Source: Laetmonice hystrix (taxonomy: Eukaryota). Taken from it: a stretch of DNA of 64,000 nucleotides. Position numbers and translations under genes: made by a program. Positions 1 to 64,000 of this stretch are shown in pieces. Each line of letters starts with the position of its first letter. The first letter of the stretch is position 1. The notes below the pieces were generated by a model. The model saw nothing but the letters and a program-made list of their open reading frames with translations, searched no databases and was not told where the DNA came from. The stretch covers positions 20,152,001 through 20,216,000 of the forward strand of contig OZ249436.1 in NCBI GenBank assembly GCA_965235115.1. The letters run 5' to 3'.

Positions 1-187
1 CCCAAATAGTTCTTGAAGCAACATATTCCAACCGAGAGCAGCTAAATCTGATAAAAAAAATGACCATATGACAGTAATCTCCGAGAACTGACATTTAACT
101 TGAAACATCTCAAATCTTCTGCTCACAACTCAAGGCCTGATTCATGAGACCAAACATGAAAAAATCATCAGGCAATGTGACAATATG

Positions 188-931
188 CAGGGATCTCGCC
201 AGGATTTCAAAATCATTAGCCACTGTGGCTAACTGAACAGAGTTTTGATTAGCCACATTTAGGACCCATTAGCCACAAAAGTCATTTGGTAAAAAGGTGT
301 ATTTCCCCATGTTCATTGTGTAACAAAACCAGTCTTAGTCATGACTTAACACAGGGTCCCCAGTAATAGTGGGACCTCCCACATTTTAAATATTTTGTCA
401 CATATTTTAAAAACACATTTTTGAGACAACCCCCTTCAGTGGCGGATCCAGCAGGGGCGGCTTTGCCCCCCCCCCCAACTGACTCCAGGGTTATCATTTT
501 GCAGTGTGTCCACAGCTCACCTGGCTAAGAGGTTTTGTACATACATCAAGCCCCCCCCCCCCTCAGTTGCAAGATCCTGGATGTAGCCCCCCCCCCCACC
601 ATTTGAAAAATCCTGGATCCGCCCCTGCCTTTTGGGAGATGGTTACAGCAGCACTCTTCCGCAGGCCTACTGACCACAGATGGACAACTGGCTTGTACCA
701 GAAGCCTCTCCTCCAGCTCAAACCTGCTCCTTCAACAGGTTTGACCCCCCCCCCCCCCCACCCACACCGCACCCAACACCATTTCTCCCACCTACCTCAA
801 CTCACAGGCCACAACACCTGGCACCATGAGAGACACTATTGGATAGGTGGCATTCACCAAAGTGGCGAACGATAATTTAAATTTATTAGCCACATTGCAG
901 TTCTGTTGGCAAGCGGCTAGCGAGATCCCTG
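188..931. mobile_element. Non-autonomous hAT-like DNA transposon (MITE) with 6-bp TSD
   Basis: TIRs CAGGGATCTCGC (188) / GCGAGATCCCTG (ends 931); direct repeat AATATG at 182-187 and 932-937; subterminal ATTAGCCAC repeats. Confidence 0.8.
437..627. mobile_element. CAGTGGCGGATCC-type MITE nested in the 188-931 element
   Basis: TIRs CAGTGGCGGATCCAG / CTGGATCCGCCCCTG with poly-C tracts; flanks share only CCTT; related copies at 32045-32233 and about 59804-60010. Confidence 0.7.
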
Positions 932-1289
932 AATATGATGACCTCACACTTCCCTAGATCTTGTCAATAAGGTTATAGTACATGCCCTTTTACATGCAGC
1001 AAAAAGGTACCTCTGAAAAGGTACTCATCTACAAATGGGGATCAGTAAATAAAATTATTTGTATCAAAATTATTTTTTTAGGTTCTAAGTGCCACCTTGC
1101 CCACCAATCTAAACCAGGGTACTGAAAGAAACACCTGTTTCCAGTAGGATGAAGGTAACCATTCGGTGTCCTGTGTAATCATAAAAAATCTCACCACACT
1201 GAAGATGAAGGCATTATAAGATTTCCACTATTATCACAGGAAGCCCACGGGTGTTACAGAGTAGGTGGCCACTATATTGAGGTACTCAC

Positions 1290-1506
1290 CTGATGAAGTT
1301 TCCAGAACCGTGTTGGCCTCGTTATCCGAGTCTGACATCTCCATGTCGATAGCCTCCGTGTTGTCCTCGTTTCCAGGATACTCTGGTGTCTGATCAGGTG
1401 ACGGGGCATCAGGATGGGGGGACGGCACTGGACTGGGAAGGCTCTTCGTCATCTCATCCAGCTTCTTCTTCAAGTTATTAACTCGAGTTCCAAAGTTTTT
1501 ATAGGC
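1290..1506 (-). CDS. RPRD2: RPRD2 exon 7
   Basis: AYKNFGTRVNNLKKKLDEMTKSLPSPVPSPHPDAPSP...DMEMSDSD; cag/gtgagt borders. Confidence 0.88.
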
Positions 1507-4500
1507 CTGACAGGAAAAAGTTTTATAAATACATACTGATTACTCCGAGTACAGAATCATTTCAATACTTTTCATTTCAGGTTTGATCATTTTGAGATAA
1601 TTTCAGGCTTTCATGTGTCATCACTGTCCATGTGGATTTTGCTTCGATTACCGTAATCTTCCGTGTATAAGCCGCACTTTTTTCCTCCTCAAATTAATCA
1701 TAAATCAGGGGTGCGGCTTATACATGGCCACAAGCGTCTGGAGACTTCTAGTCTACGTCTATGTGGAGACAAAGTCATCCTTAGGTGGCACTACCAACGC
1801 TATTATTACACCCCTAGTGGTGGTATTGCGAATAAAGTAATAATGTTAATAGAGAGTTATAGATTTAAGGAAACATATAGAGAGAGATATAGACAGAGAA
1901 AGATTCTGGGCAAGATCATCATTTGAATGGGACAAAGGACAGGCATTTCTGATGGGAACTGGCCTGCTTTATACCCACAACCCGTTAATACCCATTGTTT
2001 TACGTGTGACTCTTTGCTGACTCACACGGCCCGTTTAACAATGGGAGGTGATGGTGGCACCGGCGTCTGGCCAATGACTTTTCACACAATGGCCAAGCTG
2101 GTGAAACACCTAGCTGATACACGTCTCAGCCTGTAGGGTTGATGTTTGGGGCCCAACTTTGCTACGACTGGCGTCAGAAACGTGAATTTTTTTTTCTCTG
2201 ACTTTTGCTCGAAAAACGGGGGTGCGGCTTATACATGGCCACGGCTTGTACACGGAAGATTACGGTATGTCTCTACCAAAGATATACATTTCTCTGGACC
2301 ACATAATTCATTTTAACTGATGCGAACCAAAAAAAGCCCATCATGGTGCATACTCACATTTGCAACAATCTTTGCTTCACTGTACTGAGCATCATAGAAT
2401 AGTTCACTCTGTTCCAGCATCTCAATCAGTACTGTTCTTTCTTTGGTCTCGCCTTCAACCTGTGCCACATATTCTTCTAACTTCACACAGGCCTCTTCAA
2501 ACTGCTGAGAAAACTCACGTCCCTTGTCCCGATCTAGAATCACAATAGGAGTTCATTTGTACTGTTGTTATGTATAATAGAGGAGTTCTTTGGTACTGTT
2601 GTTATGTATAGTATAGGAGTTCTTTGGTACTGTTGTTATGTATAGTATAGGAGTTCTTTGGTACTGTTGTTATGTATAATAAACAATGTTAGGTTTCTTT
2701 GTTTCTCTACAAATTTACAACTTCAGGAGCAAGATATCTTTCAATATGAGCTGGGCAGCAAAGTTATCTGTACATACTCTGTCCTTGATCATTCTTTTTG
2801 TGGTACAGTTTTACAGTTTAATGTCATTCACTTTTCAGGCTTTTATCAGACACACACAATAAATCATAGCATACCTTTCAGTTGACGAATAGCCTCTAAG
2901 CTGGAGGCATCTAGGCGCAAAGAGGAGAGCTGAGACCGCTTTCCTTCAATGTCCTGCTCGAGAGCTTTAAACGTAGATATCTTTTCCAAGACCTTTGAGG
3001 GCTGAAGTTAATATAAGATCCAATGTATTATCTTCAAAGCATTGTACTTGAAAATATAGTAAAAGGAAAGTTTGTCAGGCTTCTTAAGTACTACCAACAT
3101 TGTTCTTGCTAGACTCTAGCGCTAGGATGAGTGAGTGCTGATAGTTTTACCCTTTGCAGCAACTAAGGCCATATTCACAGGGAGAACAAGCACAGGGTGT
3201 GCAAGGATCTAATGATTTCAGAGGCACCGTAATAAACGTATAAAAGTCGAGAGAAAGGGTACAGTTGCCTGGGCCAAGCAGGGTTGTGCTCAGGTAAATC
3301 CTTGCGAGTTGATAAATCGGCCTTGGCTATTAACATTTTAAATTTAAAACCGCACAGGAAACACAAGAAAGATCTGTTGAGTGACATGGTTTTGAAGAAG
3401 TACTTACTTGGAATTCTGCCAAAAGCCGCGAGTTCATTACAGTTCTACTCTTAGAATTTGCTGGAAAAAACAGAAAAACAATCTCAATGCAATCTGAATG
3501 TATAAGTGCTATAGTAAAACTGGCACCAATGAAATCTACCCATATAGTGACCCTTTTACCCATAGTCACTGTTTTGCAAAAGAAATCTTGATCACTAAAA
3601 AGAAAACAGAACAGTACTTACAAATAATGCCATTTAGTTCACTTATAAAGTCTCCATCATAAACACCACGTTCTTCCCAAATGTTGAAAATCCTTTCTAT
3701 ATGTCCTCGAACTGCGTTTTCTCTGTTTAGGAAGAAAAAACACATTTTTTGGGTAAATGCAAAAAAGATGACACAAGCTCACTATCAAGTTTGATGCCTG
3801 TACCTGTCAAAGGACAAAGGTATAAAATTCTTAGTTTTAATTGAACGCAGTCAAAACAAGAAATACATACTATAATTTCTGTCTTAAAAGGTGCACCTTG
3901 GTATAAGGTGCAACCCCCCCCCCCCCCATTTTTTTTGGATCCAATCCAGGACCCAATCCTAAGCAAGGTGACAAGAAATCACACAGGGTATCCTTGGCAC
4001 ATGTTGGCCCACATGCGGTCATGAGATCAAAGACACTGGGTTGGTGTTTTGTCAAAATCTACAGGCGCTCTGGCACACAGGGTGCACATCTGGCACAGAG
4101 TGTAAAAAGTAGCACTTTAAGATGGAAAATACTGTACATAGAATTGTCTTGAATTTTCAATAATTGTCTTGAAATTACAATAATTTACAAATGTTACCAG
4201 CCTTTGGGTGCTTATGGACTAGTGAAAATTCTTTGCTTGAAACTTTTAAGGCATTCTTACCTCACAAGCAGGGCTGCATCTTTCAACATCTCCTTGAAGG
4301 CATCTTTGTAAACAATTGCATGTTTTCGCTTACAAGTCTGCACGATGTCATTGCAAAGGTTGAACAGGGTGACACGGTGCTTTGTGTTTGCTGTAAAAGA
4401 AATGAAATTCTGTTAATACACTTAAGTTAAAATGTCAGACAGGGTGCCATACAACTGATGGTTGTGAAATGCCCTTTTGTAAACCAATAATACATCAAAA

Positions 4501-6293
4501 TAAACTGTCTTGATAACAATTGTAATGTCTGATTTGATTTATGTGTATTTTTCTCAGTTGTCTTCATAATTTAACTATAAAAAAAAGAAAAAGAGTCTTC
4601 TGGACTGTTGCCACTTGCTCAGCATACATGCATAGAATTACATGACCCAAAGTCAAATCTAATTCCAACATACACAGGGGTTTCAATAAGAAAAGTAGTA
4701 GAAGGGGGAAGGTGACAAAGTAGGAGGTGGCCCTACAGTGCAGCAGCCACAGGTCGGTACCATGCCGACCTTGGGGGTTGGGGGTGGGAAGAAGGGACCC
4801 ACTTAGATCCAAATAGATCAATTCCACTCAGATTTTTGTCGGAGGACATACTGGACTAAAAACACTTTTTGATTTTGAGAAAGTTGCCGGTGGTTTTGGA
4901 GAGGTAGGCAGGCAAAACTGCCAGCCGGCGGTGCTTATTGACAAGGCTGCATACATACCTAGATTGAATAACTAAAGGTCTCAAGGATAGACTTTATTGG
5001 TCCTATAAAAATAAGGGGGTTTCCCTAAACTTGTTCAGGCAAAGCCCTAGATGCTGACACCAGAAGTTCTAGTGACTGCAAAAGTGGGCTTTAGGCACTG
5101 GCGGTGCCTAACATTGGTAGCAGGTTTTGCGTGAACTAGTTTAGGGAACCCCTGTATTGTCCTACAATCCTGAATTTAGAATGTACCCCGGTAGATTGAT
5201 CTTTTTAAAGGTAAATCTTTGTTATAGTAACAAGGAGATTTTGAAGGAAATCACTGAGGCTACTCTATAAGTGGCTAATACTATACTGAATGACAGTCAT
5301 TTCGTAAACAAGTCGTTTCGTAAAGAGTCCAGTTTGGCCAGTGAGCTGAGCTCTCATGGCTTCTGTCATGTACCTTTGTCGTGCCTCAGTCGGCAACCAG
5401 GCTTTCACCATCAGGGTTAAATTCAGGGGACAAAAATCGCATATCACAGAGCAATACATGAGTACAAAACAAAGACCTAGGCTAATAATGCAACTAACTG
5501 ACTAAGTACCGGTACCATACTAGACTAGTACATTGAAAATACATTGGAGTTAACGATACGACAATCTAATGACATGATGAGAAACACACTGAGTAGTAGG
5601 CCTATTGCCAGTACAGTAACCCAACAAATAACAATTCAGTCAAGACACTCACGTCATGCTGATCGTTTACGGCTTAGATCAGATGAGGACCTCGCACACC
5701 CCCACCCCCAATACACGCACCCACAACAAGCAGCAAAATAACCTGTTTCGCATTACAAATTGCGATACAACTGATGCATTTTTGCTAATGATTTTCCAAA
5801 AAATGTTCAGTATAATTTAGTATTATCTGTGAATCAAACTTTTACTTTGCTTGTTAAATTTTCTGGATTATTTTACGCCTTGCACAAATTGGTACAATAC
5901 ACGAACCCCAGTACTAATACAACACGAGTATAGCTAGAGAGCTAGGTCCCATGGCATAGCCCTAGCCTAGGTTAGGGCCAGGCAGTATCGAGTACCCCGG
6001 TTACTCATGTACACAGACAGCGTGTGACAGTAACAACACTCACAGTAGATCTACACACACCCTGCTAACCCTCGCGGCCGCGTCTCACTTCCAATTTTCA
6101 AGCCTCACCAACGACATCACAGTGTAAACAAATACTACTTACACTTTTTAAGGACCTTGAACCATATCTCCACTATTTTCTCGTGATGAGCCTTGTGGTG
6201 GATGACCCAGAGAGAAAGGCTCTGTATGCTGTCCTGTGTGTTTGACACCGCCTGCAGTTTTCGCTCGACGTTGGACTCGTTCAGGGCGGCCAT
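1290..6293 (-). CDS. RPRD2: Regulation of nuclear pre-mRNA domain-containing protein 2 (CID + CREPT-like coiled coil), 5' portion; gene continues past window start
   Basis: Exons 6143-6293, 4261-4390, 3622-3722, 3408-3460, 2875-3001, 2358-2533, 1290-1506, all GT-AG and phase-consistent (955 nt). Translation includes the CID domain (MAALNESNVERKLQAVSNTQDSIQSLSLWVIHHK...HRVTLFNLCNDIVQ...IERIFNIWEERGVY) and the RPRD2-type segment AKIVANAYKNFGTRVNNLKKKLD...SPVPSPHPDAPSP...DMEMSD. The last exon ends at a donor (G|gtgagt). Confidence 0.92.
1651..2265. mobile_element. Tc1/mariner-type MITE in RPRD2 intron 6
   Basis: TA|CCGTAATCTTCCGTGTATAAGCCG ... CGGCTTGTACACGGAAGATTACGG|TA; internal repeat GGGTGCGGCTTATACATGGCCAC at about 1709 and 2220. 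Confidence 0.85.
2358..2533 (-). CDS. RPRD2: RPRD2 exon 6
   Basis: DRDKGREFSQQFEEACVKLEEY...YDAQYSEAKIVAN; tag/gtgagt borders. Confidence 0.9.
2546..2680. repeat. 34-bp minisatellite, about 4 copies
   Basis: Unit ATAGGAGTTCTTTGGTACTGTTGTTATGTATAGT. Confidence 0.9.
2875..3001 (-). CDS. RPRD2: RPRD2 exon 5
   Basis: PSKVLEKISTFKALEQDIEGKRSQLSSLRLDASSLEAIRQLK; cag/gtatg borders. Confidence 0.88.
3408..3460 (-). CDS. RPRD2: RPRD2 exon 4
   Basis: SNSKSRTVMNSRLLAEFQ; cag/gtaagt borders; needed to keep phase. Confidence 0.85.
3622..3722 (-). CDS. RPRD2: RPRD2 exon 3
   Basis: ENAVRGHIERIFNIWEERGVYDGDFISELNGII; cag/gtaag borders. Confidence 0.9.
3870..4134. mobile_element. Degenerate TA-flanked MITE (Tc1/mariner-like)
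   Basis: Imperfect TIRs TA|CTATAATTTCTGTCTTAAAAGGTGC vs GCACTTTAAGATGGAAAATACTG|TA; internal TGGCACA/GGTGCAC repeats. Confidence 0.45.
4261..4390 (-). CDS. RPRD2: RPRD2 exon 2
   Basis: SNTKHRVTLFNLCNDIVQTCKRKHAIVYKDAFKEMLKDAALLVR; cag/gtaag borders. Confidence 0.9.
6143..6293 (-). CDS. RPRD2: RPRD2 coding exon 1
   Basis: ATG at 6293; MAALNESNVERKLQAVSNTQDSIQSLSLWVIHHKAHHEKIVEIWFKVLKK; donor gtaagt. Confidence 0.9.
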
Positions 6294-6900
6294 TTTCCTC
6301 GTCCGACACGCACCTGCCCGCTACGTGTATACCCCTCGACAGTCACAGGGGACTTCGCACGACAATACTGAATAAATGCAACTGAATTCTGATCATTAGG
6401 GTTCCTCTATGTCATGTGGTATTACGTTGGGAATCACTCAGAAACGGGCCACGGCGTCAAAGTTTTGGTAAAACCGCATCTCGGCGTACCCAAAACTGTC
6501 AGCCATTTTATCTGGCAGTCTCGTCCTGCTTACCATTAAAACGAGAATTATGATAAAATATAACATTCTCAAAAACCAAAGAAGCCACATATTTTATTAA
6601 AAGAAAAGGATAAAAAGTAGCAAATATGAAGAAAAGAAGGAACGTAAAGTTCTGTTATAAAAAGTCCCGTTTGCCTGGGAACAAATTACGCGGGGACCGC
6701 CCTCAAAAGGCAGGGTGCCTGATAGATTTTAGTATGCAGAAGAAACTCTAGATGGCGCCAAAGTATGGGAGACCCATGGGGAGACTGACTCTCACTGGAG
6801 GTGGCGCGTCAGTTCGGAGACAGAGACAGAATGAGACGGGGGAGGGGCGGGGAAGGGAGCGGGCGGGGGAGGGGGCGGAGGGGGGCATAATTGACACACC
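6294..6900 (-). promoter_or_regulatory. Probable RPRD2 5'UTR/promoter region
   Basis: CpG-richer region directly upstream of the ATG; YY1-like AGATGGCG at about 6750; GC boxes (GGGGCGG) at about 6845-6880. Confidence 0.5.
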
Positions 6901-9900
6901 TGGGTCCTACAGATACCTGTATAATTACAGATACCTGTATAATAGATCTAGATTCCTCCACATTTTGATCCAACAACAAAACGGTATAAGAGTCTATAAA
7001 ATTATTATATCATTATTATATTAGACCCTATAGGCCTACCTGGCAAGGTAGGCCTAGGGTAGGCCTACTCTCAAATCAATGCAAGTTAAATATTTATATT
7101 GGATCTCGCTTATAAACTTCGATATAGCGAGTCATAAACAGTATAGGGGGACACATTCATAGGTAATCTGATAGCGTCTTTTTGTATCAATTCCTTTTCA
7201 TACTAAAGTAAAGTAGCCCCAGGGCCGTGCATAGACTCTAGATCTATGGGGTCCGGGGGGTCTGTAACCCCCCCCCCCTCCAATTCCAAAATTATGTTTA
7301 GCCTGGTGCTTGAAAATTATTAGGCCTACTTTTGACATGTCACTTCAGAAATTATTTTGTGTTCTAATATGAATTAAATGCTTCAAAATTTTCCGGCCGG
7401 CAGGACTGACAAATATAAAACTAAAAGGTTCAATATGGAGGGTTTTAATTAATGGGAGTGAAATTAATGGAAGTGTTGCCCTCCCCCCTGAAGGGGTTAC
7501 TCTGATGCGATGCGAGCTCCTGTCGCGAATACAAAACCATCCAGTAAAACCGGGGAAATAATGTCGGTCGAGTTATAATCTTTATTGTCAAAAATATCAA
7601 CTAGGATGCGACTCGCTGGTCATAGGAAGTGGATCCAAATCTAACACGACAGCAGCTGTGTCGACAACCCACCACACCACCATGCAGGCCCTATGTGGTC
7701 TCGCATTACAACAGTTATTGACATTTTTTGCAGCCTTTTCATTTCACATATTAAATTCAAATTAACGGATGCATACCAATTTGGTAATGCACCTATCAGC
7801 TTCCTTGATGAAAATGCATTACCAAGTTGTCTCCCTGTAAGGCATATACAGGTATTTATAAACACTATAATCAGCACAATGTATTCAAAAGCTGCATACC
7901 CGGTACACCGGTAGCCTGCACTGTACGCACTACATCAGGAGGAACACGTGGTGAATATTCAACATTATCCGTTCGTCACCAGGAACCTTATCAATGACTA
8001 ACGGTTTCTTGGAATGACAGAGTAAAGCTTAATTAACAATATTAGTTATCACCAGATGATACAGACTACTGGGACATAATTATTTTAAGTTATAGCAACA
8101 AAGGAACATGTACAACTGAAGTAGGATAAATAGGCCTAACCCAGATTCTACTTTGTAGCTCAAGATGGCACCATGAAGAGAATTATATCAAACCTACACC
8201 ATTACATGGGTAAACTACCGTTTCGAACTTCATATCGCAAGACATTTCAGTAAATACATGGACTGATCATACTTGAAATATAACAGATGTGGCATTTTGC
8301 CAACCTCTAGAGTAGGCCTACTATAACCCCGACTGAAATATTCCTCGATACTACGGGGGGGGGGGGGGGGGGGGGGGTCCTATCTTCTACTGAGACGATA
8401 ACATCTTCCCTAGAGGCCATATGTCTTTAAATTTCTTATCAACGAATAATTTTAATTAATACTTCAAATACGCATTTAAAAAATGTTCTCTCACGAAATG
8501 CCTCATTTACAGGATATCAGCGTTTTTTTTAGGGTGTTGTTGTTCGGGCAGCAGCACTCGGCACACCGTTCGACTGACTGACGTCATGTCTCGGCTGTAC
8601 GACGGAGGTCGCCATGTTGAGGGTGGGGTGAGTGGGTGGCTACGTCGGGATCAGTGGCCCGGATGTAGACAACAGCAAACTGAAAGTCCCACGGTGCCGC
8701 CGTGCCGAAAATGGAAAACTGCCCACTTAATTAGCCTGTGTCAGACTTTACAGTTAGAATATCTGGTTTGCTCGCAGGTGAAGAAGAGATTGCTTTGCCT
8801 CTACGGTATAACATTCGAGAAGGATCTATGTTGAGAAATTAGATTTGAACTGATATGTGCCTGTGCGTAGGGGGAAATTCGACTATTTACTGCTCATCTC
8901 TACATCCGCGATGCCGCTTTACACGACTTTGCGCAAATCCTGGGGAAATGTCTGTTTCATACATCCGAGGCCTGCTTCGCCTCCGGATACATGTATATGA
9001 CCTACAAACAGCCAATCAGAAGCAGCGTCGGTGTTTCGAGTGGGGCAGCAGGTGTAGCCATAACGACTCGGAGTCTTGCGGTACCCTGTTCCACAGTCTA
9101 CTATCTACTAGTATAGCCGAAACAACATTCTAAATCTGATGTCACAGATCCCATTGCCGCTTTCTTAATGCCTGCAACAGTTTCTCTACACATTATCTTC
9201 ATAAGTCTTCAGTTTAGGGCGGGGAGTCCATACATGTTCAGTAGTTGTTTTGGTGGCTGACCGTTTCCAAAGAACCTGGGTCAAGTCTATTAATAGACTA
9301 ACTTAAAGACTACAGACTTATCACTAATACTGTAACGTCTAAGGGTAAATACCACGTACATGACGCAAAATTCTTCAGAACCATTGCTCTTGGAAAGTCT
9401 TAAATCATAACTAAATGGGGTATATTACAATTGCTATACATGTACAACATGTATATCAAGCTTGCGAGTTTCAACTGTGGAATTATTAGTTACCCCTCAT
9501 GTATACATAAGACCCCTTTTTCTCCGGTCCCTATTTTTTCTTTTAGATGGTTGTGTAGTGCAATCTGAAAACGAACTTACTAACCATTTTCATTCCTTAA
9601 CAAATATGTACATGTATATTATGTACAATATGCTAGTAGCTCAGTTATGATGCACCTTTAACTAGGCACTTAAGTGTACCAACAACGTGCGAGCTGCAGT
9701 TTCACGGCTTGCTTCCATGACCAATTTCGGGAACCTTTCAAAAATTGCGTAACGCCAAGGAGGGTTAGTGGGAGCATTAAGCCTATTGGGGAGTAGGCGA
9801 GGCTTGAGGCAACGTGTCCAATTTTGAAATCTCCCCTAACTTATAAAAATAACGAGTCCCCATTATGAGTTCTTGCAGGGTGACCACAAACTTTCCTGTC

Positions 9901-11689
9901 GGTGGCTCCTGTGACGTCACGTAAGTTTCAAATGGCTCCTCTTACACTGCGGTAAGCCGATATCGTTAACATCCAACCCCGTAACTGAGTCGACGTACTC
10001 AGTATGGGCTGTGTATGGTCAAAAACACCCTAACCACTACCCACCCACAATCCAAGCAAGGAAAGACACACAAAATCGGGTTCATTTATCATTTGCGGCC
10101 TGTTTAATAATAACTTGTAAATCTATCTTAAAAAAAAATAATCATAATATTAACTGGTCATTAATGCTACCAGCTGATGCTATATGACGTTTTTAACGTC
10201 AAGTGTCCACCCAGACTTACACCAATACCAGAGCCCACTTTTTACACACGTCTGACCAATAATAAGTCAATCACGAAAATGTACACATGCTCAATATACC
10301 AGGTATAAATGGAGAATTATAACATCCTAAGGATTCACACTAGAATACCTGTTGATATAATGGTCTAAGTTAGACACTCTAACCCCGAGACATCGATCAT
10401 TACCACATAGGCCTACAAATTCGCTTTCTCAAGTGTGTCCGACGACTCTGTACATTTTTAAAGCATTCTTTTAACGACTATAAAAATACTGCTTTATTCA
10501 TAAAGCGGTCGTGCAGTACGGGTATATGGACCCTATAACATATCCCATAACACCGTTAGGTCATTGCCTATATTTCAATACATGATATTATAGCGTTTTG
10601 TGTCGGTCCTCCACCGGTAACTGCATATGACCAATAGTGTACCCTGTCGCAGCGTTAGGTCCTTCCAACAATTTAATTTACCTTTGAATCCCACTGGCTA
10701 ACCCAGACTGTCCTGGCAGTAAACAGTTCATTCTGCCTTGTAAACAAGATTTGGTATACACAAAGTTTAAATTGACAAGCATCGAGAAAAGAAGCGTTTT
10801 AAAGCACAACCTTATTGTCACGGCTCCTATGATTTGTGATATTATGTGTGGGTTCTATGTTCATCGATCTATGCAGCACATGTTTGACCTGGGATATTAT
10901 GCTGATTCTGTGTCTATAAACTAACTGTACTGGCTCCGTGCAATATATCTGCACGTGTTTAGTACTTCCAGGCACTCAGTTTTCTATTTCTCCCGATTGT
11001 TGTACATCCTGTATACAATATTCACTGTACAGTCGCAATACCCCACTTGACTGATCAGTTAAAGAGTACAGATTTTACCAATACATTTATACTGCCTGCT
11101 GTATTTTCTTCCGCATGCGTACTGGCAAGAGCTAAAGGCGTTTGTAGCGTTGAGGTTATACAGAGCGGGACTATGTCAAAAATCACCAATAGTGTACATG
11201 TACAGAGCGGGACTATGTCAAAAATTTATATCTGATCCCTTGCCACCTTCAACGTGTAAGTTAACTCAGTACAGCTTGCACTGTAATTCCACTATTTGGA
11301 AATAGTGAAAATTGCATTTAAATGTACAACCAGAAACACAACATTGTGAAGGCATATACATACATGTATATATACACACCTGACATGTATTTCATATGCC
11401 GGCAATCCTTTCTAGTTACACTTAGTACTGCAAGATCATCCTAATGCTATTCCATGCCAATACCCGTTACCCAGAGGCAGCAGGCGTGACCTTTGGTCTA
11501 CCTTGTCATAGATGTCTCGGTCTGATGCTCCTTAGATCGCCTGACTGGCCTCTTACTATATCGTAGTGAAGATGCTAATTCTGAGGTTTCATACTCACTA
11601 AAAACAAAATGTTCTTTTTTTCCACCCGTGGTGTAATTAAATTTAACCACGAGGAAACCTCCCTGAAGCCGTGCGGTTCATATCCTCGT

Positions 11690-11875
11690 CGGCCACCCGT
11701 CCCGGTCCCCCCGGAATCCGTGCCCGTCACCCCGGTATTCGTGCCCGTCCCCGTCCCCCCGGAATCCGTCCCCGTCCCCCTGGAATCCGTCCCCATCCCC
11801 GTCCCCGTCTCCCCGGAATCCGTGCCAGTTCCCGTCCCCCCGGAATCCGTGCCCGGGCGGCGGCGGCGGCGGCGA
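11690..11875. repeat. GC-rich imperfect 21-27 bp tandem repeat followed by (CGG)n
   Basis: Recurrent CCCGTCCCCCCGGAATCCGT(G/C) units, then CGGCGGCGGCGGCGGCG. Confidence 0.8.
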
Positions 11876-14070
11876 CATGCAGCAGGCGGGTCCGTGCGGT
11901 TCGCCCCGGGGAGGGGGTCGGCATGTAGCGTCCATCCATCACTGTCACAGCCAGCCCTCATCGCTTTGCTCATCCCCTGAACAGATTATCGTCCATTGTG
12001 GCCCTCCATCCATCCACCAGGTACCCCATCACCCCGCCGGCTTCCATCATTCACATAGCAACGGATTTCTTTCTGCCTTCGTCGTGTTTACTCCCCGGTC
12101 ACCACATACCATCCGAGTACAATCCAAGTTACCGTCGTGTAAAGACAGTCAAGAAAGAAGAAACCATCTGCCTGCTGTGAATTGAAATGTACTTTGTCAA
12201 AACCTTTTTTAAACTGGTCGTTCTATTGTCACCGAATTCCTTAATCACATGAAGTAAAGGTCCCCTCACTCAGTCGTCATTATGATTACTAAGTATACGC
12301 AACACGTGTAGGAATCCTAGTTGGATATTCTATCCATCACTTTAACCCAGTTGTGGCCATTTATATATCTGTACCATTGAACTACAACACTCCATTATAC
12401 TGGAGCAAAAAATGTTACAAAGGAAAAGATTCTGCGGGTTGGGGGACCACTTACTGCAACACCAGCCATTTTATTCACTACTCCAACGGAAAGCCTCGAG
12501 CATTCGGCTGCGGTTTCCAAAACAACCATTAGTAGTAAGGTACAGGCCTGACAAGGTCCTTGTGTGATACTACATCTCAGCTGAAATTAAGTCTATCACT
12601 TCTTCTATCGACCGCTACATGACATTGCTTGAATACAACGATCTGTCATCTGACGCTGGAGCCTGAGTTTTGGTGCGGCTTGGGTAAATTCCACGGTGTG
12701 ACTTATTAAAAGCTCTACTCTAGCATCGGCTGGCCGACAGCAGACCCAAATCCATTAATCGGTCATTAAAACGAGTAGCGACACCTACCAAAAATCTCCG
12801 ATATGCCTATACAGAATACGATAGAGAACATGTTTTATGGGTATAATTAAAATGTACACTTTTATATCACTGAACTGTAAAATCACATTAGGCACACTTT
12901 CAAACATAGAAGAATGCAGTCCAATTCGTTTATCCCAAATTTAGTATTTTCTTTGTGCGTTACTTCAACATACCGGCGGTTTATCGAGTACATCGAGTTT
13001 TCCCAGAAGAAGTAACTCAATTCAAAATATGGTAACGTTATTTCTTTTCCTCTCATTTTAACTACTGTTCTACATATGAAGATAAATTTTCTTGCATCAG
13101 TCCTTTGTCACGAGTTTACTTAGCGTACCGGGGTTAACTTTCTATTTGTTTTCTCTAGAAGGGTTATCAAATTCGATTTGACCCGATGCAGTACGTCACG
13201 GTACGACAATATACCGGGTAGCTGGTATTCAGTAGTTACTATGGGTCATTACCGACCACTACAGTGTTGAAAGGCGCTTAGGTAAGTCTGGGTATCACCT
13301 CTTCCGTTAAATCTACACAATATATCATATTAGGGTGTTGACGAGGCATTTAATAGGTTTGCATTATTTTCCAAGCCCATACCATTTTGATTTTTTTTAA
13401 GTTTCACATGACAAATACAAGAGACATACCGTACATACTCAAACAAAAGCCTGGGGATTATATTCCATATTACTGACGGGGTTCTTTAATCAGTTTAGCC
13501 GAGAAAGAATTTCAGGCTGATCAAAAATTGGGTTTGGTGGGCGTTTATTTGAGAATATACAGTTCACAGCTGTTCTTGCTAAAGGGGAGATGCAGAAGAA
13601 ACTGAGTTTAGATGTTTAATACCTTTAGAATGATCCTTTAAGACGTCAGCCATCACCAGTTAATTCCTGAAAGCAAGTGTTGTTTCCATACGACAGGCAG
13701 GGTGAAGGGCTGCACGTGTGGAGACAATTAATTCTCCTAACTCGGGACAGCTGTCTCCTCCAAACATTGCTGACAGGTTGTTGTTTTCTACCTTCATTCA
13801 ACCAACAAGTTCAGGTGACAAGAAGGCAGTGCTGGTTCCACTCGGGATACTGGTGATCAGTGTTGACAGTACCCGACACGAGTCGGCTTTATCGCCGTCC
13901 GTGGCTCTTTGAAGTTTGGCTGCTATAGCCTCAAGTCGTAATATGTATGATGTGTGGGTAAGTTGTATCCCTGACTGTTCTCGCCCGTGTACGAGTCCTT
14001 CTGACCGCACAACTTTCCAACCTCTCCATGCTGACATCGTCCTATTCCAGCAACACGACGTAAACGTTCA

Positions 14071-14513
14071 TGTCCAACACTGAAATATAAAACACAACAG
14101 TGTTACGATCACCATCAACTTATCAACGGTTCACTGAGCCGATCGATTGTTTGTCCAACTGAAACTAACACTGAAACATAAAACACAACAGTGTTACGAT
14201 CACCATCAACTTATCGACGGTTCACTGAGCCGATTGTTTGTCCAACTGAAACCAACACTGAAATATAAAACACAACAGTGTTACGATCACCATCAACTTA
14301 TCGACGGTTCACTGAGCCGATTGTTTGTCCAACTGAAACCAATACTGAAACATAAAACACAACAGTGTTACGATCACCATCAACTTATCGACGGTTCACT
14401 GAGCCGATTGTTTGTCCAGCTGAAACCAACACTGAAACATAAAACACAACAGTGTTACGATCACCATCAACTTATCGACGGTTCACTGAGCCGTTTCTGA
14501 GTTCAACTGAAAC
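14071..14513. repeat. 87-bp minisatellite, about 5 copies
   Basis: Unit TTGTTTGTCCAACTGAAACCAACACTGAAA(C/T)ATAAAACACAACAGTGTTACGATCACCATCAACTTATCGACGGTTCACTGAGCCGA starting at 14147, 14234, 14321, 14408, plus partial copies at each end. Confidence 0.95.
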
Positions 14514-17500
14514 CGCATATTTACCTGATGAAAAGCATAATTAAAGATGAAATATTATAATATGGCGTGATTTGCACACTGATCTGGATACAAATAAATA
14601 AACAGATTGCCAAACCTTTACAAATATTGTTTTTATTTTCTCTTCAAAACAGGAGAGCAACGTCTTCATGGTAAAAAGGGATGCAATTATTTCACTCTGA
14701 TAAATGATATTTCGAAAGAGCACCAGTAACCCCCAGAGATTAAATCAAATTTGCTCTTTTGCCATTGACTGCATTTAAGTACTATTGGTCGCCATGGTAA
14801 CACTCTGCTCGGCCAAGAAAAGCTGGGCATGCACAGGTCCATAAGATATTCATGTCATCTGAACTGCGTGGTATTTGAATCATACCATCAAGTACTTTAT
14901 TCCGGTCATGAGATGACATGATCCATGTCATCTGACCACTATGTTTTTATAAAATCACCCACCTTCTCTAGCAACAGAGTAAGTCTCAGTTAGGAAATAC
15001 CTAGATATGCAATGTACTGTTACTGGTTGTATTCCCATTATAGGTGAACTTATTAAGTTCTCCTGGCCAATAACGCTGAGGATTGCGACTGGCGTGCTAC
15101 GTCTTATTAACAGGTCGGGACGAAGGGCAATACAACGGCATTGGTTACAATTTATCCCTATCTCTGAAAATTAAATGTATCAAAAAATTCAAGTGTTGCC
15201 TCCTATCTCTGTAATTAACGAACGTAATCACATTTTCTTTTTACAAAATACCAGTAGTTCTGGTCAAGAGTTTTGTTTAATGACTTCTTTTTTTTTTAGA
15301 AACCCGCCCGATTATCTCCAAACATGAAGTACACATGTATATGAATTATTGATGTTTCTCATTAACAGTACCTGTCAGATTAAGCCAGAATTAAACATAA
15401 AACAATTACATTGAAATCATTCATAATCAGAGTGGGTGGAAAAGAGCCACGGCGACGTTTGCAAGCGAGTTTGAAGTGAGCAGTAAATTGGTTAGGTTCA
15501 AGACGGTCTTACTGTCAATGTCATAATACCTAGAGGCACGAACTTTCTCCAATCAGTTGCCCCTGCAGCACAGACCATCAGGCAAGTTATAACAACCGTC
15601 AATAGGGGATGTACAGTACCACAGCAGACACCGCTCAGTCATCTGTCAGTCTGCCCACAGACTTATCTGACAAATTTGCTGTCCCCCGTCGAACGGATCA
15701 GAATAAGTTGTTAGAAAGTTTTCTCTCAACCTTGCTATAATGCTGACGAGTGGCGATTTCTACAAACCTTGTTATAGGACTTGATGATGATGGATACCCG
15801 GCTCCCGTAGGCTGGGGTCATTGCTTACACCAAGGACCTTTGCTCTAGATGCAGTGACAGCCTTCACATTAGAAGAACACCGAGTTCACGTCACATCTAT
15901 CAAAGGTCTGAGAGTCTTTGGAAACCGACCTAACTGGTTGATCTATACCGCCAATCTCAACTTTCTTACACAGATACATCCTGGATTTACTTACTTTACA
16001 GGAGAATTATATACCCATACACCAACACTAAAGTCTGTCCATCAAATTGCCGGCTGGATGCGTTTCACCAATATTAAGCCTTTATTAATTAGTTACATTC
16101 TTTACTAACCATCAAATATTGATCAACATCTTCACAGACCCCGAGCTTGAACAAAGCGGTGATGAGAGGTGCAACCCCAGTGGCCTGGTAAAACTGTTGC
16201 CCACTCCTGGACCCTCATAGACATAATTTATCACTTGGCCCTCCAAAAATATAGAGACTACTCCCCCTTTTCTGAATACATTCCTCTCCCGAATCCAGGA
16301 GTCTGATTTTAGGCCACCACGGGGCCCCCAAAGAGACTTCCGCCCTTCCTGAACCCGGAGGTTGGGTGCCTACAAACACTACAGGCCGACATTTGGACGG
16401 TAAGTTACTTGGGGTACTTGAATAGTTTACACAAAGTGCTCTATACCTTGTATTATTGAGCTGAAGCCGGGTGCGGTCACACGTCTCTCCACTGTCCGTC
16501 ATTATCCAGCTACATGTTTAAACGGTCATGTAACCGTTTATTCAGCTACATGTTTAAACGGTCATGTGAATGAATCTCATATATGCGGCCCAGTATTGTT
16601 GACATCATACTGCGGCGTTTTTAATTGGAGTTACTGGTAACTGAAAGTCGGCGAGTCACGAAAAGGCTGCATCAGACTGCCACAGGGAGGAAACCCCGTC
16701 TGAACAGCTCCTGCATTCTTAATGTGAGGTCTTTAGTGGATGCAGTGAAGCTCTCCCTAACATGCCATGACATGACATTCGAAAGTCTTAACTGACATGG
16801 CTTGCTTTAACCCATCAGCCGAGCCAATACCGCCCAGTACACGGTGACAGCTTTGGGAACAAAAGGAACAAAAATTACGTTAAAGCTCTATTTAAATAAT
16901 AGGCCACTATATTAAGATACATCGTGGCATTTCACCATAAAATATTTTTAGAATACATATCTGTTGTTCTTTTTAAAAAAGTAACACAATTTTCCCAATA
17001 AATACGTCTTATCAAATGAAAGTAGATATCTTTAACGTTCTTATCTGAATACGTGTAACATTTTAGTGGCCAAAACTTTTTTCCGGCAAGTACGTCTCCA
17101 GTCGGGCCTTTCAACGTTTCTTCTCTAGCCATGATAACCCCCGCTGTCCCGTGATATATACCGGTACGAGGTACCGCGGCGTATATATATCACATTATAG
17201 TACCATCGCCCTCTCCCCGACAGGCCATTCATAACGGCGCCTCGTGTAGCATAGGAAACTTTGGTGAAGTACCCTTCCGCTAGCTGAGGCACTGACCAAT
17301 GAAACGGTTCTCTCTCCCCTGCCGAAAGTTTTATTCCTTGCCATGTGAATAAAGCTTCCACATCATGACTGGAGCCTGAATAATGACCCTGTACAGCCAT
17401 GATTCAGACGCTCGTCTCTTGTTTTCTACCTTATGGTTCATTTGGTGGCTAGACCTCAGGGAGTTATGATCAGTGGTGGGCCTTCATTTCTACCCACCAC

Positions 17501-20489
17501 ATATACCGGTAATCGACAGGGGGATTCGCACCTAATACAACCATGTACACTGCCACTGTAAAGAGGCACTGCTCGGGGCTAACAACATTATCGAAAGGAA
17601 TATGGTTTCGAGAAGAGATGAGAAAGTTTCCTTAAAGGAGGTGTAGGCCCTACTTTCCAAGAGTGTCCGAAGTACTGCTATTAATTGTGCCTACTGTAAA
17701 CTCCCAGATTTCGCATCTTTATTCATTTTATAAACTTCGCGATTTTAACTTTGAGAATTTACGAATATTTATCTTTGCAACTACTTTAATGCACCCTTTA
17801 ATTTCAATAATTTTCAATGCTGAGAAACATCTTGAGCTATCTTGGCAGATGGAAATTCCTGGATTTACCGGCTTTGGTGTGAAGATTTCGAGTGTTCCCA
17901 CGTCTGCGCTGTGGCCTTTTTTTGTGTCACGTTCATAATTTCCTCACGTCGAAGTGGGGATTCCTAACGACAGTGCTTGTCCTCTCCAGCCAGAGCCTGT
18001 TTTACAGCCGGGTGTGAGGGCATGATACCAAATTTACCGTTGTCTGGTGTGCACTCTGTGGCATTTCTCACACTCACGGCTTCACAGCTGAGTTGTTGCT
18101 GCGAACGCTCATTCCCACAAAACAACCGTGACATTAAGTCATAAAACAGCTCACTTTAGGCAGGCCGTCATTTTGGGTTACGTTATCGTTAATCTTCGTA
18201 ATTACAGCGGTTGATCATTACCCTTAAAACACTTCACACAACCCGTGTAATTACCTGAGAGACACAGCTGAGCTGTTCATGAACAAACCTAGCTTTGCTT
18301 CTATGAACACTGATACCGTCACACTTTATATCTGTCCCTTTAATAATTGTTACTTCCATTATCGTAACTATGTTTTGAAAACACCCATGAGGGGCATCAG
18401 TTTCCCTGTGTCTATATTATTAGATGCTGGTCGAACTCTCCTATTTATAATGTACACGGGATTGATAATACGGTCCATATTTGATAGGGATTCAAAGACT
18501 CAGGGTCTCCCCAATGTCGGTATGCCTCGTTTGTCGCACACACAAAGGTCGCGCGCCAACCAATGATCAGAGGTTAGAAAGCCATTTGATAGATTTCCCT
18601 GCCGTGTTGGTCTCATCACATGGCCTCGCTGCCCGTGGCCGCCGACTTCCGACGGGTCGGGCCGGGCGGGGCCACCGACCCACCGGTCTGTACGGAACCG
18701 ATTAAAACGTGGCCAGTCTGGGTACGACATGGGGAATCAGTATAGGCACACTCCAACAATCGTCATCACGTCTCAACATCTCACCCTCAGGCGGGTCAGA
18801 CTAGGGTCACTACCTCATACAAGGTCAAAGGAGGCAAATAGTTGTCAAAATGAGAATTCAGCAGGGCTTGCTATAGTTTTGACGGTACATTGTTTCTGAT
18901 TGCGGTCGACGTACCGTGACTTATCATTCTGACTGGCATCCTACACCGTTTTAGCTGATGAACGCCAGGAAGGGAGGGTTCTCCTTTCAATGTATCTTCA
19001 TTACTGATAAAGCAGGGGGTGGTACTACCTGGATAATTGTGATTGAGTTACACGGCATTATCTTACTAAGGAGCAGAGTCGCACAATTAACTCAATTACA
19101 ATCAACACAAAATCGCATATACTGGGACCGATTTAAAAGTCACACAGAAAAAGCTGTAACCTTAAAAGCTCATTTGATCTTGCTGAACCTCCTAATCAGT
19201 CTCTTACACTTCCGAGTGCACTATTTCCGTAACTGAGTGATCCATAAGTTTAATGTTCTCCCCTCATTGCCCTTAACTTCCGATTCATATTGTTTTAACA
19301 TGGAACTAAAGAGAACAATAAACTCCTAAGATAGAAATCTGAAGAGCGTTGAAATCTTGATGTACTACAGTAAGTGATTACCTGTGGTCACGCTTGTGGT
19401 GATAGATTTCCCTACCGTGTTGGTCGACTGAAGTTAATACCGATTGCGAGCTCGTATCTCTTACTGTCAGGGCTCATAACAACCTGAGCTTCCATTATAT
19501 CCCACCTGATTATTGAAGATAACCCCAATAAAAATTGTTTGACACGTAGGCCCGAGTTATACAATCTCTAAAAATAGTAAAGATGTATGAGATTTCAGAA
19601 GATGATTTAAATTCTGCCGTCTTTCTTTTGAACTTAACAGGAAGAGGCACGGCGGAAGGAATTTCGGATTGGGCAGGGGAGGGGGCTACTCTATTACAGC
19701 ACTTCAGGCGAGGGCCCAGCGGCCCCCTAGCTCCCGGAAGCTCCAGGGATAAAGATGACTGTAGACGCATTCTGACCTATTTTAGGTATAAAACCGCAGC
19801 ATAAAATGACCCAAAAATAGATGAGGTTTTCCCACTTCCGTATTCATTCTCGACTATTTTTTTCAGAAAATGAAATTATTGGGGGGGGGGCAGCCCCCCT
19901 GCTCCACCGTGCCTGAGTTAGGCCTACTGTGGGTTCTCTGCCGTAAACCAACCTAACTGCTTGCCCTCTCACTAAGCCAGCCTCTCAACTTCCAGTCCAG
20001 TGATCACGATCCGATGGCTATTGTTTGTCTTTCGGCTACTATTAGAATATCTCTCGGCACACCTGTTCATTATGACAAACTGTAACATTATAAGCTGCGT
20101 ATCACTTCCATGTCTTAATCAAAAGATGTAACTAGATACTCTGACTGCCAAGCAATACAGGTAGGATCTAATTTCCCCAATGGTTTTCTATGATTAGCCT
20201 ACCTACATTTTACCCTCATTTTAATTTGACTGTCCTATGATTCCGCCAACTGTTCCACAGGTACCTGACACTGCCGCGCCGACATTACCTCGAGAGGTTA
20301 TTTCCATTCACATGGAATTTACTAAGTATCCCTTTGACATTATAAAATAGTATAGTCCTTAGGATTACATAGATACCCGCCAGGTCAGTGTCACACAAGG
20401 ACAATGAATGTCCTCCACACCAGGCTTTGGGCTCAGGCTAAAAACGAAATGCCGCTGACCTAAAGTTTGTCATGGCACTTCAACTCCAC

Positions 20490-21426
20490 AGCCAACAATC
20501 AAAGTATTGTTTTATTGAGCTCTCCTCCTAGGTAAGATTCAAAAACATGCATTAAGAGAGAATTTAGACAGTTATACCTTTTAGACAGTTACACCTACAG
20601 TTCAAAAGCACAGCTAATTACGTGTTGTCAGTTCTGAGTACACATAATATGACATATTCCCCCAACTCCACCCTGACTGGGAGGACGGGGGGGGGGGTAT
20701 CTACGACCGCCGACCCTCATCACCAGCCCTTACATGCATAATGCTAGGCGCACATTGCACAACATTTGTTGCAAGTCGTGTGTTTTGCCGACTTACAACA
20801 AATGTTGTGTAAGATCGAGGGGGGGGGGGCACACATCCCGCGACTCGTCGGAGCACATTAACCAACTCATATGTCATGATCAACATTCCATGTAACATTC
20901 ATGCGCTTTTGTTGCATTTTTTGCAGAGATGAAGTACAGGCTCAGCATCGTGCAGGTCAGCGAGCTAAGACTGTTCAGCTAATATGACAATAAAAGAGTG
21001 ATCAACTTTCCTTCCTTAGCTACACAAATGTCCACCTTATGAGTACACAACACTAAGATTGATACTCTGCACGAACGCGCCTTCCCTAGTATGTTCTGCC
21101 CACATTTTGAAATTCCATGCCTTCACGAAAACTACCAATTTATACATCAACTACTGAAGGCACGATTAATAAAATACTTCCACCTTCGCTGGAATCACCT
21201 CTTTCTCAAAGCACTGAGCCGTCTCCTTCATTAGTAAAGACAGCGAGTTCCTGACAAGTCCGTAGCCTTTCCACCGCTCCCGCTGTCAGCTACTCCAGCC
21301 ACCAAAGAAGTGTTGCCTGCCAATCCTTGGCTTCCCATTTCCACTAAGAATGTGAAATCAAATGCAAGCCTCTCAAGAAATTGCTGAAAAAACAGCTTTG
21401 CTGAGACAGGATTCCGACTCATCTGT
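20490..21426 (-). other. Putative FAM174 terminal 3'UTR exon
   Basis: Donor GTGAGT 3 nt after the stop (21563-21568); acceptor caatcactcctgtctttag ending at 21427; minus-strand AATAAA at 20511-20516. Confidence 0.55.
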
Positions 21427-21571
21427 CTAAAGACAGGAGTGATTGCTTACATGGTGTTCGCCCTTCCTTCACCTTCAGTGTGCAGCCTAGCGATGCTTCA
21501 CAACCTTTTACACGAAACACATGGTCAGAACTGCCCTCTTACGTTCTTTCTGATCTAAGGAAACTCACCCG

Positions 21572-21707
21572 TTACTTGTGCAGCCCATTGACTTCAAAAA
21601 CGGTCATATCTTCATCATCATCCTCTTGGTCCAACGGTGTCATCTCCATGTCACTGGCCGGCGTTGTCAGAACGCCATACTTTTTCGTTTTGCTTTTTCT
21701 TCTTGTT
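21572..21707 (-). CDS. FAM174: FAM174 coding exon 2
   Basis: Acceptor tttcag; KKYGVL...MEMTPL...DDDEDMTVFE; TAA at 21572-21574. Confidence 0.9.
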
Positions 21708-24700
21708 CTGAAACAGACAAACCATGATGCGATATGTAATTCAACCAAAGGAACCATGGTGGAAATAGCTACAAACAAAAACAACTCACAAGTCATCGGA
21801 AGTCTACCTTGAGACGGGCTCCAAATGTGTGAGGATGAAATATCCAAACATTTCTATGTCTAGTTCAGAAACTGTTTACAGGCCAAACAAAGTCAAAGTG
21901 CCACAACAGTGGGTTTCTCAACTAGTCTAGTAGAGAGGGACTTTTCTAGGGACCCACACTTCTTGCAAATGAGTCGGCGCTTATACAAATTGAGGCATGA
22001 AGTTGAAAATCAAACCAATACTAGTATTGTCCAACAGTCCCTTGGGTAGGATGCTGATGTGTAACGTGTCATATCCAGGCTATATAATCTAATCATTTGG
22101 TGGTTCGCTTTCTTCAAAGAGTAAATTGTAAAATTTGAAATTTTCCTTCAGCGAAGCAATAATTGAAGTCTGATAACCAGATAAATTCATAGACCACGAA
22201 AGAAAAAAAGTTATTTCCTACATTTTATTTTTGCAAAAGGTCCATGAGCTTGGAAAGATTTGTGCCTGTTGCGCCTGCCTGAATGACTTGTAGCCAACTA
22301 GTCACCACACTGACCATAAAACAAGAAAACAGGATGCACCTAACAATGCAGCGCCCATGAAACCTTTCCATATCGCAACGGCAAGTTCCTTTTTTTCCGT
22401 GGTGGTATTCTTTCATTCCTGTTCCGTCTTTGACTTGTCTGACAGTCAAGGCAGCAGCTGTCAACTTGCCATGTCACCTTCATTTGTTACCTTACACTAA
22501 GACTACTAAGAGCAGCCTCATATGGCATCTGGCTGCTTCCCATAGCAGGGGCTCGTTATTATAAAGAATGGCCCTCATCCCGCGGGCTCGGCGGCCACCT
22601 GCCGACTTTGACCGCCACGACTTGACCACTCACATTTCGGTCGGCACCTCAGCATGGCCACCCGCTTCAAATGGCCTGCTGTCCACAAGGTGGTGGCCAT
22701 CTTGGAGCAGACTGCCAATAACGCTCCGCTCCATTATCCCTGTTTGTGATCTCATTACCTTTTCTTCACCACGTCCCTCTGGGATGTACATCATTACAGT
22801 CTCTTACTCTTCCATTATCTTTATTTATTACCGTCAAAGACCTGAATAAATACTGTAATGTTCTTCACAAGGGTCGCAGCACCAAAGTCTGCAACGTTTC
22901 CCTTAGGTTATGATGATATGAAAGCTAAACTACGTCTTTCACATATATTTCTGAGCCAAGAAGACATGATAAAAAACATCCAATCGGCACCCTCAAACTA
23001 CTCGCCTTTATCCCAGTTATGTTTAATCAAATTTCAACAGAAATTAATGCCAAGAATTTCCGCAAGACGTGACATAAGGGCATTCATTTTTGAGACTATC
23101 ATTTTTATTGCTGACATAGAAAATTCGAACTGAAAACCACTCACTGAAATGTACGCTACCAAAGTCGTCGTCTTGAAACGGGACACTGGCTGTTATAGGT
23201 CATGGCCAGATTTCTGACATGACCTCTATTTAATCACAAGCCATCTCTTGACTAAACACGAAAGGATGACGTTAAACATTAAACTCTGCTGTAAATTTCA
23301 AGGAAGGTGAATAGAGTTCCTGCATTGAAGTTTAATTTGGCATTAATTCTCGGTTTCTATAGGAGCTCACAAAAACGGGGTTGTTATCTATAGGCCTACA
23401 CGTACCCATGACGAGTAGCGAGTTCCTGTGTGGAATCCGTAGAGTTTTCTTACCCATAATCTCGGGAGGGTATCCTTGTATGCTTACAGAGGTGGCCTTT
23501 CGGGCCCAAATAGAATGCCCGAGAAAGATGGCGGTGGCTTGTACTTAAATTGACTTTCCTCCACCTGGAGCCTCGGGGGGGGGGGGGGGTTGTCATCATT
23601 TTGGACGATTGTGGATAGGTAATGTGAATAATAAGCATCGACAGAAGCTATGGTGTTCCCTCACCTGAAGCTTCAGGGGGGAATCCTCGATTTCAATGAC
23701 ATTTTCTTGGCATGGTCACGGTCGTGGAAGTAGATATATAACAGTAACTACAAGGAAACCTTGTGTTGGGAGTTGTGTGGAATGAAATATCAGGTTTACC
23801 GTGTGCGTAGGCTGGAGTACCACGGGAAGGCCTTTTGAAACTCGTACCAGCCATTCTGTCAGCACTGCCTACACATATCTCATTATACGTATCTGGCGTC
23901 TGTCCCCATTGTCATCTGCGGTCGTGAGAAGTTATTATTGGTACAAATACACGTATCTCCAAACACATTGAACTTTTAATAGGCTGCCATTGTCACCATT
24001 GGAATAGAATGTCATTTATACTGGCAGCAAAGACACGCTCCCAATGGAGTGCTCTTACTGCTTTTGAGATGTTTGAATCGCCTTTGATTTGACAAAATGT
24101 TGCCAGACTTTGTTAGATACCACGAGATGAGCGGCTGGACACGACCAAGTATCAGAAACTGTGACCACTGCCATATTCTCGATCGTCCGTCATTACTTTG
24201 GGTTTGCTCATGCTACCACTGCATGTCAAGTTCGTCGTCCAACCAAAGTAACCCCACTGCATACGATGACCTGACGCTATTTTAGATCCATGCAAACACA
24301 GAGAAGATCCCATCACGGCGGACCCGTTTTTGACACAGCAGCAGCGACAACACCAGACTCTACCTGTTGACTCTGTTGATGAACAACGTGATTGCCGACA
24401 AGACGAACGGGCTATGTACTGAGGTCAAACCAACCAACTCGTCCAAATCTGCCTCCTTACACCCTCAGACAGAACCTGCCCTCAGACCATCTCTCAGGTT
24501 TTGGACCTTTGAGGTTTATTACATGTACAAAGGGAAGATCCTTGTCACACATGGTCACCACCGTGACACAATCTATTTGGAGCAACTCCGCAATATGAAT
24601 CTGCCCTTTGCACTTGTGACAGAAGCTTTAATTAAATTAGTCTCTCCTTGGCTAATTTATTTTTTAACCTCTCTTCAGCGGCACTAATCCTCATGCAACT

Positions 24701-27700
24701 ACACCAGTTCCTCAAATTAAATTCAGTCTCTCAAATGTTCAATCTGGTTTTCACCCGATTTAGTTCCTACGTAGCTTTGTCTCGGCAACCATCAACGACA
24801 TTGATTACTTCATAAATGTGACGTGCTGGGGGAAGAGATCTAATTGCGAATTCCAACCCTGTACCATAATACCTAAATTCTTAATTTCTAAGACTAATAT
24901 TTCCTTTGGACAAGGCCAGGACCGCAGACTGTTATTCAATGATATTAACTTTTAAAAAAAGTTTCGATTTTAATGGATTACATTCTAGTGCTAATGACTT
25001 CCAATGATAATCCTTCAATTGTTTATATCGACCTCTTCCATAGACCTGTTGGTCGAGGTACTCATTCAAACTGATCACGTGCCTGCCTTGCCTGGCCCAC
25101 AACCTTTAAGATATCAACTTGTCCTTCTGGCGACATGACAGAGTGGTTATGATGCAGCCATCAAGCCCAGCCATGCGTGCCACCAACGGTGCCCTTTGAC
25201 GGATGAAAACCTGCCTTGTGGAAGGTGCATCATTAAGGAGGGATAATCAGCATTCTTGTTTCTGTTGACCTTTACGAGTTGGTCGTCTGTCTAACACAGC
25301 GACAACTACGACTAGAACTGTTTCTGAAACTATCCTAAGGGGCGGACCATTTGATATGGGGGGGGGCTATGGTTTTTCTTCACGTCAGCAAACTTTTTTT
25401 TTCGCCCTCAGGCCAAAGTTATCTTTTTTTTCACTATGACCATTAATCAAACTAATTTTTTCCTATTTCGACCATTTTTACATATGGAAAATACTTTTTT
25501 TTAAATGTAGTTTGAAGACCAAAAATTTTGATTTTTTTTTAAACCATAGCCAATGGTCCGCCCCTAACTCGCGGTGGATAGTGTGGCACGTTCCGATAAT
25601 ATCATATCACTGCCTGCCATGGATCCTGATGATGTCACTTCATGGCAGGAGTGCGCTAGGCTGCAGACAGTCTCCAATGGCTGGAGAAACTGTTGATGGC
25701 TGGAATGGGTCGGACTGAACCTTGTGAAAGTGTCACATCAGGGCTGGAGTCGGAGAGGTTAAGACTCTTCCGTAGTGAAAATATCACTTTATGTCCAGTT
25801 CTTATGACTGAGGACTGGCTTGCATTGCATCAAACATCAAGGACACTGATAGCTTGAATGAAGACTCACTGAGCCTGACTGAGGACTCACTGACAGCTGG
25901 TCTGAGGACTGTCATGTGTAGCGGGTGGTACCGAGGACCGGTTTTGAAACTGTCAAGTGGGCTTCATTCCATCCTCAGTCTAAAGATATCTATTTTTACC
26001 CTTTTAATATTGTGGAGTAGCCAGCCAATTGTAAGTGCCCTTTAGCCGTGGTGTCGAGTTGAGGTACAGTAACAATGATCTACCAGACGATCTCTAGACT
26101 TAGCCAGATGAAAACAGTATGTTTGTCACATACTGAAATATCAACGGAGTGCAGTCTCAGAACGGATCTCAAACGTCCGAACTCTATCTGGACGGGGGCA
26201 TGCTGCGCAAATAGAACATAGCAACGACCACATCCAACAGTAAATGTTCGACATCTTCCAAACGCCTTGATACTGACGTGGAATTCACAAATTATATTAT
26301 TCCACAGGGACTTGGACATACCCATGTGGTACCCGACGTAACACATGTTCAATTGGTTATAACTGGGATCCATAATGTAGACTGGCTAGCTCTGTGTGCA
26401 GTTAAACCAGAGTTTGCGGCCTGCGGCCTGCGGCCTGCGTTTTTGCAGAAATGGAACAACTGAAAATAGATATAAAGCGGTGTTTCCATTAACGCGGCTG
26501 CGGCCCGGCTGCGGTGCGGGCACGGGTGCGGCTGATAAGACACGTCGTTGTTTTTAAAGGTGCGTCCCGGCTGCGTCTCAATGTTGTTGGTATAAGGTCA
26601 TAAGCCATACACCTGCCGAATCGATAAGTTTTTCGATATCTTGCTTGCTGACCACGTGAGGCATGGTGTCATCCATTTTTTGAGTGAAGAACATGCACGT
26701 GACCACCTAGGATTAAGGGGATCCCTCATGCGGCTCATCTGCGGCTGTGCTCGAATCGCTCCAAGACGCGATCGGGAAGAGCCGCATGCGACGCCCGGAC
26801 GGGCGCCGTACGGAGATCGCATTAATGGAAACACTTACATTAAAAACAACGACGTGCGATATCAGCCGGACCGCAGCCGGGCCGCAGCCGCGTTAATTGA
26901 AACACCGCTTAACCGTTCACATGCCCCCGGTTTGCGGTGTGCGGGGATTTACATTGGCTACATTATTAACAAAAACACACGCCGCATGCCGCACGCCGCA
27001 CACCGTATGCATGTGAAAGCGGCTTCAGAGTGGACAAAAGGAGTGCGGCAAATAAAACCTGACGGTGATTTACAGATTACTAGTGGAGAAGGTGTTTGAA
27101 AGCCAAGGGATGGCAAGTAATTCCTTCTACCTACTCCATATGGTAAGCATGGAATTCAGGGATGTAATACCACTCCAAATGGATACCCATGTAGGCTGAC
27201 TTGGCAAAGGTTTCCTGCGGTGTTTATGATCCATCAACTTTATATTGGTTTTATAGCAACGTCCATATTTTTTCTATATTCAAGTTCAGGTGATACATAC
27301 TAGCTGGTAGCAGGGGACTATTCTTTAAATGTCTCAAAACAGACATTTTTCATAAGAATTTTGTGAAATGTGACGATACACCTATCAGAATGGACCCCGA
27401 CCTCAAAGTTGTAAGTACTATCTTAGGGACAATCCTTTCTTTAGGCCTCAAATAATCTGATGACCACAGAAATCGCGCATTGCTATAATGTGAACTAACC
27501 AACTTCGGATTAACCATCATTCTACAGACGTCCAGTGACAACTGTGTGAAGTCAATGTAGTGTACTATGATCATTCCCCTGAAACCACTTCAGTTACTGT
27601 AAAGCGCAGCTGGTTGTCTTGGCTATGTTGGAGGAGCAAATAATGTTAGTTCCCTGGACAAATTTCGGATTCCCACAGGGGAAAAATGCCTGCTCCATGT

Positions 27701-30700
27701 GATCTGCGCATTGGGACATAATTCTGCCTTTCACTGGTCTTTCGGATTGAGCAGGTATTGAAATAAGGCATCTGGATGAACATACTCTCGGTAAACACCT
27801 AAACTTTTTCATAAATGGAAATCTCATGATGATGGAGAACCAGACAACCAAAAATCCCTATCAGCCTTTCCCAAGTGTGATTTAACAAGATTTAAATCAT
27901 AAGAAATAAACTCGGACCGGTTGCTGAAAGGTATACCAAAGATGTAAATCACAATAGAACAATTTAAATTGGTGTTTAGCACTCCCTGGTGTCTGAAACT
28001 AGTCTTGTCTTTGCTGAGCATTTGTTCCTGTCACCACATGGAATGTTCTGTGACTGAAGTGTCATTAGGAGGACGTTGTAATTTCCCTTGGGGAAAGTGT
28101 TTCCATTGGAACGCGCATCCCTGTGCTCTCCGTCCTGCTCTGCCGGTCAGAGTACGCCCCCAACAACACTGTAGAAGGATAGGTCAGAGTACGCCCCCAA
28201 CAACACTGTAGAACCATAGGTCCGAGTACGCCCCCAACAACACTGTAGAAGGATAGGTCAGAGTACGCCCCCAACAACACTGTAGAAGGATAGGTCAGAG
28301 TACGCCCCCAACAACACTGTAGAAGGATAGGTCAGAGTACGCCCCCAACAACACTGTAGAAGGATAGGTCAGAGTACGCCCCCAACAACACTGTAGAACC
28401 ATAGGTCAGAGTACGCCCCCAACAACACTTTAGAAGCAAAGTTCCGAGTACGCCCCCAACAACACTGTAGAAAAATAGGTCCGAGTACGCCCCCAACAAC
28501 ACTTTACAAGCAAAGGTCCGAGTACGCCCCCAACAACACTGTAGAAGGATAGGTCAGAGTACGCCCCCAACAACACTGTAGAAGCATAGGTCCGAGTACG
28601 CCCCCAACAACACTGTAGAAGCATATGTCAGAGTACGCCCCCAACAACACTGTAGCAGGATAGGTCCGAGTACGCCCCCAACAACACTTTAGAAGCAAAG
28701 GTCCGAGTACGCCCCCAGCAACACTGTAGAAGCATAGGTCAAAGTACGCCTCCAACAACACTGTAGAACCATAGGTCAGAGTACGCCCCCAACAACACTG
28801 TAGAAGGAGACACTAAGCAAGGTACCGTACGTACATAGATAGCCAAAAGTTCAGTCCTAACAGGCCAAGGTAGCGATTTAATAACTACCTGGGGCAAGAA
28901 AAAGTAAGCCACGTTACATCAACTTTTCTGATTGATCATTGCATGGAAAGAATATGATCTGGTTTTGATATCCAGAATATATAAAACACTTCCCTACGTG
29001 TGTCCAACAGTGTATGAAGATCTATGGCTGGTGTTTCTCAGTCCGTGATGCTTTCTAAGGTTTGAGGGCATCCCCTGGCTTAAAGTGATGAATTGACCAT
29101 CATCGCAATGTAGGCCCCATCAATAACTTTGTACAGTTAAGGACCATGTAGAGGGGAAACTTGCTCAGACCTTGATCGGAAGGATCGTCCCTAACCAGAT
29201 CAGTAGAGCTCATTTCCAGCCTCAGGCTCGACCGGTGGCCAGGCGCCCGGTTGCTCTGGGGCAGATGCGGGACAGGCAGCTTCAGCGTGCCAGACTTGTA
29301 GACTATACTGACAGGGTTCCCACTTTTTTGTGTAAACCAATTTCAATGAGTTTTTACTGAAATTTCCAAAACTCCATGAGAAATATTTTGTATTTTATGG
29401 GTAGCATAGCCAGCTAATAATGGTCTGGAGAGAGTCATTGCCAAATTCCCTGCGTTTTCCCTGATTTTTAAAACCCGGGCTTTTTATACACTTAACTGCC
29501 ATCACAGCTAAATGCCATATAATGAACCCACAGGTCGGCCGGAAAACCCAACCACGATATATTGCGTCACAATTGGTACTTCCCCATAGTGTCCTAAAAG
29601 ACCTTCGAAACTGAACACCACGCATATTAAATTAATTTCATAACTGATATGAGTGACAGACCTAAAGAGATTTATGAGAGAGTTTATGAATGACTGTGCA
29701 ACAATGGCCAATTAATATTTATGGCATGCCGATCAGATCCCCCAGGTGACCTAGCCGACAGGGTACTAACTCCTAATATCTCTCCTCATCGATTCTAGTC
29801 AAGTGACCATTTACGTTCTTCCCACCTGGGATCAGATGGAGAACTGACCAGGAATATCTGAGTAAGACTCCTGATCCCTTCTACGGCTCCTCTCACCAGC
29901 GTAGGGACTGGTATATGACAGCCCTAAGCTTTATATTATACCCTGCCATCTTAAATTATGCATATTCTTTTTATTTCTGATCAGATAAAAACCCTATGGA
30001 GTTTGGCCTCAAACACAGCACCCTCTACCCCGACACCGTCATACGGCAGCAAGCCGACACACACTACAGCAGCGCACATAAGGCCTGCTTCCATGTACTA
30101 CTTGACGGCCTACTAACAAACCGGCATGGACGACATACACGATGGGCCTACGTATTTGTATTTACAGTCTCGATCATCCATACCCTATACTACCGAGACT
30201 GACGTATTAATACTGACCCCATTCTCAGAGCGCTCATACTCGGCTCTCTCGTGAAATACCTTGACCAGATCAGTGTTAGCTATTAACCTATTACACAGCG
30301 TTTGGATTACGCAAACACAACCGTTTCTTTTACCTGAAGAGATCAGTCATCGATCACTGGGACCTTCTTGTCACAGCTAATTTAGTTGTGAATGCCGGGC
30401 ACACATGTGCTGCGTGTTAGTGTAAACTGTTAACAGTCCTGTTCACGTCTTGCTGCTGGGCAGATTTTTTTTCGAGACGCCGCACTGAACATTTGCGGTT
30501 TACTCATGAATTTTATCAAAGGTTCCGTCATCGTACTTTACTGGTCACTGGAATTTGACACTACAGCATCTAACATCTGACGAAGTCAAGTTTGCTGCCT
30601 TTAAACAATGAATAAATCATCCATGGGGGCTACTGTACATTTGAAAGAATGTGATTTTAAGCATCTTGTTTGACACTCGATAACTCAAAATTAAACTTCT

Positions 30701-33700
30701 AATCCAATAATCTCTGTGCAGCCCAGGAGAAATTAGCCTGTACACGTGTGTTTTTATCATGTACCCTGGGAACAGTTAATTCCTTCAGCCACCTTCAAAG
30801 TGTTATAAACAGATTTCTCTTATAAGGATCATAGTAATAAACACTACTTATCATGGAGAAGGAGGCAACTAAATATTCTGAATTGTAACAATCAAATTGT
30901 TTGGACTGCCACTCGTGCCTGTTCAAAGCTCATCAACAACGGTAGAGTTGAGAGCTGTGTCATCTCAGTACGCCGGTCAGCAACAGGTCATTTCCCACTG
31001 ACAACTCACAGATAAAATATTCATATTTCGATTTGGTGTATGATTCAGGGCAATTGTGGTACCTAATATTACCTCATATTGGCCTAAACATGTGATCAGA
31101 GTAAACGGACAGATGCCTCTTGTGTGAAAAAGGACCAGGCCGGCCAAATATGGGTTAAACACTTCCAACATAGCTAAGTCATGCTACATGTGGTTAAAGA
31201 GGTACAGATAGCACACTCAGTGTGAGGTGTGAAGGCCAAGAACACGTCCTTTTCACTTGCATGCGCAGGTAAGTTTTACATATGCGTTCCATTAATGACT
31301 ACTTCATACATAATTCAAATAGAGAGCGATCCGAAAGTGTTCAGTTTATGTGACAGCTGGCCATCGGCGTCTGCCCCCCCCCCCCCAGATGATCAGAACG
31401 AGGCGTCCCTTTCCACGATTACCTGATGGTTCATACATGGGCACAGCAAAACTTTGATACGTTCTGTATTTACACCTCTCAGTGTCTTTATTACGACTGG
31501 CCATTCAGACTGGCTAATATTAATCTAATTTCCGTTACGTAATTGTTGTCATAGCAACCTCGGTTTTCTGTTAGGGACAAATTAACTCTAATCACAAAGC
31601 TGCCTTTCTCTGGAAGCCTATATTTAGTACTAAATAAAGCGCCTTTCATCTACTGTTTTCTTGCTGATTCTATTTCGAGATCACTAGTTATAATTGTGCA
31701 TATTTTATACTCTCAATATCTGAACAGGGCAGACTGAGACGTTCTGGTGGTACAGCTGTGATAAAGAAGTGTCATCAATTTTTTAGAAACCATGGACACT
31801 GTCACCAACGGTAACGGTGCATACCCCGCGATATAATATATACATGTATATATATATATGTGGCTGCGTTGTGGCAGTAAAAGCTTGCAGAGTAGTGAGA
31901 GGAAAGTGTACCTTTTGACACACTACGTCTGAGGTGACCAAGAGATGGCAAGGAACTTCCCATTATCTCTTTCAACACTTCAAGATAGTACAATTTACAT
32001 TGACTAAGTACTGCGACCAGGGTCACAGCAAGCCAGGCCCTGTGCAGTGGCGGTTCCGGGGAGGGGGGGGGGGGGGGGTGCCGGCGACGTCCGCTCCCCC
32101 CCCCTCAAATTTGCCGAATTAAATTTTTTATAACCAAAATGCCTTATTGTTTTGACAACGGACCCCCCCCCTCGATTTGCCCTTTTTATGCTGCCCCCCC
32201 CCCCCCCGAATATAGACCCTAGATCCGCCCCTGCCTGTGTATCTATCTCTGGGTGTGCTGTGTAACATGGGGCCAGACAACCTCCCTCGTCCACTTGCCT
32301 GATATACAAGCTAACCAGGGGCCCGTCTCACTAAGGTTGGTTAATAAAAAAAAGATAGTGCAGTGAATGGTGGCTGTAACCAGCAGCCTTCCATTCACTG
32401 ACTATGATAACGAGCTGGTTATTAACCAGCCTTAATGAGACGGGCCCTGGTCCCACTCTCGTGTGGCATAGTCTCGGGGGGAGCTTGAGCGTAGTAATAA
32501 ATCAAACATCATAAAAAAAACTTCTAAAAATTAATGCATGATCATTTAAATACCATATGATGGAAATACCTCCCACCTCAACTATAAACTGTCATATGTG
32601 ACTTCTTGATGTCAATGCTCAAGGAAAGGAGTTCCAAATATTTTCTTGTAAATGATAGATTTTTTCTAAAATAAAAAAAAATAATAATAAAAAAATAAAC
32701 GGATTTTACCACTGCACGTCCAGGTTTCTTCAGTCTAATATGTGATGGCAAAGGATAGTTTGATCGATCCATGGCTCCGTGAGGAACAGAGTCCAAGTAG
32801 CAGTTTGACTTTGATACGGGTGAACTCTCTCAAGGAGATAATGCAAACACACAATCGGGGAGCTAACTTGTGGAATAATTTCTGCAAATTTAGGTATACA
32901 ATAATTTTTACAATCCCTGCACCCTCCCAGCAGGGATTGGGATTACGGTCATGGAATGCAGACTAAACTATACATTGACTAGTGTGGGGCCACTACAATG
33001 TAAACAATGCAACTATGAACTAATTAGGTTTGAAATCACAAACATGTCAATGTTGTAATAATAATGACTCAAGAAGATCATCAGCGCTTGTCATGAATCG
33101 CTACTGGTGACAAGACAATCATCATGATATTACAACAATAAAAGTGCCTTCCAGTCAAGATGGAGTAGCTGCAAGACTTGGATTCATAACTTTAAATGAA
33201 CATTCTATATATATAGTTTCCATCAGGTCTTGAGAAACGCTCGTCACTGGCTCTGGTGACTACCTAACATTAGGAGAGGACCCCAGCAAAGCACCTTAAT
33301 GACTGGACCTGGATAATGTGAGTGAAACCTCCACTCGAGGGCTGACCAAGGCACGATCTTATTCCTACACCCTGTCCATCCTAGTACACCCTACACTGTG
33401 TATTTTGAGTACCAGGTACTCAGTCATAAAGTTTACAATAGCGATTTACTTTATATGAGAGCAAATTTCTTGGTGAGTAGCACATAAATCCAATGTGGAG
33501 AATGATTTAGCTAACTATATTAGAATCACACTTTTTTTCAGGGTAATTTCCAAACTAATTTATGGCTGGAAACCATTGAGGGCCCTCTCTGTCTTTTATC
33601 CAGTTCACTGAAGTATCCAATAATACCACAAACAGTACCACTACGCAGGGCTCTCAAAGTTGGCAGGAGTAGCAGGGTACAGAAGAGAAAGTTGCAGGGT

Positions 33701-36700
33701 ACAGCCCTCGGGGGGGGGGGGGGGGTCCGAGGGCCCTCCCCCGGAAAAAAATTGAAAAAATGTCCCCCTGAGATGCAATTTCCTGGCATCTGAGAGGGGC
33801 AATTGGTCATCACTGACATGTTGTTTTGGTACATGCTGAGGCCTTGTGCGGATCCTATGTGCAGGAAAGTGAAAAAAGCATATTGTTAAAAAGATTTTTT
33901 GTCGTTCAACAAAAAGTAGGCGGCAGCAAAACTTTTTTTAGACGGTGTTTTGCCGCCGGTGACCGGCTACTTTTGAGAGCCCTGACAGTAGGTACTAGTC
34001 TTTCAAAATATCAGCACCTTCTGGTCATATCCGGGTAAAGAGATTCGGCAATGAGTCGTCCTGAAAATAACGTCGTATGTCTTTTAAAGACTCACCTCAT
34101 TAAATTAATGCAATACCACCAGTAAATACATAACGTATGTAATACCCAGACTTAATTTATAGAAGGCATGTAATTATGACTGAGAAATCTTTAGATCTAA
34201 AGAGTTGTACAGGTCCATGTACCAATAGAAATTTAGGCCACGTCAATATCTAGACCATGTATTATAGTCAAGCACACTGAACTTTAGGTAAGGACCTCAA
34301 GTTGATACCGTAGGCACATCTGGTCTGATAAAGAACACCTGTTCAATATGTCGCCTTGGCTGTTTAACAGTAAATGTAGACCATATCTGGGAGCAACAGA
34401 CTATGGGCCACAACAAGTGACATCAGTAACAAATGGTCACATCCCATGATAGATGGCTTACTAACAAAGTGTCGCTCATTTACAGTAGATATCATAAATG
34501 ATTTCAGATCTCTCAGTTACTTTTCTACTTTTCTTTCTGCTGCAATATGGGTAGGCATTATATATATATTCAAGAACAGCAAGAAAGAAATATTTTGTCT
34601 TCTAATCCAGATGTTGCGATACACAAAAGGGCCAATAAAAGCTTACAAACTAGTAAATACAGCAATGTACATATCACTCCTGGCTGAAGGCTTACTGCTT
34701 CAAGACTACCGGTAATTAATGTGAAGAATGAGCTATTAATATTATAGTGGGTGAATAGGGAATAAGAAGGATGCACTCAGATCATATTTTTGGACACACC
34801 TTCACACATAGTTGTCATCTTGGGTCGTGTTCATGGTGCTCCAACAAAAAGTCCCTCCTTTAAAGATTCTGGCAAAGGCGTCACTTGGGATTTTAGACAG
34901 CTAAGGTAATTTTTGTAACCATTTGTACAAATACTCTGCCATTAGCCAGCCATTTGCATCCATAAGAAACATGAGACACCAGGTATCTAGCCAAACTCTT
35001 TGATCAGTGATCTGCCTTTCTAGGATTTCCATTTCACTGCACAGAGAATACGGGATAGCCTCTTCAGATGTTATGTTATATATCTATTGGTTCAACAGCT
35101 CAGGTTCAATTGAATTTGTTGAATCTGGGACATGTATGGCAGTCATGGCACATGGGGACTGCAACCCTGTGCAGGGCCTGCACGAAGACTAGTCACTTTC
35201 CTGTCGGCCTAACCATGGCTTGATATGGATGTCCAGGACTACACACACTACAGTTAGGTTTAGTGACAAACTTGTACCATGTTCATGAGTCATATCTATA
35301 CTGGTATCCATACTGGCAGCTCAGTCATCATCTGGTGACCTAAATGTGGGTCATGCTATTACAGACATGTATAAAAATAAAACTCTTACCAGTACTACAT
35401 CTAAGAGCTAAATAGCATGTCAAGCAATTTCCAAGACTGCCAGGTTGTGGTTTTGATTATATAAATGCGTTTTTTTAAAGGATTATGTGAAACAAGAACG
35501 AGTGAGTCAGAAAAATAAGTTATTTGGATGGAATTGGAAGCCAAATAACAAGCAAAGTTCTGATGTTTTGACAGCACATCTCCGTCAGAACATAAGTCTT
35601 AGGTGGGTCTGCTACTTCGTCTGGAAGGATAGTAAAGGCTATGACGCACTGCGCTCCCCGACCCGATTGGTGACAAACGGTTCGGCGCCCATTCGGGCCG
35701 GAAGGCGAGCGGCACCGATCAGATATCAAACTTTTTCAATATTGAATCGGGGGGCGATCGGGAGTGCTTCGTGCCGAATGGGTCCCGACTGCCTATGACC
35801 CACTGGCGCCTGATCACGTCCCAAATTCGGGCAATAGGGCGCCTGAGTCTCCTGACCTGGTTATGCAAATGATGTTAAATAGCCTCAAACCAGCTCGCAA
35901 TAGCACCAAACGTGCGCCATGCGATTGTGACGTCAAAAAATTTCCCATAGGATTAGCATTGACAGGGCCGACAGGCTTACAAAAACCAGCCCGTATATTC
36001 ACAATCTAACTTTCTAAACTATAAAACAAACTTTATCCCAGAGTAAACATGCCAGCCATCATGTATTGTAACGTTTAAATATTAACAGCGACTTCACTGC
36101 AGAATGAAAATATTTTAAAGTTGACTGTCACTGTTCCCTATGGCCATCGCAATGTTAAACCAGCGAGGCTATCTGCTCCTTGTCCCGACAACGCGAAATC
36201 TCTTGAATTCTCGTGACATACTTAGGCGCCCTATCGGGATGTGATCGGCCATGATTTTGCCCAGTGCGTCATAGCCTTAAATTAATCAGGAACATTGGAA
36301 AAATGGCTTTCCGGATTAGGTCACAAGGGGCTGCTGTTCATTGCCCATTTAAATGAGTGGAAAAAGGTTAAAATATTAGCTGGTCATGTAAATGACCTAC
36401 CCACTACCTGGCATACTAAGGCTAAGCTGTCTGATGAATCTAAATCTAACTTATTCTGCCGTCTGATGGCAGAATAACCACTGCGTTAGAAAAATGACCT
36501 TTTTTTTTAACTGTCATTAGTACATTACTAAACAAACTTGAGCAATTCACTTACCTCCATGTCCTTAACACAAAGTATACAATTATAACAGCTGTAACGC
36601 CTATCAACACATAGAGAGTTCTCATCAGCATTCCCCTGTTCTTGGATATCATTTCTTTCAAATGTCTTCCAAGACCTTGTGAATTATTTTCACAAACAGA

Positions 36701-36982
36701 GGAGTTTCCTGTGCAGTTTGATTCAGTAGTGGCTGACTTAGGTGTAGGATTACTTGTTTGATTTTTGCCATCTTTGGAGTTGATGCCAACTGACGACGGC
36801 TGTCCACGTCGCAGGTTGACGGGGCCGGCCGCCGTCAGCCCGGGCGGGCCGTGCCGCCGGTTGTGGTCGCCGTGCCCCTGCACTGGCTGCAGGTCCACAG
36901 GATCGGCACCGGGCCCTATAACACACACGACAACGCCGCACAGCACAACGAGTACAACAGACAGCCACACGTCCGCCCTCAT
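21572..36982 (-). CDS. FAM174: FAM174-family (DUF1180) type I membrane protein, about 187 aa
   Basis: Exon 1 (36555-36982): signal peptide MRADVWLSVVLVVLCGVVVC, low-complexity ectodomain, TM segment RTLYVLIGVTAVIIVYFVLRTW. Phase-2 splice AG|A to exon 2 (21572-21707): RTRRKSKTKKYGVL...MEMTPLDQEDDDEDMTVFE, the characteristic FAM174 cytoplasmic tail. Intron is about 14.8 kb. Confidence 0.9.
25339..25564. mobile_element. PIF/Harbinger-type MITE
   Basis: TAA|GGGGCGGACCATT ... AATGGTCCGCCCC|TAA (13-bp TIR, TAA TSD). Confidence 0.85.
26476..26909. mobile_element. PIF/Harbinger-type MITE with long TIRs, apparently nested in an older TGCGGC-rich element (about 26410-27026)
   Basis: TAA|AGCGGTGTTTCCATTAACGCGGCTGCGGCCCGGCTGCGGT ... 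ACCGCAGCCGGGCCGCAGCCGCGTTAATTGAAACACCGCT|TAA. Confidence 0.85.
27100..29100 (-). mobile_element. Highly decayed LTR-retrotransposon (Gypsy/retrovirus-like) pol remnant
   Basis: Minus-strand fragments in the expected order: YILDIKT (RT motif A-like, about 28970), FQWKHFPQG (motif B-like, 28085-28111), LFYCDLHL (YxDD-like, about 27950), and integrase-like IVHYIDFTQL (about 27550). Many stops and frameshifts; boundaries are approximate. Confidence 0.4.
28145..28808. repeat. 37-bp minisatellite, about 18 copies
   Basis: Unit GGTC(A/C)GAGTACGCCCCCAACAACACTGTAGAAGGATA head-to-tail, with variation confined to a few positions. Confidence 0.97.
32045..32233. mobile_element. CAGTGGCGG-type (hAT-like) MITE with 6-bp TSD
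   Basis: CCTGTG|CAGTGGCGGTTCC ... AGATCCGCCCCTG|CCTGTG. Confidence 0.8.
32318..32447. mobile_element. Harbinger-like palindromic MITE (diverged copy of 56135-56288)
   Basis: GGGCCCGTCTCACTAAGGTTGGTTAATAA ... TTATTAACCAGCCTTAATGAGACGGGCCC; shares GTAACCAGCAGCCTTCCATTCACTG core. Confidence 0.8.
33646..33984. mobile_element. CAGGG-ended (hAT-like) MITE
   Basis: TIRs CAGGGCTCTCAAA / TTTGAGAGCCCTG; TSD not clearly preserved. Confidence 0.65.
35636..36277. mobile_element. PIF/Harbinger-type non-autonomous element, 642 bp
   Basis: TAA|AGGCTATGACGCACTG ... CAGTGCGTCATAGCCT|TAA (perfect 16-bp TIR, TAA TSD). Confidence 0.88.
36555..36982 (-). CDS. FAM174: FAM174 coding exon 1
   Basis: ATG at 36982; signal peptide and TM helix; donor gtaagt. 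Confidence 0.9.
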
Positions 36983-38141
36983 CGTGCTAGGAAGTCTTGC
37001 AAAAAATACTGCTATGTGTCCAACTCATCGGATCAAACTCCAGTCAGCTCGACCGACGGCAAATCCTTGTCCACATCAGCGACGGCCAAACACACAAATG
37101 ACGCACTTCCGTTTCCGTAGAAAAATATGGCTCGAGCTGGGAGTGCAGCTGGGAAGTCTCTCCGAGTCTGAGCCTAGTGGCCCTCCTTCTAACTGCATTG
37201 AGTCGACGAATGTCGGATGACACTGGGAGTGTTACATTCGCCTGTTAATGTAATAGTCTGTACTTGTTACATCATGTGATTCCTTACTCGATAGTCTAGT
37301 CACTTCCATCTGGTAGACCCCTGCAGATCCTCCACGATCCCACTTCCCCAGCAGTCGTCAACTGCTGTCTCCTGAAATGTTTACCTACTCCTCCCCATCA
37401 CACTCATGATTGCCGTAACATGAATGTGGCGACATCTGGAGGAAAAACCCCACACTAACAGTCTAACTCCTTATGCCCGCCACACACCTATCATAAAGTA
37501 AGTAGGCCTATCAAATGTACATTTTGTACCAAGGTAGTAGGACTAATGGGAATAGGTAATTATACTGCGATTATATTGATTATACTGTAGGCTACTTCGA
37601 AATTCGATGAGGAATAGGGGATGAAAATGGGGAAAGGAATAGAATTTTTTTTTTCTAAAACAATTTACCTTTACTTTTTACATAGAATTTTTGGGAGCCT
37701 ACTAATAGTAAATAGTTCTATGCTTTTAACAATAAATAAGACGTGTATTGATGGCAGAATAACGAAGATCTACCGTAACTGCTTGAAATTATAGATGTGA
37801 CGCTGGGTCAGGGAAAAGATTCTGACTTATCATTACAACACCCCCGCCCCCCCACCAATAACATGCCAAAAAATACTCGACAACTTATACATGTATTTAA
37901 ATGATCTATATTCATGAAAAATAGACTACATAGGCACAAATTAATTACCGCTACATATGTACATACATCCTTGGGAATATGAAGTTTTCCTTTTTACTGC
38001 AGTTCTCAACATTATTTTGTTGACTTCTATGAAAAACAGGCGAGAGTTAGCTTTAGTAGCTGGTACCGTACGGTACTCAGAAGTGCATTTGGAAGACGAG
38101 TCTGATTGATCTACATTATATTTGCAATCCATATATTTCAT

Positions 38142-38259
38142 TTATTGTGAAATATTTCTTCCTTCAACTTTCCCTCCCAAAAAGGCATCAATAGTTCTTG
38201 TTCCTGTCCCAAGCTTTTTCTTCTTTGATACAGGCTCTGCTCTCGTCATTTCACCGGAC
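38142..38259 (-). CDS. POLK: POLK last coding exon
   Basis: [41 protein letters not shown]-like and PIP-like motifs. Confidence 0.85.
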
Positions 38260-41200
38260 CTGTAGCAAATAATAGACAAATAAGACTACAATGTTGTATT
38301 GGATAGGGCTAGGTTATAAATACTAATACAACATACATTTAAATTGTAGCTGCTCACAACTTGGCCTAGGCCTACTAATATTTTTTACATTCCTACCGCC
38401 TGCCGGTAAGCCAGTGGCAAATGGCTCGGCCTTATGCCATGGCAAATATTATATACCGGTATTCTATATAAATAGTAAATAAAGATGATACTTCCTTAGA
38501 AGGTACCGTACATGAATGGCAAGAAAATGCCTTTAAAATGCTAGGTCAATTTGGACAAGAGGTGACGAACAATTAATAATTAAGAGATAAGGGCCTTTCG
38601 GCTACCGAGGGCCATACCTTTTATTTCCTTTGGCTGGGGGCATGTCTTCTCGCAGAATTTCTTTTATTGTTTGTCTGTTGAGGCATGCATCGATATGTTG
38701 GTTAAAGTCATCCAATGAGAGGCCTTGCTTTCCTACGTTACACACTGGGCAGCACAATAAAATGTCCTCGCTATGCTGGCTAACGAAAGTCTCCTCTCTC
38801 TTTTCCTCCTTAGTTTGAGTGGCTTTCACGGATTTTGGATCCCCGCCAGACTCCCAGCTGTCACCCACTTTTGAAGACCTTGATGCTGCAGTGCCTTCAG
38901 TGGGTACATCGTCCGGCGATGGTCGGCTGGTGATACTGAGACACTGGTCTACATGTGCAGAAATCTGTTGTAGGTCTCGCAACCCTTGTGTTTGGTTACG
39001 GACAGGACACACATGATCAGGTAGTGATTCCTCATCCTTGACCTTAGATTCACATCCTTGGCTGACCTTTGCTGACACATTTGTTTTGTATAGATTGTCA
39101 TTTTTATGGGGGTCGCCATGTGGGTTTTCCATATTTGTAAACCAGCTGTTTGATTTGGTTGCATCACTAGAAGGGCCTGCCATGGTTTGATATCCAAGTT
39201 TCATGGGTGCCTGGATTTCTTTATTTTGGAATGGCAAATCAGTTTCGTTTTTACTAGCTAAACGTTTGGAATTGTTGTAGACCAATTTTTCCTTATTTTC
39301 GGTGTCTGGATTTACTTTTCCTACTCCTTTAATTTCAAATTTATAAAGAGAATTTGATGGTTGAAATGCATTGTCCTGTTTAAAATGCTCCATAACTGGC
39401 ACTGATTTAAAACTGTCATCAGTCAATAGCAAACATTCATCAATGTGTTCATTAAAACTCTCCAGAGTAGGTAAATTCATGCTTTTACTGCAAATGGGGC
39501 ATACATACGTAGTACCACGGTGCATGACACACCCAGATCTCAGGGTTAAGGTTCCATCATGTGTTTGATTGCCCAACTTTCCATGGCCCACATGTTCTTC
39601 AATAAAATGTGACCTTTCTGTTGTGCTATCTTTCAAAGTTTGAAGCGGCTGTTCTAATGCCAGTACTTTTCCTCCACTCCCTTCAATATTTGTAATAACA
39701 ACATCTTCTGATCTGTTGGCGTCATCTGCTGATGTAAATTCAGATTTACTTGGTCCTTGTTGCTTGCTGGGTTTTGTTTGCATACGTTGTAGTAAACTTG
39801 TAATTGTACTCTGGCGCTGCTCCACACCAGCATTCAGGTTTGACATTCTGACACCTAAAAGGAAATTTGGAATTGATCACGAGTTTTAAGGAATCTGGAT
39901 GAGCTAGTAAAGTCAAAAGCTGGAAATAGTATAGAGTCACAAAGGATATATGGCATCATATATTTCAAAGTATGGTCCAATAGGTGCTTGACTCACATGT
40001 TGATGTGAAACATTCAATCTTAAACTAGAAAAGGATGGGATGCCTGAAAAAACGAATCCACTCATCAGTTTTTGATTAAAAGGCTGTTCAGAATATGTCA
40101 CTAACCCATGAGCCTAAGCCGTAGAGGTTCTGGCTTACAGAGTTGTATTTCTGTTCTCAAGAGGTCGCTGGCAGCAGTATAGATCTGGTTGGCATCATTC
40201 GTAGGGTTCAGAAGAGTTTGTGCCCGTGTCTTGAGTTCAAACTTCACAGTTTTCAATTTTATTCCAACAGTTTTGCCCTGGAATTGTAAATGAAGAAAAG
40301 AATATATTTTGATTAAATGTTAGTACAGATCCACATGAAATATTCATTTTAGTAATTACATAGATTTACTTCATGGTCCTCTTGACACAAAACTCCAATA
40401 ATACCACATTCATAATAGGCTGCCATATTTATTGAAATCAGAGTCACGTCACATCGTAAAAGATCTCTAAAAGTAAAAGATCAGATATAATACAGACCAC
40501 CAATTGTTCCTCCTTTAAGTCTTCTGCAAGAGCTTTACTCAGTTCCTCACATTTGCTGTACAGTTCTGAAGGCTTGTTCAGCTCTGCAAACGTTCTGAAA
40601 CAGAATCCATGTAGCTACATAATCCACATCCCTGTATGCTCTTGGAGTTATCTTTGATCTGAATATTTTATCCTGTTTAGGCGTGGAGGATCAGTAGAAG
40701 TTTTCACGACCATGTTTTGGGGACGAAACATATGAAAAATCTTAAAGTTACCCTTGGCTTTAGAATAAAAAAAGTTTCATTAAGGAAACATAATCTTGTT
40801 GCACTGATTCTCTATTTTGATTCCCTCCTTTGCCCCCAAAAGGTTTGACACTGTCATGTGTGATGACCCCCTTTACAACAATATTTAACAAATAGTAGTT
40901 TACCTTTCTGTGCTCATACTTTTTCTCTCTTCATCTCTGTAAATGATAGTTCATTAAATGGTTATGAACAATGGTAGCTTCTGCAAATTCAATAATTTAT
41001 TGCACCATGGCAGTGAGGGATGGGTTTTGGTCGCGTTTCCTTCACGCATTGGGGCTAAAACTCAGCGTATCAGACATTACACCAAAAGGCTATAGCTAGA
41101 ACACTGACATTACAGTCGCAGATATGGGTGTCCGCCATGAATACAGATATTTAAATTTGACATACTCGTCTTGTAAAATAGTAACAATTTTCAAAGCCAA

Positions 41201-44200
41201 CTTGAATTACTCAGATTTGTATTGATGCAAAGGTTATTATTCAATGTTTGTATCCCAAACCTTTCAACTGTAGTTGAACCAATTCCAATTGAAACTTGTA
41301 GGAAGTGCTTGAATGAGATACTGGAGTAGAGGTGATGAAGTATGCCACGTTTTCTGTACAGATCTCTGCAAGTCTTCACGCCGATTCCACACAACATTGC
41401 CTCAGAGACTTTCCCTATACCACTGACCTACAACATGACAGTGGAAAAAGTGTTATATACTCAAGAATCAATAACTGTGAGCCTGCGTAATCTGAATTCA
41501 GCTGTGAAAAAGGTTGACATCATAAGTTAACACATCTATTTAATAACTCATGTACCCGTACTCTTCAAATGTAAAAATCTTTATGAAGAGTTAAATCTTC
41601 AAGAAATTAACAGGTCAAACTGGCCTGGGTTGAAAAACGTTCAAAGACTCATCTGGTCTCCCACATAACACCTCTTGACGTTCACACTTGCACTATTTTA
41701 AAGGTGCACAATTTGTCGACTGACTTTGCACTTTTCTTATGAAGATGTCTTAAATAAATATTCCTATCCTGAAAATAGCAAGTGAATTTACATCCCTATA
41801 TATTTGGTTCTCAATGTTGATATGCAGGGCATATTCAGCATAATGGATTGGGTTTGGAAGATTTTTGTTCTTTCCCATTTAAAGTTCTGGATGGTCTCTT
41901 AACTTGATTAGGTACAGATATTCATGTAGTACCGGTACATGGTATGCCAACCTTTCTTATCTGAAGATTCTCCACAAACTCCATCACAGCATCTACAGTT
42001 GAAGGGATTCGATACTGTCCATTTGGCTTGTTGCGATCTGAGCAAACCTTTGCTAACATTGTATTTGGGGCAATACCTGTAGGCGAAAATATAAAATATT
42101 GAAATCTTTTGTCATAATGATGCTACTGCACCTGTAGATTAAATAGCATAAACCTGATGATCCTCTTATATCTGAGCCTATCGGTATATGTCATTCTCTC
42201 AAAAAGATGAAGGCAAGCACCTGTTTAGGAATACTAAGGTCTGCATCACATGTCACAGTTCACATTAACGTATTGTGCACTACTAAGGGCAGTCTGCCTC
42301 AGCATAGTGCATACATAACAATAACTGTGTAACTGTGTATGTCCAAACGTTACGGACAGTGCTGAAGTACCATTCAAGAGCGTTACGGGGGTGGGGGGTA
42401 TCAGATTTGGCCCGAAATAGCGTTGCGTAATTTTTGAACGGCCCGTAAGGGTACCTGACCTGCACTAGCAGTAAGTTTTGTTTTCCAGTAGATCCTTTGT
42501 CTCATCTCATGTACAGCATCTTCAACAGAACGACCAAAAGTTTCATTGATTCCACAACTTTCATCAAGTATTCGCCCACAGGTTTTGCAGCAAGGAGCTG
42601 TTGAAGAGTTTTCAATGCAGGTGGATGCAGTTTCAGATGGATTAGCCCTAACTTCCACTGAGCTACGATATTGACTGAAATCTTTTTGTCCTATATCTCC
42701 ACCGACTGACTCCTGTAAACTTGGCGTGTTCGAATGAAGAGTCTTTGACGTTGTTTGTTGACAGTTACAGAGGTCTTCTGGGGAAGCCATTCTGAGGAAT
42801 GTCCTATCTGCGTCACTGGATGTCTCTCTCTTCTGAAGATGCTTGGTGAAGTCAAGGTAAGCCTCATCTAGACTCATGGGACAGAAGTTGGGATCATATT
42901 CATTCATGATAGCCCTGATCTCTTTACTGACGGCAGTGTACTTGTCAAAATGTGTCGGGACAATGACTAAATTGGGGCAGAGTTTCTTCCCAATAAACCC
43001 TGGCATGGCAGCTCTGACTCCATATCGTCTAGCCAGATAATTGGATGTTGACTACAACAACAACAAAAAACAATTAATTAATATTCGGTAGATCCTGTAC
43101 AAACCATTATGTGGAATTATTATTCATGTAAACTTTTGTCAGACAGTTATAAATGGAGAACGGATACATTAGCGTTGTAAATGGAGAATGGATACATTAG
43201 CTTTGGAAACATAAAAAACATGACAATTGTAACTTCAATGTTCAAGTACGGTGTACATTTCTTAAGCTTCAGGGACTTGTTGATTTAAGTCCTACACTTA
43301 CAAGCATAGAAGTCCCACCCACTGCCATGGGGACATTGCGTAGCCGAGGATTGTCTCTCATTTCAACTGCTGCATAAAAGGCATCCATGTCCACATGAAC
43401 AATCACACGGCTCAAATCTCTGCTGCTCTCCAACCGGGCCAATCTCAAATCTGCCTACAAGTAAAAGTGAAAACTTACTCACCCATTGCTTTATTTTAAA
43501 TACTGTTTTATTGATTTTTATAATAATGTTTGACGTGTAAGGAAAATCTCACTACTTTTATCATAAGTCTTTCTTTTATTTAAATTGGATAATTCATTTC
43601 ATACTAAGGGCTCATTATTCTTAACAATGGTAATACTATATCATTATGGATCAATCCATTTCATTTGACAAGTTACACCTCATACTCTCAAAACCTGCCA
43701 TACCTCCACTGTACCAGTATCAATCTCCTGGGGAGTTAGTGACTGAAGTCTCCTCTGCTGATCCTCCAATCTTGCTTTCAACTGCTGCTCCTTTTTCTGT
43801 TCATTTTCATAATACCTTGACCCTGGGTAATAGATAATACATGATAGAAATTAAAACACAATACTTTATACAATGTAGTGATTTAGTAGCCATAGAGATT
43901 CTTGCGATGATATAATCCTCTTAAAGAAAAAAGAATAAGTAGATATTAGTAGAAAATGGGACAGGTAGTTCATTCTTACCTTTCGATGCTTCAAAGATAA
44001 TTTTATTGATACGGTCTCGATCAAGGCCTTCCATTCCAGCTTTGTTATCATTAAGTTGCATCCTTGAAAGAAGAGGTTCCTTATCCTTCTTTGACCCATT
44101 ATCTTCCAATGTTGCTCTCTGAATTCCTGATTGGAGTACCATTGAAGTTTTACTGGTTAGATGACCACACACTTGGACGCTGGATCCTATGTCCCTTTTC

Positions 44201-46807
44201 TCATTACCTTAAATGACAAAGAGAGAGAGACTAGAGGCTGGTCTGTCTGTCTGTCTGTCTGTCAAGAAGCTGTTGCAGTATTCCAGATTTGAGTGAAGGT
44301 TCAACCTCCCATAAAATATTTACATTAAATTTAAAGACCTGCTCAATTATATACTCTGGGCAAACATAATCTGGTGAATGAGAAATGAAATTGGTTGTAT
44401 GTTTGAGCCTAGGCCTGGGGTCCGTCTATTGGTAGGATTCCAGTACTGGCAGTACTAGTAGTCTGAGTAGGCTTGGATACACTCATTTTAAGGGCAGATC
44501 CAAGGAGTCAGACAGGATCGAAGTCCACTATGTTCAGGGATATTTTTATCAAATCTACAAGGTGGGACATTTGAGATTTTGGACCTTTTTAAAAAAATTC
44601 GGACCTTTTTCTATGGGGGTGGTTTAGACCTCCAGATATTTCACAAAAGATTCAAAATTGTGGACCTTTCTTTCCGACATATGCCTCCCAAATTCTGGAC
44701 TTTTTGTTTTGGGGTTGTCAAAATTCAAGGGGGGGGGGGGGGCAATGCCCCCTCATCTGCAGCCCTGATAAAAATATCCCTGATGTTCCATAAATTAAAT
44801 ATAGAACATAGTATTACTATTATTTATTTGGATATTTTTTCATCCTCAAAAAATAATAAATATGTCTTAATTTAAGTATGATAGTAATTAAATCTCTCTG
44901 TACAAAGGAAGTGGCAGGGTTTGATGAGATACCAACTAAATTTATAAAAACGCTGAGTAAACACATAGTGAAACCAATGACAATAATTGCCAATCAATGT
45001 ATACAACAGCAAAAATTTCCAGACAATATGAAAAGGGCTAATATTATACCATTGTACAAAAAAAAGGATAAATTAAATAAAGACAATTATAGATCTGTAA
45101 ATCTTCTGGTGACCTTATCAAAGGTAATGGAAAAACTAATGCACATCCAAATTGCTGAATATATACAACCAAGTCTACATAACTATCTCTCAGGCTTCCG
45201 CAAAGGCCACGGTTGTCAAGACATACTGTTAAGAATGATAGAAGACTGGCGTAAAGCGATGGACAATGACAAAATAGTTGGGGTAGTGGCAATAGATCTG
45301 TCAAAAGCATTCGACTGCATGTCTCATGGATTACTTCTATCTAAACTTCATGCTTATGGTTTTACATCAGAAGCCTGCACACTGCTTAAGTCATACCTAG
45401 TGGACAGACTACAACGAGTTAAAATAGGTGATACGTACTCAGAATGGGTAACGAATATCAAGGGTGTGCCACAAGGTTCAATACTCGGTCCTTTACTATT
45501 TAACATTTTCATAAATGACTATCTTTACTATGACATAAACTCAAAAATCTGTAACTATGCAGATGACAATACAATCACAAATATTGGCTCTAATGTAAAT
45601 GAAGTTAAAGAAAACTTGAAAAATGATTGCATCAAAGCGATAGAATGGTTTCAGGCAAATCATATGAAAGCTAATGCGGAGAAATTTCAATTGATGTTTC
45701 TGAAGAAAAATGATACAGTTAACAAAGAAAGCCTGATGCTGAATAACACCTCCATAACTGCAACCGAATCAATAAATGTACTAGGTATAGAGATTGATAA
45801 TAAATTGAAGTTCAATATTCACATAGACTACCTATGTAGCCAAACAAGTAAACAAATACATGCACTAAAAAGAATAAAACACTACCTAGATAAACAATCC
45901 AAGACCACTATCTACAACAGCTATATCAGCAGTAACTTTAACTACTGCCCAATAGTATGGATGTTTACATGTAAAACTAACTTAGAAAAACTCGAAAGCA
46001 CAAACAAAAGGGCTTTGAGATTTATTGAAAATAATGACCAGTCATCTTACGAACAGCTATGTAAAAATACAAAGAGATTAACTATAAAGCAGAGGTGCAT
46101 TAAAGCGGCGGCTATCCAAATGTACAAGATAAAGAACAAGACAGCACCACAATACTCCCAAGAAATGGTTGTAATAAAAGAGCAGTCATACAATCTAAGA
46201 GACAATGATATCTTTAATATACCTAGCTTTCACTCGATAAACTACGGTAAAAAGAGCTTTAGCTACTATGGTGCCAAGCTATGGTCCCACATTCCAGGGG
46301 AAATCAAAAGTAGAGACACGCTCAGGTGCTTTAAATCTGCTATAACACAGTGGTTACTTGATGGTGGGGACATGTTAAATATTACCTTTGCTTAGATTAA
46401 TACAGTGACAGTGAACAAAACAGGTTGAGCTTGAATAATGGAATACCTGACTAAGTAAGGTGTGGAAAATACCTGACAAGGAACAGTAGAGGCTAGATGA
46501 AGACCAATAGATTTTAGATTACAATGTCTAAGACCATCCAAACCATCCATCCCAACATACTTTGTTCCTATATAGTTTACATTGTAATTAAGGGTTTATG
46601 TCAATGTTATAACTGATACGGGACTGTTGTTTGTTTATTTGTTTGTTTGTTTGTTTGTTTGTCTGTTTGTTTCAAAAACTGTCTAATAATGCAGTAGTAA
46701 GTCTCTAATAATTTAGTCGTGCAGAAGCCTAGTGCTTAGATTCATATGCTACATTTGTAACTGTGTACACATGTGACTCTTGGATTTAATACGACTATAA
46801 ATAAAAT

Positions 46808-46839
<32 letters not shown>

Positions 46840-47343
46840 CATACATACATACATACATACATACATACTGGGCTTTCAGTTTGTTTTTGAGTAGACGTAG
46901 TCGTACGTAAGAGCTATGGCTAGTATAGCCAGGCTAGCACAGTAGCAGTGCCAGTAGGCAGTAGCACTACTACCAGGCACCATCACTTTTTTTGTCATCC
47001 TCAAAACAAAAGTCAAATGCAATCAACATCTCGAATGCCATGTAGAGCACATGGCCTTGCGATTTTGGCATGAAAAACTGCCATTAGGCCTACTTTAGTT
47101 TATGTCAAATTATGTTTCGGAAAAGGAACTAGGATAGATCTCACCTGCTAGTCCGACGGCCGGGTCACACTCCCTGTCCCAAGCCCCAGGGCCAGGCCCA
47201 GGCCCAGGGCCAGGCCCAGGCCCAGGGGCAGGGCCAGGCCCAGGGGCAGGGCCAGGCCCCAAGTGAAATGGCTGCGACCAGTTCTCATCCTCCTCATCGT
47301 CATTATCACCCATGATGGCAGCGTCCTCGACTTCCAGACTCAT
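38142..47343 (-). CDS. POLK: DNA polymerase kappa (Y-family, DinB homolog), about 1079 aa
   Basis: Exons 47145-47343, 43980-44207, 43704-43822, 43302-43454, 42460-43051, 41952-42076, 41261-41427, 40904-40936, 40498-40594, 40106-40277, 38618-39854, 38142-38259 (3240 nt, phases consistent). Motifs: N-clasp [111 protein letters not shown]4 fingers, C-terminal KKKK and PIP-like RTIDAFL. Confidence 0.95.
38618..39854 (-). CDS. POLK: POLK exon 11 (UBZ-containing C-terminal region)
   Basis: Long open frame with three C-x2-C...H-x3-C type units (the middle one degenerate). Confidence 0.9.
40106..40277 (-). CDS. POLK: POLK exon 10
   Basis: [19 protein letters not shown]...LRLRLMG (little finger/PAD). 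Confidence 0.93.
40498..40594 (-). CDS. POLK: POLK exon 9
   Basis: [32 protein letters not shown]; donor could alternatively lie 3 nt earlier. Confidence 0.85.
40904..40936 (-). CDS. POLK: POLK exon 8 (33-nt micro-exon)
   Basis: [11 protein letters not shown]; cag/gtaaac borders. Confidence 0.9.
41261..41427 (-). CDS. POLK: POLK exon 7
   Basis: [23 protein letters not shown] (HhH/thumb). Confidence 0.93.
41952..42076 (-). CDS. POLK: POLK exon 6
   Basis: [24 protein letters not shown]...IRK. Confidence 0.93.
42335..42445. mobile_element. Harbinger-like MITE end fragment just inside POLK intron 5
   Basis: Minus-strand terminus GGGCCGTTCAAAAATTACGCAACGC; similar sequence TTCAAAAATTGCGTAACGCC at about 9737. 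Confidence 0.45.
42460..43051 (-). CDS. POLK: POLK exon 5
   Basis: [26 protein letters not shown]...SLDEAYLD...KTKLTASAG. Confidence 0.93.
43302..43454 (-). CDS. POLK: POLK exon 4
   Basis: [36 protein letters not shown]. Confidence 0.95.
43704..43822 (-). CDS. POLK: POLK exon 3
   Basis: [20 protein letters not shown]... Confidence 0.9.
43980..44207 (-). CDS. POLK: POLK exon 2
   Basis: [28 protein letters not shown]; aag acceptor, gtaag donor. Confidence 0.88.
44535..44782. mobile_element. hAT-like MITE with 5-bp TSD
   Basis: ATGTT|CAGGGATATTTTTATCA ... TGATAAAAATATCCCTG|ATGTT (perfect 17-bp TIR); internal GGACCTTT repeats. Confidence 0.85.
44878..46395 (+). CDS. LINE ORF2 remnant: reverse transcriptase domain and C-terminal region (505 codons, uninterrupted)
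   Basis: Motifs [71 protein letters not shown]. Confidence 0.93.
   Translation: MIVIKSLCTKEVAGFDEIPTKFIKTLSKHIVKPMTIIANQCIQQQKFPDNMKRANIIPLYKKKDKLNKDNYRSVNLLVTLSKVMEKLMHIQIAEYIQPSLHNYLSGFRKGHGCQDILLRMIEDWRKAMDNDKIVGVVAIDLSKAFDCMSHGLLLSKLHAYGFTSEACTLLKSYLVDRLQRVKIGDTYSEWVTNIKGVPQGSILGPLLFNIFINDYLYYDINSKICNYADDNTITNIGSNVNEVKENLKNDCIKAIEWFQANHMKANAEKFQLMFLKKNDTVNKESLMLNNTSITATESINVLGIEIDNKLKFNIHIDYLCSQTSKQIHALKRIKHYLDKQSKTTIYNSYISSNFNYCPIVWMFTCKTNLEKLESTNKRALRFIENNDQSSYEQLCKNTKRLTIKQRCIKAAAIQMYKIKNKTAPQYSQEMVVIKEQSYNLRDNDIFNIPSFHSINYGKKSFSYYGAKLWSHIPGEIKSRDTLRCFKSAITQWLLDGGDMLNITFA
46810..46868. repeat. (TACA)n microsatellite forming the LINE tail
   Basis: About 14-15 perfect tetranucleotide copies. 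Confidence 0.95.
47145..47343 (-). CDS. POLK: POLK putative coding exon 1 (acidic + Gly-Pro repeat N-terminus)
   Basis: ATG at 47343; donor G|gtgag in phase with exon 2; no recognisable conserved motif, so supported by phase and position only. Confidence 0.7.
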
Positions 47344-47549
47344 AATTAGTCTTCAAACAAAAACAATCACACTCTCACGTTTCGCAGTGTTGATCACATT
47401 TGCTCCATTACACAATTTACAGTGACAGTTGCCAAGTTGGAGCTAGTCCATCAACGGACCCACCAACGGCAAAGCCTGGGTAGCCACTCTGCGCACAGCG
47501 AGTGGACTGTTTCCGGTCTAAGTTGGAGCCACATTGCCCGCTGTGAGTA

Positions 47550-47605
47550 CGACCGTCACGTGACTTTCGGTGATCACATGACCGAAGCGTATCATGTGAC
47601 CGATC
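47550..47605. promoter_or_regulatory. CLEAR/E-box/M-box cluster in the POLK / glycoside-hydrolase bidirectional promoter
   Basis: GTCACGTGAC at 47555-47564, ATCACATGAC at 47573-47582 and ATCATGTGAC at 47591-47600, starts spaced exactly 18 bp apart, between divergent ATGs at 47343 and 48099. Confidence 0.7.
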
Positions 47606-48098
47606 CCGCTGTGTTGTGTTTTGTACGGAGAGTCGGAGCTGGAAGGTGGCAGATGATGGTGCCAGTTCAACTCAACTGTTGTGATGTCGCCATTTCTCAG
47701 ATTAGGGCCGAGTAGCCAGAGATGAAAGCGCAAAGGAACAGTAGGATAAATGTTGAGAATGTAAACGGCCGGATCGATGAGCAGTCACCCAGCTTCATCC
47801 TGACGTTTTGACTTGGCCCGTGGCGTGAAGCCGACTGCCGTGGCCGCGTAGGCCGTAGCCGTAGACTGTTGGTTTGCTCATAGACCTAGAGTACTCTACG
47901 TCTATGGTTTGCTGAAGTGAAAGTGAAAGTCCCGCTGTGGTCTTGTCGGTTGAGTGGACAGTCTATTGTTTCAGCGTGAGGCTGTATATTGTGATTTTAG
48001 ATTGTGGGCACTATAGAGAACGCCTCATCTCCTTGGTATTCTGCCCTGTTGTATACGCCACAGTCAAGACGGAGGTCTCGAATTAAGCATCGTCAGTC

Positions 48099-48168
48099 AT
48101 GGAAGGAATGGCTCGAAGGAAGCTGACTTGTCTGTGTCTGCTTGTGGTTTCGTTATGCTGTGTATCAG
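48099..48168 (+). CDS. GH-like gene exon 1 (signal peptide)
   Basis: MEGMARRKLTCLCLLVVSLCCVS; G|gtattg. Confidence 0.8.
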
Positions 48169-51100
48169 GTATTGTGTGTAGCAGGATTCTGCAGAGTAAA
48201 AACCGTATTACCGTACACCCAATTTGACTTTGAGACACAAATAAAACCAACCCTATAGCCTGCCCCTAACCCTAACCCAAGCATTAATTTGTTTGGATTC
48301 AGTAATCAATCAAACAAACATCTTATGTAGCTTTTTGCCAGCTAAATATAAACTGCCGAGGCTATAGTTTAATACATAATACAGGTATCATTTTGATCAG
48401 GAAATTGGTAGATTTTGCTGCACAGGGTCAGTAGAAACACTATCCATTTATTAATACAATGCATGGCCATTATACAAATAAATATTGTAATATTTAGTCC
48501 TGTCGAGGTGGCAAGGTATACATGTCTCCCAACTCCATTGACTCACAGTCTCTTGTGTATGATGGAAATGGACAAATGTGTGGCCTTTTATATGTCATAT
48601 TAAATTTAATTTAAATGTCATGATTGCTTACTTTTTGTACAGGAACACAAAGGAGCAAGTCTGGCAAGCTGCTTGTGTCATCTGGAGGCAGATTGGAGGT
48701 GGTTTGTAACAAGGATGGCAATTACCAGGTGTTAGTTGATGACCAGATTTGGCTCACAAGTGCCCCGCCCTATTTCCAGGTGAGCTCTTGTCTTAGCTAT
48801 AAGTTCTGCAGAGACACCTGACTTTCTATGTCAAATTTAAGTTGCCGTCTCCCATATCATAAGGGTTTCTGAAAGTGTCAGCTTTTGTTTTTGAGGGATT
48901 GGCTCTAGGGGCAGAGGGAATATTTATGGATAATCCTTAAGTAAACTGGCTTTACAATTTAGAGGTGCCTATGTTATGTTTTTAATTGTAAATGCTGTAC
49001 ATACCCCGGTATGTTATATTCACAGGCGAATGGTTACAAATATGGTACACGTGATGGGAGTCTCATTCTGGCAGGTTTGTCACCCATCTCAGGAACAGAT
49101 CGAGTGGGACCCTGGAGTGGTGTCGCATTTGACTATCTTGCAGGACAAACTCCCATTAGAACATCACTTAGAGGTTACAGGAATGTACCTGCAGTGGTTT
49201 TTGGCCAGGTATGTGGTAGCTTTGTTTTTGTTTAAGATTAAAATACCATCTTGAAATCTGGTTCACAAACTGAAACTTATATATAGCCTTTTATAAGTCC
49301 AAAAACAAACAAGTTTGTGGATGTTCTGGAGCATTTCTACACCTGATTACAGGTAGATAAGACACATGTTATCTGATTGCTTTTTAGGAGTTCCCAAAAG
49401 GCGCCAATGGCACGAGTATAGGACGAAGAAATGTCACATTGTCTGTTTTTCCCAACTTTAAAGTGGGTGGATCGGAAATTGATTTAGGTTATCTAGCTTA
49501 TGGCGATAAGTTTGTTGGTGATATGGACAAAACAATTGGAAGGTGTGTATGAAATTTGCATCAGGTATTTTTAAGAATTTGGCTTAAAGTTGATAAGAAG
49601 GTAGGACACTTATGAAAAAATGTGGAGATAAATAGGCATGGCCTGATGATAAGGGTATTACAAAGTTCAAGGCACATGCACAAGCATGGTCTTACTTATA
49701 AAACATCCTAACTAAAAGGATCAAATGTTACTTGACTAGATCTATGCTGACAACCTCAGGAGTAAAGCCTTGACTGCTATTAAAAATTAGTTATGAATGA
49801 TAAATAAAAAGTTACAAAAACTAAAGGAAGCTGCAAGAACCTCAATATTTAAGAAACGTACAATAGTTAGCCAATTGCGAAGCAAACCTATAACTATGAC
49901 TCGCTCCATTTCCCTGAGACATGACCTTAGCTTTGTGTTTGTTGTGATGTCTGTTACAGGTGGGGCAGTCCTTGGACACGGCTCAATGATGGCATTGATG
50001 GTGGGCCTCTCATTCTGTTTGACAAGGAGACGAACGCTCTTGTCATGTCCCCCTTCAACTCCTTCATGGTCGCGTCTCCGTTCTTTGATCGAAATAATAG
50101 TTATTACGGATGGGGAATAACTGGTGAAGTTGAGATGTTGCCACCAAACTACAAACTTGAGACGATACTGTTCTACAGTGATCAAGGCATTCGGCAGGTA
50201 TGGTAAATGATTGATTTTAGATGATACTATCTCCTTTTGCTTGTTTCAAATAAAAATAAAATGTGCCAAAGATTCATACCTGGTAGTGATAAAGCACTTC
50301 TAATGTAGCACTTTCATAGTAAGATTTGTTATCTATAAATGTCAGTAAGCATGCACTGTGAAGACCTGTTATGTCCAGACTTTACCTTGCAGGCAATGTC
50401 AGAATGGGGAGTGGCAATGCGAAGGCTTTATAAAAAGACTGCAAGTCTGCGAAATGGCGATTTCACAAATAATTATCTGAGCTACTGGACAGATAATGGT
50501 AGAATCTGTGTTTCCATATGCCCCACTCTATATTATTAGCATTGAAGGTAAAATGTATAAAGTTACCAGGCCTTTAGTTATGATTTTCTGTCATCCGTAC
50601 CATAGATTCTGTCTACCAGAGTAAAATAAACCATCTCCTTAATGCATTGTAAATGATGAGGAACGTCCTGTTTTATATGTTTCACCCCATTGTCCATGGG
50701 CATTGTGCGGATGTGTTTACTATACGTAATTTGATGTAAAGAAATGCAGTCTGTTATACTGGTGCATTGTAGCTAGGGATACTCAAATATTTTGGTATTG
50801 AATGACTCCTGGCAGTGCTTCCCTCTACATTGTATTGTGATATTCTTGAAAATGATACATATTTCAGGTGCTTTTTACGTCAATTACTATGTGAGTGATT
50901 TTCTCATTCAAAACATGACGTATGAGAAGGCGCTCCTGCGTTACACAGATTTTGCAAAACAGATCAACATTCCGTACAGGTTTGATATTACATTTAGTCT
51001 TAATAGAAGTACATAATGTAATCTCCTTTAACATCAGTTTAACTTTTAATTCTAATTTAATTCTAATTTGATTCTGCTGTTGTAGGTACTGATGAGGGTA

Positions 51101-54100
51101 CAATGCATGTATAGTTTAGGATGGCAAGACTTTTCCATAACATTTTTACTGCCTGGGGTGAACTTTCCTGAAACCTGTCTGCTTTAAGCGATCAAACTTA
51201 TTTTAGGAAATACAATTGGTAAAATGTGTATACGGTATGTGGTGTGATATAAAAGACACATGATGAATGTTACAAAGTCATTATATCAAGAGTGTTATGT
51301 AGCAGGGGTGAAGGGTACATTTGTCTATTCTGTACTTGCAGATCCATACAGTATTCTGTTTGGTATCAGACATATGGGGGCACGTATGGGGGGACTACCC
51401 TTTGGAAATCAAATCCTAAGATGTTGCCAAACGGCATGGCGTAAGTAATGCACATAATTTAACACTACACATCTCATATAAGAATGTAAATCTTTATATA
51501 GTCTTCACCTATTCAAAATTATGAGTGTTTTATTCACTTCAGCTGTAAAGTTGAACATTATTTTAATGGCATAAAGAAATGTCTCTTCGTGACTGGCCTG
51601 TCTGCTCTGTCGCTCATTTTGCTTGATTGTGACCTCTATGTTAGATTTATGAGGGACAGGACTCGACTTTCAAGTACTTCACATAATAGATGGTGGTAAG
51701 TTTGGCCTAGCTTATAGTCATGCGGCATGAGCTTTCCTGTTCAACATTTGTGATGATATGGATAGTCCATGATAAAGAATAACCACAACATTATAAAGAA
51801 ATCAAGAACTCTAGATAGATGTTTAAGACACTTGTGTTATTTAAGACAAAATATTTTCTAAGCCTTCATATAATAGAGAAAATAACGATGTTATAATCTT
51901 CAGGACAATGTTTGGTTGGTGTTTGGTTTCATTGAAATGCATTGGACATGTTTTGTTTGCAGAAGTAAAGTTTCAGCAATCTTTTGGATTGATGTTTTGA
52001 ATTTATAGGTCTTCCAAAACGCCATATGCAAAACAGAATGGTGGGAAATACAATTTCATCATTGAAAAGAAATATGCGCTGCCACAGGATGAAAATTTCT
52101 GGACAGACCTGTTTGCAGTTTCTCAGAACTGGGGCATCAAGAATTACATGCAGGTAAGAAATGTGTAAATTTCTCTCACCAGATCGACCCTGGAACCAAA
52201 ATATGAAAAATAATGTACAAACTTCCATAAAATAGGACTGGTTGCAACTGCCAATGGAGCTGATGAACGCCACAAACCGTGACGTGTACGTGGCTGCCAA
52301 CTGGTTGAATCAGATGGGGCTCGGAGCGGAGAAAAACGGCATCACCATCCAGTACTGCATGTCTCTCAGCCGTCATATTCTACAGAGTCTGATGATTCCA
52401 GCTGTCACTCAGGTTGGTGGCCTCTGTCCTTACGGTCGGCGACAATTGTGGAGTCGTGTGGATCAAAACAGCCCCTTAAATGTCAACCAATACTGCCACA
52501 AAACTTGACTGTAGGCTCAGATTAACGTTTATAAACTCACCAAAAGATTAGGAGTGTATTTCAAACGGAGTGATTTATGCAAATATTCACGTAAATATCT
52601 GCTTGTCGACCTCTCCTGTCTACACATAGGCTTTCCACTATATCCACCAGATGTCGTTGCTGTTGGAGCTGACTGGATTCCAAAGCTGTCTCCTGTATGA
52701 ATTAACCAAATGAAAAATTTAGAAACAAAAAGCACTGAAATAAAATCCTCTATATTTTTCAGTATGTTGTATATTTGAGAGGTTTTCTAGTCTGTATTCA
52801 TAGCAGATTATAAGTGTTTAGATATACCCCGGTACAGTATGCAAATGCCTACAAAATGCTGTATGCTGACATCCAATGTCTTGAGGTGTAAGCCTCCTGT
52901 CATGCAGCCAGTGTACTTTATATTACAATGCCTTGCATCCTGACCTTGTCTAGGCCAGAGCGAGTGATGACTACCAGCCCAGTCCTGATTACTCTTATGA
53001 ACAATGGAGGATAGGCATCACATCAATGTTTGCTGATGCTGTTGGGTTGGCACCATTCAAAGATACATTCTGGACGACCTCGGACCAGCCAGGCAATTTT
53101 TACAAAGGTATTATAGATCAGTTACTAACGTCCAGGACACAGCCCTGTATAAAGGTATGCAGGGAGTGAGTTGTGTACTTGGACTGAGTTACTGTATGAG
53201 TGGGTGAAAAGTGACAGAAAATAACGACCGTTTGTCAGACTTTGAACCCAAGAGTATAGGAAATCTATGTAGTTTATTGAAACAGGAAAGAAATGTGTGT
53301 GTTTTGTTTGTTATGGGTGAGCAAGAAAACCGTTCTGGCTTACCCTCGTGGTACATAGTAGGTCTGAAGGAATATAACTTATGCAACACATGCATGTATG
53401 AGTAATATGATTTTGATAATTGTAGGTCGGGATCCTTACGTGGAACTGCAGTCTCTTGTGGCATCTTTGTCAACTGGTCCCGTTGGGCCGGGCGATATGA
53501 TCAATGGTACCAACAGAACATTGTTAATGAGGTATGAAAACACCAACCATACGAAATCTTTAACAGGGAACTCAAACTACTTGTTGCCAGCAAATACACA
53601 AGACTTGCGTTCTTGTTGAAAGGTTTTCATTCTTATAAATTGATTAAAGTGATAAGTACAGCTCATGTATATTTCAGCTTTTCCTTTTCACTTTTTTTTC
53701 TCACCTAGATGTTGTAATGAAGACGGACTTATACTGAAGCCATCACGCCCTGCCTTTCCCGTAGACGACCAGCTCATCCAGGTAGGCTCTGTCTGAGGCC
53801 TTCGTGTCCATTTGATCCTTGCCACGTATGAATGTATCTTTTCATTACTCGTAATGAACAGCATGAGTTGGTAGGCCCATAACGCTAACATACCACAATG
53901 CAGTGGTGTGATTTTCTGAGCTGTGAACTGATGTCTTCACCATATTTCTATGGTTCAGACTGCCTTTGGAGGTCTGAATGGTCCAGCAGGCGAAGTGTGG
54001 ACCACTTTCTCTGACATCGGAACCTACAGGTTTGGTATCATATTCGGGGCAGCCATGGACGACAGTAACACGTATGCGCTGGGACCCAAACAAGCAGGCT

Positions 54101-54778
54101 TTGGACAAAAGGTAACTTTACTGCCGGAAAACAACCTTAAATCCACATGTGAAGTATTGTGATGAATTGTAACGTGAAATGCCGGTACAGTCAAACTACT
54201 CACCGACTTATGTTTACAATTTTTTTGTAAGTCATGAAATGCCTTTAGACATCTTTCCATTGCTGAGAGGACTTCTGTGTACATCTGATTGTTTCTTTAC
54301 AATTTTCAACTATAACTTTTACTGAACCACTTTTACTGAACCACAGTTGAGAACAGTTCGTAGGTAAATGGAGGTATAATTTATGTTTTATCCTTTGTAG
54401 TTTGCTCGGAGTCGTGTGTACAGTTTCCGGGATCCGCCCTCCGCGTTACTGCCTGAGTTTAGCGACTCTCACCCAGTTACACTAACGAGTGGATGCAGCC
54501 GCGGTCACTTCTGCCTTTTCTACACATCACCAATATTTTACTTCCGTGGTAACGAGGTTATCATTTTGGGTGAGTTGTCCAAATGGATTCCAGTGTCCCC
54601 AAACAGGGTGACTGACATCTCTTATGACGAGGATGACTTTTCTGTTACCCTGGCAGGAGCGGTGGGTGAGATGGTCTCATTCAGTGCTCTATACCATGGA
54701 ACGTATCTACAGTTTTATTGTGTCATATCAGAAGCTGGCTTTGCTACAATTAGCTTCAAAGACACTGCATGTCATTAG
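48099..54778 (+). CDS. Uncharacterised secreted glycoside hydrolase, clan GH-D / GH36 (raffinose synthase/Sip1-like), about 778 aa
   Basis: Exons 48099-48168, 48643-48779, 49026-49208, 49388-49542, 49960-50197, 50393-50498, 50868-50979, 51342-51440, 51645-51695, 52009-52153, 52236-52412, 52954-53107, 53426-53531, 53709-53781, 53959-54111, 54401-54778 (2337 nt, all GT-AG, phases consistent, no internal stop). Signal peptide; motifs LSYWTDNG, HNRWW, YMQDWL, YCMS, RASDDYQP, PFKDTFWT, LSTGPVGPGD, DGLILKPSRP; several N-x-S/T sequons. The gene model is strong; the family call is inferred from motif similarity. Confidence 0.85.
48643..48779 (+). CDS. GH-like gene exon 2
   Basis: TQRSKSGKLL...DGNYQVLVDDQIWLTSAPPYFQ. 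Confidence 0.85.
49026..49208 (+). CDS. GH-like gene exon 3
   Basis: ANGYKYGTRDGSL...GTDRVGPW...AVVFGQ. Confidence 0.87.
49388..49542 (+). CDS. GH-like gene exon 4
   Basis: EFPKGANGTSIG...SVFPNF...LGYLAYG. Confidence 0.87.
49960..50197 (+). CDS. GH-like gene exon 5
   Basis: WGSPW...GGPLILFD...VMSPFNSFM...WGITGEV...GIRQ. Confidence 0.87.
50393..50498 (+). CDS. GH-like gene exon 6
   Basis: AMSEWGVAMRRLYKK...DFTNNYLSYWTDNG. Confidence 0.88.
50868..50979 (+). CDS. GH-like gene exon 7
   Basis: AFYVNYY...NMTYEKALL...IPYR. Confidence 0.87.
51342..51440 (+). CDS. GH-like gene exon 8
   Basis: SIQYSVWYQTYGGTYGGTTLWKSNPKMLPNGM. Confidence 0.82.
51645..51695 (+). CDS. GH-like gene exon 9
   Basis: FMRDRTRLSSTSHNRWW; tag/gtaag borders. 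Confidence 0.82.
52009..52153 (+). CDS. GH-like gene exon 10
   Basis: SSKTPYAKQNGGKYNF...FWTDLF...WGIKNYMQ. Confidence 0.88.
52236..52412 (+). CDS. GH-like gene exon 11
   Basis: DWL...WLNQMG...IQYCMSLSRHILQSL..PAVTQ. Confidence 0.88.
52954..53107 (+). CDS. GH-like gene exon 12
   Basis: ARASDDYQP...QWRIGITSMFADAVGLAPFKDTFWT. Confidence 0.88.
53426..53531 (+). CDS. GH-like gene exon 13
   Basis: RDPYVELQSLVASLSTGPVGPGDMINGTNRTLLMR. Confidence 0.88.
53709..53781 (+). CDS. GH-like gene exon 14
   Basis: CCNEDGLILKPSRPAFPVDDQLIQ. Confidence 0.88.
53959..54111 (+). CDS. GH-like gene exon 15
   Basis: TAFGGLNGPAGEVWTTFSDIG...GFGQK. Confidence 0.87.
54401..54778 (+). CDS. GH-like gene last exon
   Basis: FARSRVYSF...ILGELSKWIPVSPNRV...DTACH*. 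Confidence 0.88.
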   Translation, partial: FARSRVYSFRDPPSALLPEFSDSHPVTLTSGCSRGHFCLFYTSPIFYFRGNEVIILGELSKWIPVSPNRVTDISYDEDDFSVTLAGAVGEMVSFSALYHGTYLQFYCVISEAGFATISFKDTACH

Positions 54779-54820
54779 ATGACACTGCATGCCATTAGGT
54801 GACACGGCATGTCATTAGAT
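54761..54820. repeat. 20-bp tandem triplication spanning the GH-like stop codon
   Basis: GACACTGCATGTCATTAGAT / GACACTGCATGCCATTAGGT / GACACGGCATGTCATTAGAT. Confidence 0.85.
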
Positions 54821-56134
54821 GCATATCGGAACCCTGTATATGCTGTGAGATCTTTTGTTTTCATTGAAAAGGATATTAAGTCAAAATATATTGGTAATCC
54901 GTGACGCCGCCCATATTGATTACAAATGTTCATGCTTTCATTGCATGATAAACTTCAATAATGAACAGTGATAAACTGATGACAGTATGACATGTATATT
55001 CATATTTTTACCAAGTGAAGTGTGATCTTCAGTTGGAAGAAATTTGTTTTTTATTATTTGTTTTTGAGCTTATCTAAAGAAATATTTTTTCGGTATACCT
55101 GAAGGTAGATTTTAAGCCTTTACCTACAACCTTTTATATGATATAGTTGTATATGTATATGTTGTACGCGGATCCTAAATAACATGTTTTAGAGGATGAT
55201 GTGTTCAATGCTTTAAGTGTTTTTACAGTGAGCTACAAACAATTCTTTATCACAGAATAAACTTTGTGACGATAGGGGGCGCTGCGGTATAACCTCGGTC
55301 AGGGCCGCGTCCCACTAGCGCCATCTATGGGCTCACCCTATATTCCTAAGTTTGTCCCATTTGTGCACATATTAACGTGCAGTGCAGTTTATTGTGTTAT
55401 GATACACACTGCCAGTGTATCCTGTCTATCCCTATATCAATCTTTGTATTTATAGGCCTACCCACAAATAATGTCAAGATGAAAATGTTGATTGTGATTT
55501 AGATGCTCATATTGGGAAAAACACGCAACAATTTTCACTCCTTCAATACTGGATACTACTATACTGGATGTTAATGTTGGATTGTACTGATACCTTGTGT
55601 AGAGTTGTATTAGTGACAAATTGTGGTAATCATACTGCACTTTTACACATACTACACTTAAAGTTCAAAACATTCCTATACACATGTATATATGATTTAC
55701 ATATAATGCCATAATTTACTCCTTCCTCAATTTGATATTTAGAAGTATAGCATCAATCAGTATAGCAGGAAGAAGCGAGGAAGAAGAATGTTTTTCTCAG
55801 GGCGAGTGCAAAGAGAGGGAGTGTACTTATTTCCTTAAATTTGAGGCCCATTTTGGTGGCTCTGGGATGATTTTTATTGGTTCCTTACCACTCGGCAAGA
55901 GGTGGAAGAAACCGGAGTACGCTCGGATCTGACCGCAGGTAACTTGAGAACGGAGTGAAGGCCAACGACTTTAATCACCACATGTTATTAATTTTGTAAA
56001 ATTACTCCTCCGTCGCTTTTTTTATATTGCCGTTAAAGTACGTCTGTATTGCATCTGGAACTAATGTACAAATGTATTTAGTGTAAAAATCATGCCGGCC
56101 TCTGTACACAAATTGTCCAAATTTACCCAGCCTG

Positions 56135-56288
56135 GGGCCCACTCACTAAAGGCTGGTTAATAACCAGATCGTTAAGTTAACATAGGAGTGAATGGAAGGC
56201 TGCTGGTTACAGTAACCAGCAGCCTTCCATTCACTGCTATGTTAACTTAACGATCTGGTTATTAACCAGCCTTTAGTGAGACGGGCCC
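56135..56288. mobile_element. Near-perfect 154-bp palindromic Harbinger-like MITE
   Basis: CTG|GGGCCC...GGCTGCTGGTTAC-A-GTAACCAGCAGCC...GGGCCC|CTG; arms are complementary almost to the central base; CTG TSD. Confidence 0.88.
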
Positions 56289-58726
56289 CTGGCAGATGAC
56301 GTAAGGAGGTACCGTAACATTCCTTGCCTTGTTGCTAGTTTGACCAGGGAAAATTGCATAGCACTCAAAGTTGGGGAGAAGTTAGGTAATTGACAGTGCC
56401 TTCTGTTTATCCATGTAAAGATAGAGCAAATATCAGGGTTTCCTGTAGGCCCGTTTTTTGTGGGGAAGAGATGCCCTAGTTTGCCCCAGTACTACTCCCC
56501 CCCCCCTCCAGTTTTCTGCCCCCCCCCCCCCCCCCCAAAGGTGAAATTCTCCAGGAAACTCTGGTAGGCCTACGTGTACTCGATATTTTAAGTCTCAATT
56601 GGAGGGTAATGGGTCAGCAAGACACAGAATCTGTTTTGGTCGCATCGACAATACTTGCATAGGGATTTATGTATTGTGAAAGGGCTCGTCTGTTGGTAGG
56701 ATAACATATCACCAGGCAGCAGTTTTTGACTATGGTGGGAGATATTGATTTGCAATGATTTAAATAAAGGAATTGCGTACCACCAGCGAAGCTTTAACAG
56801 TTTGTGCGCTAACATTTTTTACTCCTGCTGGATGAATTTTCAGCTTGCCTGAAAAAATAATGTAAAAACCATGCTAAATGAAAAAATAAAACTTGTCAGG
56901 TGCGAAAATGAGAAAACCATTCCAGAAATAGCTAATCAGTCTTAATGTTTCAGCTTTTAAGAACTGGACTGACCCGTGTTTTAATGTTATGAGTGGAGAA
57001 TCAGTTTTGCCTTGAAGATGGCGAAAACTTGCCGACAGCATGTAAAATCACAATACGACCATTACATCGATCGATCCCATGTAGGCTATGTATGTAAAAT
57101 AATTATGATAAATACGTTTTTTCAGTCAAGGAAGTAACTGACCTCATAATAGGCCTACATAAGTCGGCCGATGTATGATGTCATGTCAGCACGATTACCA
57201 TTTAGATGCACATGTGGTAACGTCATTTTCTGCAGAACTTCTTTCAATAATGGCAGCAAGATGCAAGTTGTGTATACCTACTAAACTAATCAAAGTTGGA
57301 CAAGAGTCGAATTTGAATTCACTGTGGAAGTGCGTAACCCAATGCGATGAAAGGCAAATTGTGTCCGGTTCGTGGTGCTCCCAAGTCACGTGACAAGACT
57401 AACGTTAAATTACAGAGCTGCGTGTACCAGAAAATGATTTGCGTTGTGAGGGGAGACATTGAAAGCAGATCCCAGGCTTGATCGACCTTAGACGTCTATC
57501 GTCTTTATCCAGCAGTTTAGTTCCACTTGTAAATACAATCTACTGAATCCGGCGCCGTTCCTTCCACTACATAGTGTATTCAACTCGCGTTAGTTTTGAA
57601 ATTTTTCGATCTCTGCATAATCATTACTGTACAACGAAAAAATGTACCGAACTAATGAATTGAGTGTAAAAGCCGCATAGTGTACCTATTGGCCCTTAAA
57701 CGCTCTTAAAGGGAGTTCGTGAAGACGGGATTCAGTTGATTTCGAATGAAATTGTAATGAAGGAGGGCTCATGGAAAGTCATGAAGCAGACGGCCTGCGT
57801 CTCGGCTTTCGATCAAGCTTGAACAGTTAGAAGTCTACCCTTGCCTACAGGGCACGGCATTATGTAGTCCACTAGGTACGCATATATTACGTAGCTCTAA
57901 TCCTAATTCCCGCTTTCTTCTTCCCCGTGGCTCCCAGGGAGAATAACCTTCAGAGGTCCCATTCAAATTAACCTGTCTATATCACTTTCAGAATGGCATA
58001 GATCTACCCATATACATGCCGAACCTTCTACACAGCACAGATTAGAATAGGCCTACTGAAGACTGACCAAATCGTCTGAAGTCGCAGAGTGGTGTTCATC
58101 CTAATGATGTTGTGTTGGACCCCCCCCCCCCCCCCCCCCCCCCCCCCCATTTTGATCCACTTAGGCCTACTCGTCACATAGCCCAGACGTTCACTACCGA
58201 CCGTTACTGCTTTGTATCCTTGCCTAGTGCTGTAGTCATGCAACATGATGAACGACGTGGATGTCCTGGCCCAGGCTATACCGTCAGCTGGTTGACTTTA
58301 GTGTCCACCCCGTCCACAGCCACCGAGGTGAGATTCAGGATATCTTAAATCATGCTACATTTTGTGATAGTGCCAATTGCAAGTGCCAAACGGTTCGTGA
58401 ATTGGCTATAGGTGCAAAACTATCATTACAGGACTTTGTCCCATGTGGGAGACAAGTCAAGCTATTCTGATCGCCCGGAAAGTGCTGTGGCCAACGAAGG
58501 TTGTCGTGAATGCCTGTGCCCATAAATCAAATAACGTATGTGGCAATAATTTCCTTTACATGAAACGATCAAAGAAGCCGGGGAAATACAGAAAGAAGAA
58601 TCGGGCGCATTGGTCGGTGGGTTTGGAAGAAATGGAGACACTGCGTTTACAGGCTCCATTCGAAGCCAGAGGTTATTTACGTTATAGCCAATTTCGCAAT
58701 TTGACATTTTTCGGTTGAAGCTATTA

Positions 58727-58971
58727 CGGAACCCCTACGGGGACATAGGTGGGCAAAAGATTGTTATTTCGTTCGGACGAAATTATTTCGAGGGAACGGA
58801 ATATATTTTTTCGTTCCCTGGAAATGATTTTGAGGGAACGAAATATGTTATTTTTGTTCCCACGAAATCAATTCGAGGTAACGTATTATGTTATTTCGTT
58901 CCCATGGAATGATTTCGAGGGAACGAAATAATGTATAACTTTTTGTACACTCTTGTCCCCTTAGGGCCACG
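58727..58971. mobile_element. TA-flanked MITE with internal (T)CGAGGGAACGAAAT repeats in both orientations
   Basis: TA|CGGAACCCCTACGGGGACA ... TGTCCCCTTAGGGCCACG|TA. Confidence 0.75.
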
Positions 58972-59803
58972 TACTGCTCTCTGTTTTCAGTCTTGTATTA
59001 TGAAGTTTGGTGTAGACCTATAGGCGTAAGGTCTCTGACATGGAGTAGTTCCACAGTTTATATCACAGCATATCGAATGAGCCGAGTAATTATGGACATC
59101 CTAATGGGCCAATCTGTTTCGGTTACCATCCCCAGGCCAAGCTCTGCGTGTCCTGTTCATTTACTTAGCAGTCCGTCCTCATCAGAGTGTGATATTTAGC
59201 GATGCCTGGTCTGTATCTGGTCTATATAGTCCAGGTCTGTGAACAGCATTTACCAGAAAAAGTTTTCCCCAATTCACATTGGAAAGCTGCGTCTAACGAA
59301 AAATCAACATTAGTGGACTTGGGATTGTTGTTTGGCTGAGCATTCCATTAGATAAAAATATCAGTGCAAGCCAGTTGAGATCAGTATAGAGATGGCAAGG
59401 GAAATATATCGATAAAATCAACCACAATATTTCAAGCAATGCAACTTTTTGTCCCCATGTAAAAATGAATACAATGGCATAGAGGTTGACTAAGAAAAAT
59501 ATAAAAAAAAGTGAATGTTATTCACCTTGAATCTCCAGGGCTTTGAATCTTAACGCTTAACGCTGGTCTGCTTATTGACACACTTCTGCAGCAGGGCTCT
59601 TCGGGTCAAAGACCCATGCACCCTCCACTGTATCTGTGTATCTGAGTTAATGGGGACCGCTATCTGGAAAATGAAAACTCTATACTAGTGTCTCTCATTT
59701 CAGTGTACAGACATTGGCCAGTGGCAGTGCTCGTTAGGTCAACATAGGTAACGGAATTGCCCCCGCTACCCCGGTTTCCGCGCCCTTATTCAAGAATCAG
59801 TAT

Positions 59804-60010
59804 CAGTGCATGGGGGATCCAGGGGGGCCTAGGGGGCCCGAGCCCCCCCCCCCTTAGATTTTCCTTTTTCTTTTATGGATGAAGCTGCATTAGTACAGTC
59901 AAAATAAAAGGCCGATCATAGCGAGGCAAAAGAAATTAGGTGGCCCCCCTTATCAAAACCTTTTAAAAATCCTGGTGGCCCCCCTTATAAAAATTCTGGA
60001 TCCCCCACTG
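59804..60010. mobile_element. CAGTGG(G)GGATCC-type MITE, diverged copy
   Basis: TGGGGGATCCAG ... CTGGATCCCCCACTG; internal duplicated GGTGGCCCCCCTTAT. Confidence 0.6.
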
Positions 60011-63000
60011 CGTATCATTCTTTTCCATGGCTTTTACCCCGCCGAAAAGTATTTTTTATATTCAGTTTTATTGTAGCCTCTTTTTAAGTCCTATTTTTAT
60101 GTGTTTTTTTTTTATTATTTTCGGAAACCTATACTTCTCCTAGATTCTAGACGGTCCTCCAGTAAGATCGTTTTTTGTCATCATAGATTTGCATTTGTCA
60201 GAATTAGGCGATTATGTTTTGTGTGTATCACTCCGTAATGAAAGATTATGCATATTTCACGACTTTTTGGATGAGGGGCCACTTTTTCTCCCTACTTGAC
60301 GTGTTGGACCCTGCTAGCTTTACCTGCCAGATCCCCCTCTCTTATCCGCCCCTGCAGACATATTTGTCCGACCTAAGAATACCATGCAGTTACCAAATCC
60401 GGTGACAGCCGACTGAGGTTGTTTGCGAGTGAAGCACGTGGGACTTGCTGTAAATTTCGATATCGGATACGGTCGGACGTAGATCTATGCTACCACCTGG
60501 AGAAAAAAAAAACCCGGGATGGTGAGACGAAGGGGGCTGACCGCGTCTGCCAGCTTCGTGATAACATGTTCTAAATGGTAAACTCTAATCTGACTGTATT
60601 TCATGTGGACAAAGGAACTCGGTGTCGATTCCCAATCTATATGCTCTCATCCATATAAACTCGAAAATGGATACAGTTGACCTCCTAACGGAATAGAGAG
60701 CTGGGAATACGTAGGAAACATTTTATCTTCGCCGTATCCCTCACAAAACAACATACATGCATAAAACAGGAATAACAAGATTACAACAGAAATGCTTAGG
60801 TCTAATATTAAGTAATCAACCCCCTACAGCTAGATTGCATTCTGACATCAATGTAGGTTAGATAGGGGATCTATCCATGAAGCGTAATTCTCCAGGAATG
60901 TCTAGCCACAGACGTTTATCCGCCGAAGGGCAGAAGTGTGCTCTACCTAGTTATCAAACTCTTGGCCAGTGCGACTGCAGTATTCGACGCCTAGATTAAA
61001 ATCGTGATCAGGATTAAGCTGCCCCCCCCCCGGCCAACATTTCCCTCCGTCTAACTACGTCTCGCCATATTGCAAGACACGAGGGGCTTCACTCGTAGAA
61101 CCATTCGCCGGGCAAATCCAAAGTTATTTATCGACATCCCATGACCGGCCAGACGGTCCATTTGCAAGGCTTCTCGCTGGCCTTGTTTGACCTTGATCTT
61201 GTAGTCATGAAGGTGCTTCAAATTGCTTAAACTCCATCAGTGTGGGTTCTGCTTAGGTTTTGGTCGTCAATGGTAACAACTATTCTGTCTTGTTTCGGTG
61301 AATTCGTGAGTGAGTTGAAAAAGAAGTTTTTATGGTAGACAGAAAGACTCTATGCCCAGTTTGCAAGGGCAACAGGCATACGGTATAACCCAGGTCACTT
61401 TCAGAATGTCTGGAAAGAGAAAGAAATTGTAGAACACCCTCATGGAATCAAACCCCTTCCCCAAGTTTCTTCTAGGGGAGATAGAATCGGTTTAACCCAG
61501 TTCAGTTTCAGAATGTCTGGAAAGAGAAAATTGTATCGCACCCTATACTGGATTGGAATAGACCCCGGCCCCAAGATTATACTGTACCATTCGCATAGCG
61601 TGAGTGAACAGGGGGGGGGGGGTTAAGCCCTTTTAGAAAAAAATGACAAGGGAAATGGTACTGGTCAACCCCCCCCCCCCCCCCCGATGATTCTGCATGG
61701 GCACCCGACCACGTCCACACCACCCCTGACCCCATTTGTCGCCTCTGACGAACAACATGAGGTGAGTATCATTCTTACATCTAATCAGCTACCGCGTCAT
61801 GAATGCTTGGAAATACCCAGGATCCAGGAATCCTATAAACCCTAAGGATGTTTCTGCTGGATTTTCCAAAAGATTGGTTCTGACCGTTTTATTCATTTGC
61901 GACCAGTCCTATAATTACTGTCTAGACACCGCTTTAGAATCCCGCTGTCGGCCAACTACGCCCGAAGACCTAAATGAGTACGTTATGTTATTGAATTTAT
62001 GTCGAATCCAGTGATTGCGATGAGAAACTGAAGCATTATGATTGTAGGCCTGCTAAAAGAGATAATAGTGGTCAGGAGGGTGACATGGAACATGTTGAAA
62101 TCGATGCACAATGGGTTGATGACCTGCCTGCATGATATTGGTGGTATCGGCTGCACTTTTAGAACGGAACCTATTTAAATGTGACACCTCATGGTAGTAG
62201 TTAAAGCTAATCTTCGCGAGCCCAATCCAATTCTGCAGCATTGAGCCAAAGAGTTGCCATAATTAATTATGCGATGGAAGCGGCAGATAAAAATACGAGT
62301 TGTGAAGGTTTGTCAGTTACCTGCTGTACGGTTGTGGGTTCCGTGCATGGCTACTCCAACAGTAAAACTATGATCTGACGTCACTTTTTAAAACATAGCC
62401 TACATAATTTCTCTGCTTCCCACTTATACACAGCCTCATTAATAGTTATGATAACCTCATACATATGCCTACTAAGCAAATTTAAAGCAATCAAAGAGTA
62501 TCTCTCGTTTCAATGATTCGGTTTCGGTTCGTCGCCCAATGAATTTCATTGGCTGTTTAAGTCACTGCCAGGTCAACAATCTTTTCAACAATCAGTCATA
62601 TTTGAAGACGATCGCTTCATAGCGACAACAGGTAACAATAGAATGCTTAATTTCATTAGATTTTTCCATTTCTGTATAAATTATTGATTTATGTAGTTTA
62701 AGGCCTTATCTAACCTAACAGCCCATGTCTTCATTTTGGTGTCATTGAAATGAAAGATATTGGTTGATAGATTTAACTTCGTTTTTCAGCTTTCCAGAGA
62801 AACATTAGTTCAAGCTTAGGGCCTATTTCAGACAATACCCAAATGGGCGCAAGTTAGACATGTCTGAAGTCAACACGTATATGAGTGTACCTAGACATAC
62901 ATGTTGGTACCTGCATAGTGCACGTGAAAACCCTTGTAGCCGAAAATTTATTATCCCATCCCCCCTGAAGGGGATGGGATCTTGAAGTTGTATGGTTTCA

Positions 63001-63030
63001 TCTTCCCTATTATTATTATACATGTAGGGT

Positions 63031-63062
<32 letters not shown>
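63031..63062. repeat. (GTA)n microsatellite
   Basis: About 10 perfect GTA copies. Confidence 0.9.
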
Positions 63063-64000
63063 CGTTAACCCATGGTCGTATTTTGGTCATTTTTTAAGAT
63101 ATCTTAATGAAACTTGGTGGGGAGATAGGTACTGGGATTCTCTACTATGCAAATGAGTTATGACGTCATATGACGTAACGTCATGGAGTTATGACGTACT
63201 AATGGTTCCATATATAAAGGCCAATATTTCATTGAAAATGAAGATTTTTTTTAAACAACTCATACCATTGTTATTGGGACATGATCCCCTAAATTTTGTT
63301 TGGTCAATTTGACCTTTGACCTTTGACCTATATGACACTAAGGTCAAAATGTTGCAGTTACTTAAATCCCTACTAGTCCCACAAATTTTGAAGAAATTCC
63401 ATAAAACTGAACTCAAGCAAGGACATTAGTGGCCTCAGTACAGGAACGTTTTGAGATGAGCGATTTGACCTATATTAAGGGAGTCACGTGACCTCAAAGA
63501 TGAGTAAAATTGCAAGAAAGGAGTATTACTCAATTTACAAGCTAAAAAAGCCTGATATCATTCACCATTTGTAGGTACTACTCACAAAAGTACGATGGCC
63601 CAAAATTACAATTTGTGGTACAGACTACTAAAATGCTTTCTTCACGGGTAACAACTGAAAATAGAGTGAAGGTGATATCTTTCGGAATTTTACCATTGGG
63701 TTCAGGATTTGACCGATTTCCCACGAATTTGAAAAATCCAAGATGGCGGCCAAGTTGACCTAATTTCCGATTTCAGCACCATTGGATTGGGTAATAGGTC
63801 AACTGTCTCTGACTCCGAGATGGCTCCCCTAAATTCAGTAGTTTCTATGTTATGGGCCCTCAAAGTTGGCCCTTTTGGGTCATTTTCAACTAAAAATCAG
63901 TGATATCTCGAAAACGGTTAAAGATATCAATGTCTGGTTTTCACCATTAGGTTTAGGATGAAAACCTTGACCCATTTCCACCGAATTTGAAAAATCCAAG
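63063..64000. mobile_element. Probable non-autonomous interspersed repeat (class unresolved), truncated by window end
   Basis: Begins after a microsatellite; contains ATGAAACTTGGT, TGACCTTTGACC repeats, CCAAGATGGCGGCC, short palindromes (ATGACGTCAT), and an internal direct repeat ending GAATTTGAAAAATCCAAG at about 63741 and 64000. Confidence 0.5.

What the first reader, a model, noticed from the sequence alone, without database searches (positions are those of the whole stretch)
48099..54778. Intact 16-exon animal gene for an uncharacterised secreted GH36/raffinose-synthase-like glycosidase
Seen: a complete, phase-consistent 778-aa spliced ORF with a signal peptide and multiple N-glycosylation sequons. 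Known: raffinose synthase/Sip1-type GH36 enzymes carry, in order, a K-x-D nucleophile, CM(S), RASDD(F/Y)xP acid/base, DMF, SGGPxYxSD and DGxIL..P motifs. Inferred: MQD-WL, YCMS, RASDDYQP, KDTFW, STGPVGPGD and DGLILKPSRP are the equivalents, so both catalytic Asp residues appear retained. I do not recognise a characterised vertebrate counterpart. It may be an invertebrate family of secreted or lysosomal alpha-glycosidases or transglycosylases of unknown substrate. Its intron richness argues against recent horizontal transfer.
Basis: partly seen in the sequence, partly recalled or inferred. Interest (0 to 1): 0.72.

Follow-up and report, generated by a model that had tools for sequence, protein, structure and literature searches.

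The report
Unnamed sugar-cutting enzyme, altered annelid-type pocket
This is a real, spliced animal gene for a secreted enzyme from a large unnamed family that folds like plant raffinose-splitting enzymes; this copy keeps both catalytic residues but has lost a sugar-gripping residue that almost all relatives keep, so it probably cuts a different, still unknown sugar.

Summary
The gene is real: 16 GT-AG exons give 778 aa with no internal stop. Contigs of one run join 10 of 15 introns exactly, and all 9 listed exonic allele differences are silent. It belongs to a large family with no Pfam or NCBIfam model of its own, found in invertebrates, choanoflagellates, amoebozoans, Asgard archaea and scattered bacteria. 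A homologue's model matches the plant Sip1-type GH36 enzyme AtAkaGal3 best (Z 27.6). Asp433 and Asp497 are the likely nucleophile and acid/base, 64 residues apart as in AtAkaGal3. Capitella teleta, its sister in the tree, shares both changes. Best reading: a secreted or lysosomal retaining alpha-glycosidase with a rebuilt O3/O4 side of the sugar pocket. The substrate is unproven; bacterial gene neighbourhoods hint at uronic-acid glycans and Asgard ones at inositol compounds. It is a good enzyme-discovery target, not a new kind of system.

The parts
48099..48168 (+). Exon 1: start codon and signal-peptide-like hydrophobic stretch (aa 1-23)
   Evidence: hydropathy; intron 1 joined in run X4
48643..48779 (+). 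Exon 2: start of N-terminal beta-sandwich domain
   Evidence: introns 1 and 2 joined in X4
49026..49208 (+). Exon 3: N-terminal beta-sandwich domain
   Evidence: tblastn to homologues; intron 2 joined in X4, intron 3 not covered
49388..49542 (+). Exon 4: N-terminal beta-sandwich domain
   Evidence: no X4 cover
49960..50197 (+). Exon 5: end of N-terminal domain
   Evidence: intron 5 joined in X4
50393..50498 (+). Exon 6: linker helix and barrel strand 1 (Y-W-T-D-N-G; Asp295 at 50492-50494, kept in 317 of 331 relatives)
   Evidence: introns 5 and 6 joined in X4
50868..50979 (+). Exon 7: loop with a small insertion shared with Capitella, and helix 1
   Evidence: intron 6 joined in X4
51342..51440 (+). 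Exon 8: barrel strand 2, variant motif Q-Y-S-V-W-Y (51349-51366) lacking the family Asp of Q-x-D-S-W-W-Y
   Evidence: DNA-type contigs of X1 span 51133-51556 with one other letter, which lies in the intron; no X4 cover
51645..51695 (+). Exon 9 (51 nt): barrel strand 3, H-N-R-W-W (His380, Arg382)
   Evidence: aligns without gaps to the family motif; the Capitella gene model lacks the equivalent stretch
52009..52153 (+). Exon 10: helix 3 and barrel strand 4; Met431 (52148-52150) where 307 of 337 relatives have Glu
   Evidence: intron 10 joined in X4
52236..52412 (+). Exon 11: putative nucleophile Asp433 (first codon, 52236-52238) and strand 5 C-M motif (Cys473)
   Evidence: Asp in 335 of 337 relatives; follows strand 410-415 in the homologue model; introns 10 and 11 joined in X4
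52954..53107 (+). Exon 12: strand 6 R-A-S-D-D with putative acid/base Asp497 (52969-52971); strand 7 K-D (527-528)
   Evidence: aligned to AtAkaGal3 443-447; Asp in 337 of 344 relatives; introns 11 and 12 joined in X4
53426..53531 (+). Exon 13: strand 8 G-P-V-G-P-G-D (Asp566)
   Evidence: joins in X4
53709..53781 (+). Exon 14: D-G-L-I-L-K-P linker out of the barrel
   Evidence: joins in X4
53959..54111 (+). Exon 15: first C-terminal beta domain
   Evidence: joins in X4
54401..54778 (+). Exon 16 coding part: C-terminal beta domains and stop
   Evidence: intron 15 joined in X4
54779..54983 (+). 3' untranslated sequence on the same spliced contig (minimum extent; a separate X4 contig covers 55098-55425)
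   Evidence: table 8

Best explanation
An intact, expressed gene for a secreted or lysosomal retaining alpha-glycosidase of an unnamed clan GH-D family whose nearest solved relative is the plant Sip1/raffinose-synthase branch of GH36. Shown: gene structure, splicing of 10 introns, family membership, fold of two homologues, conservation of both Asp. Inferred from clan GH-D chemistry: Asp433 at the end of barrel strand 4 attacks the anomeric carbon to form a glycosyl-enzyme, and Asp497 after strand 6 protonates the leaving group and then activates water. Inferred from alignment: the family's -1 pocket is already rebuilt relative to alpha-galactosidases (Lys to Glu, second Asp to Ser, a near-invariant His-x-Arg on strand 3, an Asp on strand 1). 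This annelid-type copy is rebuilt again on the side that binds O3/O4 of the sugar (strand-2 Asp deleted, strand-4 Glu to Met, first Trp to Val). I therefore expect it to be active, but on a sugar that differs at C4 (4-O-methylated, 4-deoxy, 4-linked or of opposite configuration) from the family's usual substrate, in digestion or lysosomal turnover. For the family's usual substrate my single best guess is a sugar with an acidic C6 (a hexuronide), at about 30%.
For: Gene and splicing. 9 of 9 listed exonic allele differences are synonymous third positions (the table listed 40 differences and withheld 82). Fold: homologue P0004 model pLDDT 96, pTM 0.93, Foldseek best 7exf E 1.8e-26, VIA Z 27.6 over 601 residues, next family Z 21.7; the Capitella variant gives the same top hit, E 5e-18. 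Profile hit to 7exf E 1.5e-6 with CM, RASDD, P-x-x-D, GP and DG in register. Asp433-Asp497 spacing 64 equals Asp383-Asp447, the mutagenesis-supported pair in PMC9912918. 94 of 102 near-invariant columns are kept. The double change occurs in 2 of 331 sequences covering both sites, the window and Capitella, which are sisters with FastTree support 0.999; the JGI fragment P0001 (60% identical) also has Met. In AtAkaGal3 Asp243, Asp244 and Lys381 line the -1 subsite and Lys381 contacts O3/O4. Uronate hint: Arg on strand 3 in 54 of 54 prokaryotic rows of A3; GH88/105 + KduI + SDR beside L044 and L076, GH28-like + UxuA beside L053 and L058.
Against: No activity is known for any member I could find, and the window's own spliced protein was not folded; both models are of homologues, and the Capitella model lacks strand 3 through a gene-model gap. 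I had no coordinates, so the superposition of Asp433 on Asp383 was not done: the nucleophile rests on strand order, spacing and conservation, and the sequence alignments to 7exf start only at residue 422. The strand-2 mapping to D-D-G-W rests on a weak profile match to 6jhp (E 0.058-1.5). Exons 8 and 9 had no spliced-contig cover. Only two full sequences carry the variant. Loss of an Asp kept in 332 of 334 relatives could equally cripple the enzyme. Uronate-related neighbours were seen at 6 of the 80 loci (L044, L053, L058, L060, L073, L076), all in a bacterial subfamily that differs at strands 6-7, and most neighbours were unrelated to sugars.
Confidence: 0.6

Rival explanations
1. An ordinary alpha-galactosidase or alpha-GalNAcase in a divergent sequence dress: the pocket changes are compensated and the enzyme does what GH27/GH36 enzymes do.
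For: Nearly all top structural matches are alpha-galactosidases or galactosaminidases. Four distant GH36 proteins and one distant GH31 protein were active on pNP-alpha-galactoside in a screen (PMC6442616, table passage), and a new clan GH-D family, GH_New2, is an alpha-galactosidase (bioRxiv 2026.05.19.726164, section 8).
Against: Of the seven -1 residues tabulated for AtAkaGal3, this protein by my mapping keeps Arg and the two catalytic Asp but not Lys, either Asp of the pair, or the strand-3 Trp. Only 1 of 33 family proteins scanned passes the PF05691 cut-off.
Confidence: 0.15
2. A catalytically weak or dead sugar-binding protein (pseudoenzyme or lectin-like) kept under selection in annelids.
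For: It loses the second most conserved acid of the family. Mollusc paralogues such as P0124 and P0128 show that this family does spawn copies lacking the acid/base Asp.
Against: Both catalytic Asp, Arg493, Cys473, His380, Arg382, Asp295, Asp528 and Asp566 are kept in the window. The degenerate mollusc copies lose 22-23 of 105 near-invariant columns, against 8 of 102 here and a median of 4.
Confidence: 0.14
3. A transglycosidase (raffinose-synthase-like) that moves a glycosyl unit to an acceptor such as an inositol or an oligosaccharide, rather than a hydrolase.
For: The closest structure has both hydrolase and stachyose-synthase activity and binds galactinol (PMC9912918). One Asgard clade sits between a myo-inositol-1-phosphate synthase and ITPK-like kinases (5 of 20 archaeal loci and 9 of 17 loci).
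Against: The animal protein is secreted-type and no donor such as galactinol is known to me in animals (recalled). The N-terminal domain has no W-W pair matching the Sip1 W-W box (sequence). The Asgard synteny is within one tight clade and may be inherited rather than functional.
Confidence: 0.09
4. A pseudogene, assembly artefact or chance exon chain.
For: Five introns lack spliced support, and the missing Asp looks like a one-codon deletion.
Against: Open frame over 16 exons, 10 exact joins, silent allele differences, the same deletion in Capitella, and X1 contigs that match exon 8.
Confidence: 0.02

Closest known systems
Arabidopsis alkaline alpha-galactosidase AtAkaGal3 (PDB 7EXF-7EXR; Sip1/raffinose synthase branch of GH36, Pfam PF05691)
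   Same: N-terminal beta-sandwich, (beta/alpha)8 barrel and two C-terminal beta domains (Z 27.6, 601 residues aligned); C-M, R-A-S-D-D, G-P and D-G motifs in register; 64-residue spacing of the two Asp.
   Different: 12-15% identity; signal-peptide-like start and sequons; K-x-D is E-Q-D in the family and M-Q-D here; the Asp pair is D-S in the family and absent here; no W-W box; near-invariant His-x-Arg on strand 3.
GH27 and other GH36 enzymes (rice 1UAS, human alpha-galactosidase A, Thermotoga TmGalA, Geobacillus AgaA, Flavonifractor galactosaminidase)
   Same: Clan GH-D barrel, Z 17-22; the strand-2 region aligns weakly with the D-D-G-W region of 6JHP.
   Different: The conserved patch of Trp, Asp-Asp, Trp, Lys and Asp described for GH36 (PMC11762096) is not kept, apart from the nucleophile.
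GH_New2 alpha-galactosidases (bioRxiv 10.64898/2026.05.19.726164)
   Same: [quoted passage not shown]
   Different: Described with one 91-aa C-terminal domain and Zobellia, Bacteroides and Paenibacillus-type members, whereas this family's model has two C-terminal beta domains and only 2 of 301 genomes sampled from the phylum of L056 (record title Rikenellaceae) had a full match.
Capitella teleta CAPTEDRAFT_195295 (uncharacterised; P0087)
   Same: 48% identity over 651 columns; same Asp deletion, same Met, same small insertion after strand 1; sister in the tree.
   Different: Its database gene model lacks the 17-residue stretch of exon 9 and carries a duplicated segment; no function is known.

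Membership tests
Clan GH-D | (beta/alpha)8 catalytic barrel | tested here: met
   Models of homologues P0004 and P0087 match clan GH-D structures first; the window protein itself was not folded.
Clan GH-D | Nucleophile Asp after strand 4 and acid/base Asp after strand 6 | tested here: met
   Asp433 and Asp497 follow strands 4 and 6 of the homologue model; the acid/base is aligned directly; spacing 64.
Clan GH-D | The two Asp superpose on the catalytic pair about 6.5 A apart; retaining stereochemistry | not testable with these tools
   Model coordinates are not returned; no assay.
GH36 Sip1/raffinose synthase (PF05691) | Domain layout with N-terminal beta-sandwich and two C-terminal beta domains | tested here: met
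   VIA alignment spans model 25-748 against chain 5-749.
GH36 Sip1/raffinose synthase (PF05691) | R-x-x-D-D acid/base motif | tested here: met
   R-A-S-D-D at 493-497.
GH36 Sip1/raffinose synthase (PF05691) | K-x-D nucleophile motif with the Lys that binds O3/O4 | tested here: not met
   Met in the window; Glu in 307 of 337 relatives; Lys in 2 of 102 rows of A3.
GH36 Sip1/raffinose synthase (PF05691) | Asp-Asp pair on strand 2 (Asp243/Asp244) | tested here: not met
   Family D-S (Ser in 312 of 334); the window has neither Asp. The mapping rests on strand order and a weak match to 6JHP.
GH36 Sip1/raffinose synthase (PF05691) | W-W box in the N-terminal domain | tested here: not met
   By inspection of the translation, the only W-W pair is at 383-384, in the barrel.
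GH36 Sip1/raffinose synthase (PF05691) | Score above the Pfam gathering cut-off | tested here: inconclusive
   0 of 14 exon peptides and 1 of 33 full-length relatives pass; the joined window protein was not scanned.
GH36 Sip1/raffinose synthase (PF05691) | alpha-galactosidase or galactosyl-transfer activity | not testable with these tools
   Needs an assay.
Unnamed family (alignments A1-A3) | Full-length profile match and near-invariant columns | tested here: met
   739 bits, E 1e-223; 94 of 102 columns kept.
Unnamed family (alignments A1-A3) | Strand-2 Asp of D-S-W-W-Y | tested here: not met
   Absent in the window and Capitella; present in 332 of 334 others. This defines the variant subfamily.
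GH_New2 (2026 preprint) | Sequence similarity to B2K_10610 or zobellia_334 | not testable with these tools
   Sequences and supplements not available.
GH116 non-lysosomal glucosylceramidase (label carried by P0091 and P0256) | GH116 catalytic domain, an (alpha/alpha)6 barrel (recalled) | tested here: not met
   P0256 has no Pfam hit at E 0.05 and the family model is a (beta/alpha)8 barrel; the label looks like a propagated misannotation.

The most novel reading that the evidence does not exclude
The family is a fourth-type clan GH-D lineage, shared by Asgard archaea and many eukaryotes and apparently lost from the usual model animals, that cleaves alpha-linked uronic acids or glycosyl-inositols (for example glucuronosyl-inositol lipids), an activity I know of in no clan GH-D family. 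The annelid-type gene here is a specificity switch, made by deleting one near-invariant Asp, to a 4-O-methylated or otherwise C4-modified sugar.
Probability: 0.15. Interest if true: 0.8.

Novelty: new variant of a known kind. Interest (0 to 1): 0.52.

Why it matters
The family is large (8479 proteins at E 0.001 and 1738 at E 1e-30 among 50%-identity representatives; the weak tail may include Sip1-type proteins). It is expanded in molluscs and present from sponges to tunicates, yet it has no family model, no solved member and no assigned activity in what I could search. One assay would annotate a probable new CAZy family, give marine invertebrates a missing digestive or lysosomal activity, and test a link to Asgard inositol metabolism. 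The window/Capitella variant set against a canonical member is a natural experiment on how a clan GH-D pocket changes specificity.

Tried and rejected
No whole genome is held for the window, so paralogues in this genome were not searched; within the window no second copy was seen. No RNA holder listed. Pfam on 14 exon peptides gave nothing; NCBIfam on 6 relatives gave nothing above cut-off; single-sequence PDB search with P0004 gave nothing. A search for more members of the variant with Capitella residues 355-490 returned only Capitella among 28 candidates. A degenerate DNA pattern for the variant motif gave one metagenome hit, L081, with no other part of the gene: a chance match. Three attempts to fetch bacterial Sip1 proteins for a profile-profile alignment found none in 5, 201 and 301 genomes. 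L101, a GH27-like protein, aligned to the family only in the N-terminal domain (probability 66%), so it did not bridge the barrel. X4 gave no cover of introns 3, 4, 7, 8, 9. Nine paper searches for this family or its context showed no paper describing it; the library lacks most subscription journals and accession-level searches were not made. An Asgard origin was considered and not claimed: the tree (FastTree, 202 rows, 416 columns, midpoint display only; rows under 200 columns such as P0001 dropped) separates most prokaryotic from eukaryotic rows but has no outgroup. Absence from vertebrates, insects, nematodes and fungi was not tested: none appears among the 120 listed of 335 hits, and the 150 rows carry no names. 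Searches of earlier findings by sequence and place gave nothing on this gene.
Full report
Observation. Reading the window and joining exons in a script gives 16 exons between 48099 and 54778, all introns GT-AG and 82-541 nt long, 2337 nt, 778 residues and a stop. The only clearly hydrophobic stretch is at the N-terminus, which fits a signal peptide; no signal-peptide predictor was run. Four public runs hold the region, none on record as RNA. I laid three of them. X1 and X2 behave as DNA. Contigs of X4 skip exactly introns 1, 2, 5, 6, 10, 11, 12, 13, 14 and 15, that is 10 of 15, and these joins are absent from X1 and X2, so X4 behaves as spliced RNA from the same coded sample. Introns 3, 4, 7, 8 and 9 were not covered. 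Of 40 listed single-base differences (82 more were withheld by the tool), 9 fall in coding exons and all 9 are silent third positions.

Family. Exon 12 found 19 longer proteins. The full-length chiton protein P0004 then found 335, of which 120 were listed. The named ones are 'uncharacterized' or 'hypothetical' proteins of molluscs (often several per genome), hemichordates, amphioxus, tunicates, echinoderms, annelids, rotifers and a sponge; one carries a glucosylceramidase label. The window protein is 40-48% identical to the best 30. A profile search of 1.84 billion representatives gave 8479 hits at E 0.001 and 1738 at E 1e-30. Twenty look-ups named a crustacean, a calcareous sponge, two choanoflagellates, Diplonema, Pelomyxa, Phalansterium and Protostelium; 10 of the 20 had no organism label. 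In one genome per prokaryotic species, 101 stretches encode relatives and 80 were kept. By record title, 14 of the 80 are Asgard archaea, 2 Bathyarchaeota and 4 unnamed archaea; most of the rest are Myxococcota/Deltaproteobacteria, Verrucomicrobia and other mainly uncultured bacteria. 15 of 201 genomes sampled from the phylum of an Asgard locus hold the family. So the family is wider than invertebrates. Pfam has no model for it: 1 of 33 relatives passes PF05691 and 0 of 6 pass NCBIfam. The ESM Atlas places it next to Sip1-type clusters by features and by structure.

Fold and catalytic residues. The window's spliced protein was not folded. The P0004 model is confident (pLDDT 96, pTM 0.93). Its best Foldseek match is Arabidopsis AtAkaGal3 (7EXF, E 1.8e-26); VIA gives Z 27.6 over 601 residues with 14% identity, and the next entries, GH27 and GH36, score 21.7 or less. 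A profile including prokaryotic members hits 7EXF at E 1.5e-6 and aligns C-M, R-A-S-D-D, P-x-x-D, G-P and D-G in register from residue 422 on. PMC9912918 (I read the outline, parts 1-2 of 3 of the results, and all figure legends and tables) gives Asp383 of K-V-D as nucleophile and Asp447 of R-A-S-D-D as acid/base, both supported by alanine mutants, and lists Asp243, Asp244, Trp307, Lys381 and Arg443 in the -1 subsite. In the window, Asp497 is the aligned acid/base. Asp433 follows the fourth barrel strand of the homologue model, is kept in 335 of 337 relatives and lies 64 residues before Asp497, the same spacing as in the plant enzyme. The nucleophile assignment is a strong inference; it was not superposed, because coordinates are not returned.

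What differs from GH36. The family has Glu two residues before the nucleophile (307 of 337), where GH27/GH36 have Lys, and D-S-W-W on strand 2, which a weak profile match aligns with the D-D-G-W of the GH36 enzyme 6JHP (E 0.058). It also has a near-invariant Asp on strand 1 and His-x-Arg on strand 3 (Arg in 54 of 54 prokaryotic and 41 of 48 other rows of A3; the prokaryotic loci were selected by the strand-1 motif, so that column is biased). That the second Asp of the pair binds O6 and the first binds O4 is recalled from GH27/GH36 structures, not read here; that Lys381 contacts O3 and O4 is in the legend of Fig. 2. Losing the O6-side Asp and gaining an Arg is what one would expect for an acidic C6, which is the basis of my hexuronide guess.

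The window keeps 94 of 102 near-invariant columns, but two of the losses are in the pocket. Strand 2 reads Q-Y-S-V-W-Y: the profile alignment treats it as a one-codon deletion of the Asp, which 332 of 334 other sequences keep; the exceptions are Capitella teleta P0087 (same deletion) and a degenerate limpet copy (Asn). Strand 4 has Met for Glu. Of 331 sequences covering both sites, 299 keep both, 29 change only the Glu, 1 changes only the Asp, and 2, the window and Capitella, change both. The two are sisters with support 0.999, nested among animal sequences, and share a small insertion after strand 1. X1 contigs match exon 8. This is an inherited subfamily trait, not an error. The Capitella model, despite a gap in its gene model, still matches 7EXG first. 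A JGI fragment, 60% identical to the window, also has the Met. Two searches for further members failed, so the variant rests on two full sequences.

Gene neighbourhoods. I scanned 210 of 214 nearest neighbours of the prokaryotic loci (four of L077, a near-duplicate of L076, left out) and 84 of 124 further ORFs from 20 chosen loci. Most neighbours are unrelated to sugars. Two patterns recur. First, uronate catabolism: GH88/105 pairs with KduI and an SDR beside L044 and L076, and a GH28 or pectate-lyase-like gene downstream in L053, L058, L060 and L073, followed by UxuA in two; these belong to a bacterial subfamily that differs at strands 6-7. Sulfatases occur beside L020 and L063, GH4 and a BNR protein beside L028. 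Second, inositol: one Asgard clade lies next to a myo-inositol-1-phosphate synthase and ITPK-like kinases in 5 of 20 archaeal loci and 9 of 17 loci (the sets overlap), and in no non-archaeal locus. Asgard ITPK1 homologues are described in PMC6900528; the five passages I saw and a search for operon, adjacent, neighbor and synteny showed no mention of neighbours. Both patterns are hints about relatives, not about this gene. In the window the gene lies head-to-head with a Y-family polymerase gene, with no functional link seen.

How it most likely works. A signal peptide sends a glycosylated four-domain enzyme to the lysosome or gut lumen (inferred). It cleaves a terminal alpha-D- or beta-L-glycoside by double displacement with Asp433 and Asp497 (inferred from clan GH-D). 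Its pocket no longer has the two charged groups on the O3/O4 side, so it should prefer a sugar that differs at C4 from the family's usual one (inferred). I put this at 0.6, a plain alpha-galactosidase at 0.15, a pseudoenzyme at 0.14, a transglycosidase at 0.09 and an artefact at 0.02.

Comparison with what is known. It works like a Sip1-type GH36 enzyme in fold and chemistry, but fails the Lys, Asp-pair and W-W box tests, so I do not file it as a member. Distant clan GH-D proteins have often turned out to be alpha-galactosidases (PMC6442616, one table passage; bioRxiv 2026.05.19.726164, section 8 and passages), which is why that rival keeps weight. GH_New2 of the preprint could not be compared by sequence because its supplements are closed; its described layout and members differ. 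PMC11762096 (first of two parts read) lists the conserved GH36 patch that this family lacks. Nine searches (listings only, apart from the papers named) showed no paper on this family, within a library that lacks most subscription journals. Other notes of this scan describe further unnamed GH36-like families (unchecked), so such families are not rare.

Verdict. Real gene, correct broad fold, unnamed family, and an unnoticed pocket change shared with Capitella. New variant of a known kind; interest 0.52.

Noticed in passing
L036, L038, L046, L048, L052, L083, L085, L087-L091, L093, L096: In one Asgard clade a membrane-anchored member of this glycosidase family sits next to a myo-inositol-1-phosphate synthase and one or two ITPK-like ATP-grasp kinases, with a BacA/UppP gene next in L036, L048 and L052. 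This may be an archaeal inositol-glycan or inositol-lipid module and deserves its own look.
   Followed up: partly
window 38602-47316 (-): A Y-family DNA polymerase gene (IMS domain at 42404-43051; probably polymerase kappa) lies head-to-head with the glycosidase. Its likely start codon at 47313 is 786 bp from the glycosidase start, and its likely first exon encodes a Gly-Pro repeat. X4 contigs cover 47210-47473 and 47595-47792.
   Followed up: partly
window 44860-46395 (+): A 511-codon open reverse-transcriptase frame (Pfam RVT_1, E 1e-28) of a LINE-type element, inside an intron of the polymerase gene and on the opposite strand.
   Followed up: no
window 36551-37024 (-): Exon of a FAM174-like membrane protein gene (PF06679, E 2e-10).
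   Followed up: no
window 54760-54822: Three head-to-tail copies of a roughly 20-nt unit begin in the last codons of the gene and run through the stop codon into the 3' UTR (seen by eye).
   Followed up: no
window 47000-47567: Summed contig depth in the DNA-type runs is 50-150 times that of the gene body, so this stretch holds a multicopy or low-complexity sequence.
   Followed up: no
P0124, P0128, P0100, P0107, P0150 (abalone and limpet paralogues): Mollusc copies with degenerate pockets: P0124, P0128 and P0150 lack the acid/base Asp, and P0100, P0107, P0124 and P0128 end in a hydrophobic tail that may be a membrane or GPI anchor. Possible pseudoenzymes.
   Followed up: no
P0087 (Capitella CAPTEDRAFT_195295): The database gene model lacks the 17 residues that exon 9 encodes here and has a duplicated segment near residues 143-230 with low model confidence: probably annotation errors.
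   Followed up: partly
L001 and L002: Two bacterial MAG sequences (Armatimonadota, Bryobacterales) fall on the eukaryote side of the tree: transfer or binning error, untested.
   Followed up: no
L101:1501-3636: A GH27-like protein (weak match to isomalto-dextranase) that shares the family's N-terminal domain and also has Ser after the strand-2 Asp, but keeps K-x-D.
   Followed up: partly
P0091, P0256: Family members labelled 'non-lysosomal glucosylceramidase' in NCBI, apparently a propagated misannotation.
   Followed up: partly
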